Shown: positions 1 to 64,000 of the stretch, in pieces | How the letters are laid out: each line of letters starts with the position of its first letter | Numbering within the stretch: position 1 is the first letter of the stretch | Notes under the pieces: generated by a model | Told to the model about the DNA's origin: nothing | The model's database searches: none | What the model saw: only the letters and a program-made list of their open reading frames with translations | Program-made: the position numbers and the translations under genes | IMG/VR virus record: IMGVR_UViG_3300027869_000006 | Span: 1-64,000 of that record | Origin: a virus | Direction: 5' to 3' (one strand) | Length of the DNA: 64,000 bases

Positions 1-7
1 CACCCAG

Positions 8-376
8 GTGACCTGGGTGAAGGCTGTGGCTACTGCTCGTATAGACTGGCATTATAGCAGTGGAGTGGCACAGGTCTTGTACCTGGGGGATGAGAGTGAC
101 AAGACGCGGATTATACTCGCAATGAGGAAACTAGCATCTACCCTTCAGGGAACGATCTTACAGATGTTTACCCATACTGAGCCTTCTGGGCTCTATCGTG
201 CGGAAGTGACAGAAGTTCCGGCGGGGACGATTGCCACTTACTATGATGGTGGGGATACCTCAGCATATATTGTGGAGAAGCCTGTAAAGCCGTCTTGGCG
301 TAAGATCGCTTCCCAGGGGACTAGAACAGGAAGGAAGAAATGGTATGGAGCAGGAACGCTTTTTCCTCGCCCTTGA
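8..376 (+). CDS. hypothetical phage protein (may be 5'-truncated by window edge)
   Basis: 122-aa ORF overlapping the next gene; no recognisable motif. Confidence 0.5.
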   Translation: MTWVKAVATARIDWHYSSGVAQVLYLGDESDKTRIILAMRKLASTLQGTILQMFTHTEPSGLYRAEVTEVPAGTIATYYDGGDTSAYIVEKPVKPSWRKIASQGTRTGRKKWYGAGTLFPRP

Positions 377-2324
377 TTGTGGTGTCATCTCGGATGAAGA
401 AGTCCGAACGTATGAGACTGCCCCTGCTTATAGGCGTGCAAAAGCTGTCTGGCAACTGATGTATGATCAGGTGACTGGCAAGGGTGGATACCTCTCTACT
501 CGTACGACGATGGTGCATGGGCGCTGTTATTGCATAGCCTTCGGACATGACGTTCCTCGTGCTATTCAAATGCAGGTATTTCATCTCATGGATCGGTATC
601 GACAACAGCATCCTGGTCTTTCCTTTGCTCAGTTTCCAGAGCACACCATCGCGCTGAGTTTCCGAGATCGTGAACAAGTCCGCAAGGGTCGGAGTCCTGT
701 TGCGCTTTCCGTTTCTGAAACCGATGCTGGTGCATTGTATGAGCACCATGAGGCGCGAGTCATTGAGCAGGAAGCAGAGGCACCTGTTCCTATTGATCCA
801 CCATTTGAGAGTATCTCCCTTCTTCAGGCAGTCTGGTACCTCTGTCTTGACTTTGGAAAACATGATACTGAGTCAGACCGATGCTATCAGGAGACTCGTG
901 CACAACTTTCACGGGAACGCCTGGGGATTGGTGCACAGCAATGGCTGCTCGAAGGCCACCGCTATCTTCTCATTATCGGTGAAGAGGTCAGGCAATCCGT
1001 CAAGGATACTGTGACACTCCGGTTCCTTGGTTATCACTCTCGGTATGGTGCGGACTTTGTGAGATTACCGGAGCCACTTCTTCTTCGTCTCTGGATACAA
1101 CAGGAACCTCTGGTGGCAAAGACAGCACATGGAACCTCATTTGCGGAAACGAGTGCCCCCGATTTCCTTGAGATGGATGAGGCGATGCTTGCTATTGAGC
1201 CTATTTCTCCGCCTTCTCCTCCCGCATCTCCTGATTTCAAAGCCAAGAAGACCCGTCCCTTCTTGGAACGCTACTATACTGTGCGCCGCCTCTACAGTGA
1301 ACGCAAGGCGGGAGAAATGGAGCGAAGTGGAGCAACCCGTGAAGAGAAACGCGCCACTATTGCGGTCGAGCAGGCGCTTATCCTGGCCGCCAGCACTGCC
1401 AAAAAGTACCGCTTTGCCAATTCCGCCCTGGCTATGATTACGACACTCATGGAGCAGGAAACAGGGACGACGATCAGGACGCTCCCTGAGATGGGTATCT
1501 TTCTTGAGTTTGCTGCCCCGCTCGACCTGGGGGTCTATTCCCCCATCGGTGGCCTCTTCTTTGTCTCGCCCGTCACTGCATTCCGGCAGTTCACCGATAA
1601 CCTCCGATCAGTTTTTGCTCTGGCTCAAGCATATCAGGAAGCCGCGCAGGGCATTTGGATACTGAACGTTTTGGAAGAGGACGGTGACATTCTTCTCTCT
1701 CTCATTTATGATAGCGAACGGCGGGCCTGGAAACTGCCGGAAATTCGCACGTGCCCTGACAATGCATGTAAGCAAATCATGACAGTAGAGGAGCAGGTCA
1801 AGAACGGGGCATTCACGATCTGGCAGATGTGTCCCAAGTGCGAGAAGATTGCTCGCTACTTTGCACGGTGGCTTCCGATTGCACTGCTTGCCATTGAGGG
1901 CGAGTTTGCTGAAGAAGCAGAACCTGTTGAGCGGGAAGTCACTGAGACCATCACGCGCAAGGAGAAGCGTAAGGACAGTGGCAAGTATGACGAACGCAAG
2001 GAAGAGGTATGGTTCAAGATCGTCACGTTCGATGCCTCAGTGAAACGCAAAGAAAGAGAGAGAGAGACCGGGGCAGAGCGGAGCGAGGTATCAGGTACGT
2101 CCTGGCTTGATCTTGCAATTGCTCAGAATACCGTGGTGTATGTCCGCAGGCACTTTGGGAAGAGTACCAGAAACCTTGACCCGGCTCGTAATTCCCGTTG
2201 GAAGTATGCTCGCGAAGTCAAGGTGCGCGATTATGACAAACGTGTGCCTATGACGGTGGCTCACTTACAGAAGGTCATCACCAAAGTAGTGGCGAGCAAG
2301 TATGAGCAACCTGTAGAGGTGTGA
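345..2324 (+). CDS. hypothetical protein, 659 aa, with a CxxxxC...CxxC Zn-ribbon-like motif
   Basis: Long ORF with purine-rich RBS; motif TCPDNAC...MCPKC. Confidence 0.8.
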   Translation: MEQERFFLALDCGVISDEEVRTYETAPAYRRAKAVWQLMYDQVTGKGGYLSTRTTMVHGRCYCIAFGHDVPRAIQMQVFHLMDRYRQQHPGLSFAQFPEHTIALSFRDREQVRKGRSPVALSVSETDAGALYEHHEARVIEQEAEAPVPIDPPFESISLLQAVWYLCLDFGKHDTESDRCYQETRAQLSRERLGIGAQQWLLEGHRYLLIIGEEVRQSVKDTVTLRFLGYHSRYGADFVRLPEPLLLRLWIQQEPLVAKTAHGTSFAETSAPDFLEMDEAMLAIEPISPPSPPASPDFKAKKTRPFLERYYTVRRLYSERKAGEMERSGATREEKRATIAVEQALILAASTAKKYRFANSALAMITTLMEQETGTTIRTLPEMGIFLEFAAPLDLGVYSPIGGLFFVSPVTAFRQFTDNLRSVFALAQAYQEAAQGIWILNVLEEDGDILLSLIYDSERRAWKLPEIRTCPDNACKQIMTVEEQVKNGAFTIWQMCPKCEKIARYFARWLPIALLAIEGEFAEEAEPVEREVTETITRKEKRKDSGKYDERKEEVWFKIVTFDASVKRKERERETGAERSEVSGTSWLDLAIAQNTVVYVRRHFGKSTRNLDPARNSRWKYAREVKVRDYDKRVPMTVAHLQKVITKVVASKYEQPVEV

Positions 2325-2634
2325 GAGAGAAAAAGATCATGGAACTACACGTCGGTATGTACATCGAGCGCACGCAGGCCTGTCATCCTGATACTGGTGA
2401 TGGGCACATGAATAGTCTGTGCGGAGCTACGTTTCAGATTACAGAGATGGCAGAGGGCTTTCTCATGACGACCTGTTGTGCAAGTAACGAGTAAGGGTAT
2501 CCCCCAGTAGGCTCGGTCTGGGGGCACCCTACCAGGTACTTTCTGGATGATACGTACTATAGAATACTGTCGCATGGCCTGTAGCACCAATCTAAACAGA
2601 AGTGCAGATATCAAAAGACAAGAAGGATGAGGGA

Positions 2635-3378
2635 ATGTATCTAGATTTGGAAGGTATCATGAGAAAAGTGCCACCCCCGCCTGATTTGCCAGTTTCCCAG
2701 ACGGAGAATCCGTACTGGGATATTGTGCGTACCATCCCTGGCAATGGCATTGACTGGAAATATGACCGTATATGGGCACCTGATTGGACTGCTACGTACT
2801 TCGATGATGATGGAAGACTCTTGCCGCCGAAGCAGCACATTGACCGCAATGAACTGAATGGAGAGTATACCTGGGCAATCCCCGATCCTATCTCACTTGA
2901 GTTTGTGGCAAAGTGGCTTGCACCCAAAGCGGTAGAAATGGGAGCAGGGACAGGGTATTGGTGTTGGCAACTAACCCAACTAGGGGTTGATATGCTCGCA
3001 TTTGATAAGAAGCCACCAAATAAGACTATCAATCACTGGCATAGCCCGCGTACCCCCGAAGGGGATGCCTTCTCAGGTGAGATGCGACAAACGTACCATG
3101 AAGTCCGGCAAGGCACGCCCTTACAACTTCGCCGAATGCTTGATCGCACCTTGTTTCTCAGTTGGCCGCCAATGGACACGATGGCCGCCCTTTGCCTGAA
3201 GCACTACCAGGGCAAGCGAGTGGTGTATATCGGTGAGGGTGACGGCGGCTGTACTGCCACTTCTGCCTTTTTCGAGCAACTAGAAGCAGAGTGGAAAGAG
3301 GTAGCAGAGCATAGGATTGTGCAATGGTGGAGTATCCATGACTACATCACCGTCTATGAGAGAGAGAAAGATGTATGA
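2635..3378 (+). CDS. class I SAM-dependent methyltransferase-like protein
   Basis: Motif-I-like VEMGAGTGYW, plus LFLSWPP and YIGEGDGGCT; ATG at 2635 follows GAGGG. Confidence 0.65.
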   Translation: MYLDLEGIMRKVPPPPDLPVSQTENPYWDIVRTIPGNGIDWKYDRIWAPDWTATYFDDDGRLLPPKQHIDRNELNGEYTWAIPDPISLEFVAKWLAPKAVEMGAGTGYWCWQLTQLGVDMLAFDKKPPNKTINHWHSPRTPEGDAFSGEMRQTYHEVRQGTPLQLRRMLDRTLFLSWPPMDTMAALCLKHYQGKRVVYIGEGDGGCTATSAFFEQLEAEWKEVAEHRIVQWWSIHDYITVYEREKDV

Positions 3379-3578
3379 TACCGCCTGAAGAAATGACCCT
3401 TGAATTAGCAATAGCGGAACTTCGTTCTATGGCCGAATCACTGGAAATCGATGTACCAAGTGATGCGGGATATGTGGAACAATTGCAGGTGATTATTGAC
3501 TTCCTGGTTCTTTTCGGTGACGCGCTTAAAGAGGGTATGAACGGGCTAATTGAGTCATTATCACCAAAGACCAATTGA
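3375..3578 (+). CDS. hypothetical protein
   Basis: ATGA overlap with upstream stop. Confidence 0.6.
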   Translation: MIPPEEMTLELAIAELRSMAESLEIDVPSDAGYVEQLQVIIDFLVLFGDALKEGMNGLIESLSPKTN

Positions 3579-3628
3579 TTACCATCAACCCCGATTTTTA
3601 GTACACGAAGGAAGGAGCAGAGAGAGGT

Positions 3629-4012
3629 ATGCCAAGAACCTGGACAGAAGTTGTTACCTTACAAGAAACGAGCTGCTGTGTATGTGGCATCACATTTGCC
3701 GTTCCCAAAGATTGGCTAGAAGCCAGGCACCGGAGCGGCAAAGAGTTCCGGTGTCCAAATGGAGATGTGTTGTTGTACCATGAAACAACCGAAATGCAAC
3801 TCCGCAAGGAACTGACAGCCGAGCAGAAACGCATCCAGGCGCTTGAGTTGCAACTGACAAGCGCACAAGATCAGTTAGAGGCGTCCAAGCGTGAGATGAA
3901 GCGACACCAGAAACGCATTGCCAATGGTGTGTGCCCCTGCTGCCATCGCTCATTTGTGCAATTGCAACGGCATATGAAGACGCAACACCCTGAGTATGTC
4001 AAAGGCAAGTAG
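3629..4012 (+). CDS. Zn-finger/coiled-coil protein with C-terminal C2H2 finger
   Basis: CCVC...CPNG, coiled coil, then CPCCHRSFVQLQRHMKTQH. Confidence 0.75.
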   Translation: MPRTWTEVVTLQETSCCVCGITFAVPKDWLEARHRSGKEFRCPNGDVLLYHETTEMQLRKELTAEQKRIQALELQLTSAQDQLEASKREMKRHQKRIANGVCPCCHRSFVQLQRHMKTQHPEYVKGK

Positions 4013-4083
4013 CCCTTCAAATGGCCTGTAGAGCCAGTCTTGATGTAATGTGCATTGCCAATAATACGGAAAGGAAAATTGAG

Positions 4084-4278
4084 ATGTCACCCTTTATACT
4101 ATTGTGTATCAATCTTACAGCCTGCTTGATAAGTATGTTTATGACAGGTTGGTCGCTGGGAAGAATATCACGCATCGGGAAGCGGTTCTATATCGCTGTT
4201 CTTGGAAATGCAGGGGCTTTTCTTTTGAACTTTGTGCTCGTGTTGGTACATTTACAAACGTTAGGGGTATTCCATTGA
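4084..4278 (+). CDS. small membrane protein (2 TM)
   Basis: Two hydrophobic segments; AAGGA upstream. Confidence 0.55.
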   Translation: MSPFILLCINLTACLISMFMTGWSLGRISRIGKRFYIAVLGNAGAFLLNFVLVLVHLQTLGVFH

Positions 4279-4345
4279 AGCGGCCTGTGAAGCCAGAGTA
4301 GCTATAATGCGCGTTCCCAAGAGTTAAGGAAAGAGAGGGAGAGAG

Positions 4346-4564
4346 ATGATGCGAGACCGTCAACTCATGCCAGTTGCCAAGGCTGTTGAGCGAGTAGAAC
4401 GGGCTACTGATGAACTTGAGGAATTGCTCAATCGCCACGATGGAACCCCTGGAAAGAAAGACAAGCAGCGGCGGGCGGAACTTGCTTCCACACTCATGTC
4501 CTTGTTGGCAGAGTGGTATGAGATTGTGCCACCGTACTTAGATCAGCCTGTAGAGCCTGAGTAG
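4346..4564 (+). CDS. hypothetical protein
   Basis: GGGAG RBS; helical 72-aa ORF. Confidence 0.6.
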   Translation: MMRDRQLMPVAKAVERVERATDELEELLNRHDGTPGKKDKQRRAELASTLMSLLAEWYEIVPPYLDQPVEPE

Positions 4565-4652
4565 ACATAACGGGCCTTCCCAAGAGTTACCTAAATCAGC
4601 CTGTAAAGCGGAACAGGAAATGTCTCTCTCTCGCCTTCAAGAAGGAGTATCT

Positions 4653-5033
4653 ATGGCAACTATCAAATATCTTGACCCCGAATGGTGGGTAGCAAATACG
4701 ATCAATGTGACCACGTTTCGCTATAAGGGTAAAACCTATACCATCTCTACCGTGAGACTTTCAGCAGTAGCCGATCCGGTGATGCGCCGCTATTCGCGAT
4801 TCCTGACCGAACTTGGTGACACGATGACGGGCAATACTGCCTTGACCGATAAGGACTATGAGACCATGCTTTTCATTGATGGGGAAAGTACTGGTGATGC
4901 GGTCTATCCCTTTGGTGATCTCCCAGGAAACAAGAAACAAGGAACCTACGTGCGCTATGATACAGAGGATCAGGCACGTGATGGACATCAGGAGTTTGTA
5001 AGTCAGGTCAAGCACATACTCACAGGAGAGTGA
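4653..5033 (+). CDS. hypothetical phage protein
   Basis: AAGGAG RBS before ATG 4653; YETMLF...RY.TE.QA..GH motif. Confidence 0.7.
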   Translation: MATIKYLDPEWWVANTINVTTFRYKGKTYTISTVRLSAVADPVMRRYSRFLTELGDTMTGNTALTDKDYETMLFIDGESTGDAVYPFGDLPGNKKQGTYVRYDTEDQARDGHQEFVSQVKHILTGE

Positions 5034-5122
5034 GAGAGACTCCCCACCCCGCCTATAGAGCCGAAGTAGGTATATGGGCACTTGCCAGCCATCACTTTGC
5101 TATTGTACAGAAAGACACAGAC

Positions 5123-5491
5123 ATGAGAATAATCAAGTTTCGAGCTTGGAGTATCACATCGAAAAAGATGCTAGACAGAGTGCTTGCAGGGCCAGGCGAC
5201 CCGTGTAGCATCGTATGGGATGAAGGACGTGAGGAATGGCTCAACTTTGATGAGTTTTGTGGCAGCATTATGCAATTCACTGGACTCACTGACAAGAATG
5301 GCAAAGAAATGTATGAGGGTGATATCGTGATGTGGGATGAAGGACAATACACGATTACCTTTTCGCAACAGGACGGGAGTTGGATTTTGAAAGATGATCG
5401 AGATGACTGGGAATGTCCCTCTCTCTATGGAGTCAGTAGTCCAGCACAATCAAGGATAGAAGTCATTGGTAACATCTATGAGACAGTATAA
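5123..5491 (+). CDS. YopX family protein
   Basis: IKFRAW...MQFTGLTDKNGKEMYEGDIV...IEVIGNIYE. Confidence 0.9.
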   Translation: MRIIKFRAWSITSKKMLDRVLAGPGDPCSIVWDEGREEWLNFDEFCGSIMQFTGLTDKNGKEMYEGDIVMWDEGQYTITFSQQDGSWILKDDRDDWECPSLYGVSSPAQSRIEVIGNIYETV

Positions 5492-5804
5492 ATATCGTGC
5501 CTGGGATGGCAAGCACATGGACTATGACTATCGTGATGTTAGTCTGTGGAATGGGATATTGGTTGCAGAAGGTGATACCATCCTCATGGAGTGGACGGGT
5601 CTAAAAGACAAACAGGGCAGGGAAATCTATGAAGGGGATGTTCTCTACTGGAATGGATGGAAGGGCTCAGTCTACTGGGATGAAGTCTTTGCATCTTGGC
5701 GTGCTTTTAAGATCGGCTCACTGGGTGGCATTCCAAATCTTGAGGTTATTGGCAACTTCTATGAACAGTCTGGACTACTTGACAATCCGCAAAGTGTCCT
5801 TTGA
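5478..5804 (+). CDS. YopX family protein (second, tandem copy)
   Basis: YKYRAWD...MEWTGLKDKQGREIYEGDVL...LEVIGNFYE. Confidence 0.9.
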   Translation: MRQYKYRAWDGKHMDYDYRDVSLWNGILVAEGDTILMEWTGLKDKQGREIYEGDVLYWNGWKGSVYWDEVFASWRAFKIGSLGGIPNLEVIGNFYEQSGLLDNPQSVL

Positions 5805-5864
5805 TATCAGGGCTTCTGAGTACACTAGAAAGCTCAACCATACCTAGAGAGGAAGGAAGGTACC

Positions 5865-6116
5865 GTGGTCTCTTTTGCGGAACTCTACCACCATCAACTC
5901 AATGAAGTGCTCAAGTGGCAGGAACGCGCGAATACTCTCCACCTGGAAAACCTGAAGTTGCGAACACTCCTACAAGAGTATCAGATCCTCATTAAGTCAG
6001 GTGCCTACGTGCCCGTGCCTTTTCAGGAAGAGAGGACACACTTTGAGCAGTGGCTCTTGCAACGAAGCGACTTGTACGAGCGTGGGAAGATACTGCTCGG
6101 AAAAGAGGAGGAATGA
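5865..6116 (+). CDS. hypothetical protein
   Basis: GGAAGG RBS, GTG start. Confidence 0.6.
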   Translation: MVSFAELYHHQLNEVLKWQERANTLHLENLKLRTLLQEYQILIKSGAYVPVPFQEERTHFEQWLLQRSDLYERGKILLGKEEE

Positions 6117-6232
6117 CCATTGACGATGCCCTACGCTTTACAGAACGGGCGCGGGAAAGCCCCTGTGTTTTAACCAGGGGATGAAAGCGCCCTTCCTTCT
6201 TTGGGGCATGGGCACCGGGGCACCCTTGCCAC

Positions 6233-6261
6233 TTGACATTTGTTCTAGTTTGTGCTAAAAT
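6233..6261 (+). promoter_or_regulatory. sigma70-type promoter for leaderless tnpB
   Basis: TTGACA-N17-TAAAAT with extended -10 TG; ATG begins 7 nt after the -10. Confidence 0.75.
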
Positions 6262-6267
6262 CTGAGT

Positions 6268-7389
6268 ATGCGTAAAATGTTTCAGTATCGGATTCTCCCA
6301 ACGAAGAAGCAAGAAAAGAAGCTGAACGAGACGCTCGAAGAGTGTCGTTGGCTGTATAACCATCTGCTTGCTACTCGCAAGGATACCTATGAGCAGCATG
6401 GGGAAAGTCTCTCGCTCTATGAGCAACAAGCCACCTTTCCGATACTGAAACAGGAGCGCCCCTCCCTTCAAGATGTCCATTCCCAGGTGTTGCAAAATGT
6501 CGCAGTGCGCGTTGACCTGGCCTTTAAAGCCTTCTTTCGTCGCATCAGGGAGCGTGCTGAAGAACCTGGGTTCCCCCGCTTCAAGGGCTATAGGCGCTAC
6601 GATAGTTTCACGTTTCCGCAATCGGGCTTTTCCATCACACATGACAACCGTATCTGCCTCTCCAAGATTGGCAGTATCAAGATGGTCTACCATCGCCCGA
6701 TCAAAGGGAAGATCAAAACCCTCACTATCCGCAGAAGTAGTACAGGCAAGTGGTATGCCTCGTTCTCGTGTGAGGTAGAACCTCTTCGTTTGCCAGAACG
6801 CCCCGAACAGGTTGGGGTTGACGTAGGACTCAAGACCTTTGCCACGCTTAGTACAGGTGAAGAGATTGCGAACCCTAGGTTTTTCCGCAAGGAAGAGAAG
6901 GCATTGGCAAAAGTCCAACGCAGACACTCCAAACTTGCCAAAGGCTCCCCCGAACGGCACAAGCACCGCAAGGTAGTCGCCCGCGTCCATGAACGTATCA
7001 CTTTTCGACGGGAGAACTTCACCCATCAGCAAAGCCGTCGCATTGTCGATAGCTTCGGCGTGATCTGCGTCGAGGACTTGCAGGTCAACCGAATGGTACA
7101 TAACCATTGTCTTGCTAAAAGTATTGTAGATGCCTCGTGGTCGGCATTTTTCAGTCAACTTTCTTGCAAAGCGGAAGAAGCTGGTAGGAAGTACGTGGCT
7201 GTGAACCCGGCCTATACGAGTCAAACATGCAACACCTGTGGACATCGCCAGCAGATGCCTTTGGATATCCGTGTATTCGATTGTCCGTGCTGCTCTGTTC
7301 ATATCGATCGAGACTTCAATGCTGCCTTGAATATTCGTGCCGTGGGACTACACGGCCTGGGCTTGTCCCTAGAAGCCCCCGTGCTTTAG
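6268..7389 (+). CDS. tnpB: RNA-guided endonuclease TnpB
   Basis: HTH N-terminus; RuvC motifs GVDVG, VEDL, DRDFNAALNI; Zn finger CNTC/CPCC. Confidence 0.95.
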   Translation: MRKMFQYRILPTKKQEKKLNETLEECRWLYNHLLATRKDTYEQHGESLSLYEQQATFPILKQERPSLQDVHSQVLQNVAVRVDLAFKAFFRRIRERAEEPGFPRFKGYRRYDSFTFPQSGFSITHDNRICLSKIGSIKMVYHRPIKGKIKTLTIRRSSTGKWYASFSCEVEPLRLPERPEQVGVDVGLKTFATLSTGEEIANPRFFRKEEKALAKVQRRHSKLAKGSPERHKHRKVVARVHERITFRRENFTHQQSRRIVDSFGVICVEDLQVNRMVHNHCLAKSIVDASWSAFFSQLSCKAEEAGRKYVAVNPAYTSQTCNTCGHRQQMPLDIRVFDCPCCSVHIDRDFNAALNIRAVGLHGLGLSLEAPVL

Positions 7390-7668
7390 CCGGGGGAGTA
7401 GTCACAGGTTGTGCCGTCTATGAAGATGGGCACTGTATCACTTCTGTAGAGCGCCTAACAGATGACTCATTTCTTGTTATGACCAGGCGTGGGGTTTGTA
7501 TCTTGCAGTGCCAGTTGGTCTCGAAAAGCAACCTCGTGCGCGTCCTCCCTCTCCACTATACAAGTGAATGGATACCAGGCAGGGTATACTTTGAACTCCT
7601 TCACACCCCTTGACTGCTCTTTTTCGTATGGTACACTAGTGAGCATCAACGCACAAAAGGGGGAGAGC

Positions 7669-8247
7669 ATGACACAAGATGAAACAGGGGAGGTCACCTT
7701 AACGACGGAGCAGGTAGCACATATCATTGGCCGCGCCCCTTCCACGACGCGCAATATGTTGGCGGAGAACGAGATCATCTCTACACTCGTGATGGGTCGA
7801 GGACATGGTAAACGCCAGGTGGCCCTCCAGGATGTGCTGGACTACTGCCGGAAAGCAGGTATCACCCCCGATCTTTCCGGTCTCTCTCTCACTGCTCTCC
7901 CCCAAACGGTACAAGAGTCTGGGACGGTGACCAGCTCGCCCCCACTCACCGAGCAACATGCCGACGCTGATCCGTTCCTGGGTGACAAGAAGTATGAAAA
8001 CTTGGAGTATTACGACGTAGAAGAGGAGCAGGGTGATGGCTATAGAGATGAGGAAGGCTATACCTACGAGGATGAGTTCGGGAATCAGATCGGCAATGAA
8101 CACCACGAGTTTGTCTTCATCGACCGGCTGAACATGCTGCACTGCCGGTTCTGTCCCCTGGCCTATCACTTTGAGCGTGATGCAAACAAACATCCAGCAA
8201 CCTGGGTCATGGTGCAGGTGCCGGTACGGGAGCATGCCGATGTATGA
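7669..8247 (+). CDS. HTH (excisionase/MerR-like) domain protein with acidic C-terminal part
   Basis: LTTEQVAHIIGRAPSTTRNML; GGGGAG RBS; TTGACT-N16-TACACT upstream. Confidence 0.7.
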   Translation: MTQDETGEVTLTTEQVAHIIGRAPSTTRNMLAENEIISTLVMGRGHGKRQVALQDVLDYCRKAGITPDLSGLSLTALPQTVQESGTVTSSPPLTEQHADADPFLGDKKYENLEYYDVEEEQGDGYRDEEGYTYEDEFGNQIGNEHHEFVFIDRLNMLHCRFCPLAYHFERDANKHPATWVMVQVPVREHADV

Positions 8248-8461
8248 GCACGAGGAAACCGATGAGTTGTTAACGGTCCATGAGGTTGCGAGACGGCTAC
8301 GGGTCGATGATACCACTGTCCGAAGATGGCTCAAATCCGGGGCGATGGAATCGGTAACACTCCCTCACAAAGGCAAGCGGCGGGCCTATCGTATCAAAAA
8401 GTCCACACTCACAGCCCTCCTGAATGCTCCCATCATTGAGGCTCCTTACATCGATGGGTAG
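8234..8461 (+). CDS. excisionase-like HTH_17 DNA-binding protein
   Basis: LLTVHEVARRLRVDDTTVRRWLKSG. Confidence 0.85.
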   Translation: MPMYEHEETDELLTVHEVARRLRVDDTTVRRWLKSGAMESVTLPHKGKRRAYRIKKSTLTALLNAPIIEAPYIDG

Positions 8462-8750
8462 ATAGATCGTACATACCGGTATGTCTACAATCACCATAAT
8501 TTCTCTCTGTCCCTATTTTGGCTCCAAAACATTTGAGTAGTGCGCTTCTTTTCCGTCTTCTCAGGTAGAGACCACCAACGGGTCTCGTGTTGAGAGATGG
8601 ATACTCATCCTGTAGCCCGCCCTTTACGCCGCCTCGTACCTGTCCTGCTTCACCTGGCCTTGTGTTATGTCTTTTGTCACGCGGCTTTCCACGAAAGGGT
8701 GGAATGATGAGGAGCGGGTAGCTATGCTGGTGCTGCCCGCTCGCTCTTCC

Positions 8751-9068
8751 TCAGTTCTTTTCCAACTTTGTGGGCTGTCCTTTTCCGCGTCGAGGAACAA
8801 GTGAGAGCTGAAACACATCTTCCATCCTGTAGGTATTGTAGCGGCTGGTACTTTGTTTACCTCCGATAGGAATGAGACTATTGGTGAAGACCCGGCTACG
8901 TACTGTCCCTGATGTATAAGTATAGTCGATGCCCTGCTCCGCCTTAGCCCGCCAGGTGAGTAAGCGAGCCGTCTCCTCCGTTGAAATGCCCTGCTCCACC
9001 CCCACCGGTGAAATTCCTAACTGATGTAAGATTGCCAGCATTCTCTGCTGCGTATAATAGCGGGCCAT
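8751..9068 (-). CDS. putative DNA-binding regulator (MerR/Xis-like), divergently transcribed
   Basis: AAGGAAGG RBS; ISTEETARLL...TVRS...YRMEDV. Confidence 0.6.
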   Translation of the reverse strand: MARYYTQQRMLAILHQLGISPVGVEQGISTEETARLLTWRAKAEQGIDYTYTSGTVRSRVFTNSLIPIGGKQSTSRYNTYRMEDVFQLSLVPRRGKGQPTKLEKN

Positions 9069-9109
9069 ATCATCATCCTTCCTTGTTCCTGCTCTCTCTG
9101 CTTCTCTTA

Positions 9110-9200
9110 ACTATACCAGATATGAGTTTCCTTTGTCAACGTCAAACTCATGTAAATGTACCCTAAAACTATTGACAAACTAACGATAATGTAGTATACT
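9110..9200. promoter_or_regulatory. back-to-back sigma70 promoters with an inverted-repeat operator
   Basis: + strand TTGACA(9172)-N17-TATACT(9195); - strand TTGACA(9139)-N18-TATAGT(9115); IR ATGAGTTT(9122)/AAACTCAT(9144). Confidence 0.75.
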
Positions 9201-9239
9201 TACTAGGTAAGAACAAAACAAACATGAAGGAGAACGACA

Positions 9240-9503
9240 ATGACAGAAGAGATCAGATACATCCAAGTAGATGAGACGCACAAGATTGAAGTGATGCCGA
9301 GTGGCAACTTTTATCCCCAACAGTTAGTGAATCCTCAATGGAAAGAGCACTATGAAGGATGGGGTTACTACAAAACTGGAAACCAACAAAAGCACTTCAA
9401 GACCGAAGTTGGAGCTCATAAGTTTCTAGCAGAGCAAGCGAATGCAGCAGTTATGAATCCCCGCCGATTGCCCGCTACAACGAAGCGTGGGTATCGCGGA
9501 TAG
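9240..9503 (+). CDS. hypothetical protein
   Basis: AAGGAG RBS; first gene after a consensus promoter. Confidence 0.7.
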   Translation: MTEEIRYIQVDETHKIEVMPSGNFYPQQLVNPQWKEHYEGWGYYKTGNQQKHFKTEVGAHKFLAEQANAAVMNPRRLPATTKRGYRG

Positions 9504-9528
9504 TTTTCAAAGCAGGAAGGAAATAGAC

Positions 9529-9822
9529 ATGAATGCACAGATGAACCAGGCTCCCAATGGGAGAGAGAAAGTAACCGTTGAACTTGTAGGTCAAGATGGA
9601 AATGCTTTTGCAGTGATAGGGAGATGCGAGCGAGCGATGCGTCAGGCACGCTGGACGGCACAGGAAATCACCGCATTCCGCATGGAGGCAACATGCGGAG
9701 ACTACAATCACCTCCTGGCAACGGTCATGGAGTACTGTGAGGATGCAAGTGAAGATGAGGAGGAAGAGGAGTTCAACTTTTATGCCGATGACGAAGATGA
9801 GGAGGAGGATACCGATGACTAA
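9529..9822 (+). CDS. conserved phage protein with acidic tail
   Basis: LVGQDGNAFAVIG...GDYNHLL motif; poly-E/D tail. Confidence 0.75.
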   Translation: MNAQMNQAPNGREKVTVELVGQDGNAFAVIGRCERAMRQARWTAQEITAFRMEATCGDYNHLLATVMEYCEDASEDEEEEEFNFYADDEDEEEDTDD

Positions 9823-10204
9823 GCAGCAACGTATCCTTGCCCCCGTTCAACTTGCCTACATCACGGCTCGTGCCACCTACGAAGAATTGACCGAAGCCGC
9901 CGCCGCAATCTTGGGTGAGTGTACCGCCGAGACCGTGACGGAAGTCGAAGCCTTTTGCGAGAGAGAGGCCCAGGTGCATACTGAACTTGGTACCCTGCGT
10001 GCAAGGATCGCCCTACGTGATACCGAGCAAGCTCTGCTTGATTGGGGCGTGGCTTATGCGAAGACCGCGAAGGGCTATAAGCCTGAGTATCAGGACATGT
10101 TTGAGCGAATGGCAACGACACCCCTGTTAAAGTATCGGCACAGGGCGATTGATTTGTTTATGAAATTGGATGTTAGTCCAATCATCGAAAAGAAAGCGAG
10201 TTAA
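9815..10204 (+). CDS. hypothetical protein
   Basis: GGAGG RBS; overlaps upstream stop. Confidence 0.65.
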   Translation: MTKQQRILAPVQLAYITARATYEELTEAAAAILGECTAETVTEVEAFCEREAQVHTELGTLRARIALRDTEQALLDWGVAYAKTAKGYKPEYQDMFERMATTPLLKYRHRAIDLFMKLDVSPIIEKKAS

Positions 10205-10207
10205 GCT

Positions 10208-10495
10208 GTGGAAAGCACAACGTATCATGAGCAGGTATGCTGTCTCTTAGAACAGGCAGTGATCCTTATCCGAGCGAATAGCTTTGTTCCTAAGTATCAG
10301 GAGAAAGCAACATGAGAAGAATGTCTCGGTCTCGCCGTCTCTCAGTATCTCGAATGGACAGGCGAGGATATCTTACAGGTAGCGCAAGCTGCCCTTGTGG
10401 ATGCAAATTTCTCAACTGAAGCATCCGTTCTGCAATTGCTTGTTGATGCACCAGACTCAACCGCACTTGCCCAGAAAATCTTTGAGGAGAATTAA
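10208..10495 (+). pseudogene. 95-codon gene with an internal TGA at 10313-10315
   Basis: One frame VESTTY...KAT*EECLGLAVSQYLEW...FEEN* fills the gap between two genes. Confidence 0.6.
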
Positions 10496-10498
10496 TAC

Positions 10499-11695
10499 AT
10501 GACTACCATCTCAGAAGAAACTACCGTTGAAGTCATCCCTGGTATACCGTCCTTCTACGTCACCGTTGAGCAAAAAGCCCTGGTCAATGCCTTAACTGCT
10601 CTTGCACCTGCCGTTCCTAAGAGACCGAGTCTCCCTATTCTCTCCAACGTGAAGATCGAGGCAAGTACCCTTGGAGTGAAGCTCGCCGCGACCAACCTGG
10701 AACTCTACATGAGTACCCGTCTCCCTCTCTCAACCGTGCATGTGCGCCTCTATGGAGCATGTACCACGAACTACAAAGAGTTCGTGGCACTTGTCAAACC
10801 CTTGAAGGGACAGTTCCTGACACTTAGTTTCCAGGATGAGATGCTGACTGTTGAGACGGCCCATCTAACCGTTACCCTCGCGACTCTGCCCGTTGAGGAG
10901 TACCCCGCCGATCCGAAGGGGTTGCACGAGAAGAAAACCTGGGCCGTACCCCAGACGCTGACCTTACCCGTTGCGACCTTGCGGCATGCCGTGAGCATGG
11001 TAGAGTATGCCGCCTCAAATGACTTCAATCGGCCTGTCTTCACGGCCATTCGGATGAAGCTTTCTCAGGATGTGCTTGACCTGGCCGCCGCCGACCAAAA
11101 ACGCATGAGTATCATGCGCGAGCAGATTGAGGGTGCAGGCACTTGGAATGTTGATCTGCTTCTTCCCGTGGTGAGCTTGTGCGAAGTCCTGAAGAAGCTA
11201 CCGAAAGCGGGAGACGTGACCCTCTCCGCTGCATCTCCGGTGTCTGCTACCCTCACGTGTGGGCCGATAGTTGCCCATCTCCGGCAAGTGGAGGGCACCT
11301 ATCCCAATGTGGAAGTGGTTATTCCGCGTGAGGATGCTGACGTGACGACCGTCCTGGTGGAGCGAGCAGTCTTGAAGCAAGCACTTGAAACGGTTGCATC
11401 CATTGTGAAGGACTCCGGCAAGTGTGTCCATCTCCATTTCATGCAGGAGCGTATCGAGGTCAAGGCGCAACGCGATGAGATGAAGGAACCGATGGTGGTT
11501 CAGGTTCCTGCCGAGGCGACGGGACAAGAGATGGAAGTCATCTTCCATTGGCGGAACGTGATGGATATCGTGCAAGCCTCTTCCTATGGGTCGCTCCAAT
11601 TCCATCTACAAAGTCCGCACCATGCAGTTCGGATCACCATTCCTGAGTGTCCTGGGTTTGTTGGGGTGACGATGCCGATGAATACTCATCGCTAA
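10499..11695 (+). CDS. dnaN: DNA polymerase III beta sliding clamp-like protein
   Basis: PSLPILSNVKI, AATNLE, RPVFTAI, EGTYPNVEVVIP, C-terminal MPM. Confidence 0.85.
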   Translation: MTTISEETTVEVIPGIPSFYVTVEQKALVNALTALAPAVPKRPSLPILSNVKIEASTLGVKLAATNLELYMSTRLPLSTVHVRLYGACTTNYKEFVALVKPLKGQFLTLSFQDEMLTVETAHLTVTLATLPVEEYPADPKGLHEKKTWAVPQTLTLPVATLRHAVSMVEYAASNDFNRPVFTAIRMKLSQDVLDLAAADQKRMSIMREQIEGAGTWNVDLLLPVVSLCEVLKKLPKAGDVTLSAASPVSATLTCGPIVAHLRQVEGTYPNVEVVIPREDADVTTVLVERAVLKQALETVASIVKDSGKCVHLHFMQERIEVKAQRDEMKEPMVVQVPAEATGQEMEVIFHWRNVMDIVQASSYGSLQFHLQSPHHAVRITIPECPGFVGVTMPMNTHR

Positions 11696-11800
11696 TCTTC
11701 CTCGCTTGTTTTCTCATCACATCTACGATATACTTACTGACAGGGAGCCGTTCACTCCCTGTCTTTGTATGACTGTCCTGTTATGGTGCGGAGGCGGCGC

Positions 11801-12418
11801 ATGTCCACCGTTGATATTCCTCATTTTTCTTTGCATGAACAATTCGCAGATCATGGGTTTGCTACTTGTCATGGTGCCCTCCCACTCCCGCGCACGTGGG
11901 CCGCTCAGCTACGGAACTATGCCAGTAACTTCCTTGATGGCACCATGACCCAACCGCTCGCTCAACTCTTCCCCTGGCTCTATTCCTGGTACTGCGATGT
12001 GGTTGCACACCTGGTGGATGTCACGTTCCAGACCCAGGTCGCCCTTGCCCCACTTGACCGTTGTCTGACCCTGCACCTTGGACTTGGTCGAGGGTATCAA
12101 ACCAAAGAAGAGCGAGAGAGAGACCTGGCAGGCCCCGCGACCAAGCCTGGGGTCAGCGGCGTCCTGTTTGCCTGTCATCTACCGGAGACCCACGGAGGCT
12201 CCTTGGAACTCCATCTCCCGAAACAGCCACCGGCGCTGATTGCCCCCATCGAGGGGTTGCTGGTGTTGTTTGATGGCAGTGTCACGAAGTATCTGCTGCG
12301 GCCGGTCATGCGGGCGCTTGATGTGTGCTATGCCGTCGTGATTGAGTTCGCACATGATCTGCTGACGTTGCCTGTGCCACATGTAGAGGCAGGGATAGTG
12401 GCAAGGGTACTCATCTAG
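11801..12418 (+). CDS. 2OG-Fe(II) oxygenase-fold protein, apparently degenerate
   Basis: DSBH-like GVLF...HGGSLEL...IAPIEGLLVLFDG; no clear HxD/H iron ligands. Confidence 0.5.
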   Translation: MSTVDIPHFSLHEQFADHGFATCHGALPLPRTWAAQLRNYASNFLDGTMTQPLAQLFPWLYSWYCDVVAHLVDVTFQTQVALAPLDRCLTLHLGLGRGYQTKEERERDLAGPATKPGVSGVLFACHLPETHGGSLELHLPKQPPALIAPIEGLLVLFDGSVTKYLLRPVMRALDVCYAVVIEFAHDLLTLPVPHVEAGIVARVLI

Positions 12419-12454
12419 TCTCGATGGGATGTGAGATGGAAGGGAGGAGGACGT

Positions 12455-13183
12455 ATGGTCAGAGATATGCAGCAAGGAGTGAGAGAAGATAGTCTCTCTG
12501 CTCTACTTCCTCTTGAGGTCATTGCACTTGACCAACTTAAGCCTCATCCACGCAACTATCGAAGTCATCCCGAAGATGAGATTCTTCATCTCATGGAAAG
12601 TATTCGTGCCAACGGGATTTACAAGAATATCGTGATTGCCAATGAAGGGACGATCCTGTGTGGTCGGGGAGTGACTATAGCAGCAGAGCGACTTGAATAT
12701 ACCCATGTCCCTGTCTATCGTGCTCCCTATGGGCCGAATGATCCACGCGCCATCAAACTCCTCGTCAGTGACAATGAGATTAGCCACTTAGCTGAAAATG
12801 ACGATAGAGCACTCACTGAACTTCTCAAAGAACTGAAAGACTCTGAACTTGACCTGCTTGGGACTGGCTACGATGAAATGATGCTTGCCAATCTTGTCAT
12901 GGTGAGTCGGCCCGCCTCAGAGATTGCTGATTTAGATGCTGCGGCGCAGTGGGTAGGAATGCCGGAGTATAACGATGAAGGGGATGAAGAAAGCGCCGAG
13001 TTCTCCGTGATTGTGAATTTCGCTACTGAGGAACATTGTCGGGAGTTTTGTCGTCGTCTTACTATAGATGCCAGTAGTATCCTGATGCGGAAAATACGCA
13101 GACCGATCTGGTGGCCGTCGCAAGTACGTGATGATCTGCTCTCTCTACGATTTACTGCGGAGAAACAGGGAGAAGAGAAATGA
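12455..13183 (+). CDS. ParB/Srx-like N-terminal domain protein
   Basis: LKPHPRNYR..H, SIRANG..NIVI..GTILCGRG, SDNEI. Confidence 0.8.
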   Translation: MVRDMQQGVREDSLSALLPLEVIALDQLKPHPRNYRSHPEDEILHLMESIRANGIYKNIVIANEGTILCGRGVTIAAERLEYTHVPVYRAPYGPNDPRAIKLLVSDNEISHLAENDDRALTELLKELKDSELDLLGTGYDEMMLANLVMVSRPASEIADLDAAAQWVGMPEYNDEGDEESAEFSVIVNFATEEHCREFCRRLTIDASSILMRKIRRPIWWPSQVRDDLLSLRFTAEKQGEEK

Positions 13184-14094
13184 TGAACCCCGTTCTCCCG
13201 CGCTATCCCGTCTATATTCCTAGTAAGGGTCGGGCTGAACAAGGGTTAACCGCGCGTTATCTCGTTGCTAGTGGCGTGCCATTTCATCTCGTCGTCGAAC
13301 CACCGGAAGCGGATGCCTATGCAGCACAGTTTGGGGCTGACCGTCTGCTCGTACTTCCATTTCATGATCTTGGCTTAGGGAGTATTCCAGCACGTAATTT
13401 CATTTGGGAACACGCGAAAGCGAGTGGAGCAGAGCGGCACTGGACACTCGATGATAATATGCGCTGCTTTTATCGGCGCTTTAAAGCGAGGCGTCTCTAT
13501 TGCGATGCAGGGATCGCGCTCCGCGTCTGCGAAGATTTTACCGACCGCTATGAGAATATCGCTATCGCGGGCTTAAACTACGCGATGTTCGTGCCAGATA
13601 AAGAGCGTATCCTTCCCCTCCAAATCAACTGCCATGTCTACTCCTGTATGCTGATCCTGAATAGCCTGCCGTATCGCTGGCGTGGCCGCTATAACGAAGA
13701 CACCGATTTCTGCCTGCAGGTACTAGCGAATGGGTGGTGTACTATCCTTCTCAATACCTTCGTCGTGGAGAAAATTGCGACAATGACGATGAAGGGTGGG
13801 AATATGACCACGCTCTATCAAGGCGATGGACGCCTCAAGATGGCTCGCTCTTTAGAGCGAGCCTGGCCAGGTATAGTTGAAACGAAGCGGCGCTTCCAGC
13901 GACCACAACATGTTATTAAAGATGGCTGGAAGAAGTTCGATACCAAACTGAAGTTAAAACCCGGTATTGATTTATCACGATTAGAGTCTAATGAATATGG
14001 CATGTCACTCGTGCAGGTTGCGGATTCGATCAAAAGCCCGCGTCTCCAGGGTCTGCTCGATGAGTGGCGAGAGACGCACGAGGAGCCGCTATGA
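13180..14094 (+). CDS. GREB1/TET-associated-like (TAGT) GT-A glycosyltransferase
   Basis: YPVYIPSKGRA, HWTLDDN, WRGRYNEDTD, MKGGN. Confidence 0.75.
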   Translation: MMNPVLPRYPVYIPSKGRAEQGLTARYLVASGVPFHLVVEPPEADAYAAQFGADRLLVLPFHDLGLGSIPARNFIWEHAKASGAERHWTLDDNMRCFYRRFKARRLYCDAGIALRVCEDFTDRYENIAIAGLNYAMFVPDKERILPLQINCHVYSCMLILNSLPYRWRGRYNEDTDFCLQVLANGWCTILLNTFVVEKIATMTMKGGNMTTLYQGDGRLKMARSLERAWPGIVETKRRFQRPQHVIKDGWKKFDTKLKLKPGIDLSRLESNEYGMSLVQVADSIKSPRLQGLLDEWRETHEEPL

Positions 14095-14435
14095 GACGAA
14101 ATACTAGTCACACCCGTGGCACACCTCGCCAGAGTGGTGGCTACCTCTTAGAGGACTCCTGGGTGGATTATTCCGATGGCCAGTCCGTCACCTACTCCAC
14201 CCATGCACCAGACCCGATCCCACTCGGTATCGTCAAGCTGGAACGGGATGCCTCGCTCTCTCCCGATGGGCCGTATGCATTGTACGTGGTGGTCCACGTC
14301 AAGAAGCGCAATGACTGGGGAGCCATCCAGCAGTTCGATATCTGGAAACCGTTATCGCAGAAAAGTCCCTATCGATTGGAGGATGCACGGGCGTACCTGG
14401 AGCAGGCCGTACGAGGCGGGAGGATGAGTTCATGA
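14091..14435 (+). CDS. hypothetical protein
   Basis: AGGAG RBS; ATGA overlap. Confidence 0.55.
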   Translation: MRRNTSHTRGTPRQSGGYLLEDSWVDYSDGQSVTYSTHAPDPIPLGIVKLERDASLSPDGPYALYVVVHVKKRNDWGAIQQFDIWKPLSQKSPYRLEDARAYLEQAVRGGRMSS

Positions 14436-14456
14436 AGAAGGGGAGAGAGAGATTCT

Positions 14457-15032
14457 ATGCCTGAAGACTACAACACAACATCGCTCCCACGCGTATTGAG
14501 GAAACGGCGGCGTGGCCAACGATTGACTGCCGAGGAGAAGCATCTCGCTCAACAAAAGTTCCTCGACTCCTTCAAGCTCAATGCGAATATCACCGTTGCG
14601 TGCATGCAAGCAGGCATTGATCGTTCGCAGATTTACCGCTGGCAGGAAAAAGATCAACAGTTCAGCTTCCGGTTCAATCAAGCGGAAGCTGAAGCCAATG
14701 ATATGCTACTTGCGGCTGCCTGGCGACGTGGCGTGCAGGGGGTGGAGAAAGCCGTCGTCTCGATGGGCAGACAGGTCTTTGTCGAGGAGGAACTGCCCAA
14801 TGGGACAAAGATACGCAAGCCACTCATGGAGCGAGAATATAGCGATGCCGTCCTCCTGAGACTCATGTCCTACCGTATTCCAGGTTTCCGTGAGAAGCAG
14901 CAGGTGGAAATGAGTGGGAGTCTTGAAGTTTTCCAGGGGGCGCGTGATGCGCTTCTTACTGAGTTAGCGACACTTCCAGATGTTGGTCAAACACACACAG
15001 AAGCTAGCAGTACCGAAGCCAATCCCCTTTGA
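14457..15032 (+). CDS. terminase small subunit
   Basis: HTH (NITVAC..AGIDRSQIYRW), REYSD; directly upstream of TerL. Confidence 0.8.
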   Translation: MPEDYNTTSLPRVLRKRRRGQRLTAEEKHLAQQKFLDSFKLNANITVACMQAGIDRSQIYRWQEKDQQFSFRFNQAEAEANDMLLAAAWRRGVQGVEKAVVSMGRQVFVEEELPNGTKIRKPLMEREYSDAVLLRLMSYRIPGFREKQQVEMSGSLEVFQGARDALLTELATLPDVGQTHTEASSTEANPL

Positions 15033-16422
15033 GTTCGCACGGCGTTTTGCCGTGCTTTCCAAAGCAGAGAAACGAGCCTGGGTGCTTGCCCATTGTAATG
15101 ATGAGAAGGCTCTCACCCTGCGCTATACCTGGGCGGCCTGGGCGCGTGAGAAGCAACTCTGGCAAATCGAAGCACCGGAAGATTGGCAAACCTGGCTGCA
15201 ACTCGCCGGACGCGGGTGGGGCAAAACACGCGGTGGCTCTGAATGGGTCATTGAAGAAGCACGTACTGACCCGGAGGGACATATTGCGCTTGTTGGGCGG
15301 ACCGTCGCCGATGTACGCGGGGTAATGGTTGGCGGCAAAAGTGGTATTCTTTCCTGTTCGCCGCCGTGGTTCCGACCGGAATATGAACCATCGAAGCGCA
15401 AGCTGACCTGGCCGAATGGTTGCATTGCTACTACCTATTCAGCGGATCAGCCGGATCAATTACGTGGGCCAGGACATACCAAAGCGTGGGCAGATGAAAG
15501 GGCTGCCTGGCAATACGATGATGCTTGGGATCAATTGCAGTTCGGACTTCGTGAGGGAGCCAAGCCGCAATGCCTGGTCACGACCACGCCACGGGCGACT
15601 AGGGCGATCAAGGAACTCGCGGCTGATGCTGGGACGCATGTCACACGAGGCACGACCTATGAGAATAGGGAGAACCTTGCCCCGAAGTTCATTCGAGAGA
15701 TTGAACGCCGCTATGCTGGCACGCGCCTAGGCAAGCAGGAAATCGAAGGGCGCATCATCGATGATGTTGAGGGAGCACTCTGGAAACGGGAAAGCATGAT
15801 TGAAGCGTATCGGGTGAGAAACTCTCCCTCTCTCATGCGTATCGTGGTAGGTGTTGACCCTGCGGTCTCTGCTGCCGAGGGAAGTGCAGAGACCGGTATT
15901 GTCATTGCCGGCATCACAGAGAACGGACACGCCTATATTCTTGCAGATCGGTCGCTGCGTGGGTCTCCTAACGAATGGGCGGCATCGGTCATTGCTGGCT
16001 ATCATCTCTTTGAGGCAGATCGGGTGATTGGAGAGGTAAATAATGGAGGTGACTTGGTAGAGACAGTTATTCGCAATATCGACTCACAAATTTCCTATGA
16101 GGCAGTGCGGGCCACCCGTGGTAAGTATCTTCGTGCTGAACCCATTGCCTCATTCTATGAGCGAGGACTTGTCCATCACGTTGGAACACTCCCAGAATTA
16201 GAGGATCAGATGGCATCATGGGTTCCTGGGGAGAAATCACCTGATCGGTTGGATGCCTTAGTATGGGCATTGACCAAGCTGCTCTTGCAGTCTGCTCTCC
16301 CACTTGAAGGGTATGAAGTGCCTGTCGCTGAACCCAAACCTGATCTTCTTGAGGTCATGAAGAAACATCAGCTTGATCCATTTGCTTATGCTGAATCTGT
16401 AGGGTTGTTCAATGACTACTAA
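14980..16422 (+). CDS. terminase large subunit
   Basis: Walker A AGRGWGKT, Walker B AWADE, TTTP, nuclease VGVDPA, SPDRLDA. Confidence 0.95.
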   Translation: MLVKHTQKLAVPKPIPFEFARRFAVLSKAEKRAWVLAHCNDEKALTLRYTWAAWAREKQLWQIEAPEDWQTWLQLAGRGWGKTRGGSEWVIEEARTDPEGHIALVGRTVADVRGVMVGGKSGILSCSPPWFRPEYEPSKRKLTWPNGCIATTYSADQPDQLRGPGHTKAWADERAAWQYDDAWDQLQFGLREGAKPQCLVTTTPRATRAIKELAADAGTHVTRGTTYENRENLAPKFIREIERRYAGTRLGKQEIEGRIIDDVEGALWKRESMIEAYRVRNSPSLMRIVVGVDPAVSAAEGSAETGIVIAGITENGHAYILADRSLRGSPNEWAASVIAGYHLFEADRVIGEVNNGGDLVETVIRNIDSQISYEAVRATRGKYLRAEPIASFYERGLVHHVGTLPELEDQMASWVPGEKSPDRLDALVWALTKLLLQSALPLEGYEVPVAEPKPDLLEVMKKHQLDPFAYAESVGLFNDY

Positions 16423-16642
16423 GCCTTCTCTCTCGCTTCCCATGACCATGCAGGCCGCCGAGCCATGCCTGGAACTGCACTCGGCCCTCAATAACGCCTT
16501 CCTGGCGACTATCGGAAAAGACGGCATCTACTTCTGGGAAAGAAGGGCGCATACTCGGCACATCCTCACCTGGGAACAGATCATAGAATGCTGCCACCAG
16601 TACCAGGGGAGTTGCCAGGAGTGTGTGAACACGATACAATAG
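16412..16642 (+). CDS. small protein, paralog of 28604-28861
   Basis: GIYFWERRAHTRHILTWEQI vs GIWFWCRGCHREHLIVWEHI. Confidence 0.6.
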   Translation: MTTKPSLSLPMTMQAAEPCLELHSALNNAFLATIGKDGIYFWERRAHTRHILTWEQIIECCHQYQGSCQECVNTIQ

Positions 16643-16679
16643 CCTTACCACAACCAGAAGGAAAGTGAGGCGACAATGT

Positions 16680-17315
16680 ATGGCATCTCTTGGGAATAGC
16701 ACGATCAATCCCTATCAACAGGTACGGGAGGTCATTCACTTTGATGGCCTGAAGGATCGGTTTCCACTCGCGTATCCCCCTCTCCTGGGTCAAGCGCAGT
16801 ACGGGTATAGTGCGATCAACTCACGTGGAAACCCAGTATTCATCGGCATCATGGGACAGGACTCTTTTACTACCTATGATGCTCTGCTTGATGTGAGCAT
16901 GCCGTCCACCCCTATGATCGAGTTTCGCTTGGTGCACCGCAAAGGCGAGCAGGTCATCTTCACCTATTACTATGACCCGTTTCAGGCGATGTCCATGCAG
17001 TTGACAAACACCCGACTCAACCAGTACGCGAATGCCAGTGCCTCTGCTTCCTCCTATTCACTCGTCTCCACCATTCCCCCCAAAGAAGAGGAGAGAGAGA
17101 AGTCGCGGCCTGCTGTCCCTGAGTCAGATTACCTGGATTACCTGGATATTGAGGCGGCGATGCGCGAGGGTGGAGAGGTAACGTATGCCCACTGCCAATG
17201 GCTCTTACAGCAAGAGCACAATACACTGCTCTTTACAGAGAATACATGGGAACGCTGGTATACCTATGCTGTCGAGCATTGCCCCAGGTTTGCCAAGGAC
17301 GAGAGGACGCGATGA
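16680..17315 (+). CDS. hypothetical protein
   Basis: Long ORF, GAGG RBS. Confidence 0.6.
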   Translation: MASLGNSTINPYQQVREVIHFDGLKDRFPLAYPPLLGQAQYGYSAINSRGNPVFIGIMGQDSFTTYDALLDVSMPSTPMIEFRLVHRKGEQVIFTYYYDPFQAMSMQLTNTRLNQYANASASASSYSLVSTIPPKEEEREKSRPAVPESDYLDYLDIEAAMREGGEVTYAHCQWLLQQEHNTLLFTENTWERWYTYAVEHCPRFAKDERTR

Positions 17316-17518
17316 AGCACAGCCGCAACAAAGATCGGATTGCCATCTTGGAGAGTCGCATTGGTGCCTTAGAAGTCGCCAACCTCTCCATGACCGAACG
17401 ACTTACCCATATCAACGACTTGCTCGACGTGGCTATGCACGAGGTGAATGAACACGTCCTTTCGCGTCTTGATATCAATGCTATCGCTGAAGAAGAAAGG
17501 CGAGCCATCCAACACTAG
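17312..17518 (+). CDS. small coiled-coil protein
   Basis: GAGG RBS, ATGA overlap. Confidence 0.55.
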   Translation: MKHSRNKDRIAILESRIGALEVANLSMTERLTHINDLLDVAMHEVNEHVLSRLDINAIAEEERRAIQH

Positions 17519-17522
17519 CCTC

Positions 17523-17625
17523 TTGTATTCTTTATTACGATGTGCTATAGTCCCCATAGACGAGTCTTCGTGCTGGGTACATTCAGGGCCATTCGTCGGA
17601 CCGACCGACAGGAATGGCCTTTTTT
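17523..17625 (+). promoter_or_regulatory. promoter plus leader terminator/attenuator upstream of portal
   Basis: TTGTAT-N17-TATAGT; hairpin GGCCATTC(17587)..GAATGGCC(17619) followed by T6. Confidence 0.6.
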
Positions 17626-17794
17626 GATTGCCTGAGACAGTCGCACGCCCACCACTCATACCCGCATCCATGCGCCTCTCCACGCATGTACCGTACCCGT
17701 GCCAGCCTTACAACAGGAAGCGCAGACCATTTCGACCTGTTTCTGGATCGACCTTTCCTTCCTTCCGTTGTCCGCTGAAGATGGGAGGGCAGCT

Positions 17795-19948
17795 ATGAGT
17801 CCTCCCATGCTTCTTTCACTTGATGACGCGGCACAGTCTCTCGGTCTTTCTCGGCGGGCGCTCAGTCAGTCCGTCTCTGCGCTCAATCTCAAAACACAAC
17901 GGGGCACTGATCGTCGGGCATACCTGGCTGTCTCTGATGTTGAGCGGATACAAGCATTCAGAGCAGGGGAGACAAAAAACAATCCGATGTATCAAGGGAG
18001 TATTACCTATATAAATGCCCCCCAACCGCAGATGATGCCGCGCAACTATAAAAGTTACATAAAAGAAGGGTACAAGTCCGATCCAACTTTATATAAAAGC
18101 GTGAATTACATTATTACGAACGGCGCGGCTATTCCCCCTCTGCTCTATACCGATGCCACGATGAAGAAGACCATTGACACGCATCCACTCCTTGACCTCT
18201 TAGAAACTCCCAACAATGAACAGAGCGGCGTGGATTACCGTGAAGCCGTGATTGGCTATTTACTGATTGCTGGCAATTCCTTCCAGTTCGCCAGTCGGGT
18301 GACACGCAAGAATGGCCCGCCTGACGAATTATGGACCCTGCCTCCCGATTTGGTCCATCCTGTGCTAGAGCGGCCTCGAGGGATAAGCGGTTACAACTTT
18401 GATAACTTCCAAGAGAAAGATAATCCTATCCCACCGGAGAATATTCGCCATGACAAGTTCTGGGGAGGTGATGACCCGATCTGGGGAATTTCACCGGTAG
18501 AACCAGCAGCCATCATGATTGACATGAATCTTGCCTCTCGCAAGTGGAATCTCTCCGTCTTGCAAAACGGTGGGCGCATGGATGGCGCGTGGGTTGTTCC
18601 GACACCTATGGGCCTCAATGAACGGAACCAGACGGAACAAAAGATACATGGGAAGTATCGTGGGTACTCTAACGCAGGCAAGGCCCCAGTCATGGATGCG
18701 GGCATGACTTTTGTACCAACTGCCTATACTCCTACTGAACTTGACTGGCTTGAGTCCGTCCGGCGCAATGAAGGTGGTATCGCGAATACCGTCAATATTC
18801 CCCCGCAACTCATCGGGGATACCTCTGCCACGACCTATAACAACATGGGTGAGGCCAAGGCAGCATCTTATACTGAAGAGATATTCCCCGTGCTTGATCG
18901 CATCTACGCAGGCTGGCGGCGCTGGCTCGTGCCGATGTATCCCGATCTCAAGAGTGCCTACCTCTACTATGATAAAGAAACCGTTGAAGTCGTGCAGCAG
19001 GTCATTCAAGCACAGAAAGCCGCTCAGGCAGACCGTGCCGTGAAAGCCTACCTTGCCGGTATTATCATGCTCGACCAAGCCAATGTACTCATGGGTCTGC
19101 CACCGCTTCCTAAAGGACAGGGGAAGGTCTATCGCATGGGGGCGGTACTCATCCCTGCCGATGAAATTATGAAATACGCCGAGCAGAGCATGACAACTCC
19201 TGCCGCGCCGCCAATGCCCGTGCCTGAACCGATACCGACGACACTCCCACCAGGCACGCAACCAGCAGCACCAACCCAGGAGCAGCCATCATCTCAACCA
19301 GGAAAGAAGCCGACGAATGAAGCAACCCCACCTGAACAAGAAAAAGAACCCTCCGCACAACAAGGACGTGGCAAGCAACCTGTCAAAGCATCACCGAGCC
19401 TGGGCGAAGTTCGTTCGTTCGGGCGGGAACCTGGACCTGCTCACAGAGAGCGAGAGACAGTACATCATTCACGAAAGCAAGCAGACACTATAACGCACCT
19501 CTTGTGGGAGTGTGATGCTGGTGCATGTGCATTTTGCCTGGAAAATGACGGTATTCTCATAGCGGTAGATGACTCCTTCCCTAATGGATGTAGCGGCCCC
19601 GATGACTCACATCGCTGGTGTAAGTGCCAGGCATACGAGCTCTCTATTCCTGATGACACCGAGGACAGTACCATCTCCCGCATGAGTATCGCCGCCCTGG
19701 CTGCCGCATTTGGAGTGGGACTGATTGCGAGTCGGCATGACCAGGATGTGCAGGAGCAGGAACAAGAGGATGTCCAAGAGGACGAGGACGACGGGGAGAA
19801 AGCAGCCGTCGCCGCGTATCTAGCAAGCAAGCAAGCTCAAGAGATACCAGATGAGACACCTGAGCAGCATATGATCCCCGGTCTCGTCTCGCTCTATGAC
19901 CGAGATAAAAAAGCCTATAAGGCGCTCTTACGAGGAAAAACGGCATGA
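17795..19948 (+). CDS. HK97-family portal with N-terminal HTH and C-terminal MuF-like Cys/His motif
   Basis: HPLLDLLETPN, GISPV, IPPQLIG..TYNN; ATG 17795 follows GGGAGG. Confidence 0.9.
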   Translation: MSPPMLLSLDDAAQSLGLSRRALSQSVSALNLKTQRGTDRRAYLAVSDVERIQAFRAGETKNNPMYQGSITYINAPQPQMMPRNYKSYIKEGYKSDPTLYKSVNYIITNGAAIPPLLYTDATMKKTIDTHPLLDLLETPNNEQSGVDYREAVIGYLLIAGNSFQFASRVTRKNGPPDELWTLPPDLVHPVLERPRGISGYNFDNFQEKDNPIPPENIRHDKFWGGDDPIWGISPVEPAAIMIDMNLASRKWNLSVLQNGGRMDGAWVVPTPMGLNERNQTEQKIHGKYRGYSNAGKAPVMDAGMTFVPTAYTPTELDWLESVRRNEGGIANTVNIPPQLIGDTSATTYNNMGEAKAASYTEEIFPVLDRIYAGWRRWLVPMYPDLKSAYLYYDKETVEVVQQVIQAQKAAQADRAVKAYLAGIIMLDQANVLMGLPPLPKGQGKVYRMGAVLIPADEIMKYAEQSMTTPAAPPMPVPEPIPTTLPPGTQPAAPTQEQPSSQPGKKPTNEATPPEQEKEPSAQQGRGKQPVKASPSLGEVRSFGREPGPAHRERETVHHSRKQADTITHLLWECDAGACAFCLENDGILIAVDDSFPNGCSGPDDSHRWCKCQAYELSIPDDTEDSTISRMSIAALAAAFGVGLIASRHDQDVQEQEQEDVQEDEDDGEKAAVAAYLASKQAQEIPDETPEQHMIPGLVSLYDRDKKAYKALLRGKTA

Positions 19949-21828
19949 ATAAAATAGCAGCGGTAGACATCCCTACAGAATATAAGCTCTTCCTTGCTGG
20001 TGACTTTAAGGCAACCAATGATGAACAAGGGATCATTGAAGGCATTCTTAACGCGATTGGGAATGTCGATGATGGGCTCGACCGCACACAGCCAGGGGCA
20101 TTTACCAAGACGATAGAACTCGCCTATCGGCAGAAGAAAGCACAGAACTATGATTACCTCTGGCCCTATATGTGGAACCATGATTATGACCTTATCCCGC
20201 CTGGTGGTATCTTCGATGCCGATGAAGTCAAAGCACAAGGAGATCGACCTGCTGGACTCTTCACGAAGGTGCGTCTTACCCTGGATTATCAACTAGGGCG
20301 CGATTTATACACGGCCTTCAAGGCAGGGACAGTACGGAAACAATCGATGGGCTACAAGACGCTTGAACAAGACTGGGTCAAAGAGCAGGTTGATGGGCAG
20401 AATACCATGGTGCGTAACCTCATTGAGGTACAACTCCTTGAGGGTTCTGCCGTCGTCTTTCCCATGAATCAACTAGCAGATGTCACGAATGTGAAGTCGG
20501 GCGGGTTATGGACACCGCCGAAAGTCTATTTCTTCATGCATGCGACTCCTCCCTCCGAGACAAAGACCGTCTGTGGGAACACATCAGGCCCTATCGGCCC
20601 CCGTGATGAGAGTTGGGATGGCGGTAAAGCCAAAGGCCAGATATGGGCTGCTGCCTATGACGCAGACTCTGGCAAGATCAATACCTCCCTTGCCAAGAAA
20701 TATTTTATGAGTTGTGACGGGGATGCCCAGCAGAAGGGTAGTTATGGACTTCCGTTCTGGTATGTCGGCGACTCCCCGCATATTTGCGTCGGCGCGGTCA
20801 AAGCCATTGCGGGGGCAGTGCAAGGGAGTCGTGGAGCAAGTCTCGATGGGGCTGATGCGATCAAATCCAAAGTAGCCGCTCTCTACGGGAGAATCAACAG
20901 TAAGTACCCAGATGATCCTGAACTCACTCCGCCGTGGAAGGATGACGGGAAAGCAAGCACACGCGCTCGAGAGAAGAAGACCTTCCAGGAGCACTACCAG
21001 GACGAACAATGCGATGACCTGCTTGAGGATTGGCAGGATGTGTTGCTGTGTGCCTTAACCTCTGCCGTGCTTGATGCCTTTCAGATTGGGGATACCCCGG
21101 AGGCTGATGTTGAGGATGCCCTGACTGCTTTCCATGAGGCGGCAATGGCCTGGGTAGCACAAGCACAAGCATACAACCTTTCAGACTATTTAGAGGAGAA
21201 CTCTTACCGTTCTTCACCCGCCGAATACACCATGCAATATGGCTCTGAAAGCCGACCCGATTATGGCTACATGTCCAATCGCGTGATGCGAGAGAGAAAA
21301 ATCATGCTCTCCTCTGATGCAACGATGGGCGGTTTCACTGCCGACCACGTAGACAAACTCAAGAGTGCCGCAAGCAAGGCCATGCAAAAGGTGCAAGACC
21401 ATGCGGACGCACTCCATACCGCTGCCGATACCGTCAAATCCCTGGTGAGCAAAGCGACGGTATCGAGTGAGAAGTCATTCGGACAGAAAGCCGGTCGGGT
21501 TCTCAGCGCGGCCAATGTTGCGACCCTGTCCGACCATGCCGACTCGCTGGATGATGCGGCAGACTCGCTCACCAAATCCATCAAACGCAGTACCAATCAA
21601 GTCCAGTCCGTCGCCGATGACCTTGCCACCATACTGCAAGGGAGTGAGGCGGCGTATGGTACCGACCCAGGAGATGCTGGAGACCAACAAGAGGGCAAAC
21701 ATCGCGGGGCCTCGTACCTCCGTACACGTCCCACCCATCACGCACGCTCGTCTCGCGCAGACACCGTGGATGAGGCAGAGATCGCAGCCGCCCTTGTCAA
21801 GCTCCGCGCACTTACCACCACCGCTTAA
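19945..21828 (+). CDS. prohead protease (HK97-type) with long C-terminal extension
   Basis: D...PGAF, MWNHD, QSMGY, LLEGSAVVFPMN. Confidence 0.9.
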   Translation: MNKIAAVDIPTEYKLFLAGDFKATNDEQGIIEGILNAIGNVDDGLDRTQPGAFTKTIELAYRQKKAQNYDYLWPYMWNHDYDLIPPGGIFDADEVKAQGDRPAGLFTKVRLTLDYQLGRDLYTAFKAGTVRKQSMGYKTLEQDWVKEQVDGQNTMVRNLIEVQLLEGSAVVFPMNQLADVTNVKSGGLWTPPKVYFFMHATPPSETKTVCGNTSGPIGPRDESWDGGKAKGQIWAAAYDADSGKINTSLAKKYFMSCDGDAQQKGSYGLPFWYVGDSPHICVGAVKAIAGAVQGSRGASLDGADAIKSKVAALYGRINSKYPDDPELTPPWKDDGKASTRAREKKTFQEHYQDEQCDDLLEDWQDVLLCALTSAVLDAFQIGDTPEADVEDALTAFHEAAMAWVAQAQAYNLSDYLEENSYRSSPAEYTMQYGSESRPDYGYMSNRVMRERKIMLSSDATMGGFTADHVDKLKSAASKAMQKVQDHADALHTAADTVKSLVSKATVSSEKSFGQKAGRVLSAANVATLSDHADSLDDAADSLTKSIKRSTNQVQSVADDLATILQGSEAAYGTDPGDAGDQQEGKHRGASYLRTRPTHHARSSRADTVDEAEIAAALVKLRALTTTA

Positions 21829-21875
21829 TGTGATGTCAGAATGTTCTGACATGAGGATGATAGGTAGAGGTAGAT

Positions 21876-23204
21876 ATGCCAACCGCATTGCAAGATTTAG
21901 TCGATGAGGTCAACTCTATCGCGTACAAGATGAGTGAACGCGTGGACCTTGCCGACAAGGAACAGAAGAAACGGGGTGAAGAGCTCACCTCGAAAACGGC
22001 TACGATGGCCGCCGAGTTTAAGGCGGGCCTGGACGCCGCCAATGACCGCATCAACCAGTTGCTCGATATGGTAGAACAAGCGAAGAAGGAACTGGCCGAG
22101 GCACGTATCGAAGCCAGCCGACCCCCACTCTGGAGCAAGGATGGCAAGCTCGTTGACAAGGACGGCAAGCGCATCCGCTCCGACCATCACAAGGCATTCA
22201 TGAAGGCGATCCGCAACCACGGACGTATTGAACTGATGCGGCCAGAGGAACGCCAGATGATTGTCTACAACGAGATGCCTGCCGAAAGCAAAGCCCTCTA
22301 CGCGGGTGATGCGACGACCGGCGGCTTCTTCGCCTCGACCGACTTTGTGGCGGAACTCAAAGAGTACGCCTTGCTGATCTCGCCTATGCGCAAGGTCTGC
22401 CGCATTCAGACCACCAGTGGTGAAAAAGTACAGATGCCCGCCCTGGCCAATGACGCGACGGCCTATTGGGCAACAGAGCAAGCTGCCTTTACTGATAGCA
22501 CCGACCCGACCGTCAGCATGATCAACATTCCAGTGCATGAAATCCGTGGCCTCTTGAAGGTGTCCCAACAGAACCTGGAAGATTCCATGTTCAACCTGGA
22601 AGACCTGATCAAAGAACGCTTGATGCTCAAGTTTGCCCAGACCGAAGGCACGGCCTTCATCTCTGGCAACGGTAACGGCAAGCCACGCGGCATCATGAAC
22701 TATCCCAGTAAGGCGAGTTCTTCCTATGCGGGTGGCTCTGCCGGACTCAACAATGTGACCGATGCGATTGCCTATGTCCTCTCCGGGGCGGCGACCGGTA
22801 AGATCAATGCCGATGATGTGCTCAACGTCAAGATGGACCTCAAAGCGACCTATGACAACGTGGCCACCTATGCCTTTACCCGTGGCACACTCAATACCAT
22901 TCGTCTCTTCAAGGACAGCCAGAACCGTCCGCTGTGGCAGCCCTTCGCGGGTGCCAACCTGCCGAGCCTGATCTACGATGCACCCTACATCGAGATGCCG
23001 GATATGGACCAGATCGCGAGTGGCAAACTCCCCATCCTGGTGGGTGACTTCAAGCAGTATATGATCGTAGACCGCATCACACTCAACATCCAGCAACTCA
23101 ATGAACTCTATATCGCGTCCGGCTTGATCGGGTTTATTGCACGCATGCGCGTCGGGGGCGACTTGCTGATGCCCGAGTCGATGCGGACGTTAAAAGTGAA
23201 CTAG
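21876..23204 (+). CDS. major capsid protein (HK97 fold, N-terminal delta domain)
   Basis: GGF...., AYWATE, GNGNGKPRGI, KDSQNRPLWQP, GDF, RVGG. Confidence 0.95.
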   Translation: MPTALQDLVDEVNSIAYKMSERVDLADKEQKKRGEELTSKTATMAAEFKAGLDAANDRINQLLDMVEQAKKELAEARIEASRPPLWSKDGKLVDKDGKRIRSDHHKAFMKAIRNHGRIELMRPEERQMIVYNEMPAESKALYAGDATTGGFFASTDFVAELKEYALLISPMRKVCRIQTTSGEKVQMPALANDATAYWATEQAAFTDSTDPTVSMINIPVHEIRGLLKVSQQNLEDSMFNLEDLIKERLMLKFAQTEGTAFISGNGNGKPRGIMNYPSKASSSYAGGSAGLNNVTDAIAYVLSGAATGKINADDVLNVKMDLKATYDNVATYAFTRGTLNTIRLFKDSQNRPLWQPFAGANLPSLIYDAPYIEMPDMDQIASGKLPILVGDFKQYMIVDRITLNIQQLNELYIASGLIGFIARMRVGGDLLMPESMRTLKVN

Positions 23205-23243
23205 TTGTTTATCAACTAGAGATATAAAGGATGAGAAACAACC

Positions 23244-23699
23244 ATGCGTGACATTGTCACTAAGGAGACAGGGACGTTCTTCGGCGGGTTGACCGCGCTC
23301 CCTGTCGTCAAAACCACTCAGACGAGTGCCTGGATTGACCTGGCCAACTATAACGGAGCCACGGTGTACATCCTGACGAATACCTGGACGGATGGCACGA
23401 TGACGCCCTCCATTCATGAAAGCGATGATGCCAGTACCGACCTGGGGGCCGCACCCGTCGCGAACCTGGTGCTGTGGACAGCCACCTCGGCCTCGGTCTA
23501 CACCCCAGTCAGGGTTGGAAACTCACAACCATTGGCCATTAGTAGTGCCGCCACGGCTATCAACCAGCGAGTCGGCTACATCGGCGGGCACCGCTACATT
23601 AATGTGGTCTCCACCATCTCTGGTAGTCCGAGTACCGGCATGGGCTATGACGTGATTATCCAGGCAGGCGAGGCGCGTAATCAGCCTCCGGCTGTCTAG
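23244..23699 (+). CDS. putative capsid decoration/cement protein
   Basis: Position after MCP; IDLANY..ESDD..VGYIGGHRY. Confidence 0.6.
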   Translation: MRDIVTKETGTFFGGLTALPVVKTTQTSAWIDLANYNGATVYILTNTWTDGTMTPSIHESDDASTDLGAAPVANLVLWTATSASVYTPVRVGNSQPLAISSAATAINQRVGYIGGHRYINVVSTISGSPSTGMGYDVIIQAGEARNQPPAV

Positions 23700-23720
23700 T
23701 CAAGAAAGGCGGCAGAAACG

Positions 23721-24143
23721 ATGCCCTATCCTGTTATTCCTGATATCCCCGCCGCGAACATCAACGGCACGCTCGCGAGCGCATCCTATCCGGCGGGCGC
23801 GACTCCACTCAATGCCACATCGGGGGATGTAGCGGCGGCCACGGCGGCGGCCACGCTCGCGGGAGCGGCCAACAAAACGACCTATATCACCGGGTTTACC
23901 ATTAGCGGCGCCGGGGCAACGGGCGCGTCTGTCGTGCTGGTGACTATCACCGATGGGACCTGGACACTGACCTATGATCTTGCCGTCGTAGCGGGAGCGG
24001 CCCTGCAAAATGCGATGGTCAAGGATACTTTCAACCCGCCACTCCCAGCGAGTGCGCCGAATACCGCGATTGTGGTGTCATGTCCGACGCTTGGCACGGG
24101 CAATCTGCACAACTGTGCCAATGCCTACGGGTACAGGGTCTAA
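23721..24143 (+). CDS. putative virion structural protein
   Basis: A/G/T-rich beta protein in head module. Confidence 0.55.
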   Translation: MPYPVIPDIPAANINGTLASASYPAGATPLNATSGDVAAATAAATLAGAANKTTYITGFTISGAGATGASVVLVTITDGTWTLTYDLAVVAGAALQNAMVKDTFNPPLPASAPNTAIVVSCPTLGTGNLHNCANAYGYRV

Positions 24144-24152
24144 AGGAGAAGT

Positions 24153-24587
24153 GTGATGGCACAGTATACCAATGCAGCAAATGAACTCGTCGAGGCCGTA
24201 CAACTGACCGATGAAGAGGCACGTGCTGCCGGTGTTCTACCAGGGAGTTGGCATGTCACCGGCACGGGTACGTCGCATTCCTCGGCGATGCTCGAGCATG
24301 AAGCATTCCTGGCCTCCCATACCCCGGTCGGGCCTGCCGCACCGGCGAAGTATCTCAATGCGGCAGGTGAGGAAGTCGAGGCCGTTGCCATTCCTGCCCC
24401 TCGCCACTGGCAAGTGACCACTGCCGAGGGCGAGGTCTCGACCCTGCCCGATGAGGAGTTCCAGGCATCGCATACCCTTGCGGTCGCCATTCCAGCCGAA
24501 GCCGTGGCCGAAGAGGAAGTCTCCACCGTCCCGGTGGCACCGCTTTCTGTGGAAGAAGACGCGGAAGAGGGTCATCTCGACTCGTAA
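24153..24587 (+). CDS. hypothetical protein with internal duplication
   Basis: Y.NAA.E.VEAV..W.VT..E.F.ASHT occurs twice. Confidence 0.65.
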   Translation: MMAQYTNAANELVEAVQLTDEEARAAGVLPGSWHVTGTGTSHSSAMLEHEAFLASHTPVGPAAPAKYLNAAGEEVEAVAIPAPRHWQVTTAEGEVSTLPDEEFQASHTLAVAIPAEAVAEEEVSTVPVAPLSVEEDAEEGHLDS

Positions 24588-24628
24588 TGTGTCCGTGTAG
24601 CGCAGTTTGTAGAGGAGTCTGTTGATCG

Positions 24629-25297
24629 ATGTCATCGAGCTTCATTGTGTTGACACCGCCATCACAGGAGCCAGTTTCCCTGACCGAGGTCAAGGACTGG
24701 TTGAACATAGATTTCCCCGATAAGGATACGTTGCTGGCATATCTGATTACGCGGGCAAGGCGCTATTGTGAGACGGTGACACATCGTGCATTTGCTACTC
24801 AGACGATACAACAAGTGTATACGGTTGAACGGCCTTCGGGGGGCGAACTCTCAGGGCCGATCAATCGTGGCCCTGACTGGTATGCTTATCAACAAATGAT
24901 CGGAGCAAATCCATTCGGAGCCGCGCAATTTTATCTAGATTTAGTCATGCCGCCATTTCAGTCAGGACAGACTTATACGATTGAGACAAAGGTGACGGCA
25001 TTTGATACATGGAAGACATTCCCGCAAGTAACGAACCCTGATGGCTCAACCAATACCTATGTGGACAATGTACAAGAACCCGCCCGGCTCTTTTTCATGG
25101 ACCCGCTTACCGTCAACTTCTGGCGGATGACGTATACCACTGGGTATTGGTCAGGCTATTCACTCGATACAATGGCGCCGGACTTGAAACAATGTCTCTT
25201 TGAGTTAATAGCCGCTTGGTATGACAACAGAGAAGGCGAAGGCGACATCAGTGATGTCACCAGTCGCTTGCTCGCCCGCCGTGTGGATTGGGTGTGA
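24629..25297 (+). CDS. head-tail adaptor (HK97 gp6-like)
   Basis: EPVSLTEVKDWL..D..LI.RAR..CE; WYDNRE. Confidence 0.85.
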   Translation: MSSSFIVLTPPSQEPVSLTEVKDWLNIDFPDKDTLLAYLITRARRYCETVTHRAFATQTIQQVYTVERPSGGELSGPINRGPDWYAYQQMIGANPFGAAQFYLDLVMPPFQSGQTYTIETKVTAFDTWKTFPQVTNPDGSTNTYVDNVQEPARLFFMDPLTVNFWRMTYTTGYWSGYSLDTMAPDLKQCLFELIAAWYDNREGEGDISDVTSRLLARRVDWV

Positions 25298-25300
25298 TGG

Positions 25301-25699
25301 ATGCCCGTAAAAGATAAAGTTGCTACTTTTCAATTCAACCGTAAGATTGTCATCCAGAAGCCAACGGCAGGCGTCGATGACGACCAGGGCGGGGGACTTG
25401 GGCCGAGTGCGGCCTCGGAGTATGTCGATTACTATACGTGCTTTGCGGATATCCAGAACCAGCCGCATGGACGAGGACTGTTTCGCAAGTTCCTGTTACA
25501 GCAGTTGTACCCGCAACTCACGACCATCATTCAGATACGGTATCAGCAAACGTTCCCGATAGATGCCACGTGCCAGGTCAAGTACATCGCACACGGCATC
25601 ATGCACATCTATAAAATTCTCGGCATTGAGAATACCGCCGAGGCGAACATCAGTATGTACCTCTTGTGCCGAGAGGATCAAGCGAAGGCGGTGAACTAA
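25301..25699 (+). CDS. head closure protein (SPP1 gp16-like)
   Basis: RKIVIQ...DDQGG...IRY; synteny. Confidence 0.75.
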   Translation: MPVKDKVATFQFNRKIVIQKPTAGVDDDQGGGLGPSAASEYVDYYTCFADIQNQPHGRGLFRKFLLQQLYPQLTTIIQIRYQQTFPIDATCQVKYIAHGIMHIYKILGIENTAEANISMYLLCREDQAKAVN

Positions 25700-26076
25700 T
25701 GGAACAACGAGAGCAAGCGCGTCGTGCTTTTCAGAAGGCGATGAACAGAGATGACAGCCCGCTTACAGCACTGCTCATGCATGAGCTGACTGATGAGGAA
25801 CAGGAGTTGCGTCGCTTCATCCGCGTCACCGCCGAGAGCCTTGAGATGGGAGGAGAAGAGGAGAGAGAGATGACCATGCAACAGACCGACCAGAGCCAAT
25901 CGGATGCTCCAAGCCAAGGAACCAGGGAGAAGCATTGGACCGACGAACTCCGCGAGACTATTCGCCAGATTGCGCGAGAAGAGGTGAAACGAGCACTCGA
26001 TTCTCTCGCTCATGATCTTGGTGCGGCGACTCGTCCAGGTGCCTGGCCACAGTATGAACACAAGGGGGAGCGGTAA
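25699..26076 (+). CDS. hypothetical protein
   Basis: TAATG coupling at both ends. Confidence 0.5.
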   Translation: MEQREQARRAFQKAMNRDDSPLTALLMHELTDEEQELRRFIRVTAESLEMGGEEEREMTMQQTDQSQSDAPSQGTREKHWTDELRETIRQIAREEVKRALDSLAHDLGAATRPGAWPQYEHKGER

Positions 26077-26435
26077 TGGCTGATGGGATCACGGCTGAGA
26101 TATTCGGGAATATTGCCATCCTGGATCATATGGATGCGCTTGACCTGTTGATCCAGGCACGAGCGCAGGAGAAGCTCGAAGAGGCAGGGCAGATGGCTCT
26201 GGAAGAGGCAGACTCGCTTACCCCTGTCCTGACTGGCTATCTCCTCTCCAGAAACCAACTTCAAGTCAGGCCGGGGCGCGTCATCGTGAGTAATGATGCC
26301 CCATACGCCGGCTTTATTGTACTTGGTCATCTCACGAGAGGGCATCAGTCATTTGTCCCGCCAAATGATTTCCTTTCCCCTGCTATGCATGATGCGGGTG
26401 AATGGCTCAAGGAGCAATTGCGAGGAATGATCTAG
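26076..26435 (+). CDS. HK97 gp10-like tail completion protein
   Basis: TPVLTGYL, APYA...G, FLSPA. Confidence 0.75.
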   Translation: MADGITAEIFGNIAILDHMDALDLLIQARAQEKLEEAGQMALEEADSLTPVLTGYLLSRNQLQVRPGRVIVSNDAPYAGFIVLGHLTRGHQSFVPPNDFLSPAMHDAGEWLKEQLRGMI

Positions 26436-26459
26436 TACGAGAGAGAAGAGGTGAGTGAC

Positions 26460-26564
26460 ATGGCAAGTAGTAAGGGTGGCAAGCCCAAGACCAGTACCCC
26501 ACGGGATGGTCGATTGAAGGAGAATCAGGGCAAGCCCAAACCCGTACCGAAGAAGGGCTCATAA
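26460..26564 (+). CDS. 34-aa basic peptide (not in ORF track)
   Basis: GAGGTG RBS; MASSKGGKPKTSTPRDGRLKENQGKPKPVPKKGS*. Confidence 0.55.
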   Translation: MASSKGGKPKTSTPRDGRLKENQGKPKPVPKKGS

Positions 26565-26567
26565 GCG

Positions 26568-26999
26568 ATGGGACTTCCTACGGGCGAGATGCAGGTGGCA
26601 GTGATTTCTACCCTCCGGGGAGATACGTCCCTGCAAACATTGCTAGGCGCAACAGGAAGCCCGTGGGGCATATTTGATGCCGATGGAGTCCCAACGAACC
26701 AGCCTTTCCCGTACGTGGTCATCAGCATGATTATGGCGAGACTCGGCACAGCTTTCGCAATGGACTATGATGCGACTGATGTCTGGATACAGGCCAGTGT
26801 CTTTACCCAAGCCGGGGGTTTCAAGATCGCACGGGGCATTGCCAAACAAATTGATCGTGATGTACAGCAATCCAGCCTCGCGCTGGCCAATGGGTTCACC
26901 AACTTCGGCACACTCCGGGAACTCTACCAGGAGATCACCGAGGCTGATGGACTTACACAACATATAGCAATACGTTATAGAGCCTGGATTATAGGTTAA
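26568..26999 (+). CDS. tail terminator (DUF3168/gp17-like)
   Basis: IFD..P..PFPYVVI; synteny. Confidence 0.75.
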   Translation: MGLPTGEMQVAVISTLRGDTSLQTLLGATGSPWGIFDADGVPTNQPFPYVVISMIMARLGTAFAMDYDATDVWIQASVFTQAGGFKIARGIAKQIDRDVQQSSLALANGFTNFGTLRELYQEITEADGLTQHIAIRYRAWIIG

Positions 27000-27027
27000 G
27001 TGGAAAGAAGAAGAGGAGGCACACCAC

Positions 27028-27441
27028 ATGCCATCTCCAACAGCAGGGTTTATCGGTTGGTGTAAGGTAGGCCCCACAACGGCTCCTACCAATAAAGTAT
27101 CGGGCCTCACCGATATCTCTGCCCCGTTTGCGCGAGCAATGTATGATGTCACGAATATGGATAGCGGGGCATCCAATGGTTGGACACAGTCCCTTCCTGG
27201 CCTGGGGAGTGCCAAGATCACACTCAAGGTCAACTATGACCCCTCAGATACGAACGGGCAGGTGGTCCTCACCAATGCCTATGTTGCCCTCACGCTTTTG
27301 TACTTCATTCTCAGTATCAATGGAACCAACACCGCAACGTTCACCGGCTACGTGGATAACTTCACACCCCACGCCCCGGTCAATAATAAGACAGACGCTT
27401 CCTACTCCATTACGATGACATCGAGTGTGGTGTTTAGTTAA
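27028..27441 (+). CDS. major tail tube protein
   Basis: DVTNMDS..GW...PGL, YDPSD..Q, FTGYV. Confidence 0.8.
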   Translation: MPSPTAGFIGWCKVGPTTAPTNKVSGLTDISAPFARAMYDVTNMDSGASNGWTQSLPGLGSAKITLKVNYDPSDTNGQVVLTNAYVALTLLYFILSINGTNTATFTGYVDNFTPHAPVNNKTDASYSITMTSSVVFS

Positions 27442-27519
27442 AACTTGACTACAAGCTGCTTCACGTGCTATACTTAGTATAGGAAGCATCAAATTAGTAT
27501 ACCGCGTGAAGGGAGCTAT

Positions 27520-28641
27520 ATGGCACTATCAGAAGAGCATCGGTGCAAAATCTCAGAGGCTAATCGGGGGCAAAAGCGATCTGAAGAGACAAAGCGCAAG
27601 ATGAGGGAAGCGAGAAAAGGGAGAACCTATTCAGAAGAATCGCGCCGCAAGATGAGCGAGACACATAAGAAGCTTCCTGGTCATCCGCATACTGAAGAAG
27701 AAAAGCGCAAGATCAGCGAGGCCAATAAGCGAGAGAACAGGGAAGTTCCAAATAAAGGATGGGCTAACCATACGATATCTGAGGAAGGCAAGCAGAGGAT
27801 TCGAGAATCAAAGTTAGGGAAGAAGCGAGCTCCTTTTTCAGAGGAATGGAAACGCAAGATTAGTGAATCTCAGAAAGGGCACATGGTTTCTTCAGAAACA
27901 CTTCAGAAACGTCAAGCGACACGAGCCGCACATGGAGCCTATGAGACATTACGACAAAGTGCTTATAGGATGGGGAAAGCCAATCAAGGAAGAAAGCCAA
28001 CTGAGGAAGTCAATCAAAAAAGACGTGAAGCGTCACTGCAACTCGCAAGTGATCCTGAACACTTGGCAAAGATCAGTCGAGGGGTATTGAAAGCCTATGA
28101 AAATCCAGAGTTTCGAGCACGGAATCGGCAGATACTCGATGAGGCACGAGCGAAGTCAGTTGCAGCGATAACGGGTGTACCTCTCTCAGAGGAGCGAAAG
28201 GCCCGACTCTCGGAAACATCAAGAAAAGCGAGGCTTGAATACTGGAAAGACAAGTCATATGAAGAACGTCTCGCTTATATGCACACTGCGACAGTAGCCT
28301 CAGAGAATATCAGAATATCTTCTCTAGAGTTGCAAGTCAAAAAGTTGCTTGATGCGATGGGTATTCAATATGAGCAACAAAAGCAGATAGGAATGTACTG
28401 GGTTGATTTCTATCTACCAGCAATGAATACAATTGTAGAGGTTTACGGGTGTTGGTGGCACGGATGCGAACAATGTGGGAAGGCATATCCAAAGAAAAAT
28501 GCTCGTGATCGAAGTCGTGAAGCCTATATCAAGGCATGTGGGTATCAACTTGTCATCCTTTGGGAGCATGACCTTGTAGAGAATATGGAGTGGATGCAGT
28601 ATAATGGTAATGAGACAGACAGCGCTACCAGAACGGATTGA
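27520..28641 (+). CDS. free-standing homing-type endonuclease: NUMOD3 repeats plus Vsr/DUF559-like nuclease
   Basis: Repeated SEE.(K/R)RK(I/M)SE; C-terminal VDFYL..IVEVYGCWWHG..RD..GY..LWE; AT-rich; own promoter TTGACT-N18-TATACT at 27445-27474. Confidence 0.85.
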   Translation: MALSEEHRCKISEANRGQKRSEETKRKMREARKGRTYSEESRRKMSETHKKLPGHPHTEEEKRKISEANKRENREVPNKGWANHTISEEGKQRIRESKLGKKRAPFSEEWKRKISESQKGHMVSSETLQKRQATRAAHGAYETLRQSAYRMGKANQGRKPTEEVNQKRREASLQLASDPEHLAKISRGVLKAYENPEFRARNRQILDEARAKSVAAITGVPLSEERKARLSETSRKARLEYWKDKSYEERLAYMHTATVASENIRISSLELQVKKLLDAMGIQYEQQKQIGMYWVDFYLPAMNTIVEVYGCWWHGCEQCGKAYPKKNARDRSREAYIKACGYQLVILWEHDLVENMEWMQYNGNETDSATRTD

Positions 28642-28861
28642 GTGTGAGATTACACGTAAGACACTTGCAAAACGAGATGAGCAGGGCATTTGGTTCTGGT
28701 GCCGTGGCTGTCATCGTGAGCATTTGATAGTATGGGAGCATATACCGTACCATGCGTCTACTCAACTTGCCGGAGCCGATACAACCAGCAGACACGACCG
28801 ATCAGCTCACCTCTTTTCAGGTGAGCCTGAATGGAGCGTGGTTAGATCAGGTGGAATTTGA
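28604..28861 (+). CDS. small Zn-ribbon (Com-like) protein
   Basis: RIECE...LAK....GIWFWCRGCHREH. Confidence 0.5.
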   Translation: MVMRQTALPERIECEITRKTLAKRDEQGIWFWCRGCHREHLIVWEHIPYHASTQLAGADTTSRHDRSAHLFSGEPEWSVVRSGGI

Positions 28862-29024
28862 GTGCGCTTCCTGTCATATACGCTATTGGAGGGGAATCAT
28901 CGGAGAAGAATCCTATAGTGAAGTAGTGGAGGTTGAAGGTATTGGAACCTATGCCCTCAACCCAACGATCCGCTTTACCTATGCGCCCTCTCCACATGTC
29001 CATGCACTAGGTTTTCCTACCTAG
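28752..29024 (+). CDS. hypothetical protein with CxxC
   Basis: GGGAG RBS; ECASCH. Confidence 0.45.
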   Translation: MRLLNLPEPIQPADTTDQLTSFQVSLNGAWLDQVEFECASCHIRYWRGIIGEESYSEVVEVEGIGTYALNPTIRFTYAPSPHVHALGFPT

Positions 29025-29062
29025 TCATTTCACGAACAACTCAATAACTCGGAGCCCTAGAG

Positions 29063-29102
29063 GCCATACCAATGAACGAAGAGTTCACGGTATGGCTTTT
29101 TT
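29063..29102 (+). terminator. hairpin plus U-tract in the leader of the second tail operon segment
   Basis: GCCATACC..GGTATGGC followed by T6. Confidence 0.6.
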
Positions 29103-29138
29103 ATTGTCATGCTTCTCCTGGAAAGGAGATGTCAACCT

Positions 29139-29810
29139 ATGCCAAATAGTGCGCTCCCCGGCTACAAAGCGGCGGTGAACATTGCAGTAGGTCCTAGCGT
29201 GGGGAGTACTGATCTCATCTTGACTGATGCAGGTGACCACGCGACATTCACCGTGCCACTTGCCTCATCCATGCGCTATATCGATAGAAACGTGGCAGTG
29301 ACGGTAGAGACCTCGCTTGATAATGGGGTCACCTGGTCAAGTGTGCTGGACCCCAGTACCTATACACTGCGGTACCTCACTGCCCAGGTCGTCCTCACGA
29401 CGCCGCTTGTAGGAGGCACGACCTATAAGGCGCGTCTGCATGCTTTCAACTACTATGCCTATGCCCTGATTGCCCAGGCCACCGATATCACCTTTGCACC
29501 GACGCGGGCAATGCTCGATAGCACCACGTTCCAGGGGGCATCGGGCGCGGGCTGGACGACCTATGTGCCTGGACTCTCAAGTGGCGGCAAGTTTACCTGT
29601 AAGACCTGGCAACTGACACCGGGGGCAACCATCTTCGTGGGCTATCTCACGGCGAGTAGTCTGCTGATCCTGTCCTTTGTTGCCCCCAACGGCACCAATG
29701 CTTTTGAGAGTTATTGTTACCTGGATATGACAACCTGGACCAGCAACCTCACGACACTTGCATCGGAAGATTTGTCCTTCACCTGCGATGCCGTCGTGGC
29801 CCTGCTCTAG
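29139..29810 (+). CDS. second tail-tube-like protein
   Basis: RAMLDSTTF..GWTTYVPGL resembles the 27028 product; AAGGAG RBS. Confidence 0.65.
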   Translation: MPNSALPGYKAAVNIAVGPSVGSTDLILTDAGDHATFTVPLASSMRYIDRNVAVTVETSLDNGVTWSSVLDPSTYTLRYLTAQVVLTTPLVGGTTYKARLHAFNYYAYALIAQATDITFAPTRAMLDSTTFQGASGAGWTTYVPGLSSGGKFTCKTWQLTPGATIFVGYLTASSLLILSFVAPNGTNAFESYCYLDMTTWTSNLTTLASEDLSFTCDAVVALL

Positions 29811-29837
29811 TGAATACAATGAGAGAGAGACACGTGT

Positions 29838-30305
29838 ATGACGTTTGACTTACGCAATCTGACCCTTGGGAGTGCCTTTTCCCCCAAAGTCGAGGATATT
29901 CCTACCCCTGACTTCCTCACGGCACGGGGAGTGCCCGATGATCTCTTGCGGCTCGTGGGCATGTCTGCCACGGCTCGGTTACTTATTGCCACGACCTTTG
30001 GCACCGATGAAGCAGAGAATACTGCACGCCTGGTGTGTGCCACGCTGCGCTATCGGGATGCAGGTGGCACTGATGGACAGGGAACCCCAGTCTATTTCAT
30101 GAGTGACGCGGCTGCCTTGGCTGAGAAAGACTTTGATCTCTTGAATGCCCTGGCGCAACTGGTGAAGCCGTTCCTCGGCCTGGGGGCGATTGCCACAGCA
30201 GTTGAGCACGCAAAAAACGGCTTGGCGAGGACCTCATCCTCGGATGGTGGTACCGCGTTGCCCATGAGCTCGGACTCCCCACCGTCCGAGCCTGTCAGTC
30301 CGTGA
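29838..30305 (+). CDS. tail assembly chaperone (gpG-like)
   Basis: Between tail tube and tape measure; slippery A AAA AAC at 30212-30218. Confidence 0.75.
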   Translation: MTFDLRNLTLGSAFSPKVEDIPTPDFLTARGVPDDLLRLVGMSATARLLIATTFGTDEAENTARLVCATLRYRDAGGTDGQGTPVYFMSDAAALAEKDFDLLNALAQLVKPFLGLGAIATAVEHAKNGLARTSSSDGGTALPMSSDSPPSEPVSP

Positions 30306-30403
30306 TGAGTGATGATGACTTCGCCTCCTGGATCGCCTTTTTCCAGTTGAAGGATGAACATGAGTTGTCCAGGTGGAAGGCCATGATGGGACAGCAGGAG
30401 TAA
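30212..30403 (+). CDS. -1 frameshift extension (gpGT-like)
   Basis: -1 frame KRLGEDLILGWWYRVAHELGLPTVRACQSVMSDDDFASWIAFF...QQE* ends just before the tape measure gene. Confidence 0.8.
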   Translation, partial: KKRLGEDLILGWWYRVAHELGLPTVRACQSVMSDDDFASWIAFFQLKDEHELSRWKAMMGQQE

Positions 30404-30421
30404 GGAGACAGGGAGAGGAAG

Positions 30422-33400
30422 ATGGCAGGGAGCGACTTTTCTCTTGGTACGGCCTCAATTGGACTTGGGGTGAATACTGATGGATTAACCTCCGGGTTTG
30501 CGCGTGCCAAGGAGATGGTTGGGAGTTTTGGCGGTGCCGTCGGCGGACTACTGATTGGTGCGACCGTCGCAGCCGTTGGGCTAGGCGCTGCGACGGTCAA
30601 GATGGCAGGTGATTTTTCCGCATCTATGACCCAACTCGTGACGGGTGCTGGCGAATCACAATCCAACCTCAAACTCGTCTCCGATGGTATCCTCCAAATG
30701 GCCGGGACGACCGGCACCTCGACCAAAGACCTCGCAGCAGGTATGTATCTCATCGAGAGTAGCGGCCAGCATGGTGCACAAGCCCTGACAACGCTCCAAG
30801 CCGCCGCCGAGGGCGCAAAGGTAGGTGCAGCCTCGCTCGCCGAGGTTGCCAATGGCGTGACCACCATCATGACCGATTACGCCAGTGCGAATGTGACCGC
30901 CGCCAATGCCACCAATGCCCTCATCGAGGGTGTCGCGCTCGGCAAAGTCCACCTGGGTGACCTCTCTACTTCGATGGCAACCGTACTTCCTACGGCCTCC
31001 GCGCTTGGGATCGGACTCAATGATGTGATCGGGGCCATGTCCACCATGACCGCCGAAGGGGTTCCTGCCGCCAATGCCGCCACCTACTTGCGGCAAACCA
31101 TGATGTCCCTCGAAGCCCCGGCCAGTGCGGGGGCCAAAGCCATTGCTGCCATTGGACTGACGACCGCACAAGTTAGCGACGAGATGAAGGTCTCTCTCCC
31201 CGGTACCTTGCAGATGATTATGGATCACCTGGCCGCGACGTATACGGTCGGGTCCCCGCAATATATTGAAGCCCTCAAAAATATCGCCGGGGGGTCGAAG
31301 CAGATGCAAGGGATGCTCGACCTGACGGGGACGCACCTGGCCATTTTCAAGGATGATGTGCAAGCCGTTGCCGATCAAGTGAAGGCAGGCGGCGATCAGA
31401 TTGCTGGCTGGACGCTGGTCCAGGGCGACTTCAATCAGAAGATGGATGAGGCAAGAGGGGTCATCGAAGCCCTTGGCATCAAGATCGGGTCGGTACTTTT
31501 GCCGGTGGTCTCGCAACTGATGGGGTGGTTGACCCCGATGGTTTCCACGATTGGAGATCATCTGGTCGGGGATGTGACCAACCTGGCCGATGCCTTCCAG
31601 TCCGTCTTTGATCCGATGAGCCAGGTGCAGAGCGTGGCTAAACCCCTGGCCGATACCTTCGATCATGACGCAGCAATGGTGGACAACTTGACTGGAGCCA
31701 TGAACCCCTTCCAGCAAGCCATGTTCAATCTCAAGCCGGACCTCGCGGATATCGGCGGGATGTTCAAGACGGTCGGCGATGTCGTCTTCAACCAGGTCAT
31801 TCCAGCCGTGGTGGGGTTGGCCCAAAAAGTTGAGCCCATCATCACCGATTTCTTCAACTGGGATGAGAAAACCCACTTCATCAGTACCACCCTACACGAT
31901 CTGGGCGGGTTCGTGAGCGCCGTGGCCGGTGATATCGGCAATGACCTCGTCCCACCCATCAGGGCACTGCTCGGACATCTCGAGAACTGGCTTTCTTCTT
32001 CCAACATGATCCATGATGCCCTTGGATTCCTGGCAGGGGCGATTGGGGTTGTCTCCAGTGTACTGGGAACATTGATCGGCTGGGTTGGCGACTTCGTGGG
32101 GGGGCTGGAAAAGGGCAATCCCCTGGCGGTGGCACTTGGCATTGCGCTGGTGACGGTTGGCACGGCTATTGCGGGTATCAAGCTGACGGAGTTTGTGCTT
32201 GGGCTCCAGAACGCCTTTACGCAGGCTGGCGGACTCAGCGGTATCCTGGAGAAATTTATCAGTGATACCTTCCCCAATCTCGCTCGCTCCCTCGGCCTGG
32301 TCAAGACGGCTGAAGTTGAGGTCGGAACCACCGCCGAAACGACGATGGCCGAGGGAGTGGCCACGGGGGCGACGGCGGCAGAGGCTTCCCTCGCGGGTAT
32401 CGGTACTACTGCCGAAACCACGATGGCTGAAGGGGTCGCTACGGGGGCGGTAGAGTCAGTAACTTCGCTCGCGGAAGTCGGGACACAGGCAGAGATCACC
32501 GCCGATACCGTCAAGACCTCCTCACTGAGTATGGCCGCATCCATTGGCTTGATTGGGGGCGCGATTGGACTCGTCCTGGTTGCTATCCCGCTCATCCAAC
32601 AAGGGCTCGCTGCCACCAAACAGAATATGGATGATACCGCCAAAGGCTTGAGTACGCAGATTGATGCCGCTGCCTCCAAGATTCATGACTCCTTTATCCC
32701 GGAAATAGCGAACGTCAATACCATGTCGGTGGCCCAGATCAGTGACATGAAAGCGAAGATCGTCAGTGAATTGGAACAAATCACCGGCAAGAGTCAGAGT
32801 GATGCCGAAAAAATGGCGAATGACTGGATTTATGGGACACAACAAATGCAGACCCAGGTGTCTGCCAATCTTGCCACCATGTCACAGCAGGCCATCCAAT
32901 CCGCGCAGCAACTCGTCAGTGGCGTCGAGCAGGCCCTCGCACAAATGCAGACCAATTCCGCCTCTGATATGGAGAGCATGAAGGAAGGCATCACCTCAGA
33001 ACTGATCTCAACCTACCATCTCTCCTATAGCACCGCGACCCAGATGTCAAGCCAGTGGAGCGCTGAACTGCAAAAGATGCAGAATGCCTCCCCGCAGCAG
33101 ATGGCCAGTATGCGCCAGCAGATGATTGATGAGCTTCAGAAAACGCTTGGGCTTTCCACCCAGGACGCCACGAACATGGCCGATCAGTGGATTGCCCAGG
33201 TCATGCGTGAGAAAGATCAGACCACCTATAACGTCATGCAACTGCATGACCAGGTTGCCCAACAACTCCAAGATACCGAGCACCTTTCAGCCTCAGCGGC
33301 GTCATCGATGGCCGATCAGGTCATTGGATCAGTCCAACATATGAAGGATATGGGCATCTCCGATACCGTCGCCATGAAGATTGCCATCGCGGAGGTCATG

Positions 33401-33865
33401 CAACAGATTACGGGCAATGCCCAGACATGGGGCGCGGATATGCTCAATGCCTACGCGGCGGGCATTGAGGCACAAATCCCCAACCTCCAACAATCGGTCG
33501 GGCAAGTCGCCCACCTGGTGCAGGCCAATCTGGGGTATTCCCTGCCAACGGAAGGAGTCCTGGCACACTCCGATGAGTGGATGCCTGACTTCGGCGACCT
33601 CCTTACACAAGGTCTGCTTGCCCAACAGCCAAAGATCAAGGCTGCCTCATCGGTGCTTGCCACCGCATTTGCTCCCCTGTTTCCTTCCGGGGGTCCTCTT
33701 CTTCCCTACCTTCCATCTATTGGAGGATACCAGGCAGCTCAGATGGCCGCCTCGAGTGGAGCAGGCGGGGTCATTGAAAATCATGTGTACATCATCCTGG
33801 ACAGCGAGCAGATTGGACACAGCGTGGTTCGCAATGCCCAACTACGGACAGGGATGAGGGTGTAG
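30422..33865 (+). CDS. tape measure protein (TP901 family)
   Basis: 1147 aa, Ala-rich helical, TP901-type core, central hydrophobic region. Confidence 0.9.
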   Translation: MAGSDFSLGTASIGLGVNTDGLTSGFARAKEMVGSFGGAVGGLLIGATVAAVGLGAATVKMAGDFSASMTQLVTGAGESQSNLKLVSDGILQMAGTTGTSTKDLAAGMYLIESSGQHGAQALTTLQAAAEGAKVGAASLAEVANGVTTIMTDYASANVTAANATNALIEGVALGKVHLGDLSTSMATVLPTASALGIGLNDVIGAMSTMTAEGVPAANAATYLRQTMMSLEAPASAGAKAIAAIGLTTAQVSDEMKVSLPGTLQMIMDHLAATYTVGSPQYIEALKNIAGGSKQMQGMLDLTGTHLAIFKDDVQAVADQVKAGGDQIAGWTLVQGDFNQKMDEARGVIEALGIKIGSVLLPVVSQLMGWLTPMVSTIGDHLVGDVTNLADAFQSVFDPMSQVQSVAKPLADTFDHDAAMVDNLTGAMNPFQQAMFNLKPDLADIGGMFKTVGDVVFNQVIPAVVGLAQKVEPIITDFFNWDEKTHFISTTLHDLGGFVSAVAGDIGNDLVPPIRALLGHLENWLSSSNMIHDALGFLAGAIGVVSSVLGTLIGWVGDFVGGLEKGNPLAVALGIALVTVGTAIAGIKLTEFVLGLQNAFTQAGGLSGILEKFISDTFPNLARSLGLVKTAEVEVGTTAETTMAEGVATGATAAEASLAGIGTTAETTMAEGVATGAVESVTSLAEVGTQAEITADTVKTSSLSMAASIGLIGGAIGLVLVAIPLIQQGLAATKQNMDDTAKGLSTQIDAAASKIHDSFIPEIANVNTMSVAQISDMKAKIVSELEQITGKSQSDAEKMANDWIYGTQQMQTQVSANLATMSQQAIQSAQQLVSGVEQALAQMQTNSASDMESMKEGITSELISTYHLSYSTATQMSSQWSAELQKMQNASPQQMASMRQQMIDELQKTLGLSTQDATNMADQWIAQVMREKDQTTYNVMQLHDQVAQQLQDTEHLSASAASSMADQVIGSVQHMKDMGISDTVAMKIAIAEVMQQITGNAQTWGADMLNAYAAGIEAQIPNLQQSVGQVAHLVQANLGYSLPTEGVLAHSDEWMPDFGDLLTQGLLAQQPKIKAASSVLATAFAPLFPSGGPLLPYLPSIGGYQAAQMAASSGAGGVIENHVYIILDSEQIGHSVVRNAQLRTGMRV

Positions 33866-33867
33866 AA

Positions 33868-36800
33868 ATGGTAGTTACCACAACAATTGGCTCAACCCCC
33901 GTCTCCTTGCTGAATGGTACGCCGCCAAGTCTGCATGATACGCTTGACCAACGCTCAACAATCCGTCTTGTGGTGATTGACAAAACAGGAACACTCCATT
34001 TTCAACCCATGCAACCCGTGACTATCACCGATAGTTACGCTGGTCGCCTGTTCACGGGCTACGTCAACGATGCGACGGAAACGAATCTCTCCCCGCAAAC
34101 CGCGATCACACATACTGTGACGTGTTTTGACCAACACTGGCTGGCCGATAAGCGCGTGGCATCCGGTGCCTCTGACGACGATGCCATGAGCAACCAGTAC
34201 GCTGGTGATAACGTCGTCTACTTGCTTGCGAACTACCTGGAAGCTGAGGGTGTCACGGCCTCGTATGCACAACGGCGCGAGAGTACGCTCACCGATTTTC
34301 AGGCAGGGACACTGACGAATGTGGTGGCGACCGACAACGTTGGTGATGGGGACCTGGAACTCTCGACGCAGGGGACGCCCGCAAGTACGACCTTTGGCAG
34401 TGGGTTCCGAGACTTTGTGACGGGCGCGACGCTCTCGAGTGTGGATTGCGCGGCAAGTGGGCAGCCCTTCTCGCAACTCAACCTGAAGGCATATAGCGCA
34501 CTCAAGTATAGCGGGACCAATGGCTCATCAAGCGCGGGCAATCTCGGCAATACCTACGCCTATTGGGAAGTGTGCAACGACGGCGCCACCGTGATTGCCT
34601 CGGGCGATACACTGCAATACGACGTGTGGATTTCCTCAACCAGTCCACTCATTCAAGGGGCCGTCGATTTCACCACCACCGATGGTATTGGCCTACGTGA
34701 CTTCCCCAATAACACGCAGGCAATGCATGACCAGAACTTTATCAAAGCGCATCCTGGCACCGATCTCTCCGGCTATGCCAACGATCAGTGGTATCACCGC
34801 ACGATTGATTTGACGCTCATGGCAGGCAAAACTATCTCGCACGTTGATCTCGCCTTTGAGGGCGATACCGGCGGCACGTACCTCGCCTATTTTCGCAACA
34901 TCTTCGTGTACAACAACAGTGGCGGCGTCAAGAAGACGGTCTTCGATAGCTCGCAACACGCCTATTCACCGCAACAACAGAGCATCAGTGGCAACTACCT
35001 GACGACTGATAATGGCTATACCAACCTCTCAGTGATGTTTGTGACGGTCTATGACCAAGTGGGGACCTGGATCAGTCCGGCTCTGAGTATTGATGCCGCC
35101 AAACTGGTGCGGGCAAGCCTGCTCAGTTGGACAACGAGCATGGCGGCGACCACAACTGCCGCGAGTCTTGCCAGTGGCATGGCTTCCCCCAATGTGCCTG
35201 CCGGTACTACGCTCACCTTGTACACGAGCATCGACAATAAGGCGACGTGGCAGGCAGCAACCTTTGAGTCTCCCATTCCAAATCTCTCTGGTGGCTTCAA
35301 CGTGACCAATAGGAGTATGTACGTCAAGGCGGTATTCGCCATCGCCAACCCAAGTCCTGAACTCTCACCGATCCTCACCGCTTTGCAAGCGACCGTTTCG
35401 AGTTCCTGGTCGCAAGTGAAAACCGATAGCATCACGACCGCAGGAGTCCAGGGAGATTTCAACACCGGCAACTATACGAATACCGCCTGGTATAGTGACC
35501 CGGGTGGGGCAAATACGAACCTCTTTCCATCGACTGATGTGGGTGTCACGCTCTCCGGCTATTGGACGGGATGGGATCGGCCTGATGGCACGATTGGCAA
35601 TGTGACGATCTATACGGCCCTTGCCACCACGAATGTCTATACGTGGTATCGGCAACTCAACATCTATGCGATATCCGGCGGGGATATCCGCGTGAAGCTC
35701 AACAATGCACCGAACCTGCAAAACTTTACGGCACAACTGAGTGTGGCTGTGCGTGAAGATGTGAGTCGGGAAAACGGCGTGGGTTTCGTGTATCGCACCA
35801 CGAACTGGGCCAATGCCAACGAGACGTGGGCCTATACGGTGATGCTGGAATTTAACGCGGGGATGGGTTCCACCTTTTCAGCCACGCCCTTTGTGCATGT
35901 GCAACTTGGACGGGCGAATAATGCCGGGACGACCACCGGGACCTATGTCAGTATTGCCGATGTGCTCCTCCCCTTTGTACCCAAAATCAATACCGTCTAT
36001 ACACTCAAAGTCGTCGTGAATGGGAACTCCCATAAGGTCTACGTCGATGACGTGCTGTGGATCAACGCGACCGACAGCACCTGGACAGCCTCCGGCGGAT
36101 TTGGCATTCGCTACTACAACGCCAGTGGGAATGGCTATACCGGCATCTATGACAACTTTGGGGTCGTGCAAAGTCTGTCCGGCCAATGGGATAACGGCTC
36201 AGGTATCGTCCTTGGCTCAGGCATTGGCACGGTCGGCAATTCCCTGGTTGCCTGGGATGCGGATGTACCGTCGGGTGGGACGCTCTCCGCGCTCACCAGC
36301 GTGGATGGTGGGGCTACCTGGCAATCGGCGACCAGTGGCAGCGCCATCCCCAACCTGGCACCAGGGACCAATACGGTGGGGAAATCCGTGCGGATCAAGT
36401 TCCTCCTTGGAGCCAACGCGCCCATTGTGACCCCCATTCTGAAGGGATGGACCATCTGGCTCACCAAACAAACCAACGCAGCAGGGAGCAGAGTCTCCCT
36501 TGGCCTTGACCTCTCAGCCGCCGGGCGTGCCGGGTCCACGCTCGTCAATTGGAATGGGGCAACCCCGCCTGGAACGAACATCTTCATCGATAGTGCGCCT
36601 GATAACACCACCTGGACGAACCTTGGCAGTGGCGCACAAGGCAACGCCCAAATCGCAGGCATACAGAGCCAACTCGACCCGATAGATGATACCTTTGACA
36701 GCAATACGAGTGGCTTCTATGTCTCGACCTTCCAGACCAATGGGACCACCGCCACCTGGGACTTCTCGACGGCGGTGCCTGCCACCTCATATATCAGTGC

Positions 36801-38283
36801 ATCAGGTGGGACGAATGCGTTCCTCTTGTATAACAGCCTGGTTGCCGATGATATCGACCTGGTGACCGACATGGGGCTCTCCGATGCCGGGGGTCTCGTG
36901 TGGCGCTTCGTCGATAGCAACAATTTCTATGACCTGGTGATTGGCGATGCCAGTTCCCCGACACCGAACACCGCGACACTCTGCAAAGTGACCAACACTG
37001 TGCGTGCGACGCTCGCGACCGCGACGCTCTCATGGGTACGTGGCGTGCCGCACAGGATATGCGTGCTGATGCTCGGCGGGTCCATGACGGTTTCCTTCGA
37101 TGGAGTACAACTGCTCACCTACACCGATCACTTCCCACTGGCAGTCGGGCAATGCGGACTGCGTACCAGTACGGTCTCCGGGGCATCGGCGGCGCTCTTC
37201 TATCATTTCCGCGTGACGGCCCTGGGCGATAGTGTGGAGGGACTTGTGGCCTGGACGCAGGTACGTCTCACCAGCACCGATCCGACTGCCACGCCGCAAC
37301 TCTACGATATAACGACCTCGGTGCGTTCTCCCAACATCGGGACAGGGGCGCTCATTCCCAGCACCACGTATAGCGTGCTGAATGGCTCAACCAACACCAT
37401 TGCCACCGATGTAGATGATATGGCCAAACAGAGCAATTCCTGGTGGAAATTACGGTATGATCCCCTCACCGGTGCATCTGCCTCGATGTTCTTCCAATCG
37501 CACACGGCACAACTGGCACCCTTCCTGATTACTGGTGCCGATATTCTGCTGTCAAATAGTCCGGTCACCGTCAATCGTTCCGGTTCGCTCTATCGCAATA
37601 CGCCCTGGATACTCGGCGGCACGGATACGAGCCTCGTTGCGCCCGAAACCTTCAGGACGGATGGCTTTCGCCGCACGTTTACCTTGCAACATCCGGTCTC
37701 CTCACTGGTGGATATTACGGATGGCACGAAGGACTACACCTTTGGCGTGGCCGGTATCGATGTGGGCCGTGACTTCTACTACACCGTTGGCTCCTATGAT
37801 GTCCCGCAAGATGCAAGTGCATTGACACTTGCCCCTGGTCTTCAGTTGACCTTCACCTATAACGGGCAAACCAATGTGGTCGCCACGGTGAGCAATGCCT
37901 CAGAGATTGCCGCACAGGCGCAAATTGAGGGATCAGGCACCGGCATTGTGGAGGTGGCAGAGACGGCGCAAGGACTGACCAGTGCCGCCGCCGCCGCACT
38001 TGCCGCTTCACGTGAAACCATGTACACCGCCAAGCCCACGACGATCAACTTCACGACTCCACGAGGAGGGCTGGCGGTGGGACAACTCACGAGTGTCTTC
38101 CTGCCTCAACATGCACTTGTCGATTTTGAGTGTCTCATTACAGATATAGTCGTGACGTGGCGCAAGGACAACGGGATACCGGATCGTGGTTTTATCGACG
38201 CAACCCCTTACTTTACGATCACGGCAAGCAGCGGCTATCTGATGAATTCGTGGCAAACGACCCTTGCAGGGCTCGGTAGATAG
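33868..38283 (+). CDS. large minor tail/baseplate hub protein with inserted beta-sandwich domains
   Basis: 1471 aa after TMP; RLFTGYV N-terminus and GLAVGQ C-terminal hub-like motif. Confidence 0.7.
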   Translation: MVVTTTIGSTPVSLLNGTPPSLHDTLDQRSTIRLVVIDKTGTLHFQPMQPVTITDSYAGRLFTGYVNDATETNLSPQTAITHTVTCFDQHWLADKRVASGASDDDAMSNQYAGDNVVYLLANYLEAEGVTASYAQRRESTLTDFQAGTLTNVVATDNVGDGDLELSTQGTPASTTFGSGFRDFVTGATLSSVDCAASGQPFSQLNLKAYSALKYSGTNGSSSAGNLGNTYAYWEVCNDGATVIASGDTLQYDVWISSTSPLIQGAVDFTTTDGIGLRDFPNNTQAMHDQNFIKAHPGTDLSGYANDQWYHRTIDLTLMAGKTISHVDLAFEGDTGGTYLAYFRNIFVYNNSGGVKKTVFDSSQHAYSPQQQSISGNYLTTDNGYTNLSVMFVTVYDQVGTWISPALSIDAAKLVRASLLSWTTSMAATTTAASLASGMASPNVPAGTTLTLYTSIDNKATWQAATFESPIPNLSGGFNVTNRSMYVKAVFAIANPSPELSPILTALQATVSSSWSQVKTDSITTAGVQGDFNTGNYTNTAWYSDPGGANTNLFPSTDVGVTLSGYWTGWDRPDGTIGNVTIYTALATTNVYTWYRQLNIYAISGGDIRVKLNNAPNLQNFTAQLSVAVREDVSRENGVGFVYRTTNWANANETWAYTVMLEFNAGMGSTFSATPFVHVQLGRANNAGTTTGTYVSIADVLLPFVPKINTVYTLKVVVNGNSHKVYVDDVLWINATDSTWTASGGFGIRYYNASGNGYTGIYDNFGVVQSLSGQWDNGSGIVLGSGIGTVGNSLVAWDADVPSGGTLSALTSVDGGATWQSATSGSAIPNLAPGTNTVGKSVRIKFLLGANAPIVTPILKGWTIWLTKQTNAAGSRVSLGLDLSAAGRAGSTLVNWNGATPPGTNIFIDSAPDNTTWTNLGSGAQGNAQIAGIQSQLDPIDDTFDSNTSGFYVSTFQTNGTTATWDFSTAVPATSYISASGGTNAFLLYNSLVADDIDLVTDMGLSDAGGLVWRFVDSNNFYDLVIGDASSPTPNTATLCKVTNTVRATLATATLSWVRGVPHRICVLMLGGSMTVSFDGVQLLTYTDHFPLAVGQCGLRTSTVSGASAALFYHFRVTALGDSVEGLVAWTQVRLTSTDPTATPQLYDITTSVRSPNIGTGALIPSTTYSVLNGSTNTIATDVDDMAKQSNSWWKLRYDPLTGASASMFFQSHTAQLAPFLITGADILLSNSPVTVNRSGSLYRNTPWILGGTDTSLVAPETFRTDGFRRTFTLQHPVSSLVDITDGTKDYTFGVAGIDVGRDFYYTVGSYDVPQDASALTLAPGLQLTFTYNGQTNVVATVSNASEIAAQAQIEGSGTGIVEVAETAQGLTSAAAAALAASRETMYTAKPTTINFTTPRGGLAVGQLTSVFLPQHALVDFECLITDIVVTWRKDNGIPDRGFIDATPYFTITASSGYLMNSWQTTLAGLGR

Positions 38284-38292
38284 GAGAACACT

Positions 38293-39045
38293 ATGTTTAC
38301 AATTGCACGCTACGGTTGGCGTCCCGATGTGCCCGACCAAAGAGATCATCTCTACCGCGCCAAGCCACTGGTAGCACTCCCACCAAGCATCGATATGCGG
38401 GGGATGTGCCCGCCTGTCTACGATCAGGGGCAACTCGGCAGTTGCACGGCGAATGCCATCGCGGGGGCCATTGAGTTCAATCAGATCAAACAGAGCCTCC
38501 CGGAGTTTACCCCGTCACGCCTCTTCATCTACTTCAATGAGCGAGTGATTGAACATACGATCCACAGTGACGCGGGGGCCTCACTGCGGGATGGCATCAA
38601 GACGATTGCGAGTACGGGCGTGTGCGATGAGAAGGAGTGGCCCTATGTGATCCGTAAGTTTGCCAAACGCCCGATCCCTGTGTGCTACACGCTCGCCAAA
38701 ACCGACCTCGTGACCGGCTACACGAGGCTCGACAATACGCAACTTGACCAACTCAAATCGTGCCTGGCTTCGGGCTTTTGCTTCGTATTTGGGTTCACGG
38801 TCTATGAGAGCTTTGAAAGTCAGGTAGTCGCGAGTTCCGGCATCGTGCCTCTCCCCGCGTCCCAGGAGACAGTACTTGGCGGGCATGCTTGTGTGGCGGT
38901 CGGCTATGACGATGCGACCGGTCGGTTTACCGTGCGCAACTCATGGGGCGCGAGTTGGGGCACGGCAGGCTACTTTACCATCCCGTATCAGTATCTGAGC
39001 AGTAGCACACTCGCTGCTGACTTTTGGCAAATAAGCAGCAGCTAG
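38293..39045 (+). CDS. papain-like C1 cysteine peptidase
   Basis: DQGQLGSCTANA, GGHA, VRNSWG..WG..GYF. Confidence 0.92.
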   Translation: MFTIARYGWRPDVPDQRDHLYRAKPLVALPPSIDMRGMCPPVYDQGQLGSCTANAIAGAIEFNQIKQSLPEFTPSRLFIYFNERVIEHTIHSDAGASLRDGIKTIASTGVCDEKEWPYVIRKFAKRPIPVCYTLAKTDLVTGYTRLDNTQLDQLKSCLASGFCFVFGFTVYESFESQVVASSGIVPLPASQETVLGGHACVAVGYDDATGRFTVRNSWGASWGTAGYFTIPYQYLSSSTLAADFWQISSS

Positions 39046-39062
39046 GAAGAGGAGGGGAACGC

Positions 39063-42000
39063 ATGACTTCAGTCATACACGGCTGGCCAACAATTGACGA
39101 TAATCCACTGGGGATCACCCACGGCGCATTTACGACGAAGCTGATTAATCCGCAACTGTTCACCGACGCGGTGGCACTCGGCGCGTCGCGTGTGCGGTTG
39201 CAGTTATCCATGATCCTGATCGAGCCGTCCAGTCTTAATTTCAATTGGGCCTATACCGATGATGCCTTCCAGAAGGCCAACGCCGCCGGGTTGCGGATTA
39301 CCTTTCCCTTGCGTGAGTTGAATGTCAAAGGCCCGACCAGCCCATCGTGGGCGGATTATTCCTCTCCGTGCAATCCTGGGGTCTCGTACTGGTTTGGCAA
39401 GGAGAGTAATTGGGCCGACTTTGCTGCAAAGTTTTGCCGCCGCTATAGTGGTGACGGCAACCCAGAAAACGCGATAGCGAATGATGGAAGTAAGCGACCC
39501 ATCTGGGTGGACAACATCGAAGTTGGGAATGAAGATTTCGATACCCACGGCGATCTGGTGAATTGCCGTAACCCCATGCGCTACGTGCTGATGGCGAGAA
39601 CCGTTGTGCCACGCATGCGCCTGGCTGTCTCGGCGGGCGGCGGCGGTTGGACACGAAGAATTGGGACATGGGGATGCTTCTGGCAGGATCAGACGCACAT
39701 CAAAAACGTGTATAACACCCTCGTCAATCCACCCACTGATGCCACCTACAATCCCGGCGGGGATCATACCGATGTACTCACCCTCTTTGATTATGTCAAC
39801 TTCCACAATTATCAGGTACCGGCCTACGGGGGAGGCTCCGCCCCCTATCGCATCGATACGGAACTGGACGACATCCGCGCGATCCTGAACGCCAATGGGC
39901 ATGCCCTCATGCCGATCTGGTGTACCGAGTTTGGGCAAACCGGCCCAGCCGGTGGGGCATCGCCGCAATCGCAGTCAGACTACTACAACACGAGCGGCGG
40001 CCTGGGCGCGCTCCGGACCCTCAAAAATCATGGTGCGCAGCACGCCGATCTCTACACATGCTCCTATGACGCGCCAAATGGTGGCTATCTCGGTGATACC
40101 AAAAGTATTGCCTGTCTCACCAGTGGCGGGACGCCCGTCCGTTTCCAGGCGTTCAGTACGGTGCAGACCTTCCTCAAAGTCGATAACGGCGCATGGGCCG
40201 CACGCGCCATTCCGCTCGGCTTTGGGAGTAGCGGCGGCGGCGGAACGGGCAGGTTTACCCTCACGCCCTCGACACTCTCCTTTGCCGCGACGGTCGGGGC
40301 GGGCAATCCCGCATCGCAACCCATCACCATCGATACTACTGGCACGCTCGACGGTACCTGGGGATTGGCAATCACCGGCGGCGCATGGCTCACGGCCTCC
40401 TCCTCGTCTGGTGCACTGAACGCGGGCGCAAGTACGAGCGTGAACCTCACCGCCGCAACAGGGAGCCTCACCGCCGCAACCTATACCGAGACGGTGACCG
40501 TGACCTTTACGCCAACGGGGCAGTCGCCGCTCACCGCGACCTGTACCGTCACCTTTGTGGTGTCGTCCTCCAGTGGCACGGTCTACTTTGCGAACCCGGG
40601 TGATAACCTCGTGACGAAGATCAACGCGCTAGTGCCTGGCGATACGCTCAACTTGAACGATGGAAGCTATACCGAAACACATTTGATGCTGATCTCTGGC
40701 GTGCATGGGACATCTGCACACCATATCACCATCCAAGCAACCAATGATGGGAAAGCCGTGGTTGACGGAAAGAACACCGGGTCGAATTATCCCTTGTATA
40801 TGGCAGATAGTACCTATGTCGATGTGCAGAGCATTATCTTTCAAAATTCTGGACCTGGCTCCGTCTATGAGTTTTTCGGCGCGACAGGCGGCGGCGTGAG
40901 CAATGTCAACATCCGGCGCTGCTCCGGCTATCACGCGGCTGGTGGCAACGACCACATCTATAACTTACTTGGCCCTGGCCTCAGTAATATCCTGATAGAA
41001 GATGGGGTCGCAAGTGGCCCTGGTCGCTATATGTTTTCGACGTATCACAACTCGACCATCATCTTCAGGCGCTGCTTTGCCTACTGGAATAAAATTACCG
41101 ATACCGCGCAAGAACCACGCTCGTGTTTTAATACCTATGGCAGCGATCATGTGACCTGGGAAAACTGTTATGGCATCAATGCCATCCCCTATCAAGCTGA
41201 AGCCCAACAAAATTATTACTCCGCGACCTTTCAAACATCGGATTCGACGAGCTTGCCAGATACAGCAACACAAGTGCTTGGCTGCATTTTCGTCAACAAC
41301 TACGAAGGCTATTACTTGAACGATCTAGGCGTTGGCAGTACGACCTTCAAGGATTGTTACTTTGAAACGCCGCCACCGGCCAATACGAGCTTCACGAACA
41401 AAGTCTTCGGAGACGGTTTCTATGACAATGGCAACGCGGGTAGCCATACGATCACCAATTGCACGTTTCGCAACTGCGTCACCGGGCTCAATCTCGCCTC
41501 CGGCAGTCAAGCCATCCCAGTGCTGAACAGTGTGTTCGTCGGCAACAAGACGGCCATCACCAATGACAACAGTCATACCTTCTGCGATTTCTTCGATAAC
41601 ACGGCCAACGGTGTCGCGCTCGCTGCCTCTGACCTCTCCGTTGATCCTGGGTACAACATCACGCTCTATGGACGCGGCGGCGCACTCTTTATTCCGAGCA
41701 GTTCGGCACTGGAAGGCGCGGGATCGGGCGGCGCGGATATCGGCGCGAATATTCTCTACCAGTACGTGAATGGGACACTCACGACCACGCCACTCTGGCC
41801 GTGGCCAATGGAAGGCCGGATCATGGCGGAACTCGGGATCAGTCCGACGTTTGCCGCAAATGGGGGCCTCTTCCTCACACTGTCAGGGCTCTATACGGGG
41901 GGTAGCGGTGGAGGTGGAGGAGGGAGCGGAGGTACCCTGACTGGCGCATTCACCGCCCTTGGAGCCGGAACCAGTGTCAATCTGACGGCGCTTGGTACGG

Positions 42001-42218
42001 CTGATTGGATGCATACCGGACTCACGAGTGCGTCCAGTGTGGATCACAAGAGTACCGGCGGATCGCAGATTACCGCGCCATCCATCGTCGGGAGCGGCAC
42101 GCCGGTGCAGAATACCATGGCCATCGTCTCGGCATCCTGGTCCGATGGCACACCTGATAGTAGCGCGGCCAGTACGACCACCGGGAGCAAAATGCTGCCA
42201 GGGCCTATTACGGGCTAG
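39063..42218 (+). CDS. clan GH-A-like glycoside hydrolase, BACON-like Ig and right-handed beta-helix
   Basis: IEVGNE, NFHNY, PIWCTEFG; LTPSTLSF..W; parallel beta-helix repeats. Confidence 0.7.
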   Translation: MTSVIHGWPTIDDNPLGITHGAFTTKLINPQLFTDAVALGASRVRLQLSMILIEPSSLNFNWAYTDDAFQKANAAGLRITFPLRELNVKGPTSPSWADYSSPCNPGVSYWFGKESNWADFAAKFCRRYSGDGNPENAIANDGSKRPIWVDNIEVGNEDFDTHGDLVNCRNPMRYVLMARTVVPRMRLAVSAGGGGWTRRIGTWGCFWQDQTHIKNVYNTLVNPPTDATYNPGGDHTDVLTLFDYVNFHNYQVPAYGGGSAPYRIDTELDDIRAILNANGHALMPIWCTEFGQTGPAGGASPQSQSDYYNTSGGLGALRTLKNHGAQHADLYTCSYDAPNGGYLGDTKSIACLTSGGTPVRFQAFSTVQTFLKVDNGAWAARAIPLGFGSSGGGGTGRFTLTPSTLSFAATVGAGNPASQPITIDTTGTLDGTWGLAITGGAWLTASSSSGALNAGASTSVNLTAATGSLTAATYTETVTVTFTPTGQSPLTATCTVTFVVSSSSGTVYFANPGDNLVTKINALVPGDTLNLNDGSYTETHLMLISGVHGTSAHHITIQATNDGKAVVDGKNTGSNYPLYMADSTYVDVQSIIFQNSGPGSVYEFFGATGGGVSNVNIRRCSGYHAAGGNDHIYNLLGPGLSNILIEDGVASGPGRYMFSTYHNSTIIFRRCFAYWNKITDTAQEPRSCFNTYGSDHVTWENCYGINAIPYQAEAQQNYYSATFQTSDSTSLPDTATQVLGCIFVNNYEGYYLNDLGVGSTTFKDCYFETPPPANTSFTNKVFGDGFYDNGNAGSHTITNCTFRNCVTGLNLASGSQAIPVLNSVFVGNKTAITNDNSHTFCDFFDNTANGVALAASDLSVDPGYNITLYGRGGALFIPSSSALEGAGSGGADIGANILYQYVNGTLTTTPLWPWPMEGRIMAELGISPTFAANGGLFLTLSGLYTGGSGGGGGGSGGTLTGAFTALGAGTSVNLTALGTADWMHTGLTSASSVDHKSTGGSQITAPSIVGSGTPVQNTMAIVSASWSDGTPDSSAASTTTGSKMLPGPITG

Positions 42219-42230
42219 AGGGAGAGAACG

Positions 42231-45200
42231 ATGCCGCCACATGTCATGATCTGCGCACTGGAAAACCACTCCTATACCCAGGTGATCGGGAACAGCAACT
42301 TTCCCCACATCACAGCGCTCGCTGCTGCCTATGGCAATTGCACCAATTACTTCGCGGTGACCCATCAATCACTGCCAAACTACATGGCGATCTGGTCGGG
42401 CGATGATCAGTGCGTGGAAGATTCCTTTGTCCCCGGTGCCGGACTCGCGGGCGCGACACTTGCCGATAGCCTGGACGCGGCGGGGATTGGGTGGAAACAC
42501 TATGCGGAGAACTTACCGAGTGCCGGGTATATTGGCCCAGATAGCGGCGGATTTGTGCAGCATCACTGCCCCTCGGCCTATTTCAAGAGCTTTATTGGCA
42601 ATACGACCGCCTATAAGCAGGCGCACCTCGTGAACTACACCAATCTTACCACCGATCTCACTGCCGGGACGGTGCCACCATTTGTCTTTATCCAGCCAAA
42701 TAACGCGCACAACGGGCATACCGATCCGACCAACTCAAGCGACGGGTGGGTGCAAGGATTTGTGACGCTGGTGCAAGGCTCGTCCTGGTATGCAGCGGGT
42801 GGCATGATTATCCTCTGGTATGACGAGAGTCACCCGGATACTGACAATGCAGGCATCGGTGACAAGGGATGCGCAAGTGCCTATCCGGGTGGCGGGAAAA
42901 CCGTGTGTATCGTCATTTCTGCTGCCAACGCCAGCATCGCCCCCATGACCTCCAATATCAATTCGTACGGCATCCTGCGCGGTATCGAAAAGCTCTATGG
43001 CCTGCCCTTCCTCTTGAAGAGTGCTCACACGATTGACGGCGATCTCTCACCACTACTTGGTGTGGGTGTGTCTCCACCTCCACCACCTCCACCCCCACCA
43101 CCGCCAGCAGGCTTTACCGTGACCCCGACCGCGCTCAACTACACCGCGACCGTGGGTGGTGGCAATCCGGCCAACCAAAATCTGACACTGCACAATACGA
43201 GCAGTTCAGTGAGTGGCACGTGGGCACTTGTCTTCTCTGGCGGATCGTGGCTTTCTGCTGCAAGTACATCCGGCACGCTGAATGCGGGCATCTCGTTTGT
43301 GGATGCCGTGAGCGTGAGCATTACTGGTCTCACTGCCAACACCTACACCGAAACGGCGACCTTTACGTTTACACCGTCGTCTGGCGCACCCATTGTGGTC
43401 CCGGTGACCGTGACGCTGTTCCTCTCCACCACACCACCGCCGCCACCGCCGCCACCCCCACCGGCGACCGTTTCAAATCTTGGCAACGGCTTCACCTTGA
43501 CCGCGCCCGCCGATACAACGCCTCGCACGCTCGAGGTGTACTGCGATGTCGATAGAGGCACGGCCACCTTTGCGGCCTCGCTTTCAGATGGAAGTGTGCC
43601 CGACTTTTATGATAGCTCGCTCTCCAATATGTCCGGTGTGTCCGCTGGCCAGTATGCGCTTTCCTACCAGGCGGGGAGTCCAGGGAAACTCCTCTCGGTG
43701 ACCTACGTGCTGGAAAAAGGATTGACCACTGGTGTGGGAGTGTCCTCTGATACCTATAACCGAGCCAATCAAAGCGGACTCGGCACGGCGTCTGACGGCG
43801 AAACCTACAGCCTGGTGAGTGAAAACGGCACGCCCGCCTGGAGCATTGTGGGCAATGCGGGACAGATGGCAGGGAGCGCCGCCAGTAGCGGGATTGCACT
43901 GCTTGGCACGCACACCCTACAGGACGGCGAGGTGCTTGGTATCGTGAATCTTTCCAATCTCGCCAATTCTGGCGGCCTGGTGATGCGTGCGACGGCAGGT
44001 GCCGCTTCCTACTACGCTGCCGTACTGACAGGCTCGACGATACAACTCATCTATATGACCGGCGGCGATGCCATCGTGCTCACCAGCCAGCCAGCCACGC
44101 TCAAGGTGACCACGTCGTATCTGCTGCGGTTTCGCATTGCGAAAAACTGCCTGTGGGCCCGCTACTGGCCAAATGACGGGTCGTCCGAGCCAAAGAAGTG
44201 GTCGGCATTCAAGGTGGACAGCCATCTCACACAAGCCGGACTCTCCGGGCTACGTGGGAGTATCGCAACCAGTTCTGATACCGTGCTCTTCGATACCTAT
44301 AGTACCCTTGACCTCTCGACTCCTGGCGATCCGTCGTCAGTCTCGCTCTACTCGGCGGCGCTTGCGGGTGCACCCATGAACTCGCCCGGGACGCTTCCGG
44401 GGCAAGTCTTTGTGAACGGGGTGTCGAACTACATCTTTGGCACCAATATGAGCACCGACTTTGCCGCCACTACCGTGCGCAATACGCCTGCCATTCAGAG
44501 TCAGATCAAGGCGGCAGGCTTCACGATCATGCGCTGCGCCATCCCCAACGGCTCAAGTAACGCCTATATCGACCTCACCGCAGCCGCGTGCAACGCCTGC
44601 GGGACGGTCATGCTGGTCATTCTCTCCGATACGGATAATGTGTGGAACCAGAGTCTCGTCACCTATCTTGGTAGTCGCTGCTTGTTGTATGAGTTTGGCA
44701 ATGAGCCCGATCTTGCCATTGCCGGAGCCACCTACCTTGCGAACTGGAACAGTTTCATTCCGGTGTTACGAGCACTCAACACCGGTGCGGCCTTCATCGG
44801 ACCTGCCCTTGGTGTCTTTGCCAACGTCAACACCTATCTTGTCCCCTGGCTCCAGGGGTGCGTCACCAGTGGGGTGATGCCATCGGCTATTTCCTACCAC
44901 GTCTATCCCTGCACCAGTTCCACGTGCGATCAGACCTGCTGTACCCCGCTCTCCGGCAATTTTGCGCGTGATGCCGCGACGCTACGAGCGGCGATTGCGA
45001 CGGTCACGCCACTCTCTCTCCCGATTTGCTTGACCGAGTGGAACATCGATGCCAGTAACCCGCAGAAAGCCTATACGCAGCAGAACCCCTTCAATACGAC
45101 CTGGACGGAAGCGGCGATGGAGAGTATGGTCGCCGGGCACCTGGATATGGCCTGCCAGTGGGACGCGGCGGGCAACGCGGGCGGCGGCACCGATGACTTG

Positions 45201-48200
45201 ATCTCGACGCAATCGCCCTACCCACAACAGGTGCAGTACGCGCCGATGGTGGTCGAAATCGCGAAATACCTGGGCAATAGTTCGCCCCCGCCCGCGAACG
45301 GTTCGCTTGCGGTCACCTCCACCACGCCCACCGGGTCGATCAATCTCACCCTTGAGACCGGTGATTGGGCCCACTGGGGCTATCCTGGCGCGTTTGCGTA
45401 TGAGCATAAAGCGGGAGTCACCCCCACCATCAGCAATTTTACGGAAATCGGCAGCAGTGCCATGAGTCAGGATACCGCCACGCCGATCACCTATGTGTGG
45501 ACGGATGGGACCCCGGACGGCAGTGTGACGACGACAACTGGGTGTACGGTCGTGGGCGTGGCGAACGGCTTCTACCTGACGGCGCCTGCAGATACCACCT
45601 CGCGCACCCTGGTGCTCTACGTGGAGGCAAAACTCGCACAAGGGCAACTCACCGCGACACTTTCCGATGGCAGTGCCGCTGCCTTCATCGACAGTTCGCT
45701 CAACGATACCGGTGGGGGTGGCTCTATGCTGCGGTACGTGATCGTCTACAATGCGGCAAGTCTCTCGCAAACGCTCACCGTGCAGTGGACGATGCTGATG
45801 GATTACGGCGTGGCAAGTGGACTCACGACCTATTCAAGCGATACGATGACCCGCGCCAATCAAACCAATTGGGGCACCTCGTCCGGCGGGGAAACCTGGA
45901 CGAAGACCGATGTAGTGGGGACGACAGCAGCCTCCATTGTGAGCAACATGGGGCAAGTCACCGCCTCCTCCGGCAGCCCGTCAGAGGTCGCGCTGTTGGG
46001 GACACAAGTACAAGCGAATGCCGAGAGTTATGTCGAGTGGGAAGTCTCCAGCATCCTTGATCAGCCAAGCCTCGTGCTGCGTGCGACGGCGACGAACACC
46101 TTCTATCGCGCCTGTGTGACCGGCGGCAATACGCTGGAACTTGATCGCAATGTGGCGGGCGCGGTGAATATGCTCAAGAACACGGGTGTTGCCATCAGTC
46201 CGAATACGCTCTACGCCATGCGTTTTCGCATCAATGGCTCTAATTATTATGTCAAGCATTGGCTGAAAAGTGGGAGCGAACCGGCGGGTTGGTCAATCAC
46301 CGGCACCGATAGCGGCGCGACTGCCATTACCGGCGCCGGGCAATGGGGCATCAGAACACGCGTCAACGCCCCATCCGATACGATCAAGTACCAGAATTTC
46401 AGTGTGACCAACTTTGGGACGGGTGGTGGTGGAAGTGCCGGAAGTATTGGATTGCATGCAGCGACAGCGCCAAGCGTCGTGGTGAGTCCTCCACCGCCTG
46501 GGCCACCTCCTCCACCTCCACCTCCACCGCTTCCCCCGCCGCCTGGACCACCTCCCGCGCCCGTGGTCGCGATTGTGGTGAATGCGACTGATGCCAGTTC
46601 GCAGCCGTTTAAGGGCTTTGGCGTGCAGCAGGATGCGTATAACGGGTCCTGGCTGCATGTGGCAAACGGGCAGATCGTCAACGATGCGGGAAAGCCTGTC
46701 TTCTTGCGCGGACTCAATACGGCAGGGTTGGAATATGGGAATGGGACGGCAGGTTTCACCCAGGCCCGCATCAACGCCTTTGCGAGCAATTTTTCGATGA
46801 ACCTCTGGCGCGTGTGTATCAACGTCTCCTGGTGGAACAACAACGTGCTGATGCCTGATGGGATCACGCACTATAAGGATTGGATACAGACGGTCATTGG
46901 GTGGATGAAGGCGGCGGGGAACTACGTTGAGATTGACCCGACCAATTACTGTACCATTCCACCGCAACAGAGCGGGCAGCAGTGTAGTGATCTTGGCAAT
47001 CCGCCTTATTCGACCTCCGATATGTTCAACCGCGCAAATGCTACAAGCACCTGGGGGACGGCTTCCAGCGGGAAGGTATGGGTACAGAAGGCTGGGCTCA
47101 GTAGCTATCTCTCTCTCAGTAGTGGAGAGGGGGTCATTTCGACTGGTGTGTTTGACTTTGTTGACATGATCCTGGGAACAGAGACGATTGCTGATACTGA
47201 AGCACTCGTGCGCCTGGCAATCAACGACCCGACGAATAACCCGTTCGCCGGTATTCTGCTCCGCTATACCGACGAGAATACCTACTACTGGGCACAGATC
47301 AATGGCGGTCATACGTGGCTAGGGAAGCTGGTAGCGGGAGCGAATACCACTCTGGCAAATTCGGCTCTTACACACACGAGCGGCCAATTCTACTGGATGC
47401 GTTTCAACGTCACGGGTACGACACTCAAGGTCAAGACCTGGCCCGACGATGGGAGCCCAGAGCCAGGAAGTTGGGAGATCACCGTGACGGACAGCGCACT
47501 CACATCGGGATATATGGGCCTTACTGCATCCTCGAGCGTTTCGCCCAATGGGGCGCAGTTTGATACCTTCACAGCAGGCACACCGGTCACTGCCTGTATT
47601 ACGAGCCAGGATACACAGAATAATCCACCCTGGACGGATGCGCAAAAACTGACGGCAACTACTGCCTTCTTTAGCGACTTCATTGCGAACTATTACCCGA
47701 GTGATCCCGCCATTCTGTTTGACTCGCTCAACGAGCCGACCGGCTTTGCAGACCAATACAGTGCCAACGGGACGGTGATTGCTGCGATCAGGGCACTTCA
47801 GCCACATTCGCTCATCTTCATCTATTCGGCCTCCCTTGCCGGTATCTACGCCGGGGCAGAGCCAGATTACCCTGAGCCCGACCTGGTATGGGATTATCAC
47901 CTCTATGACGATTACCCGTCAAATACCTGGCAGAACAAGATCATCAATAATGAAGCGAGTGGCTGGCCGTTTGCCCAGGCACACAATAGAGGCGTGAGTA
48001 TCGGGGAATGGAATGCCAACATCACCAATGACCCGGGTGGGTTTGCGGCAGCCATTGCCAGCCTTGCCACCACCTCTGGCTTTGCGACGACGTACTACCA
48101 GGCGGGCAACGTCCTCTCTGGCGATAATGTGACCGTGACCGCCGAGGGCCTGCTTGTGCAAACACCGGCCTTTGGAGCTATTGCGACTGCCGAGGCGGAG

Positions 48201-48590
48201 GTGGCACCAGCATCCGGGACCGGCGTGTCGTCTGGTCCCGCGTCGCCGATTTCACCCACGCAGCGTGCCCTCATCAATAGCAGGCTGGCCTTTATGAACC
48301 CACCGATCATCAGGACAGCAGCCACCTCCGTCGCCTGGTGGTGCCCCACCGGCGTGGTCGGTACCTATGATTTCACGAATGCGCTGATGCAGGAATGGTA
48401 TGCCGTCTTTGAGAATGCCCAGGCCCAAGGTATCGATGTGATCGTGAGCGTGAACTCGCCCGCGCCCTTCACGCTCTTATCAAGTGGCTGGTGTACGGCC
48501 TTTGCCGATTTGATCGATCACCTGGTCAACACGCGTGGCTACACCTGTATCACGTATGTGAGCGGGCTCTCTGAGCCGGATACGTTCTGA
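42231..48590 (+). CDS. 2119-aa multidomain protein: phosphoesterase, BACON-like, beta-sandwiches, GH39-like and GH5-like domains
   Basis: HVMICALENHSY..HQSLPNY; YEFGNEP..ISYHVY..LTEWN; LRGLN..FDSLNEP..DYHLY..IGEW; poly-Pro linkers. Confidence 0.7.
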   Translation: MPPHVMICALENHSYTQVIGNSNFPHITALAAAYGNCTNYFAVTHQSLPNYMAIWSGDDQCVEDSFVPGAGLAGATLADSLDAAGIGWKHYAENLPSAGYIGPDSGGFVQHHCPSAYFKSFIGNTTAYKQAHLVNYTNLTTDLTAGTVPPFVFIQPNNAHNGHTDPTNSSDGWVQGFVTLVQGSSWYAAGGMIILWYDESHPDTDNAGIGDKGCASAYPGGGKTVCIVISAANASIAPMTSNINSYGILRGIEKLYGLPFLLKSAHTIDGDLSPLLGVGVSPPPPPPPPPPPAGFTVTPTALNYTATVGGGNPANQNLTLHNTSSSVSGTWALVFSGGSWLSAASTSGTLNAGISFVDAVSVSITGLTANTYTETATFTFTPSSGAPIVVPVTVTLFLSTTPPPPPPPPPPATVSNLGNGFTLTAPADTTPRTLEVYCDVDRGTATFAASLSDGSVPDFYDSSLSNMSGVSAGQYALSYQAGSPGKLLSVTYVLEKGLTTGVGVSSDTYNRANQSGLGTASDGETYSLVSENGTPAWSIVGNAGQMAGSAASSGIALLGTHTLQDGEVLGIVNLSNLANSGGLVMRATAGAASYYAAVLTGSTIQLIYMTGGDAIVLTSQPATLKVTTSYLLRFRIAKNCLWARYWPNDGSSEPKKWSAFKVDSHLTQAGLSGLRGSIATSSDTVLFDTYSTLDLSTPGDPSSVSLYSAALAGAPMNSPGTLPGQVFVNGVSNYIFGTNMSTDFAATTVRNTPAIQSQIKAAGFTIMRCAIPNGSSNAYIDLTAAACNACGTVMLVILSDTDNVWNQSLVTYLGSRCLLYEFGNEPDLAIAGATYLANWNSFIPVLRALNTGAAFIGPALGVFANVNTYLVPWLQGCVTSGVMPSAISYHVYPCTSSTCDQTCCTPLSGNFARDAATLRAAIATVTPLSLPICLTEWNIDASNPQKAYTQQNPFNTTWTEAAMESMVAGHLDMACQWDAAGNAGGGTDDLISTQSPYPQQVQYAPMVVEIAKYLGNSSPPPANGSLAVTSTTPTGSINLTLETGDWAHWGYPGAFAYEHKAGVTPTISNFTEIGSSAMSQDTATPITYVWTDGTPDGSVTTTTGCTVVGVANGFYLTAPADTTSRTLVLYVEAKLAQGQLTATLSDGSAAAFIDSSLNDTGGGGSMLRYVIVYNAASLSQTLTVQWTMLMDYGVASGLTTYSSDTMTRANQTNWGTSSGGETWTKTDVVGTTAASIVSNMGQVTASSGSPSEVALLGTQVQANAESYVEWEVSSILDQPSLVLRATATNTFYRACVTGGNTLELDRNVAGAVNMLKNTGVAISPNTLYAMRFRINGSNYYVKHWLKSGSEPAGWSITGTDSGATAITGAGQWGIRTRVNAPSDTIKYQNFSVTNFGTGGGGSAGSIGLHAATAPSVVVSPPPPGPPPPPPPPPLPPPPGPPPAPVVAIVVNATDASSQPFKGFGVQQDAYNGSWLHVANGQIVNDAGKPVFLRGLNTAGLEYGNGTAGFTQARINAFASNFSMNLWRVCINVSWWNNNVLMPDGITHYKDWIQTVIGWMKAAGNYVEIDPTNYCTIPPQQSGQQCSDLGNPPYSTSDMFNRANATSTWGTASSGKVWVQKAGLSSYLSLSSGEGVISTGVFDFVDMILGTETIADTEALVRLAINDPTNNPFAGILLRYTDENTYYWAQINGGHTWLGKLVAGANTTLANSALTHTSGQFYWMRFNVTGTTLKVKTWPDDGSPEPGSWEITVTDSALTSGYMGLTASSSVSPNGAQFDTFTAGTPVTACITSQDTQNNPPWTDAQKLTATTAFFSDFIANYYPSDPAILFDSLNEPTGFADQYSANGTVIAAIRALQPHSLIFIYSASLAGIYAGAEPDYPEPDLVWDYHLYDDYPSNTWQNKIINNEASGWPFAQAHNRGVSIGEWNANITNDPGGFAAAIASLATTSGFATTYYQAGNVLSGDNVTVTAEGLLVQTPAFGAIATAEAEVAPASGTGVSSGPASPISPTQRALINSRLAFMNPPIIRTAATSVAWWCPTGVVGTYDFTNALMQEWYAVFENAQAQGIDVIVSVNSPAPFTLLSSGWCTAFADLIDHLVNTRGYTCITYVSGLSEPDTF

Positions 48591-48617
48591 GAGAGAGGAA
48601 GAAAGGAGGAAGCAAAC

Positions 48618-51125
48618 ATGTCGTATACACTCTTACCAGGGCAGTCATTCTTGCCATCGGGCATTTCCAACTATGCGTTAGGCATGGTCACCACCGGCCC
48701 CTATCTCTCGCCGAACTTCCTGGACTCAAGCGCGATCCAAAGCCTGGTCAAGGCGGCAGGCACGACCGTGGTGCGTGTCTTCACCGATGACCTGGGCACA
48801 GACTCGGATGCGACACTCGACACCTACTACACCGCCATCACTAACGCGGGATGTGTGATGCTCGTGAACCTGCAACATCCGTGGGATGACGCCCGCTGCC
48901 AGCATATCGTCACCCACTACGGGTCGCGCTGCTTGTTGTATGAATTTGGCAATGAACCAAGTCTCTACACGTCCCCAACGGTCTCAACCACGCAGTATAA
49001 CTCGTACTGGACTACCACCATCCCGCATTTACGTTCGATTAACGCGGCGGCAGCGTACATGGGTCCGGCCATCATCGTGGGGGACCCTGGTGGCTACCTG
49101 TCCAGTTGGCTGACTGCCGTCGTTTCTTCGGGTATCCTCCCTGATGCCGTCAGCTTCCATATGTACTGCTCAGATACCTCGGAAACAAAGGAGATGGCAC
49201 TTGCCGCCTATTACTATGTCTATACCGAGGATATCCGGCAGCAGGTGACGACGGCACTTGGACACGAGGTAGCGATCTGCCTGACGGAATGGAACTTCGA
49301 TAGCGGGTTTCCCCCTGGCGCATGGGGGACTGATCCCACGTTCATGATCCCTTTCACAACGAACGCCTGGGGGGCTATCACAGCGGCAGGCCCGGCCCTT
49401 GCCTGCATCTTCAATATCTGTAGCGGCGCGGGTGGAGGTGGTGGCCTGCTTGACCTGATTGACTCGGTGACCCAGGCCCCACGTCCCAATGGGCAATACA
49501 GCACGCTTGCTAGCCTGTTTGCCGCTGCCCAGCATGCGCCGGTGACGCCACCGCCCGTGCCGATCAGCGCCTACGCTTCCGTCATCCAGGCTGATACGCC
49601 GCTCTGGTACGGACGCGGGGATAGCCGTGATGTGAGCGGGAACGCGCATAACGGCACGATGGTCGGGTATGTCGAACTGGGGCAAGCCGGACTCCTGCCC
49701 TACGATCCGATGACGAGTATGAACTTCGGGGGCAGTGGCTATATCAGCGTGCCCACAGCTACCCTGCCAACGGGGGCGCATGCCTGGTCAATGGAATGCT
49801 GGTTCTTGTGGCCAACACTCGAGCTCACCAACTACGATGGCTTGATGGACATGGGAACACGCGTTTCTACAGAAGAGGTCTCCTTCTATTACGACCAGGT
49901 GAGCGGCAAGCTCTCCAATGGGACATTTGGGGACGTGGACGTAGAAGCAACGCCAGCAGTCGTCGCGAACCAGGTCTACTACGGGGTCATTACCTACGAT
50001 GGAACGACGAGCACGATTGATCTGTACAGTTCGCTCGGGCGTGTGAGCACATCTGCTGCACGCACCATCAACCTGGTCCAGACCCATGCAGGCATCGGGG
50101 GGACGGCGAATGTGGCCGTGCCGTTTACCGGGCGCGGGCAGGAGTTCGCCTTCTATGGCTACGCGCTTTCGGGAACGCAGAAAGCGGCCCACTACGCGGC
50201 AGGCACGACACCGCCGCCGCCATCCTTTGGGTATGCGAACTACAAAAACATCATTGAACCCAACCTGGTGGCGGCACTTGCCGCGAAGAATCTCTTGAAC
50301 GTGGTTTCCCTCATCGGGCCGGAAACGACGATGCAAAATGATGCCTGGCTCAGCAGTGCCGCCGCCGATCTCTCCGGCACGCTGGAAGGCTACATCCGGC
50401 ATGCTTTCCCGACGGGTGCCACCGATATCAGCAGTGGGGGCATTGAGGTGGCAATGGATACTCTGGTTCCGACCATCTTAGCGCATGACCCAACAGGCAT
50501 CGTCCTGCAGGGTGAGATGGGGTCGGGCTACTACGGGCCTGGGCCGCAAGTCGCGGGCTATCAGTACGGCGTCGAAATGACCGATTTCGCGGTGCAGTTG
50601 GCACGTGCGAAGATGAGTGCCTTCATCGCCTACCTCCTCGACGATGACATGACGGGCACCATGTGGGGCATGTGGAAGCTCACCGATCCACTGGGCGGCG
50701 CTCCACTGCGTCCCTGGTTCTTCCCATGGTCGCTCTTGTGCAAGAGCATTGCCGAGGGAAGCACGCTCTACGCGCCAGCACAGCCCTCGACCAATGATCT
50801 GCGGGTGCTGGCGGCAGAGAGCCCACAAGGGGCCTGGACGTTTGTGCTCGTCAATCGTGCTGGTGGCGCCCGTACTCTCCGGCTGTCCGTTCCATTCGCG
50901 CCACCAGCCACTCAGACCTTGCAGCAGTACATCTATGCAGAGGCCGTGCCACGCGTAGTGGATGGCAATGGCTTCCCGCTACCGGCAGGGACGATCACCG
51001 CGAACCTGGCGCGTGGGTTCAGCGTACCGATGGCGGGCAATTCCGTGCTCATTTTGACGCAGCAGACGGCGACGCAAACCACGATCTATAACGTGAAGCG
51101 TCCACCCCTTCAGAAACGGAGATAG
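48618..51125 (+). CDS. GH39-like, LamG-like and C-terminal half of another GH
   Basis: YEFGNEP/SFHMY/LTEWN; Y..VIQADTP..WSMECW; LQGEMG..LRPWF. Confidence 0.7.
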   Translation: MSYTLLPGQSFLPSGISNYALGMVTTGPYLSPNFLDSSAIQSLVKAAGTTVVRVFTDDLGTDSDATLDTYYTAITNAGCVMLVNLQHPWDDARCQHIVTHYGSRCLLYEFGNEPSLYTSPTVSTTQYNSYWTTTIPHLRSINAAAAYMGPAIIVGDPGGYLSSWLTAVVSSGILPDAVSFHMYCSDTSETKEMALAAYYYVYTEDIRQQVTTALGHEVAICLTEWNFDSGFPPGAWGTDPTFMIPFTTNAWGAITAAGPALACIFNICSGAGGGGGLLDLIDSVTQAPRPNGQYSTLASLFAAAQHAPVTPPPVPISAYASVIQADTPLWYGRGDSRDVSGNAHNGTMVGYVELGQAGLLPYDPMTSMNFGGSGYISVPTATLPTGAHAWSMECWFLWPTLELTNYDGLMDMGTRVSTEEVSFYYDQVSGKLSNGTFGDVDVEATPAVVANQVYYGVITYDGTTSTIDLYSSLGRVSTSAARTINLVQTHAGIGGTANVAVPFTGRGQEFAFYGYALSGTQKAAHYAAGTTPPPPSFGYANYKNIIEPNLVAALAAKNLLNVVSLIGPETTMQNDAWLSSAAADLSGTLEGYIRHAFPTGATDISSGGIEVAMDTLVPTILAHDPTGIVLQGEMGSGYYGPGPQVAGYQYGVEMTDFAVQLARAKMSAFIAYLLDDDMTGTMWGMWKLTDPLGGAPLRPWFFPWSLLCKSIAEGSTLYAPAQPSTNDLRVLAAESPQGAWTFVLVNRAGGARTLRLSVPFAPPATQTLQQYIYAEAVPRVVDGNGFPLPAGTITANLARGFSVPMAGNSVLILTQQTATQTTIYNVKRPPLQKRR

Positions 51126-51159
51126 TGACCACGTCAGAACAAGGCGAGAGGAGAGAGAG

Positions 51160-51753
51160 ATGCCACCACAAGAAGAGTCGAGTCGAGTACTGGGTTCGCA
51201 AGACATCCGGCCAATCCCAGACCCGACCGTGCTCACAACGGCAGCGAGTCTGCGGTTGGAGGAGATGCTACGCAACTTGATACAAGTAGAGATAGCGCAC
51301 CAGGCTGCCTTGTTTACTGAGAAACTAGCGACCATCGAGACAAAGTTTGAGACACGGTTTGCGATGCTTGATACCCGCACCGCCGAGCAGAAGAAAGACA
51401 CGAAAGATGCTCTAGACGCGGCACTTTCCGCAGCCAAAGAAGCCGTCGCCTCGCAAACGGCTGCCAGCGAGAAGAGCATCACCAAATCAGAGACGGCGAC
51501 GATTGAGCGGATTAAGGCAGTCGAAACACTGCTCGCTACCTCAACCAAGGCGTCAGACGATAAGAGCGATGACTTGAAAAGCCGCATCGTCGCCATTGAG
51601 GCGGTGAAACTCGGCAATATGGAACAGACCACCGCGCAACGTGAGCGAGGTCTGGAGACACGTGGCAGCATGGCCAGCGTCATGAGTATTGTGATGGCCG
51701 TGATCGCCGTTGCCAGCATTATTATTGCGATTATTGTTGTACTCAAACCATAA
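51160..51753 (+). CDS. coiled-coil protein with C-terminal TM helix
   Basis: Heptad region; hydrophobic C-terminus. Confidence 0.7.
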   Translation: MPPQEESSRVLGSQDIRPIPDPTVLTTAASLRLEEMLRNLIQVEIAHQAALFTEKLATIETKFETRFAMLDTRTAEQKKDTKDALDAALSAAKEAVASQTAASEKSITKSETATIERIKAVETLLATSTKASDDKSDDLKSRIVAIEAVKLGNMEQTTAQRERGLETRGSMASVMSIVMAVIAVASIIIAIIVVLKP

Positions 51754-51769
51754 GAAAGGAGTCATTCTC

Positions 51770-51949
51770 ATGCATCTTGACCTAGCTATCGCGTTCCAAC
51801 TCGTGATCCTGGCATTCATCGCCTTATACTGCCTACTTGGTGCGGGCTACCCAGGCTACGTAGGGCGTGGAACAGGCGGGCATGGCTACATCCTGTGGTT
51901 CATCGTCGGGATTGCCGCCATTGTGACGGGCGTCTTGCTCGTCATCTGA
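51770..51949 (+). CDS. small 2-TM membrane protein
   Basis: AAGGAG RBS; two hydrophobic helices. Confidence 0.65.
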   Translation: MHLDLAIAFQLVILAFIALYCLLGAGYPGYVGRGTGGHGYILWFIVGIAAIVTGVLLVI

Positions 51950-52017
51950 GAGAGATTCCCTCTTTCCTTAGAAAGAGGAGAGGAAAGAAGTCAAGCAGTA
52001 AGGAGAAGAGGAAAAAA

Positions 52018-52458
52018 ATGGCAGGTTTAACGACACAGGCACAAAACAACATTTTAAATTGGATGAAAGGCACCACGTGGCCAACATCAGCCGCATGGGG
52101 CGCGGCACCGACCACTGTCTACGTCGGATTGTTCACGACCGCACCGACCACTGATGCATCAGCCTCCTATACAGGAACGGAGGTATCGGGCAATAACTAT
52201 TCGCGTGTGGCCGTGACCACATCCTCCGGCTGGTCAGCCATTAGCGGCGGCTCAACCACACCCTCGCAAATTAGCAATGCCGGTGTGATTACCTTCGCAA
52301 CCCCATCAGGCTCATGGGGAACTATACTGGCAGTCGGTATATTCGATGCCGCAACGAATGGTAATTTATTGTGGTGGGCGACTATTACTTCACAAGCAAT
52401 TGCATCAGGAGTCGTTGCCAGTTTCGCAATTGGTGCTTTAGTTTTGACAATGGATTAG
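52018..52458 (+). CDS. minor tail/tail-fibre-associated protein
   Basis: VYVGLFTTAP..GTEVSG..YSRVAV..WGTI..IFDAATNGNLLW. Confidence 0.75.
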   Translation: MAGLTTQAQNNILNWMKGTTWPTSAAWGAAPTTVYVGLFTTAPTTDASASYTGTEVSGNNYSRVAVTTSSGWSAISGGSTTPSQISNAGVITFATPSGSWGTILAVGIFDAATNGNLLWWATITSQAIASGVVASFAIGALVLTMD

Positions 52459-52488
52459 TTGATAATTAGTAGAATACAGAAGGTGGTG

Positions 52489-52659
52489 CTAGAACAGTCT
52501 ACCGCCTTCTGTCCACTCATCTAGGGGCTTGTTGCAAGTTCGTGAGGAAAAGAGTTTCCGTATGAGGAAGATGATGCCGGTGAGCGTACCCGCTAGCAGG
52601 CAGAGAATGGCGAGCCAGCCAACGAGCCAGATGCGGAAGAGTCGCGTGTCTTCGTCCAT
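52489..52659 (-). CDS. 56-aa single-TM protein on the opposite strand
   Basis: AAGGG RBS; IWLVGWLAILCLLAGTLTGIIFLI; fills intergenic gap. Confidence 0.5.
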   Translation of the reverse strand: MDEDTRLFRIWLVGWLAILCLLAGTLTGIIFLIRKLFSSRTCNKPLDEWTEGGRLF

Positions 52660-52719
52660 GTCAGTTCCCTTCTGTGCCGTGTGTCTCGTACAGTATAGCA
52701 GTAGTGGGAAGGGGCACCT

Positions 52720-55700
52720 ATGACCGCGCTCACGACGAACGGTTCGGCACAAGCGGCAACCACGCTCGCTGCTGCTGGCAAGATGTTTGCGGCGACGGGT
52801 GGGACGGGTGGGAATACCTCAACCAAGGTCGCCAAGAACACGACCTATGTGCAGATATTTGCCATTGGTACGACGACGACACAAGCGGGGGTCGGGAGTA
52901 TCCCTGCGCCGACGGATAGCAATTTCGCGGGTTGGATATGGGATGTGACGACCCTTGAAGGGCAGCGCATCGCGGCGGGGACCTGGACGCCGACCTTCCA
53001 CATGCTGGCCTCCTCTGCCGGCACGATTACCCCGACCGTCCAATGGTTCAAACGGTCATCGGCGGGTGTGTATACCTCCATTGGATCGGTCACCGGGTCC
53101 TCGCTCGTGCTCACTTCTTCCGCACAGGCACTTACCTTCACGCCCCCGTCCCTGGCACTCATGGACTTTGCCGTGGGTGACAAGTTCTGCATGTGGTTAT
53201 GGGTCGATATTACCGTGGCCGGTGGGAGTAACTCTGGCACGATGTCGGTCGTGGAGGCGATCAGTGGGAGCACCACGGGTACCGCATCAGAGGCTCAGGC
53301 CGTCACACCGGGGTACGCCCCATCGCCAGTAGCACTCACGGCCACGCTTGCAGGAGTAGGGACGCTCTCATCGTCGTGCTATCGCACCACGATCCTGGCC
53401 GATAACCCGCTGTACTACAACCGCGCTGGCACGGCTGACTTGGGAAGTCTGGGACATACCGCCACCATCCACGGCGGCGTCACGACCGGGCAGGCAGGCC
53501 TCCTGGTCAGCGATGTGCAGTCAAGCGACCTCTTTAATGGCTCGACCGGCTTTCTCACCGCGTCAGATACGGGGTTGCCGACAGGGGCCAGTCCGTGGAG
53601 TATCGAGATATGGATACAGTCTACCAATTTAACAGGTGACCATTCTATTCTCGACTTTGGGACAAGTTCGGGACTCAATTGGGCGGGTATCTATAGCGCC
53701 GCCGATCAATTCGTGGTGGGATCGTGGGCAAGCGGAGTCAATGCAAGTGCGCATGGCATCACGACTGGAACGACGTACTACGTCCTTGGCACATTCGATG
53801 GCACGAACACCTCCCTGTACGTGGGCAATCTCTCGACAGGGGCATTCAGTACCTACGGGCCTGTCGCCATCGCGTTCAGTGTCGTGCTCTCTGGTCTCAC
53901 CATTGGCGCAGATTCCGGTGGCGCCTATATCAGCGGGAATGCGCAAGAACGCGCCATCTATGGCGCAGCACTCACCGTCACGCAGGCAACGGCACACTTC
54001 CTTGCTGGCATCCAGGCGTTCACCCTCTCAACTGCGCTCGCCGACACCCTTGCTGGCGTGGGGACACTCACCGGGACGCTGTCGTTGTTAGGAGTAGCAC
54101 TCACAACGACAGCGGCCGGGACTAGTCTTCTGACCGTCTCTTCCCCAACGCTTGCCACCGCGCTCACGACGACAGAGGTCGGCAGTGGGACGCTTACCGG
54201 GACACTGTCGACCTCATTGACCCTGGGCGGTGCCACTGCCACCGGCGGTGGCACGCTTGCCGGCACGTGCTCGCTCTTCACGGCCCTCTCTATGACGATC
54301 ATACCGGGTGCGGGCATCCTCACCCCAACGATGAAAGCCGCCTACACGCTGAGTGGGGGCACACTCACCGGGTCGGGAACGTTGTCGGTCTCCGCCCCGA
54401 CTCTTGCGACAGCCCTCGCGGTCGAGTGCGATGGGGTGAGCAATCTTACCCCAACCATGATCGCGAGTTTTACCTTATCCGGTACCACGTTGCCAGGCAT
54501 CGGTCAGCTTTCCATCTCCGCACCATCCCTTACCACTGTACTGGCAGGTGAATGTGACGGGAGTGGAGCACTGTCCGGGCAGCTTGACGCTACCTACATG
54601 ATGAGCGGTGGCACGATGGATGGTATGGGGCAACTGTCCGTCACGGTCCCCACACTCACAACAGCACTCTCCGTTGAATACGATGGGGTTGGGATGCTCT
54701 CACCGACCATTTGGGCGAGTCTCTCGCTCGCTCTTACAGAGATAGATGGCATCGGTATGCTCTCTGTCGCTGCGCCTGCACTCACGCCGCCGCTCATGGT
54801 GGAATGTGATGGGATTGGAACGTTCTCCCCTACACTCTCGGCTTCGTACACACTCTCCGGTGCGGAAATGGATGGAGTTGGCACGCTCACGTGCATCACC
54901 AGCCTCTCGGCTGCACTGGCGGGTGAATGCGACGGCGTCGGGGCATTTCAGGCGACGCTGTCGGTCTCAGGGAGCAGTATCGCGCTGTCAGCTGAGTGTG
55001 ACGGGGTTGGGACGCTTGTGGGCACGCTCTCCGCGACGGTTGCACTTGCGATTGAGTGTGACGGTAGCGGGACGCTTTCGGCCTCGCCTTCCCTCTCCAC
55101 GGCACTCATGAGCGAATGTGGTGGGGTGGGTCGGCTTTTCGCCATAGTAGCAGTGACCACCGCACTTGCAGTCGAGTGTGATGGCATGGGGACCTTCACC
55201 CCGATACTCGAGGCATCCGTCCCGCTCAACCTGGCACTCACTGGAAGCAGTGCGCTCTTCCCCACGCTCTCACTGACGACCATTCTTTCCGTCAGTCTCG
55301 CGGGTGAGGGGATACTTGCCGGGACGCTCTCACTGCTGACCGCTCCACTGGGTATGACGCTTGCCGGGACTGGCACACTCGCAGCCACGCTTGAAGCATC
55401 AACCGCCCTGACCGCGCTCATTTCAGGCAGTGGGCAGCTTGCCGGAACGCTTGCACACATCACGGCACTCGCCTGTCTGTGCGCGGGAGTGGGCACACTT
55501 ACCGGGACATACTCACTCTCGGTTGCACTGTTCCTCACGTGCGCCGCTCGCGGGACGTTCGCCTTCATGGTCATTTCCAGGACGGGTGTGCTTGCCCAAG
55601 GCAGGAGTGGAAGTGGAACAGCGACAGGTCAAAGTGGAGTGCCTGGCGTGAGCAGTATCGGTGGGAGTGCTACGGCTCGTGGGCGCGATGGGAGTGAAAC

Positions 55701-55731
55701 CGCTCTCGGTCGTAATGGCATACTTCATTAG
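52720..55731 (+). CDS. tail fibre/adhesin with LamG-like domain and ~22-aa repeats
   Basis: Repeats LA(V/G)ECDGVGTL..TL; LamG-like WSIEIW. Confidence 0.7.
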   Translation: MTALTTNGSAQAATTLAAAGKMFAATGGTGGNTSTKVAKNTTYVQIFAIGTTTTQAGVGSIPAPTDSNFAGWIWDVTTLEGQRIAAGTWTPTFHMLASSAGTITPTVQWFKRSSAGVYTSIGSVTGSSLVLTSSAQALTFTPPSLALMDFAVGDKFCMWLWVDITVAGGSNSGTMSVVEAISGSTTGTASEAQAVTPGYAPSPVALTATLAGVGTLSSSCYRTTILADNPLYYNRAGTADLGSLGHTATIHGGVTTGQAGLLVSDVQSSDLFNGSTGFLTASDTGLPTGASPWSIEIWIQSTNLTGDHSILDFGTSSGLNWAGIYSAADQFVVGSWASGVNASAHGITTGTTYYVLGTFDGTNTSLYVGNLSTGAFSTYGPVAIAFSVVLSGLTIGADSGGAYISGNAQERAIYGAALTVTQATAHFLAGIQAFTLSTALADTLAGVGTLTGTLSLLGVALTTTAAGTSLLTVSSPTLATALTTTEVGSGTLTGTLSTSLTLGGATATGGGTLAGTCSLFTALSMTIIPGAGILTPTMKAAYTLSGGTLTGSGTLSVSAPTLATALAVECDGVSNLTPTMIASFTLSGTTLPGIGQLSISAPSLTTVLAGECDGSGALSGQLDATYMMSGGTMDGMGQLSVTVPTLTTALSVEYDGVGMLSPTIWASLSLALTEIDGIGMLSVAAPALTPPLMVECDGIGTFSPTLSASYTLSGAEMDGVGTLTCITSLSAALAGECDGVGAFQATLSVSGSSIALSAECDGVGTLVGTLSATVALAIECDGSGTLSASPSLSTALMSECGGVGRLFAIVAVTTALAVECDGMGTFTPILEASVPLNLALTGSSALFPTLSLTTILSVSLAGEGILAGTLSLLTAPLGMTLAGTGTLAATLEASTALTALISGSGQLAGTLAHITALACLCAGVGTLTGTYSLSVALFLTCAARGTFAFMVISRTGVLAQGRSGSGTATGQSGVPGVSSIGGSATARGRDGSETALGRNGILH

Positions 55732-55752
55732 AGAGAAAGGAAAAAGAAAACC

Positions 55753-56076
55753 ATGCCCATAAGTCCGTGGTATAAAACCACCCATGTCACCCAGACGGCT
55801 CCACTCTGGACAGAGAACATTGTCACTGATTCAGGAACCGAGAACCTGTTCGGTCTTGATGACGATGATCTCTCTCTCTTTTTTACCAATACCAGTAACG
55901 GAGTCGAGACGCAGGGCGCGGGTACCCTGCACATCACCCAGGCCAATCCTGGCATCGTCACCTACCAGGTGGCCAGTGCCGATGTCGTGGTCGGGATGTA
56001 CCGCGTCACGCTCTGGATCACCTTTACGAATGGCCCCCAGCCTTTCCTATTGGGCATCTGGGATGTCATAGCATAG
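55753..56076 (+). CDS. BppU-N-like small tail protein
   Basis: GIVTYQ...DV..GMY....ITF. Confidence 0.55.
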   Translation: MPISPWYKTTHVTQTAPLWTENIVTDSGTENLFGLDDDDLSLFFTNTSNGVETQGAGTLHITQANPGIVTYQVASADVVVGMYRVTLWITFTNGPQPFLLGIWDVIA

Positions 56077-56089
56077 TGCTGTTATGAAA

Positions 56090-57330
56090 GTCAAATACCC
56101 CATGAATAAATTCAGGGGCTTGCAGCTAGGCGCGTCCTGCTACAGTAGGCACTTTGACGGGTGCCCGAGAGATATTGATGGCAGCATTGATGTCAGCGTT
56201 CATCGACATGCCGCACTTGACACAACAGAAGGAGACTTGACTCTTGCGGTTCTCTTTCGCACAGTGCCCACAAGCAGAGCACGTTCGAGACGTATTGCGG
56301 GGGTCTACCGTGTGTAACGACACACCAGCAAGAGCAGCCTTATACGAGAGGAATTGACGAAGTTAAGCAAAGGCCCAGGATGTAAAGCGATTGCGCTGAG
56401 AACGTCTAACCGTGCTATCGGTGCGTTTCCGAATGTGCCTGAGTTCTTCAATCGCTATTCCTTGTTTGTTGGCCTTTGCTTTCGCAATGATCCGTTTGGA
56501 GATCACATGATTGGTATTGCGCTTGAACCTGGCTTCTTTGCCAGAGAGCTTCTTGAGATGCCGTTTGGCGGATTTCGTGCCGCGCTTTTGCAAACGTTGA
56601 CGCAAGGCGTGCATACGTGTACGCACCTTCTCAACCTGCTCACCGCTAAAGGTGTCCCCGTCACTGTCGGTCGCCAGGTTGACGATGCCAAGATCGATGC
56701 CAAGCGTCTCAGTCACTTCATCGGGCGTAGGTTCTGGAACATCAAGCGTGACAGCCAGGTAGAAGGTACCATCACGCCAAATCAAATCGGCCTGTCCTTT
56801 GATCTTGTCCATACGGGCTTGCTGATAGCCACCAATGCGGAAGGGCACAAGTACCCGTCCAGTGGTTGTCAAGAGGGAAACGGTAGTGAGTCCTTTGAAG
56901 GACATCACGCGGGGATCATAGACAATGGCACCTCTGGCATCAAACGTTGGCATGATACTCTTGTCGCGCTTGTAGGCTTCGGTCGCTTTGCTAATACAGC
57001 GGATGGCGAGTTGAGCAGGCAGATTGTACCACTTGCGCAAATAGCCATAGACCAGCTTTTGCAGTGCAAACTTATTGGCACTCTTCTCCAGAAAGGCGAT
57101 TTGCGCCACATAGTTTGCCCCTGCATTGAAGCAATCCATCGTCAACAACAAGGCTTTGTATTGTTCTTCAGTTGGGGCAAGCTTCAAGAGCATCGTTTGT
57201 TTCATAGACATATTGTAGCATCATTGATGAAAGTTGTCAATAGGCGAGATGATACCCAACCCATCTTGCCCATAAGGAAGGGCTTGCTTACCCCATGCTT
57301 AAAAGACAGGGACTTCCGCAAGCCCGATTG
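56090..57330 (-). mobile_element. IS200/IS605-family tnpB-only element (decayed)
   Basis: Left end after TCAC with hairpin GGGCTTGC/GCAAGCCC (57280-57325); right end CAAGCCCC..GGGGTATTTGAC ending at 56090. Confidence 0.8.
56126..57205 (-). pseudogene. tnpB: tnpB pseudogene (nonsense plus frameshift)
   Basis: GIDLG, IEEL; TAA at 56363-56365; 1-nt frameshift near 56340; then VDPRNTSRTC..CG..NADINAAINI. Confidence 0.85.
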
Positions 57331-57382
57331 GTGAGAGAGACCTCCCTTGACAACCACGTACAATGGGAAGAAGGAGAGAAGT

Positions 57383-58426
57383 ATGCCTGATTACCCCCTG
57401 GCTGAGGAACACTTTGTACCTCGATCATATATGTTCGATAGCAATGCATGCAAAGTTTTGGTAATTCACAAGACGGGTGGAGACGCAACCCCTGCGGCGA
57501 TCCTTCAAACGTTTCTCACGAACCCGGATCGACCATCGGTCCATTATGGCGTAGGCACAGATGGGAGTATCTGGCAGTACGTCCCTGAAGCACTCGGCGC
57601 GGGCGGGAACTGTTGCGTGGAACCGGGCTATGACCCATTCTGGGCACAATTTAACCCGATGGCTGTTGGGTCATCTTCTGGAACCAACCTGAATACAGTC
57701 ACACTCTCTCTTGAGCATTGCGATGCGGCACTTGACAATAGTACGCCACTTACCCCAACTCAGCAAGATGCGAGCTTCAAACTCATTGCCTACCTGGTCG
57801 CCAAGTATAGCATCCCCCTTTCACACATCAAGGGCCACAATACAATTGACCCACAGAGTCGCGCCCGTTGCCCAGGTAACTACCCCTGGCCCGCGTTATT
57901 TGCCTATCTACAAAATGGAGGGAATATGGCAGGAGTACCAATCGGCTGGCAATACGACCAGGCGACGCAAACATTGACGGACCCCAACGGTGGGAAGGTA
58001 GGTCCACCCTATAGCGCACACGTGTTAGCAAGTAACTGGGACCCGCATAACTTTCTTTGGATCGCCGCCTACCATACCAATCAGCTGGAAGCAGCGAACC
58101 CTGGCCTGGGTGCGGGGACACAAATCATCTTCTATGAGTCCATGCTGTGCGTGCCTGATAATCCCCCAGACCCGAACCTTGCGAACCTGAAGGGAAAAGT
58201 GGTCACGGAATATGTCGGGATTGAAGCGGCCTATGCCCGTAGTCAGTGGACCCGCTATTCGGGAATAGCCCAACAGTTTCAAACACAATTCACAGAGGAG
58301 CAGACAAAAAATACGGCCCTGACTGCCCAAGTCGCACAACTGGAAGCACAGATCGCCGCGCTCTCCCAACCCACGGCGGATGCACAGGCGATTGTGCAGA
58401 TCAAGCAGATTGTGGCGGCGCTATGA
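57383..58426 (+). CDS. endolysin, N-acetylmuramoyl-L-alanine amidase (Amidase_2) with C-terminal coiled coil
   Basis: VIHKTGG, SVHYGV, SLEHC, GH..IDP..R.RCPG. Confidence 0.88.
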   Translation: MPDYPLAEEHFVPRSYMFDSNACKVLVIHKTGGDATPAAILQTFLTNPDRPSVHYGVGTDGSIWQYVPEALGAGGNCCVEPGYDPFWAQFNPMAVGSSSGTNLNTVTLSLEHCDAALDNSTPLTPTQQDASFKLIAYLVAKYSIPLSHIKGHNTIDPQSRARCPGNYPWPALFAYLQNGGNMAGVPIGWQYDQATQTLTDPNGGKVGPPYSAHVLASNWDPHNFLWIAAYHTNQLEAANPGLGAGTQIIFYESMLCVPDNPPDPNLANLKGKVVTEYVGIEAAYARSQWTRYSGIAQQFQTQFTEEQTKNTALTAQVAQLEAQIAALSQPTADAQAIVQIKQIVAAL

Positions 58427-58560
58427 AGTGGTTTTTCAGATGGGTCCATCAAGTGATGTCTTTGTTACACAAGAGGCGCAGCTATAGCGAAACGATCCTG
58501 GCTGAGAAGCCGATCCGTTACTATCGACTCGATGGAAGTGACACAACACGTGAGCAATGA
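58423..58560 (+). CDS. small ORF carrying a LamG N-terminal remnant
   Basis: YSETILAEKPIRYYRL resembles YRTTILADNPLYYNR in the 52720 product. Confidence 0.4.
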   Translation: MKWFFRWVHQVMSLLHKRRSYSETILAEKPIRYYRLDGSDTTREQ

Positions 58561-59275
58561 AGAGTGCAAACTGATTGCATACCAACTCTATGATGGTGAT
58601 CTCCCCATGCAAATCGTTCCGGCACCGCGCAAACGGCAGTGGATGGATCAGACGCCACAGAGTTTTGCGAACCGTTGCCTCCCGCTCTTACTGGGAAATG
58701 CGAGCGGCTGGTGGCTCTTGAACACGCACGAGATACAGGTGACCTGGAACGGCGGCACTGATCTCTCCGCGCTCACCATCGCGGGTCGGGGTAGTTCGGA
58801 GACCGGCTATGCACTGAGCCATTTTGGTAACGGTCTCTTAACTTGGAATATTCCCCTGCTCTTTTCCACGCCCCCTGGATATAATTTGCTGGTACGTGGC
58901 CCTGCAAACTGGCCCAAAGACGGGGCATACGCACTGGACGGGCTTGTGGAGACAGATCACGCTGTGGCGACATGGACCATGAACTGGAAGATGACGCGGC
59001 CTGGCCTGACCGTCACCTTTGCCAAGGGCGAACCGATAGCACAAATCGTGCCACAGAAGCGTGGAGAACTAGAGACATTCACCCCGCAAGTACGGAACAT
59101 CAGAGAGGCACCAGAGTTACAAGCTGCATACAATGCGTGGGCATCTAGTCGCTCAACATTCAATATGGAACTGAAGAGACCAGGGTCAGAGGCAGTGAAG
59201 CGGCAATGGCAAAAGGATTACTTCCAAGCATCCCATCAAACAAAGGTCGCATTGAAGGAGTTCACAACTCCATGA
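58532..59275 (+). CDS. DUF6065-like protein
   Basis: R.WMD.T...FANRCLPL, SHFG.G, GPANWPKDG, VETD, WQKDYF. Confidence 0.75.
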   Translation: MEVTQHVSNEECKLIAYQLYDGDLPMQIVPAPRKRQWMDQTPQSFANRCLPLLLGNASGWWLLNTHEIQVTWNGGTDLSALTIAGRGSSETGYALSHFGNGLLTWNIPLLFSTPPGYNLLVRGPANWPKDGAYALDGLVETDHAVATWTMNWKMTRPGLTVTFAKGEPIAQIVPQKRGELETFTPQVRNIREAPELQAAYNAWASSRSTFNMELKRPGSEAVKRQWQKDYFQASHQTKVALKEFTTP

Positions 59276-59311
59276 CATCTCTCTCTCATTTCTTAGACAG
59301 TTGGAGGACAT

Positions 59312-59896
59312 ATGGCAACGACACCGACAAAAACCCCGAAGCAGCAAGCCTCACTCGCAGGCGTCTGGCAGGGCATTGAGGCACCAATCATCGGTATCCT
59401 CCTCTCCCTTGCCGTAGCTATTCAGCAGTATTTTAGTACCCATAGTGCCCCAAATTGGGGAGAACTGGGAATGATCCTGTTCCCGACCGTCATTGTTGGT
59501 ATTGTGCAAGCACTCAAGCAGTTCAATGCAACACTCGGGCAGGCATCAGTTCCCATCGTCACCGTCCCGCCGCCCGCACCGGTTGTCTCACCATCCGACA
59601 TTGCGGCAGCGATACGACAGCAGGTACCAGGACTGGTCATACAACAGCCACCGGCACCACCGTCGTTCATTGCGCCGTCAGTGCCACCAGGAGGATACGA
59701 TACGACGCTGGTCCAACCCCTCTCATTCGCCCCTCTGACCACGCCTGCCCAGCCACAACAACCGTACACGTGGTCACAGCCAGAACCATCCCCGACACTC
59801 ACGACACCTGCGCCAGTAATTACGCCGGTATTGTCACTGCCAAGTACGTTTCCGCAAACACTCGATTTACCAATCGTACGACCACAAATTGAGTAA
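59312..59896 (+). CDS. putative holin-like 2-TM protein with Pro-rich tail
   Basis: GGAGG RBS; two TM segments; near endolysin. Confidence 0.6.
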   Translation: MATTPTKTPKQQASLAGVWQGIEAPIIGILLSLAVAIQQYFSTHSAPNWGELGMILFPTVIVGIVQALKQFNATLGQASVPIVTVPPPAPVVSPSDIAAAIRQQVPGLVIQQPPAPPSFIAPSVPPGGYDTTLVQPLSFAPLTTPAQPQQPYTWSQPEPSPTLTTPAPVITPVLSLPSTFPQTLDLPIVRPQIE

Positions 59897-59897
59897 T

Positions 59898-59935
59898 AAT
59901 AAAGGGTACTACATCTGCATGTAGTACCCTTTATT
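59898..59935. terminator. bidirectional intrinsic terminator
   Basis: Perfect 17-bp IR AATAAAGGGTACTACAT-ctgc-ATGTAGTACCCTTTATT between convergent units. Confidence 0.85.
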
Positions 59936-59941
59936 CATCCC

Positions 59942-60129
59942 ATACCATACCGCATCCCGCCGGACTGCACCCCACCCAGCCTTGCCAGACATTACCCCGC
60001 ATCGCCACGCCTTACCCCACCGAACTACACCTTACCAACCAGACCATGCCGAACCCGACCGGACCACGCTATACCGTACCTTACCTTACTGAACCCAGCC
60101 AAGCCGGACCTCACCATACCTACCGTGCC
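59942..60129 (-). repeat. GGY-NN pentamer array C (38 units), putative guide RNA
   Basis: Minus strand GGCAC GGTA GGTAT GGTGA GGTCC GGCTT...; 5-nt period with two 4-nt slips. Confidence 0.9.
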
Positions 60130-60130
60130 A

Positions 60131-60349
60131 TTAAGCGTATCGTGTTTGGTCTGTCTCCCAGTTCACTAAACGTACAGGTGTCACATCTAAGTCTGTGATA
60201 GGAATGCCATACTTTTCTTCAGCTAAACTCAGTCCTTCCTGAGCATCACTAGCGGTTATCTCACCCACTATAGGCACCTGCTGCTTTCTTAGCTTGGCAT
60301 GCACGGTAGTGTCATGTCCCTTATACCAAACATCGAACCTATGCAACAT
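60131..60349 (-). CDS. 72-aa accessory protein coupled to the Cas7-like gene
   Basis: TAATG overlap at 60347-60351. Confidence 0.65.
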   Translation of the reverse strand: MLHRFDVWYKGHDTTVHAKLRKQQVPIVGEITASDAQEGLSLAEEKYGIPITDLDVTPVRLVNWETDQTRYA

Positions 60350-60897
60350 TACTTCACCTTTTCCCATGACACAAGAGCAAATCTCCCATACGGCCCTTTC
60401 TTTGCAGGACGGAAGTCACCAATGCCAACAAGTCGCCCTGCATCGGTGAGTATGTCACGGATAAGACGTTCACCAACTAGATCGGTATCAATCTGAACAT
60501 CAAACTCCATATTCCACTCATCGAACATTGGCCTGTGGCGTAGAATACGCCCCCCAGTCGCTTTAATGACAACAGCCCGTGAGTCCACATGCCATTCCCC
60601 TACCAGAGGAATTTCAAATGGGCTAACATAGACCCCTGCCGCTACATCAGTTGTCGCAGCCCTCCGTCCAATTTTGTGTCGTGATGCTGCTGCAATCATT
60701 GACTGCCGAATATTCTCAGCCGGATAGAATGGGCTATGTTCATTGGTATACAGGCGACTTGCCGCATCTTCATGAGGAGCCGGATATTCTTTCCGACCAT
60801 GTGTTCCTGAAGTTGCTTCCTCTGCCGCTGCCTCATGAAAACGATTCACGATGAGCGGCGTCAAACTCGTAATGTTGACCTTGTACGTTACAATCAT
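60349..60897 (-). CDS. minimal Cas7/RAMP-like protein (182 aa)
   Basis: YKVNITSLTPLIVN, YPAENIRQSM, RHRPMF..W, C-terminal G-loop GRLVGIGDFRPAKKGPYGRF; AAAGGA RBS before ATG 60897. Confidence 0.75.
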   Translation of the reverse strand: MIVTYKVNITSLTPLIVNRFHEAAAEEATSGTHGRKEYPAPHEDAASRLYTNEHSPFYPAENIRQSMIAAASRHKIGRRAATTDVAAGVYVSPFEIPLVGEWHVDSRAVVIKATGGRILRHRPMFDEWNMEFDVQIDTDLVGERLIRDILTDAGRLVGIGDFRPAKKGPYGRFALVSWEKVK

Positions 60898-60928
60898 GTG
60901 TGTTATCCTTTCTGTGTGAGTAACTTGT

Positions 60929-60960
60929 GTGGTGCCCTGCCCCAGTGGTAGGGCTACCAC
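60929..60960 (-). other. hairpin 3' of array B
   Basis: GTGGTAGCCCTACC-actgg-GGCAGGGCACCAC. Confidence 0.55.
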
Positions 60961-60977
60961 GCGAAACAAAATGAACA

Positions 60978-61161
60978 AAACCATACCAGACCGGACCTCG
61001 CCAAACCCGGCCTTGCCAGACCGGGCCTTGCCAGACCGGGCCAAACCCGACTACACTAGACCTCATCATGCCACACCTCCCATACCATACCCATCCTTAC
61101 CGAACTGCGCCAGACCGCAACGTACCAGACCGCGGCAAGCCGGGCCGGACCCAACCTAACC
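60978..61161 (-). repeat. GGY-NN pentamer array B (37 units), putative guide RNA
   Basis: Plus strand NN-RCC units AAACC ATACC AGACC GGACC TCGCC...; one 4-nt slip at 61078-61081. Confidence 0.9.
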
Positions 61162-61172
61162 TATTCCTCAGC

Positions 61173-61370
61173 AAACCATGCTATACCCCACCTGACCGTA
61201 GCACTCCTTCCAAACCGCACCATACCCAACCAAGCAGGACCCCGCGTCACCGCACCTGATCGGGCCATACCCCACCTGACCAAGCCGTGCCTACCTTGCC
61301 GCACCAAACCTCACCTCACTCAGTCTTGCCTCGCTGGACCTAGTCGCACCGAACCTGACCTTGCCGTGCC
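61173..61370 (-). repeat. GGY-NN pentamer array A (40 units), putative guide RNA
   Basis: Begins ATGGCACGG like array C; two 4-nt slips; 11-nt linker to array B. Confidence 0.9.
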
Positions 61371-62005
61371 ATAATCCTGCTATAGGCCAATTTCACGCAG
61401 AACTCAACGTCATTCCATACCTGGGAGCCAGTGAAGCGAAGAACGTACCAGCCTTGATCTTCAATCGTATGCTGTCGCATATAGTCTCTATTTCGGTCTC
61501 TCTTGTGACTATGGAACGCTTGCCCATCAAGTTCGATTACTATCTTTGCTTCAACATGGGCAAAGTCTACACGATACTTACTAATCCGATGCTGTCGCTC
61601 AAGAGGGATATCTGGATACAGCAGGCACCATGCTTCATAAAAGGCTTCCTCGATGGGACTTCCATTCTTGACGGATTGCTGAATTTCCCGTAAACGATTA
61701 CGAGCCTCATTAAGTGCAGCCTCACGTTGTTGATTAGCAAGTCGCAAGGCTTCTACTCGCTCTGCTTCTAGTGCTTGACGACGTTCTAGGGCCTGCTCTC
61801 GCTTCTCCCGAATGGTTGCTACTTCAATCTCTCTCTGGACAGATTGCTGATGCTCATTCGCACGACGCTTCAACTCCCTAGCTTCCTGAATCATACTAGC
61901 TTTCTCTGCCGCAAGTTGACGTTGTATGGCAAGTTCATGCTCTCTGTCAGCTTGAAGTTTTCGTTGTTGTTCTTGATAGTCGTTGAATGCTTGCCAGTCC
62001 ATCAT
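61340..62005 (-). CDS. coiled-coil plus DUF559/Vsr-like PD-(D/E)XK endonuclease
   Basis: SPIE..QHRISKYRVDF..IVIELDGQAFH..RD..R..GWYVLRFTGSQV. Confidence 0.85.
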   Translation of the reverse strand: MMDWQAFNDYQEQQRKLQADREHELAIQRQLAAEKASMIQEARELKRRANEHQQSVQREIEVATIREKREQALERRQALEAERVEALRLANQQREAALNEARNRLREIQQSVKNGSPIEEAFYEAWCLLYPDIPLERQHRISKYRVDFAHVEAKIVIELDGQAFHSHKRDRNRDYMRQHTIEDQGWYVLRFTGSQVWNDVEFCVKLAYSRIMARQGQVRCD

Positions 62006-62007
62006 GC

Positions 62008-62181
62008 TTATTGTTCTCGTTTTGTAGGCTTTTGCTGTTTCTGTTGTACTCGTTCTAATTCTTGGTTCGCTAAACGGTCAAGAAGACTCACGATACTCTC
62101 CCCTGTGATGGCATGAAGCATACGCAAGGTGGTAAGTGTCCTTGTCCAGATGCGAGTTGTTTTGTAGTCATCGGTAGCCAT
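62008..62181 (-). CDS. 57-aa ribbon-helix-helix-like regulator, leaderless (not in ORF track)
   Basis: MATDDYKTTRIWTRTLTTLRMLHAITGESIVSLLDRLANQELERV...; ATG at the predicted TSS. Confidence 0.7.
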   Translation of the reverse strand: MATDDYKTTRIWTRTLTTLRMLHAITGESIVSLLDRLANQELERVQQKQQKPTKREQ

Positions 62182-62187
62182 GAAGTT

Positions 62188-62216
62188 ATTTTACTACAAA
62201 CAAGTGTTCTTGTCAA
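62188..62216 (-). promoter_or_regulatory. consensus sigma70 promoter of the Cas7-like cassette
   Basis: TTGACA(62216-62211)-N17-TAAAAT(62193-62188). Confidence 0.8.
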
Positions 62217-62276
62217 GAGGAAAAGAAGACGCCCTTGACACAAGCATATACTAAGAGCAGAAGGGGGAATTTTTCT

Positions 62277-62837
62277 TTGGAACGCGGGTCCGTTATTCTT
62301 TTTGAGAAGGATGGCAGTCTCTTCAATTGGCTCATCACGAAAGCAACTCATGGTCCCTATGTCCATGTGGAAATTTGCCTGGGCGAGGAACGCCTGATCG
62401 GTGCTCACGGTAACCGTCGCGGCATCTATGAGCGTGATTGGGCCGATGCACCTTCGTTAGTGACGGAGGTCTCTCTCTCCCCCTATGCCGATGAAGAGCA
62501 CATCGAGCAGGCCCTTACCTGGGCGCAAGAGCAACAGGGGCATCCCTATGGATGGTGGGATATCGCCAGTCAGTCCATCAAGTTCTTGTGGCCAACGACA
62601 CCGCTCCGGTTCAGCAAGTCAGACGCATGGGGGTGTGCAGACTATGTGACCCGCTATCTGATACAAGCAGGGGTGGCCTTGCCAGAAGACTTCATGGACC
62701 CTGGGAAAAACTCGCCCAACGATATTGGACGGTTGTTCCATCTCGTTCCACAACGGCCACAACGCATCAGAAAACGGGAGAGAGAGTTGAGGAAAGGTCA
62801 TGCCATTGCCGCATTTGCCGCCTCCAGACGAGGATGA
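62277..62837 (+). CDS. permuted papain-like (YiiX/YaeF-type NlpC/P60) amidase/peptidase
   Basis: His before Cys: GPYVHVEI, GHPY, WGCADYV, SPND; TTG start after AGGGGG. Confidence 0.7.
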   Translation: MERGSVILFEKDGSLFNWLITKATHGPYVHVEICLGEERLIGAHGNRRGIYERDWADAPSLVTEVSLSPYADEEHIEQALTWAQEQQGHPYGWWDIASQSIKFLWPTTPLRFSKSDAWGCADYVTRYLIQAGVALPEDFMDPGKNSPNDIGRLFHLVPQRPQRIRKRERELRKGHAIAAFAASRRG

Positions 62838-63036
62838 CATCTATCTCACATCGGCGGAACTCGAGCAATTACTGGCCACGACCAAAGAAGTGGAGCAATT
62901 GCAAGAGGGTAATCCGACCGTCACGCAGGCACTTGCCGCCGATAGACAGCGCCGCAAACTCTTACGTCGTCTGCTCCACGGTGTTGCCAGGCAATGGCGT
63001 CACACGCTATCAAGTACCGAGCCAGGAAAGGACTAA
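62800..63036 (+). CDS. hypothetical protein
   Basis: GAGG/AAGG RBS. Confidence 0.55.
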   Translation: MPLPHLPPPDEDDIYLTSAELEQLLATTKEVEQLQEGNPTVTQALAADRQRRKLLRRLLHGVARQWRHTLSSTEPGKD

Positions 63037-63039
63037 CTC

Positions 63040-63423
63040 ATGTACAATCTCTTTGCTCACATCAAGTCTTTGTTCGCACACACACCAGCATCCGTCGTCC
63101 CCATGCCTGCCACCCCCTCGACAGGAGCCCTGACCACTCCTGTCTCTTCCCCTGACCTCGTTTCTGATCCCACCCCTCCTTCGATGAGAGATGATTTGCA
63201 CACACGTCCAGCAGCCTCCACTTCGGCAGCCTCGCCCTTGTCGTTACCGGAGACAGAGGCGTCTTCCGTGCAGGTACCTGCTGTTGTGTTGGATGAGCAG
63301 CAGGTGACGACGGCTCCCATACCAGAGACAGTCAAACCGAAACGAGCGAAACGACCACGCAAGCAGCAGATCGTTCCCATCATCGAGAGGGAAGAGTCGC
63401 CGCCGACTCGGCTAGGACTCTGA
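63040..63423 (+). CDS. low-complexity Pro/Ser/Thr-rich protein
   Basis: AAGGA RBS. Confidence 0.55.
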   Translation: MYNLFAHIKSLFAHTPASVVPMPATPSTGALTTPVSSPDLVSDPTPPSMRDDLHTRPAASTSAASPLSLPETEASSVQVPAVVLDEQQVTTAPIPETVKPKRAKRPRKQQIVPIIEREESPPTRLGL

Positions 63424-63459
63424 TCTCTCTCTCCCTTTCTCGTTTGCCCGTCAGATTAC

Positions 63460-63488
63460 TTGACAAGCGGGTGCAGAGCTGATAGAAT
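63460..63488 (+). promoter_or_regulatory. sigma70 promoter facing a convergent gene
   Basis: TTGACA-N17-TAGAAT with extended -10 TG. Confidence 0.6.
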
Positions 63489-63643
63489 AGCCGAGGTTCC
63501 CATCCATTACATACATGCCCAGCATCGCCTCGTCTTCACAAGGGTGCTGGGCATGGTTATGTTGGTGCCGGTGGCAGGAAATGAGCCTGCGCCTCCGGGT
63601 TTGTAGCCCGGCGCTCTCTGAGCTTCACCGGCATAGGCTCTCC

Positions 63644-63793
63644 TCACCCCAGGTACAGGTAGAGGAACGCGAGCACCGTGCGGAAGACGCCCCGCACAAA
63701 CTCAGTAGGGATGCTATGCGGCCAGACGAGATACAGCAGAGTGAGAAGGATCAAGGTGATCCAGTACCAATAACGACGCAAAACTCCACGCAT
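63644..63793 (-). CDS. 49-aa hydrophobic peptide (not in ORF track)
   Basis: AGGAAGGAG RBS; MRGVLRRYWYWITLILLTLLYLVWPHSIPTEFVRGVFRTVLAFLYLYLG*. Confidence 0.6.
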   Translation of the reverse strand: MRGVLRRYWYWITLILLTLLYLVWPHSIPTEFVRGVFRTVLAFLYLYLG

Positions 63794-63795
63794 GG

Positions 63796-64000
63796 TTAGA
63801 CTCCTTCCTGAGCAGGTGCTACTTCATCATTCAGTAGTTCAATACCTGCTTGTACGTATGCCTCTATCCAAGCAACTTCACGCCATCTAGGATTGACACC
63901 TTCATCGACAACTTCTAACGTTAACATCCAAGGAAGCATATGGGCATCTAAAATGGCTTGTATCCTAGCATGCTTGCGTTGATTATTATCAGAGAGCAAG
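63796..64000 (-). CDS. GIY-YIG-like nuclease, C-terminal part (5'-truncated)
   Basis: LEVV....REVAWI..Y...G.ELLN. Confidence 0.55.
   Translation of the reverse strand, partial: LLSDNNQRKHARIQAILDAHMLPWMLTLEVVDEGVNPRWREVAWIEAYVQAGIELLNDEVAPAQEGV

Follow-up and report, generated by a model that had tools for sequence, protein, structure and literature searches.

Two guides of a minus-strand VIPR cassette, vr5 and vr6, read as descriptions of alleles of the two genes bordering the cassette which this phage does not carry, and the guide-gene relation was far beyond chance for both of them. Judged by codon comparison, the resident alleles are spared, and nearly all of the differences that would spare them are protein-neutral, which is the strongest sentence that the data allow. 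On balance, it is probable that vr5 and vr6 are aimed at the border-gene alleles of related phages, and that the sparing of the phage's own copies is the footprint of selection against self-targeting.

The window analysed was the first 64 kb (64,000 nucleotides) of a single-contig virus record of 109,768 bp from a soil metagenome. The cassette was located at 59.9-62.2 kb on the minus strand and was flanked on both sides by plus-strand genes. From its head to its end, the cassette contained the following features.

62188 to 62216, minus strand: promoter-like site TTGACA-17-TAAAAT at the head of the cassette (11 of 12 matches).
62008 to 62181, minus strand: 57-aa ORF, the first of the cassette (ORF list).
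61340 to 62005, minus strand: accessory gene encoding a coiled coil and a DUF559/Vsr-like endonuclease domain (Pfam PF04480, E=1.3e-15).
60973 to 61370, minus strand: upstream vrRNA array with vr1-vr4, staggered and with 1-nt register slips (array parsing).
60349 to 60897, minus strand: vipr gene encoding a RAMP-like protein of 182 aa (phrog_4652, E=7e-17; 120 homologues).
60131 to 60367, minus strand: 78-aa ORF overlapping the vipr stop (ORF list).
59937 to 60124, minus strand: second array, which holds vr5 and vr6 (array parsing).
59901 to 59932, no strand assigned: inverted repeat with perfectly matching 14-bp arms and a 4-nt loop, located between the stop of the left gene and the second array (read directly).

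The 109,768-bp genome contained six pentamer runs, each with 16-20 units; they were confined to the cassette and lay on the minus strand without exception. Homologues of the DUF559 accessory gene adjoined vipr in 10 related loci. The 57-aa ORF had no family match in Pfam and further family searches, and the 78-aa ORF had no Pfam or PHROG family match. The inverted repeat at 59901-59932 is probably a two-way terminator; it was absent from the calls of a simple terminator scan. Guides vr1-vr4 had no own-genome counterpart above permutation level. Within the upstream array, vr4 (60986-61042) contained a 15-nt unit repeated 3.8 times with the NN cycle TT-AG-GG and would read a target with a 9-nt period. 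Elsewhere in the window, ARAGORN called a tRNA-Cys on the minus strand at 63563-63632 (Rfam tRNA, 60.5 bits) with the anticodon ACA and not the usual GCA; a Cys tRNA with A34 is unusual. In addition, a 78-bp tandem repeat of two copies with 76% identity was located within a long ORF region at 32322-32474.

By homology and layout, this cassette can be added to the VIPR family as a new member. When a profile was built from 52 members of the family, the window protein among them, it matched the PDB entry 36pp, 'SUSP1 Vipr protein', with an E-value of 2.3e-15, and the invariant residues of the family were G154, G158, G160, D161, R163, P164, G168 and G171. The VIPR features present were Vipr itself, GGY/NN arrays on the vipr strand, the 1-nt skip rule falling on the wobble position and an accessory gene with a nuclease domain. 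Under the skip rule, reading NN as codon positions 1-2 gave rank-1 matches to two genes. VIPR guides have been described as GGY/NN repeats in which each NN pair reads two bases of the target and a third base, usually that at the codon wobble position, is skipped (bioRxiv 10.64898/2026.04.26.720920,.720927 and 10.64898/2026.10.15.759431), and a natural target was defined by an NN match of at least 80% (bioRxiv 10.64898/2026.04.26.720920). In the published VIPR work, perturbed NN pairing abolished silencing and no natural self-hit reached 80%. One of the preprints also argued that a code which skips the wobble leaves no escape that keeps the protein unchanged.

The cassette has in common with the type II VIPR systems of Escherichia phage SUSP1 and a P. 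fulva prophage, and with the nuclease-bearing types, a Vipr homologue and pentamer arrays on both sides of vipr. Staggered guide boundaries, a 3' tail, the two-read-one-skip code on the wobble, coding-sequence targets in rival phage elements and the lack of a self-hit at an NN match of at least 80% are also common to published VIPR. However, the targets here would be alleles of the phage's own neighbouring genes, whereas the published targets are satellites, prophage regulators and other vipr genes, and none of the published candidate targets was covered by homology of the carrier phage itself. Nuclease-bearing VIPR types were published as host defence, whereas this nuclease-bearing cassette sits in a phage. 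By term search, sibling-allele targeting of the carrier's own neighbours, protection through six-fold codons or start codons and guide-antidote linkage are absent from the 2026 VIPR preprints cited above.

The left flanking gene and the guide portion that corresponds to it were delimited as follows.

59312 to 59896, plus strand: left flanking gene, 194 aa, with two hydrophobic helices and a Pro-rich tail (ORF list).
59972 to 60036, minus strand: guide portion of vr6, 13 GGYNN units whose NN pairs spell the left target (array parsing, codon comparison).
59937 to 59971, minus strand: 3' tail of vr6 (array parsing).
59825 to 59863, plus strand: vr6 target as carried by the resident, spanning codons 172-184 of the left flanking gene (codon comparison).

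The left gene product had no Pfam or PHROG family match, and a search of 5.8 billion proteins recovered only the protein itself; it can be called holin-like by position only. An Amidase_2 endolysin-like gene and a DUF6065 gene were located upstream of it at 57347-59275, which places the cassette at the edge of a probable lysis module. The NN pairs of vr6, written for the plus strand, were CC CA TT AG TT CC TC AC TT CC GA AC TT, and the resident codons at 59825-59863 were CCG GTA TTG TCA CTG CCA AGT ACG TTT CCG CAA ACA CTC (PVLSLPSTFPQTL). Seven of the 13 dinucleotides and 17 of the 26 bases were identical, and 11 of the 13 residues were compatible. The original prediction had counted four of the six mismatches as six-fold codon swaps, and codon comparison bore this out (AG against TCA, TT against CTG, TC against AGT and TT against CTC); the mismatches outside the codon families were CA against GTA and GA against CAA. 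The tail of vr6 did not match the left gene (its first six or seven units all mismatched) and was common to the tail at 61077-61111, at the end of the upstream-array guide that ends at 61082 (GGTAT GGTAT GGG).

The right flanking gene showed a comparable relation to vr5, here around the start codon.

62277 to 62837, plus strand: right flanking gene, 186 aa, with a TTG start 9 nt after GGGGG (weak match to phrog_1128; same start in the protein database).
60041 to 60120, minus strand: vr5 guide, 16 units, covering one upstream triplet and codons 1-15 of a right-gene allele (array parsing, codon comparison).
62274 to 62321, plus strand: vr5 target as carried by the resident, codons 1-15 together with the triplet that precedes the TTG start (codon comparison).

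The only homologues of the right gene recovered from the 5.8 billion proteins had identities of 49% and 43%. Compared with 62274-62321, vr5 (60041-60120) was identical at 6 of 16 dinucleotides and 20 of 32 bases, and its 15 codon units (60046-60120) matched 62277-62321 at 6 of 15 dinucleotides. The differences predicted earlier for this target, a Leu swap (TT against CTT), a Ser swap (TC against AGT) and AT against a TTG start, were all recovered by codon comparison. The other six mismatches were all conservative (T/S, I/V, V/I, Q/K, N/D and I/L).

Chance resemblance of short guides to nearby genes can be regarded as extremely improbable. At the nucleotide level the resident sites were not outliers, with 65% (vr6) and 67% (vr5) of the read bases matching, no better than the best random sites in the same genome. 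However, at the amino-acid level both sites ranked first of about 219,450 six-frame positions by wide margins (BLOSUM62 scores of 57 for vr6 and 54 for vr5 against 39 for the next best in each case), and the 11 of 13 compatible residues of the vr6 site were unique across these positions, the next best having 7 of 13. Both sites were also at the borders of the cassette, one of them in register with a start codon. The genome-wide amino-acid ranks of both sites thus effectively refute chance resemblance.

The low nucleotide match also bears on a second alternative, in which weak VIPR binding to the phage's own flanking genes would time or damp their expression. Both targets are immediate neighbours of the cassette and one of them covers a start codon, where binding would block expression, as such autoregulation would have it. 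However, for all seven guide segments the best own-genome matches reached 60-65% of read bases and no self-target had an NN match of at least 80%. Since the read-base identity of 65-67% at the resident sites is that of random background and lies below the 80% level, the phage does not appear to target itself. The published loss of silencing upon NN perturbation, together with the lack of natural self-hits at 80%, likewise speaks against autoregulation. A related guide with the same layout (L098, below) had its perfect target in a sibling phage and not in its own genome, and we consider autoregulation very unlikely.

The differences themselves could also be the outcome of ordinary divergence, with the guides targeting a relative of about 70% identity at synonymous saturation and no selection beyond the non-persistence of self-matching guides. 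The peptides implied by the guides were about 71% identical to the resident ones (20 of 28 residues; 11 of 13 left and 9 of 15 right), as this alternative would require. The swaps were assessed against a conservative null of full synonymous saturation, conditioned on the guide dinucleotide and on the codon usage of this genome (AGY 39% of Ser, TTR 20% of Leu and AGR 22% of Arg codons). Under this null the 6 swaps observed at 8 conserved Ser/Leu/Arg sites compared with 4.8 expected (P=0.29), again in line with ordinary divergence, whereas against empirical backgrounds of 0.37, 0.27 and 0.12 the P-values were 0.034, 0.006 and 7e-5. The verdict on a swap excess in this phage is therefore set wholly by the distance to its unseen target phage. 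Because AG can stand for Ser or Arg and TT for Leu or Phe, a target allele could also differ from the resident by amino-acid replacement at some of the sites counted as swaps. That the resident codons at these sites would be unusual for the genome was rejected: AGT, TCA, CTG, CTC and CTT are ordinary codons here, AGT being the commonest Ser codon and CTN making up 80% of Leu codons, which is also what ordinary divergence would leave. On the other side, the Leu positions of vr5 and vr6 read TT in four of four cases despite TTR making up 20% of the Leu codons of this genome, which would be odd for a random relative.

The empirical rates of codon-family switching were obtained from 136 non-redundant VIPR-bearing loci, of which 1,785 ORFs were compared all against all, and were as follows for conserved residues.

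40-80% amino-acid identity: Ser switched in 34-44%, Leu in 33-44% and Arg in 28-34%.
80-90% amino-acid identity: Ser switched in 21%, Leu in 30% and Arg in 27%.
90-97% amino-acid identity: Ser switched in 9%, Leu in 18% and Arg in 9%.
Above 97% amino-acid identity: Ser switched in 1.5%, Leu in 4% and Arg in 2%.

The premise that TCN/AGY switches are rare thus held for close relatives (1.5% above 97% identity) and failed at the divergence implied here, since conserved Ser codons switched in 34-44% of cases at 40-80% identity. Switching at such rates favours ordinary divergence as the source of the swaps in this phage.

A survey of the family gave a different balance. A total of 174 loci encoding Vipr relatives were fetched and their arrays parsed (single loci are given below by their L numbers). 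Guides resembled genes of their own locus in 65 windows with at least 8 of 10 units compatible, compared to 10-17 when the unit order was shuffled, and these own-locus sites were close to the arrays (combined P=3.7e-5; 4.9e-4 without this phage). Detection by compatibility favours neither swaps nor identities, because both count equally. Across 13 other loci, family swaps occurred at 17 of 25 conserved Ser/Leu/Arg sites compared to 10.5 expected at saturation (P=0.0023). False hits, with 0.44 as their swap fraction, may account for about a quarter of this set, and the count rests on a longest-ORF choice between overlapping readings, without which there were 17 swapped and 16 unchanged sites. 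Detection on the non-six-fold units alone was too noisy for this purpose (30 real against 4-12 permuted hits, with mixed reading frames). The excess came from sites at which the guide reads CT or CG and the resident of its own locus has a rare TTR or AGR codon (9 of 11 for Leu, P=1.3e-4). Neither this pattern nor the family-wide excess over the saturation null is readily explained by ordinary divergence. Overall, the survey supports a swap pattern avoiding the carrier's own guides that recurs across the VIPR family and is plausible, though unproven, for this phage. The proposed selection against self-targeting therefore found support in the 13 other loci (P=0.002) and in the triple of L098 described next, and not in the counts from this phage alone (P=0.29).

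Triples of guide, target and resident allele were sought by an all-against-all gapped search of guides and loci, and several were found. In the clearest of them, a solo array of L098 (9624-9723) had a perfect match in L095, at codons 1-15 of a gene (15 of 15 units), whereas the L098 allele of this gene, 35 bp from the array, matched its own guide at only 9 of 15. Within this target window all three Leu codons were swapped, in addition to the replacements P>A, I>L and Q>A. Swaps between L098 and L095 thus numbered 3 of 3 in the target window against 3 of 77 conserved six-fold sites over the next 470 aligned codons (P=2.4e-4). Such a concentration of differences in the target window of a close pair counts against ordinary divergence, and to judge from the sequences this triple shows directly the scenario that the original prediction had put forward. 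A locus search for further alleles of the L095 gene recovered L178, array-less and 58% identical overall, which matched the L098 guide at 13 of 15 units. In L108, a second array-bearing lineage with 47% identity, codon 2 is GCC, and TTR-TTG stands opposite the units of its own guide that read CT-CT. The array-bearing L098 and L108 keep TTR-TTG where both of their guides read CT-CT, whereas the array-less L095 and L178 keep CTN-CTN; in these two array-less loci the upstream gene abuts the target start. At the start of the gene shared by L108 and L179 (L108 about 13808-13815, minus strand), the array-bearing allele had GTG compared to ATG in array-less alleles. The GTG start of L108 parallels the TTG start at 62277 of the window, which lies under a guide unit reading AT.

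The manner in which the spared alleles arose is a separate matter. In the L098/L095 target window the wobble bases, which the guide ignores, were also hyper-diverged (0.67 against 0.18, P=8e-5), and 28 of 471 sliding windows were equally diverged at the read positions. The wobble hyper-divergence makes an old, maintained or co-transferred immune flank a better fit than point recoding of recent date. Target windows in five to seven distant triples (45-78% identity) were no more diverged than the rest of the gene, which agrees with ordinary divergence; general divergence alone gave 25-50% unit mismatches there, and the guides sat on conserved stretches. In the pooled triples, silent swaps made up 7 of 28 mismatched units inside target windows and 45 of 661 outside (P=0.003), an excess that would follow if the guides lie on stretches in which amino acids are not free to change. 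In this phage, the differences between the resident alleles and the guides far outnumber those that escape would be expected to require, and at the right target they are mostly amino-acid replacements, as plain divergence would give; both points speak against selection against self-targeting. Taking the two sides together, ordinary divergence without further selection is a serious possibility, though we hold it to be an unlikely one.

Under the preferred reading, selection against self-targeting, selection would act on combinations of a guide with a linked allele and need not involve stepwise recoding of the resident gene. Vipr would polymerise on the GGY units of vr5 and vr6, as known from the VIPR literature, and the exposed NN pairs, by homology, would recognise the 3' region of the left gene and the start of the right gene in a sibling phage. 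Binding may then silence the sibling genes, or the DUF559 protein may cut them, while the alleles of the carrier would escape with 6 of 13 and 9 of 15 read dinucleotides differing. Because the proteins are conserved and the code is wobble-blind, the cheap differences would be swaps within the Ser, Leu and Arg families, an alternative start and conservative replacements. Guide and immune allele would be inherited together, since they are only 0.1-2.2 kb apart, and tight linkage between a guide and its spared allele would prevent recombination into a self-targeting genome, which is consistent with the proximity of own-locus sites to arrays in the survey.

A further and more tentative proposal, which we regard as doubtful, is that a natural RNA-guided silence-or-cleave-and-rescue module, made up of the cassette together with the spared genes on its two sides, selfishly drives its own spread. 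In mixed infections, vr5, vr6 and the DUF559 nuclease would disable the border alleles of cassette-less relatives, and only genomes with the cassette and the recoded flanks, whether carried already or acquired through recombination, would keep both genes working. Six-fold codons and alternative starts would provide the built-in loophole under a wobble-blind code.

Two known systems have a similar arrangement. The free-standing homing endonucleases of T-even phages (seg, mob) are selfish cassettes between conserved genes that attack a neighbouring gene in cassette-less relatives; the carrier escapes because its own copy differs in sequence, and the flanks are co-inherited with the cassette. Relatives that lack the guides and have sensitive alleles at the corresponding locus were found for the solo array of L098 (L095 and L178) and, in the collections searched, not for the cassette of this phage. 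However, recognition is by protein in seg/mob homing, where cleavage and co-conversion have been demonstrated, whereas recognition by the VIPR cassette would be by RNA and is known here from sequence alone. In synthetic cleave-and-rescue or toxin-antidote CRISPR drives, the guides attack an important gene, and a recoded copy of this gene that they cannot recognise is carried in tight linkage with them. Those drives are engineered in insects with Cas9, whereas the cassette would be a natural phage counterpart that can be dodged silently only at six-fold codons. Among VIPR elements, the solo or orphan vrRNAs of VIPR-null phages and satellites (bioRxiv 10.64898/2026.10.15.759431) resemble the lone guides of L098 and L108, which lie far from vipr. 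However, the lone arrays of L098 and L108 adjoin the gene against which they are directed, whereas the published solo guides are decoys or are aimed at the vipr or vrRNA loci of rivals and no link to a spared resident allele was described for them.

The alleles that vr5 and vr6 describe were sought in several collections. The 5-kb region had no blastn match among 50,697 phage records, and the flanking genes had no tblastn match in the phage records or in the 174 related VIPR loci. The exact guide pattern of vr5 and vr6 was not found in IMG/VR, and IUPAC union patterns covering guide, resident or mosaic alleles gave no hits in IMG/VR, JGI metagenomes and GTDB genomes. Protein-guided locus searches in IMG/VR recovered no target allele of the flanking genes, and across all collections searched, 49% was the highest identity reached by a homologue of the two genes. 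The target phage of vr5 and vr6 is thus hypothetical, since guide-matching alleles were found in no collection searched. The locus itself was present in one DNA sequencing run only (assembled contigs, the likely source), with no variants or joints, and no RNA sequencing runs were listed for it.

The first descriptions of VIPR date from 2026 and present the wobble-skipping code as one from which there is no escape without protein change. If phages routinely target sibling alleles of the genes adjoining a guide and spare their own copy by Ser/Leu/Arg family swaps, alternative starts and mild replacements, this would explain how self is told from non-self in an RNA-guided system that lacks a PAM. 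The claim that there is no silent escape from VIPR would have to be qualified, and the layout would be a natural case of a poison with a linked antidote, as in engineered cleave-and-rescue drives. VIPR-resistant genes could then be designed by a simple rule, by which unseen alleles of rivals could also be predicted from guides.

Several minor observations were made in the related loci. L098 and L094 were both located on the IMG/VR contig 3300021475_000019 (52,042 bp), which carried two vipr loci about 43 kb apart with 82-91% identity and whose first 127 bases recurred exactly near its end. This contig looks like an assembly that ran through two strains occurring together, or like a long duplication that has diverged; the guide and the spared allele were on one strain and the sensitive allele on the other. 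In L112 and L113 (9749-9811), two different guides were directed at adjacent stretches of a single 199-aa gene adjoining vipr: run 1 of L045 matched it at 8 of 8 units, and the loci's own run 0 was a near-match with Leu and Arg swaps. Run 0 of L113 had no guide-perfect match in IMG/VR. VIPR conflict seems to concentrate on the 199-aa gene. Finally, run 0 of L032, L033, L090, L092 and L093, located just upstream of vipr, matched the vipr starts of L067, L097, L109 and L110 at 8 of 8 units, and the carriers' own vipr differed at the guide site by an I>V replacement and a TTG>CTA Leu swap.

What the first reader, a model, noticed from the sequence alone, without database searches (positions are those of the whole stretch)
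59825..62321. Guides bracket the cassette's own insertion point: possible RNA-guided homing with the DUF559 nuclease as effector
The two decoded targets lie within about 35 bp of the left gene's stop and at the right gene's start. In a cassette-free relative they would be neighbours spanning the empty site. The cassette is opposite-strand, looks more AT-rich, and carries a Vsr/DUF559-like nuclease with a long coiled coil; array A starts inside that gene's last 10 codons. Established analogy: T4 free-standing homing endonucleases cut neighbouring genes of related phages while the resident allele is resistant. Inference: the filament recruits the nuclease and drives cassette spread. The alternative is simple repression of a competitor's lysis-region genes.
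Basis: inference. Interest (0 to 1): 0.82.

Follow-up and report, generated by a model that had tools for sequence, protein, structure and literature searches.

The report
Phage VIPR guides aimed at neighbours
This phage carries a VIPR system, a CRISPR-like RNA-guided DNA-targeting kit first described in 2026, with an added nuclease; two of its guide RNAs spell variant versions of the two genes on either side of it, which points to an attack on sibling phages and possibly to self-copying, though the copying is not shown.

Summary
The 2.3-kb opposite-strand cassette (59898-62216) is a VIPR locus, a system described in three 2026 bioRxiv preprints. It has a promoter, a 57-aa protein, a DUF559 nuclease with a 108-residue helix, a staggered GGYNN array, vipr, a 72-aa ORF, a second array and a terminator.

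Under the published 1-nt-skip code, the two guides of the second array decode in frame to diverged alleles of the flanking genes. B2 reads codons ending 31 nt before the left gene's stop. B1 reads the right gene's start. Protein-level scores are 57 and 61, against shuffled genome-wide maxima of about 37±3 (0/300 each).

The resident copies match only 62-65% at NN positions, below the published 80% target threshold, so they should be spared. Conserved Ser and Leu codons are mostly swapped between codon families.

Guides aimed at neighbouring genes recur in relatives, with or without the nuclease. In two sets a sibling allele matches better than the phage's own.

Homing is not shown. I found no cassette-free relative and no perfect target, and nuclease recruitment is inferred only from conserved synteny.

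Earlier notes of this scan report VIPR loci, and the same logic of guides aimed at neighbouring genes, on other DNA.

Verdict: known family, new variant.

The parts
62188..62216 (-). Cassette promoter, sigma70-like (TTGACA, 17-nt spacer, TAAAAT)
   Evidence: 11 of 12 consensus positions, directly upstream of the 57-aa ORF. This is a consensus match only.
62008..62181 (-). 57-aa first gene of the cassette, probably a small DNA-binding regulator
   Evidence: No Pfam hit of its own. The ORFs in the same position are RHH_1 in L113/L119 and HTH_17 (E 3e-15) in L107/L110. The function here is inferred from position.
61340..62005 (-). DUF559/Vsr-fold nuclease with an N-terminal helix of 108 residues (candidate vap accessory gene)
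   Evidence: PF04480, E 1.3e-15. AlphaFold2 model, pLDDT 88.7: helix 2-109 plus an alpha/beta domain 117-218. Best Foldseek matches: I-Bth0305I homing endonuclease catalytic domain 3R3P (E 1.7e-5, TM 0.79), DUF559 protein 3HRL, and Vsr. D147, E158, D160 and H165 are invariant in 8 homologues. A homologue lies upstream of vipr in L001, L002, L106-L110, L113 and L119.
60975..61370 (-). vrRNA array A: five or six staggered guides (about 61370-61292, 61291-61208, 61207-61162, 61161-61078, 61077-60975)
   Evidence: GGYNN units with 4-nt junctions GGTA/GGAA/GGGA. It starts inside the last 10 codons of the nuclease gene. No target was found in the phage's own genome, the fetched loci or IMG/VR.
60349..60897 (-). 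vipr: 182-aa single-domain RAMP (Cas7-like) protein
   Evidence: phrog_4652, E 7e-17. AlphaFold2 model, pLDDT 87.4. Foldseek matches Csm3 and type VII Cas7, E 1e-7. There are 546 relatives in IMG/VR. tblastn E 3e-6 to the Suspvirus SUSP2 protein, which is flanked by GGYNN arrays.
60131..60349 (-). 72-aa ORF joined to vipr by a TAATG overlap (78 aa if read from the upstream ATG at 60367)
   Evidence: No family hit and not conserved in relatives. Function unknown.
60037..60125 (-). vrRNA B1: 17 GGYNN units plus the junction GGTT
   Evidence: Decodes to S/R-I/M-D/E-R-G-T-I/M-V-F/L-F/L-D/E-H/Q-K/N-G-S-I/M-Y. The resident peptide is SLERGSVILFEKDGSLF. Score 61 against a null of 37.3±3.6.
59937..60036 (-). 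vrRNA B2: 19 units ending in GGTAT-GGTAT-GGG, an end motif also seen in SUSP2 guides
   Evidence: Units 1-13 decode to P-H/Q-F/L-R/S-F/L-P-S-T-F/L-P-D/E-T-F/L. The resident peptide is PVLSLPSTFPQTL. Score 57 against 37.7±2.9.
59898..59935 (.). Perfect 17-bp hairpin with a 4-nt loop, a likely two-way terminator that closes the cassette
   Evidence: (I5). It lies 2 nt after the left gene's stop.
59807..59863 (+). Resident counterpart of the B2 target, in the C-terminal tail of the 194-aa two-TM protein (59312-59896)
   Evidence: 17/26 NN for 59825-59862, the unique best hit in 110 kb. Four of the six mismatched codons are Ser or Leu codon-family swaps, and the upstream part fits only with a 1-codon shift.
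62274..62324 (+). Resident counterpart of the B1 target, at the start of the 186/200-aa gene (62235 or 62277 to 62837)
   Evidence: 21/34 NN, with 14/17 second codon positions matching. It covers the TTG start at 62277 that the database gene call uses.

Best explanation
The cassette is a phage-borne VIPR system. Vipr protomers coat GGYNN-repeat vrRNAs, and the NN dinucleotides read double-stranded DNA with one skipped base per codon-sized step.

This locus belongs to a sub-clade whose operon also carries a small regulator and a DUF559/Vsr-fold nuclease.

The two vrRNAs of the downstream array are programmed against variant (sibling-phage) alleles of the two genes that flank the cassette: the 3' end of the two-TM holin-like gene and the start of the putative peptidase gene. 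The resident alleles escape because only 62-65% of the NN letters pair. This comes partly from Ser/Leu codon-family swaps that keep the protein unchanged, and probably from a one-codon indel.

Keeping the guides next to the immune alleles means recombination cannot separate weapon from antidote.

Shown: family membership, the decoding, the statistical link to both flanks, resident mismatch, conserved nuclease synteny, and the same logic in relatives.

Inferred: that a sibling allele with a match of 80% or more exists, and that binding silences or, through DUF559, cuts the sibling genome.
For: VIPR identity:
- RAMP fold.
- Homology to the Suspvirus Vipr, which has its own arrays.
- GG period-5 arrays on the gene's strand next to the gene in 43 of 105 related loci.
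- The papers read.

Flank-directed guides: (0/300 shuffles each).

No self-target at 80% or more: the best self-match of any full-length guide is 72%. This agrees with the published control.

Recoding: at amino-acid-conserved sixfold codons in ten guide/neighbour pairs, Ser 6/6, Leu 10/13 and Arg 3/4 are in the other codon family.

Generality:
- 11 of 614 self-scan tests reach Z>=5, and all those targets lie within about 2 kb of the array. They include the DUF559-clade loci L113 (Z 11), L119 and L107.
- Sibling alleles are better matched than the phage's own: the L092 guide scores 17/24 on its own allele and 20/24 on L090; the L087 guide scores 17/26 on its own allele and 21/26 on L083.

Nuclease: conserved, with its catalytic residues invariant.
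Against: - No target matching 80% or more was found for any of the seven guides in IMG/VR, JGI metagenomes or 185 related loci.
- The flanking genes have almost no relatives in the databases.
- The choice of 13 of the 19 B2 units was made after seeing the data; the full guide gives only p=0.04.
- Part of the codon-swap count is ambiguous, because TTn can also mean Phe and AGn can also mean Arg.
- L001 and L002, which carry the same nuclease, show no guide aimed at a neighbouring gene within 5 kb.
- Expression of the vrRNAs could not be checked.
Confidence: 0.65

Rival explanations
1. RNA-guided homing. In a co-infecting sibling that lacks the cassette, the B1 and B2 filaments mark two sites about 90 nt apart around the empty site. 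The DUF559 nuclease, docked through its long helix, cuts there. Repair from the cassette-bearing genome then copies the cassette together with the immune flanking sequence.
For: - The two targets bracket the cassette at 34 and 57 nt from its ends.
- The nuclease is conserved in the operon and its catalytic residues are intact.
- Its closest solved structure is a phage homing endonuclease domain.
- The nuclease-vipr module sits in at least four different genomic contexts, so it moves between phages.
- The resident alleles are mismatched, as in T4 Seg/Mob intronless homing (established knowledge).
- Earlier notes of this scan report the same logic elsewhere (unchecked).
Against: - No cassette-free relative, no perfect target and no variant that skips the cassette in the one run holding this DNA.
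- Guides aimed at neighbouring genes also occur in VIPR loci where I identified no nuclease accessory gene.
- The better-matched siblings I found carry vipr themselves.
- In L113, L119 and L107 the target lies in the middle of one neighbouring gene, not on both sides of the cassette.
- The Vsr/DUF559 fold is also common in proteins that have nothing to do with homing.
Confidence: 0.25
2. Silencing only, with an unrelated nuclease. B1 and B2 block transcription into the sibling's peptidase gene, as the type II VIPR of SUSP1 does. DUF559 would then be an independent free-standing endonuclease, or a general DNA-degrading helper that the filament does not aim.
For: - The published VIPR mechanism is transcriptional repression.
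- B1 covers a start codon, and B2 would lie just upstream of it in a cassette-free arrangement.
- Loci where I identified no nuclease accessory gene show the same choice of targets.
Against: - Silencing a lysis gene of a co-infecting sibling should be complemented in trans by the resident gene product (inference).
- The nuclease gene is fused into the operon in all 9 closest loci fetched besides the window, and array A begins inside its 3' end.
- The VIPR paper itself reads nuclease accessory genes as a sign of target destruction.
Confidence: 0.15
3. Self-regulation. The partial matches let the filament bind the phage's own flanking genes weakly and so time lysis.
For: The best matches of B1 and B2 in the phage's own genome are these two sites.
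Against: - 62-65% NN pairing is well below the published 80% cut-off, and disturbing NN pairing abolished repression in the paper.
- The mismatches concentrate at synonymous codon-family swaps, which looks like avoidance of pairing rather than tuning of it.
Confidence: 0.04

Closest known systems
VIPR systems (Vipr + vrRNA), type II of Escherichia phage SUSP1 and a P. fulva prophage (bioRxiv 10.64898/2026.04.26.720920, .720927, 2026.10.15.759431)
   Same: - A single-RRM RAMP protein homologous to the Suspvirus protein.
- GGY/NN pentamer guides on both sides of vipr.
- The 1-nt-skip code, with the skipped base at the codon wobble position.
- No self-target at 80% or more.
- Phage-borne, with targets in rival phages' loci.
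- A staggered array form, as in that paper's fig. S18.
   Different: - The accessory gene is a DUF559 nuclease with a long helix, plus a small regulator, rather than the DNA-binding vap1.
- There is no conserved structured tail between guides.
- Two guides aim at alleles of the cassette's own flanking genes.
- The host range is soil (Ktedonobacteria-like) phages.
Nuclease- or helicase-associated VIPR types III-V (same preprint)
   Same: A predicted nuclease is encoded next to vipr, which the authors read as target destruction.
   Different: Those nuclease types are described as enriched in cellular defence islands, and the one illustrated example is an HNH protein. This locus is in a 110-kb virus record and uses a DUF559 nuclease. 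I could not assign a type because the type tables are not held.
Free-standing homing endonucleases of T4-like phages (Seg, Mob; intronless homing) and I-Bth0305I
   Same: A nuclease gene inserted between phage genes. The predicted target lies close by in the sibling allele. The resident allele is protected by sequence differences. The nuclease fold matches the I-Bth0305I catalytic domain.
   Different: Here specificity would come from RNA guides, not from the protein. No cleavage, cassette-free allele or co-conversion has been seen.
TnpB/IscB omega-RNA-guided transposon retention (own knowledge: Meers et al., Nature 2023)
   Same: A mobile element carries a guide that matches DNA at its own insertion locus, so a cut at the empty site is repaired from an occupied copy.
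   Different: The effector is unrelated, the guide is contiguous, and the target is the exact empty donor joint. In this locus the guides read coding sequence on both sides of the element.

Membership tests
VIPR | Vipr protein: a small single-RRM RAMP with a G-rich loop, homologous to the described Vipr proteins | tested here: met
   AlphaFold2 model. Foldseek matches to Csm3 and type VII Cas7, E 1e-7. A conserved G-loop, GDFRPxxKGxxGR. tblastn E 3e-6 to the Suspvirus SUSP2 ORF, which is flanked by GGYNN arrays.
VIPR | vrRNA arrays of GGY/NN pentamer repeats next to vipr and on its strand | tested here: met
   Seven runs of 9-20 units. The same association is seen in 43 of 105 related loci, always on the gene's strand.
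VIPR | NN dinucleotides read the target with one skipped base, which falls on the codon wobble position | tested here: met
   B1 and B2 align in frame to the flanking genes only under the 1-nt-skip rule. A 3-nt-skip (period-5) reading found nothing outside the arrays.
VIPR | A natural target with at least 80% NN match in another mobile element | tested here: inconclusive
   None was found for the window's guides. Only exact sub-patterns could be scanned in the large collections.
VIPR | No self-target at 80% NN match or more | tested here: met
   The best full-length self-match is 72% (A3). B1 reaches 62% and B2 63%.
VIPR | vrRNAs are expressed and bound by Vipr as a filament | not testable with these tools
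   The single listed run is DNA and is the probable source sample.
Homing endonuclease cassette (intronless homing) | A nuclease with an intact catalytic core | tested here: met
   D147, E158, D160 and H165 are invariant in 8 homologues. The fold matches 3R3P, 3HRL and Vsr. Activity was not assayed.
Homing endonuclease cassette (intronless homing) | A cleavable site in cassette-free alleles at or near the insertion point | not testable with these tools
   No cassette-free relative exists in the searched data. The predicted sites lie 34 and 57 nt from the cassette ends.
Homing endonuclease cassette (intronless homing) | Patchy presence or absence at the same site in otherwise collinear genomes | tested here: inconclusive
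   The module occurs in at least four unrelated contexts. No collinear genome was available for comparison.
Homing endonuclease cassette (intronless homing) | The resident allele is resistant | tested here: met
   By sequence only: 62-65% NN match, with Ser/Leu codon-family swaps.

The most novel reading that the evidence does not exclude
A programmable, RNA-guided homing drive in phages. Two vrRNAs mark both sides of the empty site in sibling genomes. A DUF559 nuclease carried on the Vipr filament cuts there. Recombinational repair then copies the whole VIPR cassette together with flanks that have been recoded to resist the guides. This would make VIPR a self-propagating element as well as a weapon.
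Probability: 0.25. Interest if true: 0.9.

Novelty: new variant of a known kind. Interest (0 to 1): 0.6.

Why it matters
VIPR was described only in 2026, and so far as a silencing system.

This locus adds three things that can be tested:
- A phage-borne VIPR sub-clade with a conserved DUF559 nuclease.
- Guides aimed at sibling alleles of the cassette's own neighbouring genes, a pattern that recurs in unrelated VIPR clades.
- Self-immunity achieved largely by synonymous Ser/Leu/Arg codon-family swaps, the only silent way to escape a code that ignores wobble bases.

If cutting and copying were shown, it would be the first RNA-guided homing element built on a Cas7-like filament. It would bear on how RNA-guided immunity arose from selfish viral elements.

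If only silencing occurs, it is still a clear case of a weapon genetically linked to its antidote.

Tried and rejected
- Period-5 (3-skip) gapped matching of the arrays to the window found only array-to-array hits.
- Single-protein scans of IMG/VR for the right flanking gene and for the DUF6065 gene found nothing.
- Exact NNx pattern scans all returned 0 hits: B1 with 12 units in metagenomes and in IMG/VR, the shared L113/L119 guide, A2 and A4. Mismatch-tolerant scans of those collections were not possible.
- The window's guides against 1.34 Mb of related loci: the best match was 83% for the 9-unit A1 (15/18), near chance for so short a guide, and 69% or less for the six longer guides.
The three related virus records that could be searched hold no homologue of the right flanking gene.
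- Sequencing runs: one DNA run, probably the source. No RNA holder is listed. No contig skips the cassette.
- Rfam: no family matched, and there is no hammerhead between the guides.
- PADLOC and NCBIfam gave only weak DUF559-domain hits.
- Comparing L113 with L119 for a gradient of identity around the cassette was uninformative: the cassette is 75-86% identical and the flank 78%.
- Chance was rejected as an explanation for B1 and for B2 with 13 units (0/300 shuffles each).


Full report
**What is there.** The window is the first 64 kb of a 109,768-bp virus record. Between a 194-aa protein with two predicted transmembrane helices (59312-59896, +) and a 186/200-aa gene (62235 or 62277 to 62837, +) lies an opposite-strand cassette. 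On the minus strand, in order:
- a strong sigma70-like promoter (62216-62188);
- a 57-aa ORF;
- a 221-aa DUF559 protein (PF04480, E 1.3e-15);
- about 395 nt of pentamer repeats (array A);
- a 182-aa protein (phrog_4652, E 7e-17);
- a 72-aa ORF joined to it by a TAATG overlap;
- about 190 nt of pentamer repeats (array B);
- a perfect 17-bp hairpin (59898-59935).

The repeats are GGYNN units in runs of 9-20, separated by 4-nt junction units that shift the phase by one base.

**It is a known system.** A literature search led to three 2026 bioRxiv preprints on VIPR, Viral Interference Programmable Repeat (10.64898/2026.04.26.720920.720927 and 2026.10.15.759431). They report the following:
- Vipr is a minimal RAMP protein that polymerises on vrRNAs made of GGY/NN repeats.
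- The NN dinucleotides pair with double-stranded DNA under a '1-nt skip' rule, and the skipped base usually falls on the codon wobble position.
- Natural targets are called at 80% NN match or more, and no self-target reaches that level.
- Arrays can be 'staggered', with guides overlapping by 1 nt.
- Some types carry nuclease or helicase accessory genes.

I tested membership here:
- The 182-aa protein folds with high confidence (pLDDT 87.4) and matches Csm3 and type VII Cas7 subunits (Foldseek E 1e-7).
- It has 546 relatives in IMG/VR.
- GG period-5 arrays lie next to the gene, always on its strand, in 43 of 105 related loci.
- It is detectably homologous (tblastn E 3e-6) to an ORF of Escherichia phage SUSP2 and about 100 related phages. 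In SUSP2 that ORF sits between GGYNN arrays, and those guides end in the same GGTAT-GGG motif seen here.

I parsed seven guides, A1-A5, B1 and B2, and scanned the whole 110-kb genome on both strands under the 1-nt-skip rule.
- B1 (17 units) has its tied-best hit at 62274-62323 (21/34).
- The first 13 units of B2 have their single best hit at 59825-59862 (17/26).
- Both hits are in frame with the flanking genes, with the skipped base at the wobble position.

Because the code reads codon positions 1-2, I also scored the decoded amino-acid sets against all six reading frames.
- B1 decodes to S/R-I/M-D/E-R-G-T-I/M-V-F/L-F/L-D/E-H/Q-K/N-G-S-I/M-Y. The resident peptide is SLERGSVILFEKDGSLF. The score is 61, the next best place in the genome scores 36, and the genome-wide maxima of shuffled guides are 37.3±3.6 (0 of 300 reach 61).
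- B2 with 13 units decodes to 11/13 residues compatible with PVLSLPSTFPQTL. The score is 57 against 37.7±2.9 (0/300).
- The full 19-unit B2 gives p=0.04. The remaining six units fit only after a one-codon shift.
- None of the array-A guides has a significant counterpart in the genome.

The left site ends 31 nt before the stop codon. The right site covers the TTG at 62277 that database gene calls use as the start. With the cassette removed, the two sites would be about 91 nt apart. But these are diverged matches (62-65% of NN letters), not perfect ones.

**Other claims in the finding.**
- The nuclease model (pLDDT 88.7) is a single helix of residues 2-109 followed by an alpha/beta domain.
- Its best structural matches are the catalytic domain of the phage homing endonuclease I-Bth0305I (3R3P, E 1.7e-5, TM 0.79), the DUF559 protein 3HRL, and Vsr.
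- Array A does begin inside the last 10 codons of the nuclease gene.
- The AT-richness is marginal: the cassette is 0.503 GC against 0.529 for the genome, and its coding parts are 0.47-0.48.

**Relatives.**
- The nuclease is conserved directly upstream of the array and vipr in the 9 closest loci fetched (L001, L002, L106-L110, L113, L119; 42-56% identity). D147, E158, D160 and H165 are invariant.
- It is preceded by a small RHH or HTH regulator in several of these loci.
- The flanking genes are not shared, and the module sits in at least four contexts.

I ran a self-scan of 307 distinct guides in 185 loci. It gave 11 of 614 tests at Z>=5, and every one of those targets lies within about 2 kb of its guide. 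The targeted neighbouring genes are:
- in the DUF559 clade, a convergent holin-like gene in L113 and L119, which share an almost identical guide although their resident alleles differ (24/34 and 20/34);
- also in the DUF559 clade, a DUF4352 lipoprotein gene in L107;
- in other clades, a terminase gene, an SNase-like gene, a DUF669 gene, a baseplate hub gene, and vipr itself.

In two sets of siblings the guide fits a sibling's allele better than the phage's own. The L092 guide scores 17/24 on its own allele, 20/24 on L090 and 18/24 on L089. The L087 guide scores 17/26 on its own allele and 21/26 on L083. Those siblings also carry vipr.

Across ten guide/neighbour pairs I looked at sixfold-degenerate codons where the amino acid is conserved. 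They are mostly in the other codon family: Ser 6/6, Leu 10/13 and Arg 3/4, against 32-48% expected even at full saturation. One caveat applies: TTn and AGn decode ambiguously.

**How it most likely works.**
- Shown: this is a VIPR locus. Two of its guides are written against non-resident versions of the two adjacent genes. The resident versions fall well below the published recognition threshold.
- Inferred: sibling phages carrying the matching alleles exist. In co-infection or superinfection the filaments bind those alleles. The conserved DUF559 nuclease turns binding into damage.

The tight linkage of guide and immune allele has two possible explanations. One is selection against recombinants that would separate weapon from antidote. 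The other is homing proper. My evidence cannot separate them. No cassette-free relative, perfect target or cassette-skipping variant was found. The left gene has no homologue at all in 5.8 billion proteins.

**Novelty.** The system itself is already described. Three things are not in the three preprints I read:
- a phage-borne DUF559-nuclease sub-clade;
- guides that bracket the cassette's own position;
- codon-family recoding of the resident alleles.

Earlier notes of this scan report VIPR loci in other genomes. Two of them (e1-5991930 and e1-3299974) report guides aimed at the neighbouring genes of sibling phages. I did not check those notes.

**Verdict.** The homing reading is plausible but unproven (about 0.25). 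This is a new variant of a known kind.

Noticed in passing
window 59807-59863 and 62274-62324; L113, L119, L132, L092, L085, L022: Where the guide-decoded and resident amino acids agree at Ser, Leu or Arg, the resident codon is usually in the other sixfold family (Ser 6/6, Leu 10/13, Arg 3/4). This looks like silent recoding to escape a code that ignores wobble bases. TTn and AGn decode ambiguously, so part of the count is soft.
   Followed up: partly
L113:3803-3887 and L119:3672-3756: Two loci whose cassettes are only 75-86% identical keep an almost identical 17-unit guide against the adjacent holin-like gene. Their own alleles differ from the guide and from each other (24/34 and 20/34 NN).
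   Followed up: partly
L092:4860-4919 to L090:6056-6091; L087:4906-4970 to L083:4213-4251: These guides match a sibling phage's allele of a neighbouring gene at 81-83% NN but their own allele at only 65-71%. They are direct examples of sibling-allele targeting, and here the siblings also carry vipr.
   Followed up: yes
L022:3373-3432 (also L025, L026): A guide just upstream of vipr decodes to the N-terminus of the locus's own Vipr protein (18/24 NN). This fits the published note that some vrRNAs target rival VIPR systems.
   Followed up: partly
window 61292-61295, 61208-61211, 61078-61081, 60037-60040: Guides are separated by 4-nt units (GGTA, GGAA, GGGA, GGTT) that shift the pentamer phase by one. 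Several guides end in GGTAT-GGG, as SUSP2 guides do. There is no structured tail and no ribozyme between guides.
   Followed up: partly
window 56363-57211 (-): A 282-aa ORF resembling an IS605-family TnpB/OrfB protein lies between the tail-fibre region and the amidase gene. This naming rests on my reading of the sequence, not on a family search. L114, another VIPR locus, has a 32%-identical homologue about 5 kb from its vipr gene.
   Followed up: no
window 52720-55731 (+): A 1003-aa Ala/Gly/Thr-rich protein with about a dozen repeats of an 'ECDG(V/S)G(T/A)' motif. It is probably a tail fibre. It was not examined.
   Followed up: no
window 58532-59275 (+): A DUF6065 protein (E 8e-84) sits between the amidase endolysin gene and the holin-like gene. 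Its function is unknown and its place in a lysis module is unexplained.
   Followed up: no

What the first reader, a model, noticed from the sequence alone, without database searches (positions are those of the whole stretch)
59898..62216. Phage cassette pairing a minimal Cas7/RAMP-like protein with three GGY-NN pentamer arrays: candidate non-CRISPR RNA-guided system
Seen: one minus-strand unit with a consensus promoter (62188-62216), a leaderless RHH-like gene, a DUF559 nuclease, array A (40 units), an 11-nt linker, array B (37 units), a hairpin, a 182-aa gene, a 72-aa gene, array C (38 units) and a terminator. Each unit is a near-constant GGY plus two free bases, so this is not a microsatellite. 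Established: the 182-aa protein has the RAMP/Cas7 layout (N-terminal strand, 'P..NIR' helix, C-terminal Gly loop GIGDFRP..GPYGRF), and Cas7 polymerises on RNA with a fixed nucleotide step. Inference: each protomer holds one GGY and displays NN for base pairing. No cas1/2/3/5/6 or CRISPR repeats are present. I recall a recent report of similar phage loci ('VIPR') but cannot verify it here.
Basis: partly seen in the sequence, partly recalled or inferred. Interest (0 to 1): 0.96.

Follow-up and report, generated by a model that had tools for sequence, protein, structure and literature searches.

The report
Phage VIPR guide-RNA system with nuclease
This soil-phage cassette is a real member of the VIPR family, a CRISPR-like RNA-guided DNA-binding system first published in 2026; here it is linked to a nuclease gene, and two of its guides spell variant versions of the two genes beside it.

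Summary
VIPR systems (Vipr protein plus GGY/NN vrRNAs) are described in bioRxiv 10.64898/2026.04.26.720920, .720927 and 10.64898/2026.10.15.759431.

- **Protein.** The 182-aa protein matches the solved SUSP1 Vipr protein (PDB 36pp, E 6.6e-8). It aligns full-length with a Felixounavirus Vipr (hhalign 98.8%) and folds as a minimal Cas7/Csm3-like RAMP (Z 11.8). The GGY-binding residues are kept.
- **Arrays.** 113 pentamer units (G 88%, G 92%, Y 96%, NN free) sit only here in the 64 kb. 156 of 188 related loci carry such arrays beside the gene.
- **Setting.** The host record is a 110-kb tailed soil phage with no Cas1 and no CRISPR array.
- **Array layout.** The arrays are continuous and 'staggered', in blocks of 16-20 units joined at -1 phase shifts.
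- **Nuclease link.** A DUF559 nuclease gene precedes the array in all nine close relatives with upstream DNA.
- **Flank-gene guides.** Guides C1 and C2 decode, in codon register, to diverged versions of the two flanking genes. The same is seen in five nuclease-linked relatives and in none of eight nuclease-free ones.

No natural target and no RNA data were found. This scan has noted VIPR in over 330 other genomes.

The parts
62188..62216 (-). sigma-70-type promoter TTGACA-17-TAAAAT; the only promoter-like site found on this strand of the cassette
   Evidence: 11 of 12 matches; sequence
62008..62181 (-). 57-aa gene, probably leaderless, possible ribbon-helix-helix regulator; not conserved in relatives
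61340..62005 (-). 221-aa protein: N-terminal Q/E/R-rich helical region plus C-terminal DUF559 (Vsr-like endonuclease) domain; candidate accessory (vap-like) nuclease of this subclade
   Evidence: Pfam DUF559 E 1.3e-15. Weak match to PDB 3hrl 'endonuclease-like protein'. Invariant D147, E158, D160, H165 in 8 orthologues. Same upstream position in 9 relatives.
60978..61370 (-). upstream GGY/NN array, five in-phase blocks: A1 61370-61292 (16 units), A2 61291-61207 (17), A3 61202-61163 (8, degenerate), A4 61161-61082 (16), B 61077-60978 (20); candidate vrRNAs
   Evidence: junction statistics
60945..60960 (-). short hairpin between array B and the vipr ribosome-binding site; analogous hairpins of unrelated sequence occur in L029, L116 and L123
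   Evidence: z -1.8, weak
60349..60897 (-). vipr: 182-aa minimal RAMP (single RRM core, thumb, glycine loop GIGDFRP..GPYGRF)
   Evidence: (phrog_4652)
60131..60349 (-). 72-aa ORF whose ATG overlaps the vipr stop codon (TAATG); it sits where SUSP1 has vap1, but has no homologues and no confident fold
59937..60129 (-). downstream GGY/NN array: C0 60129-60121 (2 units), C1 60120-60037 (17), C2 60036-59937 (20; its last three units GGTAT GGTAT GGGAT repeat the end of A4)
59898..59935 (-). 17-bp terminator hairpin followed by a U-rich run; it closes the cassette and also ends the convergent left gene
   Evidence: dG -24.8 kcal/mol, z -6.0
62274..62321 (+). resident near-cognate of guide C1: the start (TTG at 62277, Shine-Dalgarno 62261-62268) and first 15 codons of the right-flanking 186-aa gene. 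20 of 32 NN letters match and 14 of 16 second codon positions match.
59825..59863 (+). resident near-cognate of guide C2: the last codons of the left-flanking 194-aa membrane/proline-rich gene. 11 of 13 residues are compatible.

Best explanation
The cassette is a VIPR system carried by a tailed soil phage.

Shown here:
- The 182-aa protein is a Vipr homologue with the minimal RAMP fold and the GGY-contact residues.
- It sits between two same-strand arrays of GGY/NN pentamers, in one promoter-to-terminator unit.

Inferred from the published SUSP1 and P. fulva work:
- The roughly 2.3-kb transcript is coated by Vipr, one protomer per 5-nt unit. Each GGY is flipped out and held by the glycine loop and thumb of neighbouring protomers, and each NN is displayed.
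- The RNA is cut or trimmed into guides of about 80-100 nt. Here the likely boundaries are the -1 'staggered' junctions (consensus GGYAW-GGTW|GG).
- Each filament binds double-stranded DNA whose sequence reads NN-x-NN-x, forming an R-loop triplex that blocks transcription.

Specific to this clade:
- Shown: a DUF559 endonuclease gene is the conserved partner, placed directly upstream of the array.
- Shown: guides C1 and C2 are written, in codon register, against variant alleles of the two genes that flank the cassette. The resident copies are mismatched, largely through Ser/Leu codon-family switches and a TTG start.
- Inferred: the system acts on rival phages that carry the other alleles of this locus. 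The nuclease probably turns binding into cutting.
For: - Sequence: PDB 36pp_D 'SUSP1 Vipr protein', E 6.6e-8 over residues 110-174. hhalign of the clade profile against a Felixounavirus Vipr gives 98.8%, E 1.2e-16, 169 columns.
- Residues: SUSP1 R138, D177, W178, R179 and E71 correspond to R122, D161, F162, R163 and E61 here, invariant or nearly so in 39 homologues. H17 corresponds to N18, which is N or H across the family.
- Fold: AF2 pLDDT 87. Top matches are Csm3 and type VII Cas7, Foldseek E 1.6e-7 and VIA Z 11.8 over 156-160 residues.
- Arrays.
- Association: 84 of 108, then 156 of 188, related loci have a same-strand array within 400 nt. 25% of flank bases are array against 0.3-0.4% elsewhere.
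- Context: terminase, portal, capsid, tape measure and endolysin genes. No Cas1 and no CRISPR-like repeats.
- Junctions: 87 -1 boundaries in 13.2 kb of clade arrays, 76% GGTA/GGTT, spacing mode 84 nt. This fits the paper's 'staggered arrays'.
- DUF559 synteny.
- Guide C1 against 62274-62321: BLOSUM score 58, next best 39, shuffled-guide tops 36.5 +/- 2.6.
- Guide C2 against 59804-59863: the genome-wide top, local score 57 against 44 +/- 4.4, reached by 1 of 40 shuffles.
- Relatives: flank-decoding guides with z above 4 occur in L109, L110 (also L111 and L114), L112, L116 and L123, all with DUF559. None occur in 8 loci without it (148 tests, maximum z 2.9).
- Codon-family switches at shared Ser/Leu/Arg positions: 10 of 12, against 38% in orthologue pairs, P = 0.0016.
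- No self-target under the 1-nt-skip rule, as the paper reports for its systems.
Against: - There is no RNA evidence. Only the source soil DNA run holds the stretch.
- No natural target reaching the paper's threshold (at least 80% NN match) was found for any of the seven guides. I searched the phage's own genome, 1.4 Mb of related loci, and exact 10-unit seeds in IMG/VR.
- No SUSP1-type pseudoknot tail is present, and no Rfam family or ribozyme, so guide boundaries are inferred from phase shifts only.
- The role of DUF559 rests on synteny alone.
- C2's flank match is only marginal on its own.
- L029 and L030 have DUF559 but no flank-decoding guide.
- I could not read the paper's type tables, so the VIPR type is unassigned.
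Confidence: 0.88

Rival explanations
1. The cassette is an RNA-guided homing or marker-exclusion element. Vipr-vrRNA filaments find the cassette-free or foreign alleles of the two flanking genes in a co-infecting relative. The DUF559 nuclease cuts there, and repair from the cassette-bearing genome copies the cassette and its resistant flanks into the rival. This extends the best explanation rather than replacing it.
For: - Both near-cognate sites lie within about 35-105 bp of the cassette ends.
- In relatives the decoded sites lie 135-540 bp from the cassette.
- The cassette sits in different gene neighbourhoods in different relatives, and each time a guide matches the local neighbour.
- Flank-decoding guides are seen only where DUF559 is present.
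- DUF559 keeps invariant acidic and histidine residues.
- Resident alleles differ from the guides by changes that a codon-register guide can see.
Against: - No allele matching any guide at 80% or more was found.
- No cassette-free relative of this locus is available.
- No nuclease activity or Vipr-DUF559 contact is shown.
- The DUF559-positive rows are not resolved as one clade, and the number of independent lineages is small, about four.
Confidence: 0.3
2. This is silencing only. The system represses transcription of rival elements as in SUSP1, and the DUF559 gene is an unrelated selfish or neighbouring nuclease that merely travels with the cassette.
For: - The characterised type II systems silence without a nuclease.
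- Guide C1 covers a gene start, the best place for a roadblock.
- DUF559 genes are common stand-alone phage genes (phrog hits).
Against: - DUF559 is in the same operon position, directly abutting the array, in 10 of 10 loci of the subclade where the upstream DNA is present.
- The array even overlaps its last codons.
- Guide C2 targets a gene's 3' end, a poor place for repression.
Confidence: 0.35
3. This is self-regulation. The partly matching guides bind the phage's own flanking genes and tune their expression during infection.
For: The best genome-wide matches of C1 and C2 are the resident flanking genes.
Against: - Resident matches are only 50-75% of NN letters, below the 80% used for target calls.
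- The paper reports that disturbing NN pairing abolishes silencing.
- The mismatches are enriched for synonymous family switches, the pattern expected for avoidance rather than use.
Confidence: 0.07
4. The pentamer tracts are plain G-rich microsatellite or quadruplex-forming DNA, or translated repeats, with no guide function, and the RAMP-like gene is a CRISPR remnant.
For: - Short ORFs run through the arrays.
- A 15-nt sub-repeat exists in block B.
Against: - The NN positions are near uniform while GGY is fixed.
- A 5-nt period cannot keep a reading frame.
- The arrays co-occur with the gene in 156 of 188 loci, on the same strand only.
- No CRISPR array or Cas1 is present.
Confidence: 0.02

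Closest known systems
VIPR systems (Vipr + vrRNA + vap); experimental exemplars are type II of Escherichia phage SUSP1 and a Pseudomonas fulva prophage (bioRxiv 10.64898/2026.04.26.720920, 10.64898/2026.04.26.720927, 10.64898/2026.10.15.759431)
   Same: - Homologous Vipr protein with the same fold and the same GGY-contact residues.
- GGY/NN pentamer RNA genes on both sides of vipr.
- Viral location, with no CRISPR array or adaptation genes.
- Codon-register relation between guides and coding targets.
- Lower match to self than expected for a target.
   Different: - About 25% protein identity to the SUSP1-family Vipr.
- Continuous 200-400-nt staggered arrays inside one operon, instead of discrete roughly 100-nt vrRNA genes each with a pseudoknot tail (compare).
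- The partner gene is a DUF559 nuclease placed upstream, not a DNA-binding vap1 placed downstream.
- The guides point at alleles of the cassette's own neighbours rather than at a satellite or prophage regulator.
VIPR 'staggered vrRNA arrays' and nuclease-bearing types III and V (same discovery paper, fig. S18 legend and text)
   Same: - Successive guides overlap by one base, seen here as -1 phase shifts about every 84 nt.
- A predicted nuclease serves as the accessory gene.
   Different: - The paper describes types III and V as enriched in cellular defence islands, names HNH among the accessory domains it illustrates, and describes single-vrRNA and ribozyme-spaced layouts.
- This locus is phage-borne, uses DUF559 and has no ribozyme.
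- Which type it falls in could not be checked, because no supplementary tables are held.
Class 1 CRISPR-Cas backbone subunits (Cas7: Csm3 of type III-A, type VII Cas7)
   Same: RRM core, thumb and glycine loop, and polymerisation on a guide RNA with periodic base flipping. Fold match Z 11.8.
   Different: - No second RAMP, no Cas5, Cas6, Cas10 or Cas1, and no repeat-spacer array.
- A 5-nt step with three bases flipped, instead of a 6-nt step with one.
- The target is dsDNA read with gaps.
Free-standing phage homing endonucleases (T4 Seg/Mob type), and TnpB/IscB 'cut the empty allele' retention
   Same: A nuclease gene sits between two conserved genes. The recognition sites lie in the neighbouring genes of relatives, and the resident copy is protected by sequence differences.
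   Different: Recognition here would be supplied by guide RNAs on a Vipr filament rather than by the nuclease protein or an omega-RNA. This resemblance is functional and inferred only; no cleavage, no cassette-free allele and no mobility has been shown.

Membership tests
VIPR | Vipr protein homologous to the characterised Vipr | tested here: met
   PDB 36pp_D SUSP1 Vipr, E 6.6e-8; hhalign 98.8%, E 1.2e-16, 169 columns against a Felixounavirus Vipr; phrog_4652, E 7e-17
VIPR | Minimal RAMP fold: single RRM core, thumb, glycine-rich loop, no second RRM | tested here: met
   AF2 pLDDT 87, pTM 0.80; Csm3/Cas7 at Foldseek E 1.6e-7 and VIA Z 11.8 over the whole 182 aa; G154, G158, G160, D161, R163 and P164 conserved
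VIPR | Residues that read GGY in SUSP1 Vipr (H17, R138, D177, W178, R179, E71) | tested here: met
   They correspond to N18 (N or H in the family), R122, D161, F162, R163 and E61. The M72, K33 and K82 equivalents are not conserved or not alignable with confidence.
VIPR | Tandem YNNGG (GGY/NN) repeats next to vipr on its strand | tested here: met
   113 units with G 88%, G 92%, Y 96% and free NN; unique in the window; 156 of 188 homologous loci
VIPR | vrRNAs of about 9-16 repeats capped by a conserved 3' tail | tested here: inconclusive
   Blocks of 16-20 units are bounded by -1 junctions GGYAW-GGTW|GG with spacing mode 84 nt. A short shared end GGTAT GGTAT GGGA occurs at A4 and C2. There is no SUSP1-like pseudoknot tail and no Rfam hit. 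This fits the paper's staggered arrays, but boundaries need RNA data.
VIPR | vrRNAs expressed and bound by Vipr | not testable with these tools
   No RNA run is listed for this DNA.
VIPR | Targets follow the 1-nt-skip (xNN) rule | tested here: inconclusive
   With skip 1 and codon register, C1 and C2 decode the flanking genes far above shuffled guides, and the same holds in relatives. No site with at least 80% NN match was found anywhere.
VIPR | Small locus with an accessory (vap) gene, without CRISPR array or adaptation genes, mostly viral | tested here: met
   Five-gene-sized operon. DUF559 is conserved with it. No Cas1 and no CRISPR-like repeats. Phage hallmark genes are present. Whether DUF559 is one of vap1-6 could not be checked.
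CRISPR-Cas class 1 (type III-like) | Repeat-spacer array and further cas genes (Cas1/2, Cas5, Cas6, Cas10) | tested here: not met
   No repeats with 40-90 nt spacing in 110 kb and no Cas1. Only the Cas7-like fold is shared. Other cas families were not searched one by one.
Free-standing homing endonuclease cassette | Presence/absence polymorphism, with a cleavage site in the cassette-free allele near the insertion point | tested here: inconclusive
   Guides spell variant flank alleles within about 100 bp of the cassette ends. No cassette-free or guide-matching allele was found: the right-flank protein has only 2 homologues, at 43-49% identity, and seeds gave 0 hits.
Free-standing homing endonuclease cassette | Active site-specific DNA endonuclease | not testable with these tools
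   A DUF559 domain with invariant D147, E158, D160 and H165 is compatible with activity, but activity is not shown.

The most novel reading that the evidence does not exclude
In this soil-phage subclade VIPR has been coupled to a DUF559 endonuclease to make an RNA-guided homing or marker-exclusion cassette. Its guides are written against the alleles of its own flanking genes carried by competing phages. The owner's copies escape through the only synonymous changes a codon-register guide can see, which are Ser/Leu family switches, plus an ATG-to-TTG start. Cutting at these sites would spread the cassette or exclude the rival's markers.
Probability: 0.3. Interest if true: 0.8.

Novelty: new member of a known kind. 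Interest (0 to 1): 0.5.

Why it matters
As a VIPR locus it adds a well-delimited example from a 110-kb soil phage, possibly of Ktedonobacteria: a 70%-identical Vipr lies in a Ktedonobacteraceae-labelled MAG. It shows the whole unit from promoter to terminator.

The parts worth a specialist's time are three regularities not stated in the main texts of the preprints I read:
- a DUF559 nuclease fixed upstream of the array in a phage-borne subclade;
- guides that spell near-cognate versions of the cassette's own neighbours, in at least four lineages and only where the nuclease is present;
- an excess of six-fold-codon family switches between guide and resident allele.

Together these make a testable case that VIPR can be used for allele-specific attack on sibling phages, perhaps homing. 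They also give a readable footprint of how an owner avoids its own gapped guides.

Tried and rejected
- Natural targets, all negative: the xNN scan of the phage's own genome and of 1.0-1.4 Mb of related loci at nucleotide level and at peptide level.
- Guides of relatives scanned against this phage gave nothing above null.
- Exact 10-unit seeds in IMG/VR gave 0 hits for C1, A1 and A4 and for two relatives' guides.
- Single-protein scans for relatives of the two flank genes in IMG/VR found none.
- The protein search found only two distant homologues of the right-flank gene.
- No RNA holder is listed for this DNA.
- Rfam gave no hit in 59700-62400, so there are no hammerhead-spaced arrays.
- The 72-aa protein has no Pfam, PHROG, PDB or Atlas lead, and its AF2 model has pLDDT 48, so no fold search was made.
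- The 57-aa protein's PDB hits to TAL effectors have no stretch that passes on its own and were discarded as repeat noise.
- Marginal peptide-level hits of A2 (36347-36397) and B (53511-53570) in the phage's own genome were reached by 2-3 of 40 shuffles and are not claimed.
- The supplementary tables of the discovery paper are not held, so the VIPR type and the list of vap families could not be compared.
Full report
**1. Observation**

- A TTGACA-17-TAAAAT promoter lies at 62216-62188 (11 of 12 matches). The ATG of a 57-aa ORF follows 7 nt after the -10 hexamer.
- The next gene encodes 221 aa with a DUF559 domain (Pfam E 1.3e-15).
- A long G-rich tract follows, then a 182-aa gene, then a 72-aa ORF whose ATG overlaps the preceding stop codon.
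- A second tract follows, and then a 17-bp hairpin with a U-rich tail (dG -24.8 kcal/mol, z -6.0).

The tracts have a strict 5-nt period. Dynamic-programming tiling gives 113 full units. Position 1 is G in 88%, position 2 is G in 92%, position 3 is C or T in 96%, and positions 4-5 are close to uniform. Across the whole 64 kb, windows in which at least half of one 5-nt phase is GG occur only here, and only on the minus strand.

The tracts are not uniform runs. They fall into in-phase blocks:
- A1, 16 units
- A2, 17 units
- A3, 8 units (degenerate)
- A4, 16 units
- B, 20 units
- C0, 2 units
- C1, 17 units
- C2, 20 units

The blocks are separated by phase shifts. Three of these are clean -1 shifts, where a 4-nt unit GGTA or GGTT is followed directly by GG. 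The first six units overlap the last codons of the DUF559 gene.

**2. What it is**

The discovery preprint defines Viral Interference Programmable Repeat systems as follows:
- a minimal RAMP protein (Vipr);
- RNAs of alternating GGY/NN pentamers (vrRNAs);
- usually one accessory gene (vap);
- a mostly viral location.

Its companion cryo-EM paper shows one Vipr protomer per repeat. GGY is held by H17, R138, D177, W178 and R179, with E71 and M72 of the next protomer. NN is presented to dsDNA, in which every third base is skipped.

The window's 182-aa protein belongs to this family.
- It hits the deposited 'SUSP1 Vipr protein' (PDB 36pp_D) at E 6.6e-8 over residues 110-174.
- A profile of 39 homologues aligns over 169 columns with the Vipr of a Felixounavirus of the SUSP1 family, at 98.8% probability and E 1.2e-16.
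- In these alignments R138, D177, W178, R179 and E71 correspond to R122, D161, F162, R163 and E61, which are invariant or nearly so. H17 corresponds to N18, a position that is N or H across the family.
- An AlphaFold model (pLDDT 87) matches Csm3 and type VII Cas7 over its whole length (Foldseek E 1.6e-7; VIA Z 11.8, rmsd about 4 A over 156-160 residues).

Relatives confirm the link between gene and arrays.
- In 108 loci from genomes and IMG/VR, 84 have a same-strand array within 400 nt of the gene. Arrays cover 25% of the flanking bases on the gene's strand, against 0.2% on the other strand and 0.3-0.4% further away.
- With 80 metagenome loci added, the count is 156 of 188.

The record itself is a 109,768-bp virus contig with terminase, portal, protease, major head, tape-measure and endolysin genes. 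It has no Cas1 and no CRISPR-like repeats. Rfam finds nothing in the cassette.

**3. How this locus differs from the characterised type II loci**

In the Felixounavirus locus each vrRNA is a separate roughly 100-nt gene with about 12 repeats and a conserved structured tail. Here the guides are packed into continuous arrays inside one operon.

In 13.2 kb of arrays from the close clade I counted 87 -1 junctions.
- The 4-nt unit is GGTA or GGTT in 76%.
- The preceding unit ends in AT or AA in 56%.
- The spacing between junctions clusters at 64-109 nt, with mode 84.

This fits the 'staggered arrays' that the paper mentions, in which the end of one vrRNA overlaps the start of the next by one base. 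A short shared end (GGTAT GGTAT GGGA) closes both A4 and C2.

The partner gene also differs.
- A DUF559 gene lies directly upstream of the array in all nine relatives with at least 65% Vipr identity whose upstream DNA is on the contig. These are L029, L030, L109-L112, L114, L116 and L123.
- It is absent from the 57-63% relatives, which instead carry long downstream arrays of up to 2.4 kb.
- Eight orthologues keep D147, E158, D160 and H165 invariant.
- In a Vipr tree the close clade is well supported. The DUF559-free loci form two supported clades, and the DUF559-bearing rows are an unresolved remainder.
- The 57-aa and 72-aa genes have no counterparts in relatives.

**4. What the guides point at**

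Under the published rule (non-target strand reads NN-x-NN-x) none of the seven guides has a site in the phage's own genome above shuffled-guide level. This agrees with the paper's report of no self-targeting.

Earlier notes of this scan suggested that array C spells the two flanking genes. I tested this independently. Each NN was turned into the set of amino acids it can encode as codon positions 1-2. All six frames of the 110-kb genome were then scored with BLOSUM62.

Guide C1, read antisense:
- Its best hit is 62274-62321, the TTG start and first codons of the right-flanking gene.
- The score is 58, against 39 for the runner-up and 36.5 +/- 2.6 for the tops of shuffled guides.
- 14 of 16 second codon positions agree, but only 20 of 32 letters overall.

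Guide C2, read antisense:
- Its genome-wide best hit is the last codons of the left-flanking gene, with local score 57.
- Shuffled tops are 44 +/- 4.4, and 1 of 40 shuffles reaches the observed score.
- Its three unmatched 3' units are the shared AT-AT-AT end.

Both sites lie within about 35-105 bp of the cassette ends.

The same test on relatives gave strong hits in five loci:
- L116, z 9
- L110, z 8 (L111 and L114 are near-copies)
- L112
- L123
- L109

In L110 the target is the start of the gene after vipr, where the resident has TTG and the guide spells AT. In L116 and L123 it is a holin-like gene beside the endolysin. L116 and L123 share the same guide but have different resident alleles.

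With long blocks split into 16-unit windows:
- every locus with z above 4 carries DUF559;
- eight DUF559-free loci gave a maximum z of 2.9 in 148 tests;
- L029 and L030 carry DUF559 but are negative.

Resident alleles match the guides at only 50-75% of NN letters. At positions where guide and resident can encode the same Ser, Leu or Arg, 10 of 12 use the other codon family. The rate in equally diverged orthologue pairs of vipr and DUF559 is 38%, giving binomial P = 0.0016.

No allele that matches a guide at 80% or more was found.
- The right-flank protein has only two homologues, at 43-49% identity.
- Exact 10-unit seeds of five guides gave nothing in IMG/VR.
- Guides A1, A2, A3, A4 and B have no assignable target.

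**5. Mechanism**

*Shown here:*
- family membership of the protein;
- the arrays and their association with the gene;
- the single promoter and terminator;
- the conserved DUF559 partner;
- the flank-gene relation of C1 and C2.

*Taken from the published work on SUSP1 and P. fulva systems:*
- filament assembly with one protomer per pentamer;
- GGY sequestration;
- gapped pairing with dsDNA and R-loop triplex formation;
- transcriptional silencing;
- a role in conflicts between phages and other mobile elements.

*Inferred:*
- processing at the staggered junctions;
- action on rival phages carrying other alleles of this locus;
- self-avoidance of the owner by recoding;
- use of DUF559 to cut bound DNA.

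The boldest reading is RNA-guided homing or marker exclusion, which I put at about 0.3. Silencing only, with DUF559 as a fellow traveller, is at least as likely. Self-regulation is unlikely. A non-functional repeat is excluded for practical purposes.

**6. Comparison and novelty**

The locus meets every VIPR criterion that sequence can test. RNA expression, binding and targeting remain untested.
- It is not a CRISPR-Cas system: there is no array, no Cas1, and a single small RAMP.
- Its VIPR type could not be assigned, because the paper's tables are not held.
[quoted passage not shown] A phage-borne DUF559-linked subclade may or may not be covered there.

I therefore file it as a new member of a known kind. 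This scan has already noted VIPR loci in more than 330 other genomes, including one other cassette read as aimed at a neighbour's allele. Those are unchecked AI notes and do not count as support.

**7. Verdict**

The locus-specific regularities give moderate interest.

Noticed in passing
window 60986-61042: Inside block B a 15-nt (three-unit) segment, GGCCC GGTCT GGCAA, is repeated about 3.8 times (TRF score 86). GGTCA GGTGG GGTAT occurs in both A2 and A3. The arrays seem to grow by local duplication of whole units.
   Followed up: no
window 27520-28641: A 373-aa ORF inside the structural module matches homing-endonuclease/HNH PHROGs (E 3e-10 to 2e-7). It is a second candidate selfish nuclease in this phage.
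   Followed up: no
window 32322-32474: A 78-nt tandem duplication (2 copies, 76% match) lies inside the tape-measure gene (30422-33865).
   Followed up: no
window 10-135 and the last 126 bases of the 109,768-bp record: The last 126 bases of the contig repeat positions 10-135. This suggests terminal redundancy or a circular assembly, although IMG/VR classes the record as linear and CheckV estimates 85% completeness.
   Followed up: partly
L017 4871-4955 -> L181 ~5776 and L095 ~1810; L009 4906-4970 -> L095 ~1232 and L004 ~4213: In the distant (about 40% identity) Vipr clade, guides of one locus match ten consecutive NN units perfectly in the DNA just upstream of vipr in other loci (local score 20, against a shuffled maximum of 18). 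This looks like cross-targeting of relatives' VIPR neighbourhoods. Only 120 of 430 guides were scanned.
   Followed up: partly
L128 6606-9005; L127 6551-8160: DUF559-free relatives carry very long downstream arrays (2.4 kb and 1.6 kb, i.e. hundreds of pentamer units), with stretches of more than 40 units without a phase shift.
   Followed up: no
window 58532-59275: A DUF6065 protein (Pfam E 8e-84) sits between the endolysin-like gene (57347-58426) and the proline-rich membrane protein that guide C2 spells. It is possibly part of the lysis module.
   Followed up: no
L004-type loci (about 17 relatives), 0.7 kb downstream of vipr: A 564-aa superfamily-2 helicase-like ORF recurs downstream of vipr in 17 distant relatives. 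It is possibly the helicase-type vap of the paper, or simply the phage replication module. No family search was run on it.
   Followed up: no

Follow-up and report, generated by a model that had tools for sequence, protein, structure and literature searches.

Predicted guide units in a soil phage spell the genes flanking their cassette in other codons

A tract of pentamers, each a GGY followed by two variable letters (NN), lies beside a small RAMP-type gene in a soil phage (closest relatives labelled Ktedonobacteraceae), and it raises the question of what the variable letters say. The window analyzed here is a stretch of 64,000 nucleotides, the first part of a virus record of 109.8 kb. The original prediction held that the dinucleotides of units 59972-60036, taken as the first two letters of codons with one base skipped after each, decode to the 3' end of the gene on the left, and that the RNA would pair with the coding strand of that gene.

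VIPR systems were first described in 2026 as a RAMP protein, Vipr, acting with vrRNAs of alternating GGY and NN (bioRxiv 10.64898/2026.04.26.720920). The dinucleotides pair with double-stranded DNA under a 1-nt skip rule, by which one target base is skipped between dinucleotides (10.64898/2026.04.26.720920, 10.64898/2026.04.26.720927), and cryo-EM places one Vipr protomer on each pentamer (10.64898/2026.04.26.720927). Most natural targets lie in coding sequence, where the skipped base falls at the wobble position; they are called at a cut-off of at least 80% NN match, a level at which no self-targets are reported, and silencing is abolished when NN pairing is disturbed (10.64898/2026.04.26.720920). 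Nuclease-type vap genes occur in some VIPR types, and “staggered arrays” are shown in fig. S18 of the same paper (10.64898/2026.04.26.720920). The systems characterised are the type II VIPR of Escherichia phage SUSP1 and of a Pseudomonas fulva prophage, and escape is said to need amino-acid changes (10.64898/2026.04.26.720920, 10.64898/2026.04.26.720927, 10.64898/2026.10.15.759431). Since VIPR was described in 2026, the pentamer array and its gapped code are not new in themselves.

The locus comprises the following features, listed from left to right.

59312-59896, plus strand: left flanking gene, encoding a 194-aa protein, called holin-like in the original prediction, with a Pro-rich C-terminal half
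59825-59863, plus strand: look-alike of the C4 target in the resident genome, left flanking gene codons PVLSLPSTFPQTL
59898-59935, minus strand: perfect hairpin of 17 bp with a U-rich run after it (fold z -4.4)
59937-60036, minus strand: whole vrRNA C4, with 17 guide units (59952-60036) and three tail-like units (59937-59951)
59972-60036, minus strand: guide portion of vrRNA C4, its 5' 13 units (GGY+NN pentamers), from array parsing
60037-60120, minus strand: vrRNA C3, 17 units
60131-60367, minus strand: 78-aa ORF after vipr, with no family match
60349-60897, minus strand: vipr, encoding a 182-aa single-domain RAMP protein
60973-61340, minus strand: upstream vrRNA array AB, about 75 pentamers
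61340-62005, minus strand: gene for a 221-aa protein with a DUF559 / REase_MTES_1575 match (Vsr-like nuclease fold) at residues 133-208
62008-62181, minus strand: 57-aa ORF, the first gene of the operon
62188-62216, minus strand: TTGACA-17-TAAAAT, a promoter-like site (11 of 12) at the cassette's right edge
62277-62321, plus strand: look-alike of the C3 target in the resident genome, codons 1-15 of the right flanking gene

Array C is a 190-nt tract (59937-60127) of about 38 units, in which NN+RCC on the plus strand corresponds to GGY+NN on the minus strand. Together with array AB it accounts for the only period-5 regions in the 109.8-kb record, and in both arrays GGY lies on the minus strand, the same strand as vipr. 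The register shifts at a 4-nt unit (60037-60040), a staggered-array boundary directly after which the units of C4 begin, and array AB is split in the same manner by 4- or 6-nt units into AB1 to AB5, of 10, 17, 9, 17 and 18 units. The tail-like units of C4 read GGTAT GGTAT GGGAT. The hairpin beyond them, which also stands directly past the stop codon of the convergent plus-strand gene, is the predicted 3' end, or terminator, of C4 and of the minus-strand operon; a small hairpin (60945-60960) follows array AB, next to AB5. Rfam has no family for either array, and a blastn comparison of the cassette against phage records returned no match. The guide boundaries, the processing and the 80% level used here are borrowed from other VIPR clades.

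The string GGTAT GGTAT GGGA ends both C4 (59937-59951) and AB4 (61078-61092), and the vrRNAs of SUSP1 (L081) end in GGTAT GGG or GGTGT GGG ahead of their tail. It may mark where the 3' handle begins, conserved between distant VIPR clades.

The assignment of the locus starts from the 182-aa protein. Its AF2 model (pLDDT 89, pTM 0.82) has Csm3/Cas7 chains as top Foldseek matches (Csm3 and type VII Cas7, E 3e-7 to 1e-5), and BLASTP against SUSP1 Vipr gives E 3e-13 with an alignment that runs across the G-loop; GGYNN tracts of the same kind are present in SUSP1. The protein matches phrog_4652, while Pfam and PADLOC contain nothing for either it or the 78-aa ORF, a counterpart of which was sought in 80 related loci and was absent from all. 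More than 100 homologues of the 182-aa protein were found in metagenomes, all with an invariant G-loop region near the C-terminus (alignment consensus GDFRPARKGPYGRF), and relatives of vipr are encoded on 546 viral contigs. In the best 80 loci, with GC contents from 34 to 71%, period-5 arrays abut the vipr homologue in about 76, and GGY lies on the sense strand of that homologue in the loci that were read. Tandem Repeats Finder detected no CRISPR repeat-spacer array in the whole window, and the 10 ORFs tested in 56-64 kb include no cas family match, vipr being the sole RAMP-like gene there. Judged from sequence and modelled fold, the locus is a phage-borne VIPR system. Rho-utilisation sites, sponges for a TRAP-like protein, G-quadruplexes and centromere-like DNA repeats were set aside as identities of the arrays, since the conserved RAMP partner and the VIPR papers account for them. 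The gene with the DUF559 match adjoins the array upstream and is kept in the two closest relatives (L001 and L002) only; given its conservation directly upstream of the array in both, its product is a candidate vap protein.

Several further observations concern the layout of such loci. In L009, positions 301-2240 hold about 15 tandem modules, each with a -10-like AT-rich box, about 17 GGCNN units, the constant CAAGGCAAGG and a T-run, and on this pattern the modules look like separately transcribed vrRNA genes in series. A four-gene block at 63796-66122 of the present record (63796-64000 of the window and beyond) is shared at 28-83% identity with positions 12591-14686 of a related phage (G001), in which the VIPR cassette is found on the opposite side of the block; this difference suggests that either the cassette or its surroundings moved. 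Elsewhere in the window, a 282-aa ORF with an OrfB_IS605 (TnpB-like) domain (56363-57211, minus strand) lies just left of an amidase gene and is overlapped by a long antisense ORF, and a 78-nt tandem repeat is present in two copies, 76% alike, at 32322-32474.

With the array parsed, the question becomes whether C4 does correspond to the gene on its left. The plus-strand dinucleotides of the 13 units from 59972 are CC CA TT AG TT CC TC AC TT CC GA AC TT, which decode as P-[HQ]-L-S-L-P-S-T-F-P-[DE]-T-L. The codons at 59825-59863 follow the reading frame of ORF 59312-59896, ending 33 nt before its stop. The counts first given for this pair, 7 of 13 dinucleotides identical and 11 of 13 codons compatible, were borne out on recounting; counted as single letters, 17 of 26 nucleotides match.

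At the nucleotide level, shuffling the order of the dinucleotides gave P=0.004 for the single 13-unit window against the single gene. This value became 0.05 (dinucleotides) or 0.18 (nucleotides) when any 13-unit sub-window of array C was allowed, and 0.27-0.42 when any DNA within 1.5 kb was allowed. None of the seven full-length guides beats its shuffles against the phage's own genome (56-72%), and the best nucleotide site of full-length C4 in that genome is elsewhere than the left flanking gene. Skip rules of 0, 2 and 3 were uninformative at this level, the last finding the array itself only.

The codon level gives a different answer. Among approximately 440,000 positions (the 109.8-kb genome in six frames and both orientations), 11 of 13 is the sole value above 7. 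Out of 3000 composition-preserving shuffles scored anywhere in the genome, none reaches 11 and three reach 10. When the choice of sub-window is included, the genome-wide local scores of C4 stand at 1/1500 (compatibility) and 4/1500 (BLOSUM62). The match is obtained in the N4N5 pentamer register only. The same procedure applied to 33 guides of four related phage genomes, each against its own genome, found nothing (maximum z 1.8), which indicates that the codon test is not permissive. Given that 11 of 13 consecutive in-frame codons are compatible, and that this is unique genome-wide, the units map onto a 3-nt target period.

These values confirm that the C4 match is real, but only when it is read as codons: C4 spells, in frame, a variant of the left flanking gene's C-terminal part in which other codons are used. 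The shuffling of dinucleotide order that the original prediction had proposed as a check does not reproduce the match at the codon level; at the nucleotide level, once corrected, the match is within chance. Likewise, the match holds as evidence for a gapped code at the peptide level, whereas the 7 identical dinucleotides are not significant alone. The code itself, with one base skipped at the wobble position and pairing to the coding strand, is supported both by its agreement with the published rule (10.64898/2026.04.26.720920, 10.64898/2026.04.26.720927) and by the codon-level match in the window.

That the resemblance arose by chance in a Pro/Ser/Leu-rich region of low complexity would fit the Pro-rich character of the target, and fits the nucleotide-level match, which is within chance given the choice of sub-window and target. 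This reading was at one point drawn from the nucleotide-level shuffles and was dropped after the codon-level tests. It is now very improbable: the codon-level shuffles speak against it, as do the independent match of guide C3 to the other flank and a clean reversed-sequence control.

The genome-wide best match of the peptide decoded from C3 falls at 62271-62321, where the right flanking gene begins, a result reached by 1/1500 shuffles. Over 17 units, 20 of 34 NN letters match (59%), and the differences comprise three Ser/Leu family switches and the conservative changes T/S, I/V, V/I, Q/K and N/D; the start codon is spelled as ATG and is TTG in the resident gene. C3 thus spells codons 1-15 of the right flanking gene in variant form. 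The best matches of C3 and C4 are both in frame, in the same orientation, and 35-105 nt outside the ends of the cassette. The right-flank ORF is listed as 62235-62837 (plus strand) with a TTG start at 62235; two homologues and guide C3 indicate TTG 62277, which on this comparison is likely the actual start.

The agreement in C4 is confined to part of the guide. The remaining four guide units misfit the resident gene in register, and a fit requires an assumed one-codon indel; with one codon dropped, two of the four (GC and CC) fit exactly. The resident C4 site reaches a 65% NN match over 13 units and 19 of 34 letters over 17 units, and neither resident site ever has more than three matched units in a row. 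Judged by these values against the 80% level of published targets, the resident gene is a look-alike rather than a competent target.

A regulatory reading of the same sites, in which imperfect pairing of the guide with the phage's own flanking genes tunes their expression, for instance the timing of lysis, draws on the fact that the look-alikes are resident and beside the cassette, and that the region is located just downstream of the amidase gene. With NN matches of only 65% and 59% and at most three consecutive units, with published silencing dependent on intact NN pairing and natural self-targets absent at the level of 80% or above (10.64898/2026.04.26.720920), and with Ser family switches being the changes most disruptive to pairing while the protein stays the same, we consider self-regulation a distinctly improbable role.

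The differences at the two sites are informative in themselves. Of the six differing dinucleotides at the C4 site, four are family switches: a pair at Ser (TCN/AGY), running in opposite directions, and a pair at Leu (CTN/TTR). The other two change the residue (V versus H/Q, Q versus D/E). In the two sites together, nine Leu/Ser/Arg codons are conserved, and 7 of them come from the other family, compared with 3.6 expected (P 0.023), a figure obtained both from codon usage and from natural pairs of Vipr genes with 55-70% identity. Between natural homologues in that identity range, the frequency of family switches is 35% for Leu and 46% for Ser. The excess points to self-sparing, yet it is modest, could reflect ordinary divergence, and is suggestive only. 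Given that the resident sites match at only 65% and 59% of NN letters, and that they differ mostly by family switches and conservative changes, the complex would be expected to spare its own genome. The spelled allele of the flanking gene is probably carried by a sibling phage, the resident copy being left unbound.

The spelled allele itself was sought widely. The left flanking protein has no homologue in a collection of 5.8 billion proteins or in IMG/VR; the right flanking protein has only two distant homologues, the N-termini of which misfit guide C3. A search for the 13-unit pattern with up to three mismatches in five related phage records, where the original prediction expected better matches in homologous genes, did not find it, and no cross-targeting at the nucleotide level was detected among five phage genomes. 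Exact 9-unit scans of IMG/VR found only three chance matches for the two halves of C4, none of which extends, none for part of C3, and nothing for AB2, AB4 and AB5, while a scan of JGI metagenomes for C3 returned five copies of one unrelated, non-extending sequence; such exact scans need nine perfect units and therefore miss targets with a few mismatches. The contigs of the source soil metagenome contain this contig only, with no variant allele; that DNA run is the sole one listed as containing the stretch, and no RNA run is listed. Sites with an NN match of at least 80% were absent from the phage's own genome, from four relatives, and from IMG/VR and the JGI metagenomes, the latter two covered by exact windows. 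The collections searched hold no close relative of the locus.

These negative results fit a guide that has outlived its target, the allele having since drifted or been lost, with the codon differences reflecting ordinary divergence; family switches are, moreover, common between natural homologues of 55-70% identity. In such a relic, the GGY frame would not be expected to remain intact in all 17 units, as it does here, nor would two neighbouring guides be expected to point at the two flanks. The occurrence of the same pattern in a tenth of guides elsewhere, presented below, also argues for function and against a relic, and we regard this explanation as improbable.

The peptide test was applied to 207 guides parsed from 103 distinct other VIPR loci (L001-L106), each guide being compared with its own surroundings within 4 kb on either side. 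Twenty-two of the 207 beat all 100 shuffles, compared with 0 in the reversed-sequence control. The look-alikes have NN matches of 52-80%, therefore the published self-target check at 80% would miss most of them. Of the 23 best look-alikes, 14 lie within 500 nt of the array. In four loci (L022, L025, L026 and L077) the look-alikes are in N- and C-terminal motifs of the locus's own vipr, and in three (L079, L093 and L086) they are at the ends or starts of flanking genes.

In the former four loci, guides directly beside vipr (L022 3485-3514, L025 3948-3977, L026 3493-3522 and L077 4514-4600) spell its own N-terminal motif (I.G.TPLI.N) or C-terminal motif (PFGKF.VV.WE) with few mismatches; against their own vipr, the guides of L022, L025 and L026 match at 16 of 20 NN letters. 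By their spelling, these guides look to be aimed at rival vipr alleles. In L079 (3479-3541) and L093 (3162-3224), which are independent of each other, the upstream array opens with a guide that spells the C-terminus of the gene immediately upstream; the two spelled peptides are related (...SERKF and ...DERKF), and the layout is the same as in the window.

Taken as a whole, the reading we favour, and hold to be probable, is that units 59972-60036 belong to the guide of C4, a vrRNA of a phage VIPR system, and that this guide is aimed at a sibling phage's allele of the same locus and spares the phage's own. From the arrangement of the sequence, one minus-strand transcript would run from the promoter at 62216 to the hairpin at 59935-59898, carrying in order the small ORF, the DUF559 nuclease gene, array AB, vipr, the 78-aa ORF and array C, and would be cut at the register shifts into vrRNAs of about 85 nt. 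By homology with SUSP1 and P. fulva, one Vipr protomer would sit on each GGY, and the resulting filament would present each NN to double-stranded DNA as NNx. The complex would presumably be aimed at the other allele of the locus in a sibling phage met in the same host, at which it would either stop transcription from crossing the junction or flag the site for the nuclease encoded alongside it.

The last step has a rival reading, in which the guides serve RNA-guided homing or marker exclusion: they would mark the insertion site of the cassette, on both its sides, in cassette-free siblings, the DUF559 protein would cut there, and repair would copy the cassette together with its recoded, immune flanks. 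Free-standing phage homing endonucleases show homing and marker-exclusion behaviour of this kind. Both targets lie just outside the two ends of the cassette, and the operon includes a Vsr-like nuclease gene that is kept beside vipr in the two closest relatives; nuclease-type vap genes are, in addition, reported in some VIPR types (10.64898/2026.04.26.720920). However, no empty-site allele or presence/absence polymorphism was seen in collections that hold no close relative of the locus, the relatives carrying DUF559 are without flank-directed guides, and the characterised VIPR silences rather than cuts, the DUF559 protein being a nuclease by predicted fold. We therefore consider homing unlikely, though to be taken seriously.

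A more general proposal, which we put forward tentatively, is that VIPR cassettes often target alleles of their own neighbourhood, with the residents protected by changes that keep the protein, and that in this phage the guides and the DUF559 protein may form an RNA-guided element for homing or sibling exclusion. If this is true, family switches of Ser, Leu and Arg would be the only synonymous means of evading a code that skips the wobble base.

The locus matters in that it provides a natural case in which the meaning of a guide can be read within the same genome, a neighbouring gene being spelled in other codons. It thereby supports the 1-nt-skip, wobble-aligned code independently and from genomic data alone, in a clade far from the tested ones. 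Two aspects go unreported in the VIPR papers of 2026. The first is the direction of guides against alleles of the cassette's own flanks, found for both flanks here and for about a tenth of guides across 103 loci; these papers mention guides against other VIPR loci and do not mention guides that mirror their own flanks. The second, to which the results point, is synonymous escape by way of six-fold-degenerate codons, from a code described as making amino-acid changes necessary for escape; escape by codon-family switching is not mentioned in them.

Compared with the VIPR systems of SUSP1 and P. fulva, the locus has the same minimal single-RRM RAMP with a G-loop, GGY/NN tracts on the strand of the gene, carriage by a phage, and, as decoded at the codon level, NNx targets with the wobble base skipped. 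It differs in that those systems have separate RNAs of about 100 nt with pseudoknot tails, whereas here staggered 17-unit guides are joined by 4-nt units. As in published VIPR, where some guides have other VIPR loci as targets, the guides would be aimed at competing mobile elements; unlike in published VIPR, the conserved neighbour is a protein with the DUF559 nuclease fold, the two decodable guides spell alleles of the genes flanking the cassette, and the resident copies would escape mainly through six-fold codon-family switches.

With Class 1 CRISPR-Cas, in which Cas7/Csm3 filaments form on crRNA, the system shares the RAMP fold, its top structural matches being Csm3 and type VII Cas7, as well as one protomer per fixed length of guide and a periodically interrupted pairing of guide and target. 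It differs from Class 1 in having no repeat-spacer array or cas operon evident in 56-64 kb, and in a period of 5 nt (3 sequestered and 2 pairing), the guide being a tandem tract of pentamers. The T4 seg/mob homing endonucleases offer a third comparison: there too, a nuclease gene belongs to a cassette with a conserved gene on either side, recognition falls within these neighbours in related genomes, and the resident versions depart from the recognised sequence. Unlike in T4, recognition here would be performed by guide RNAs instead of by the nuclease.
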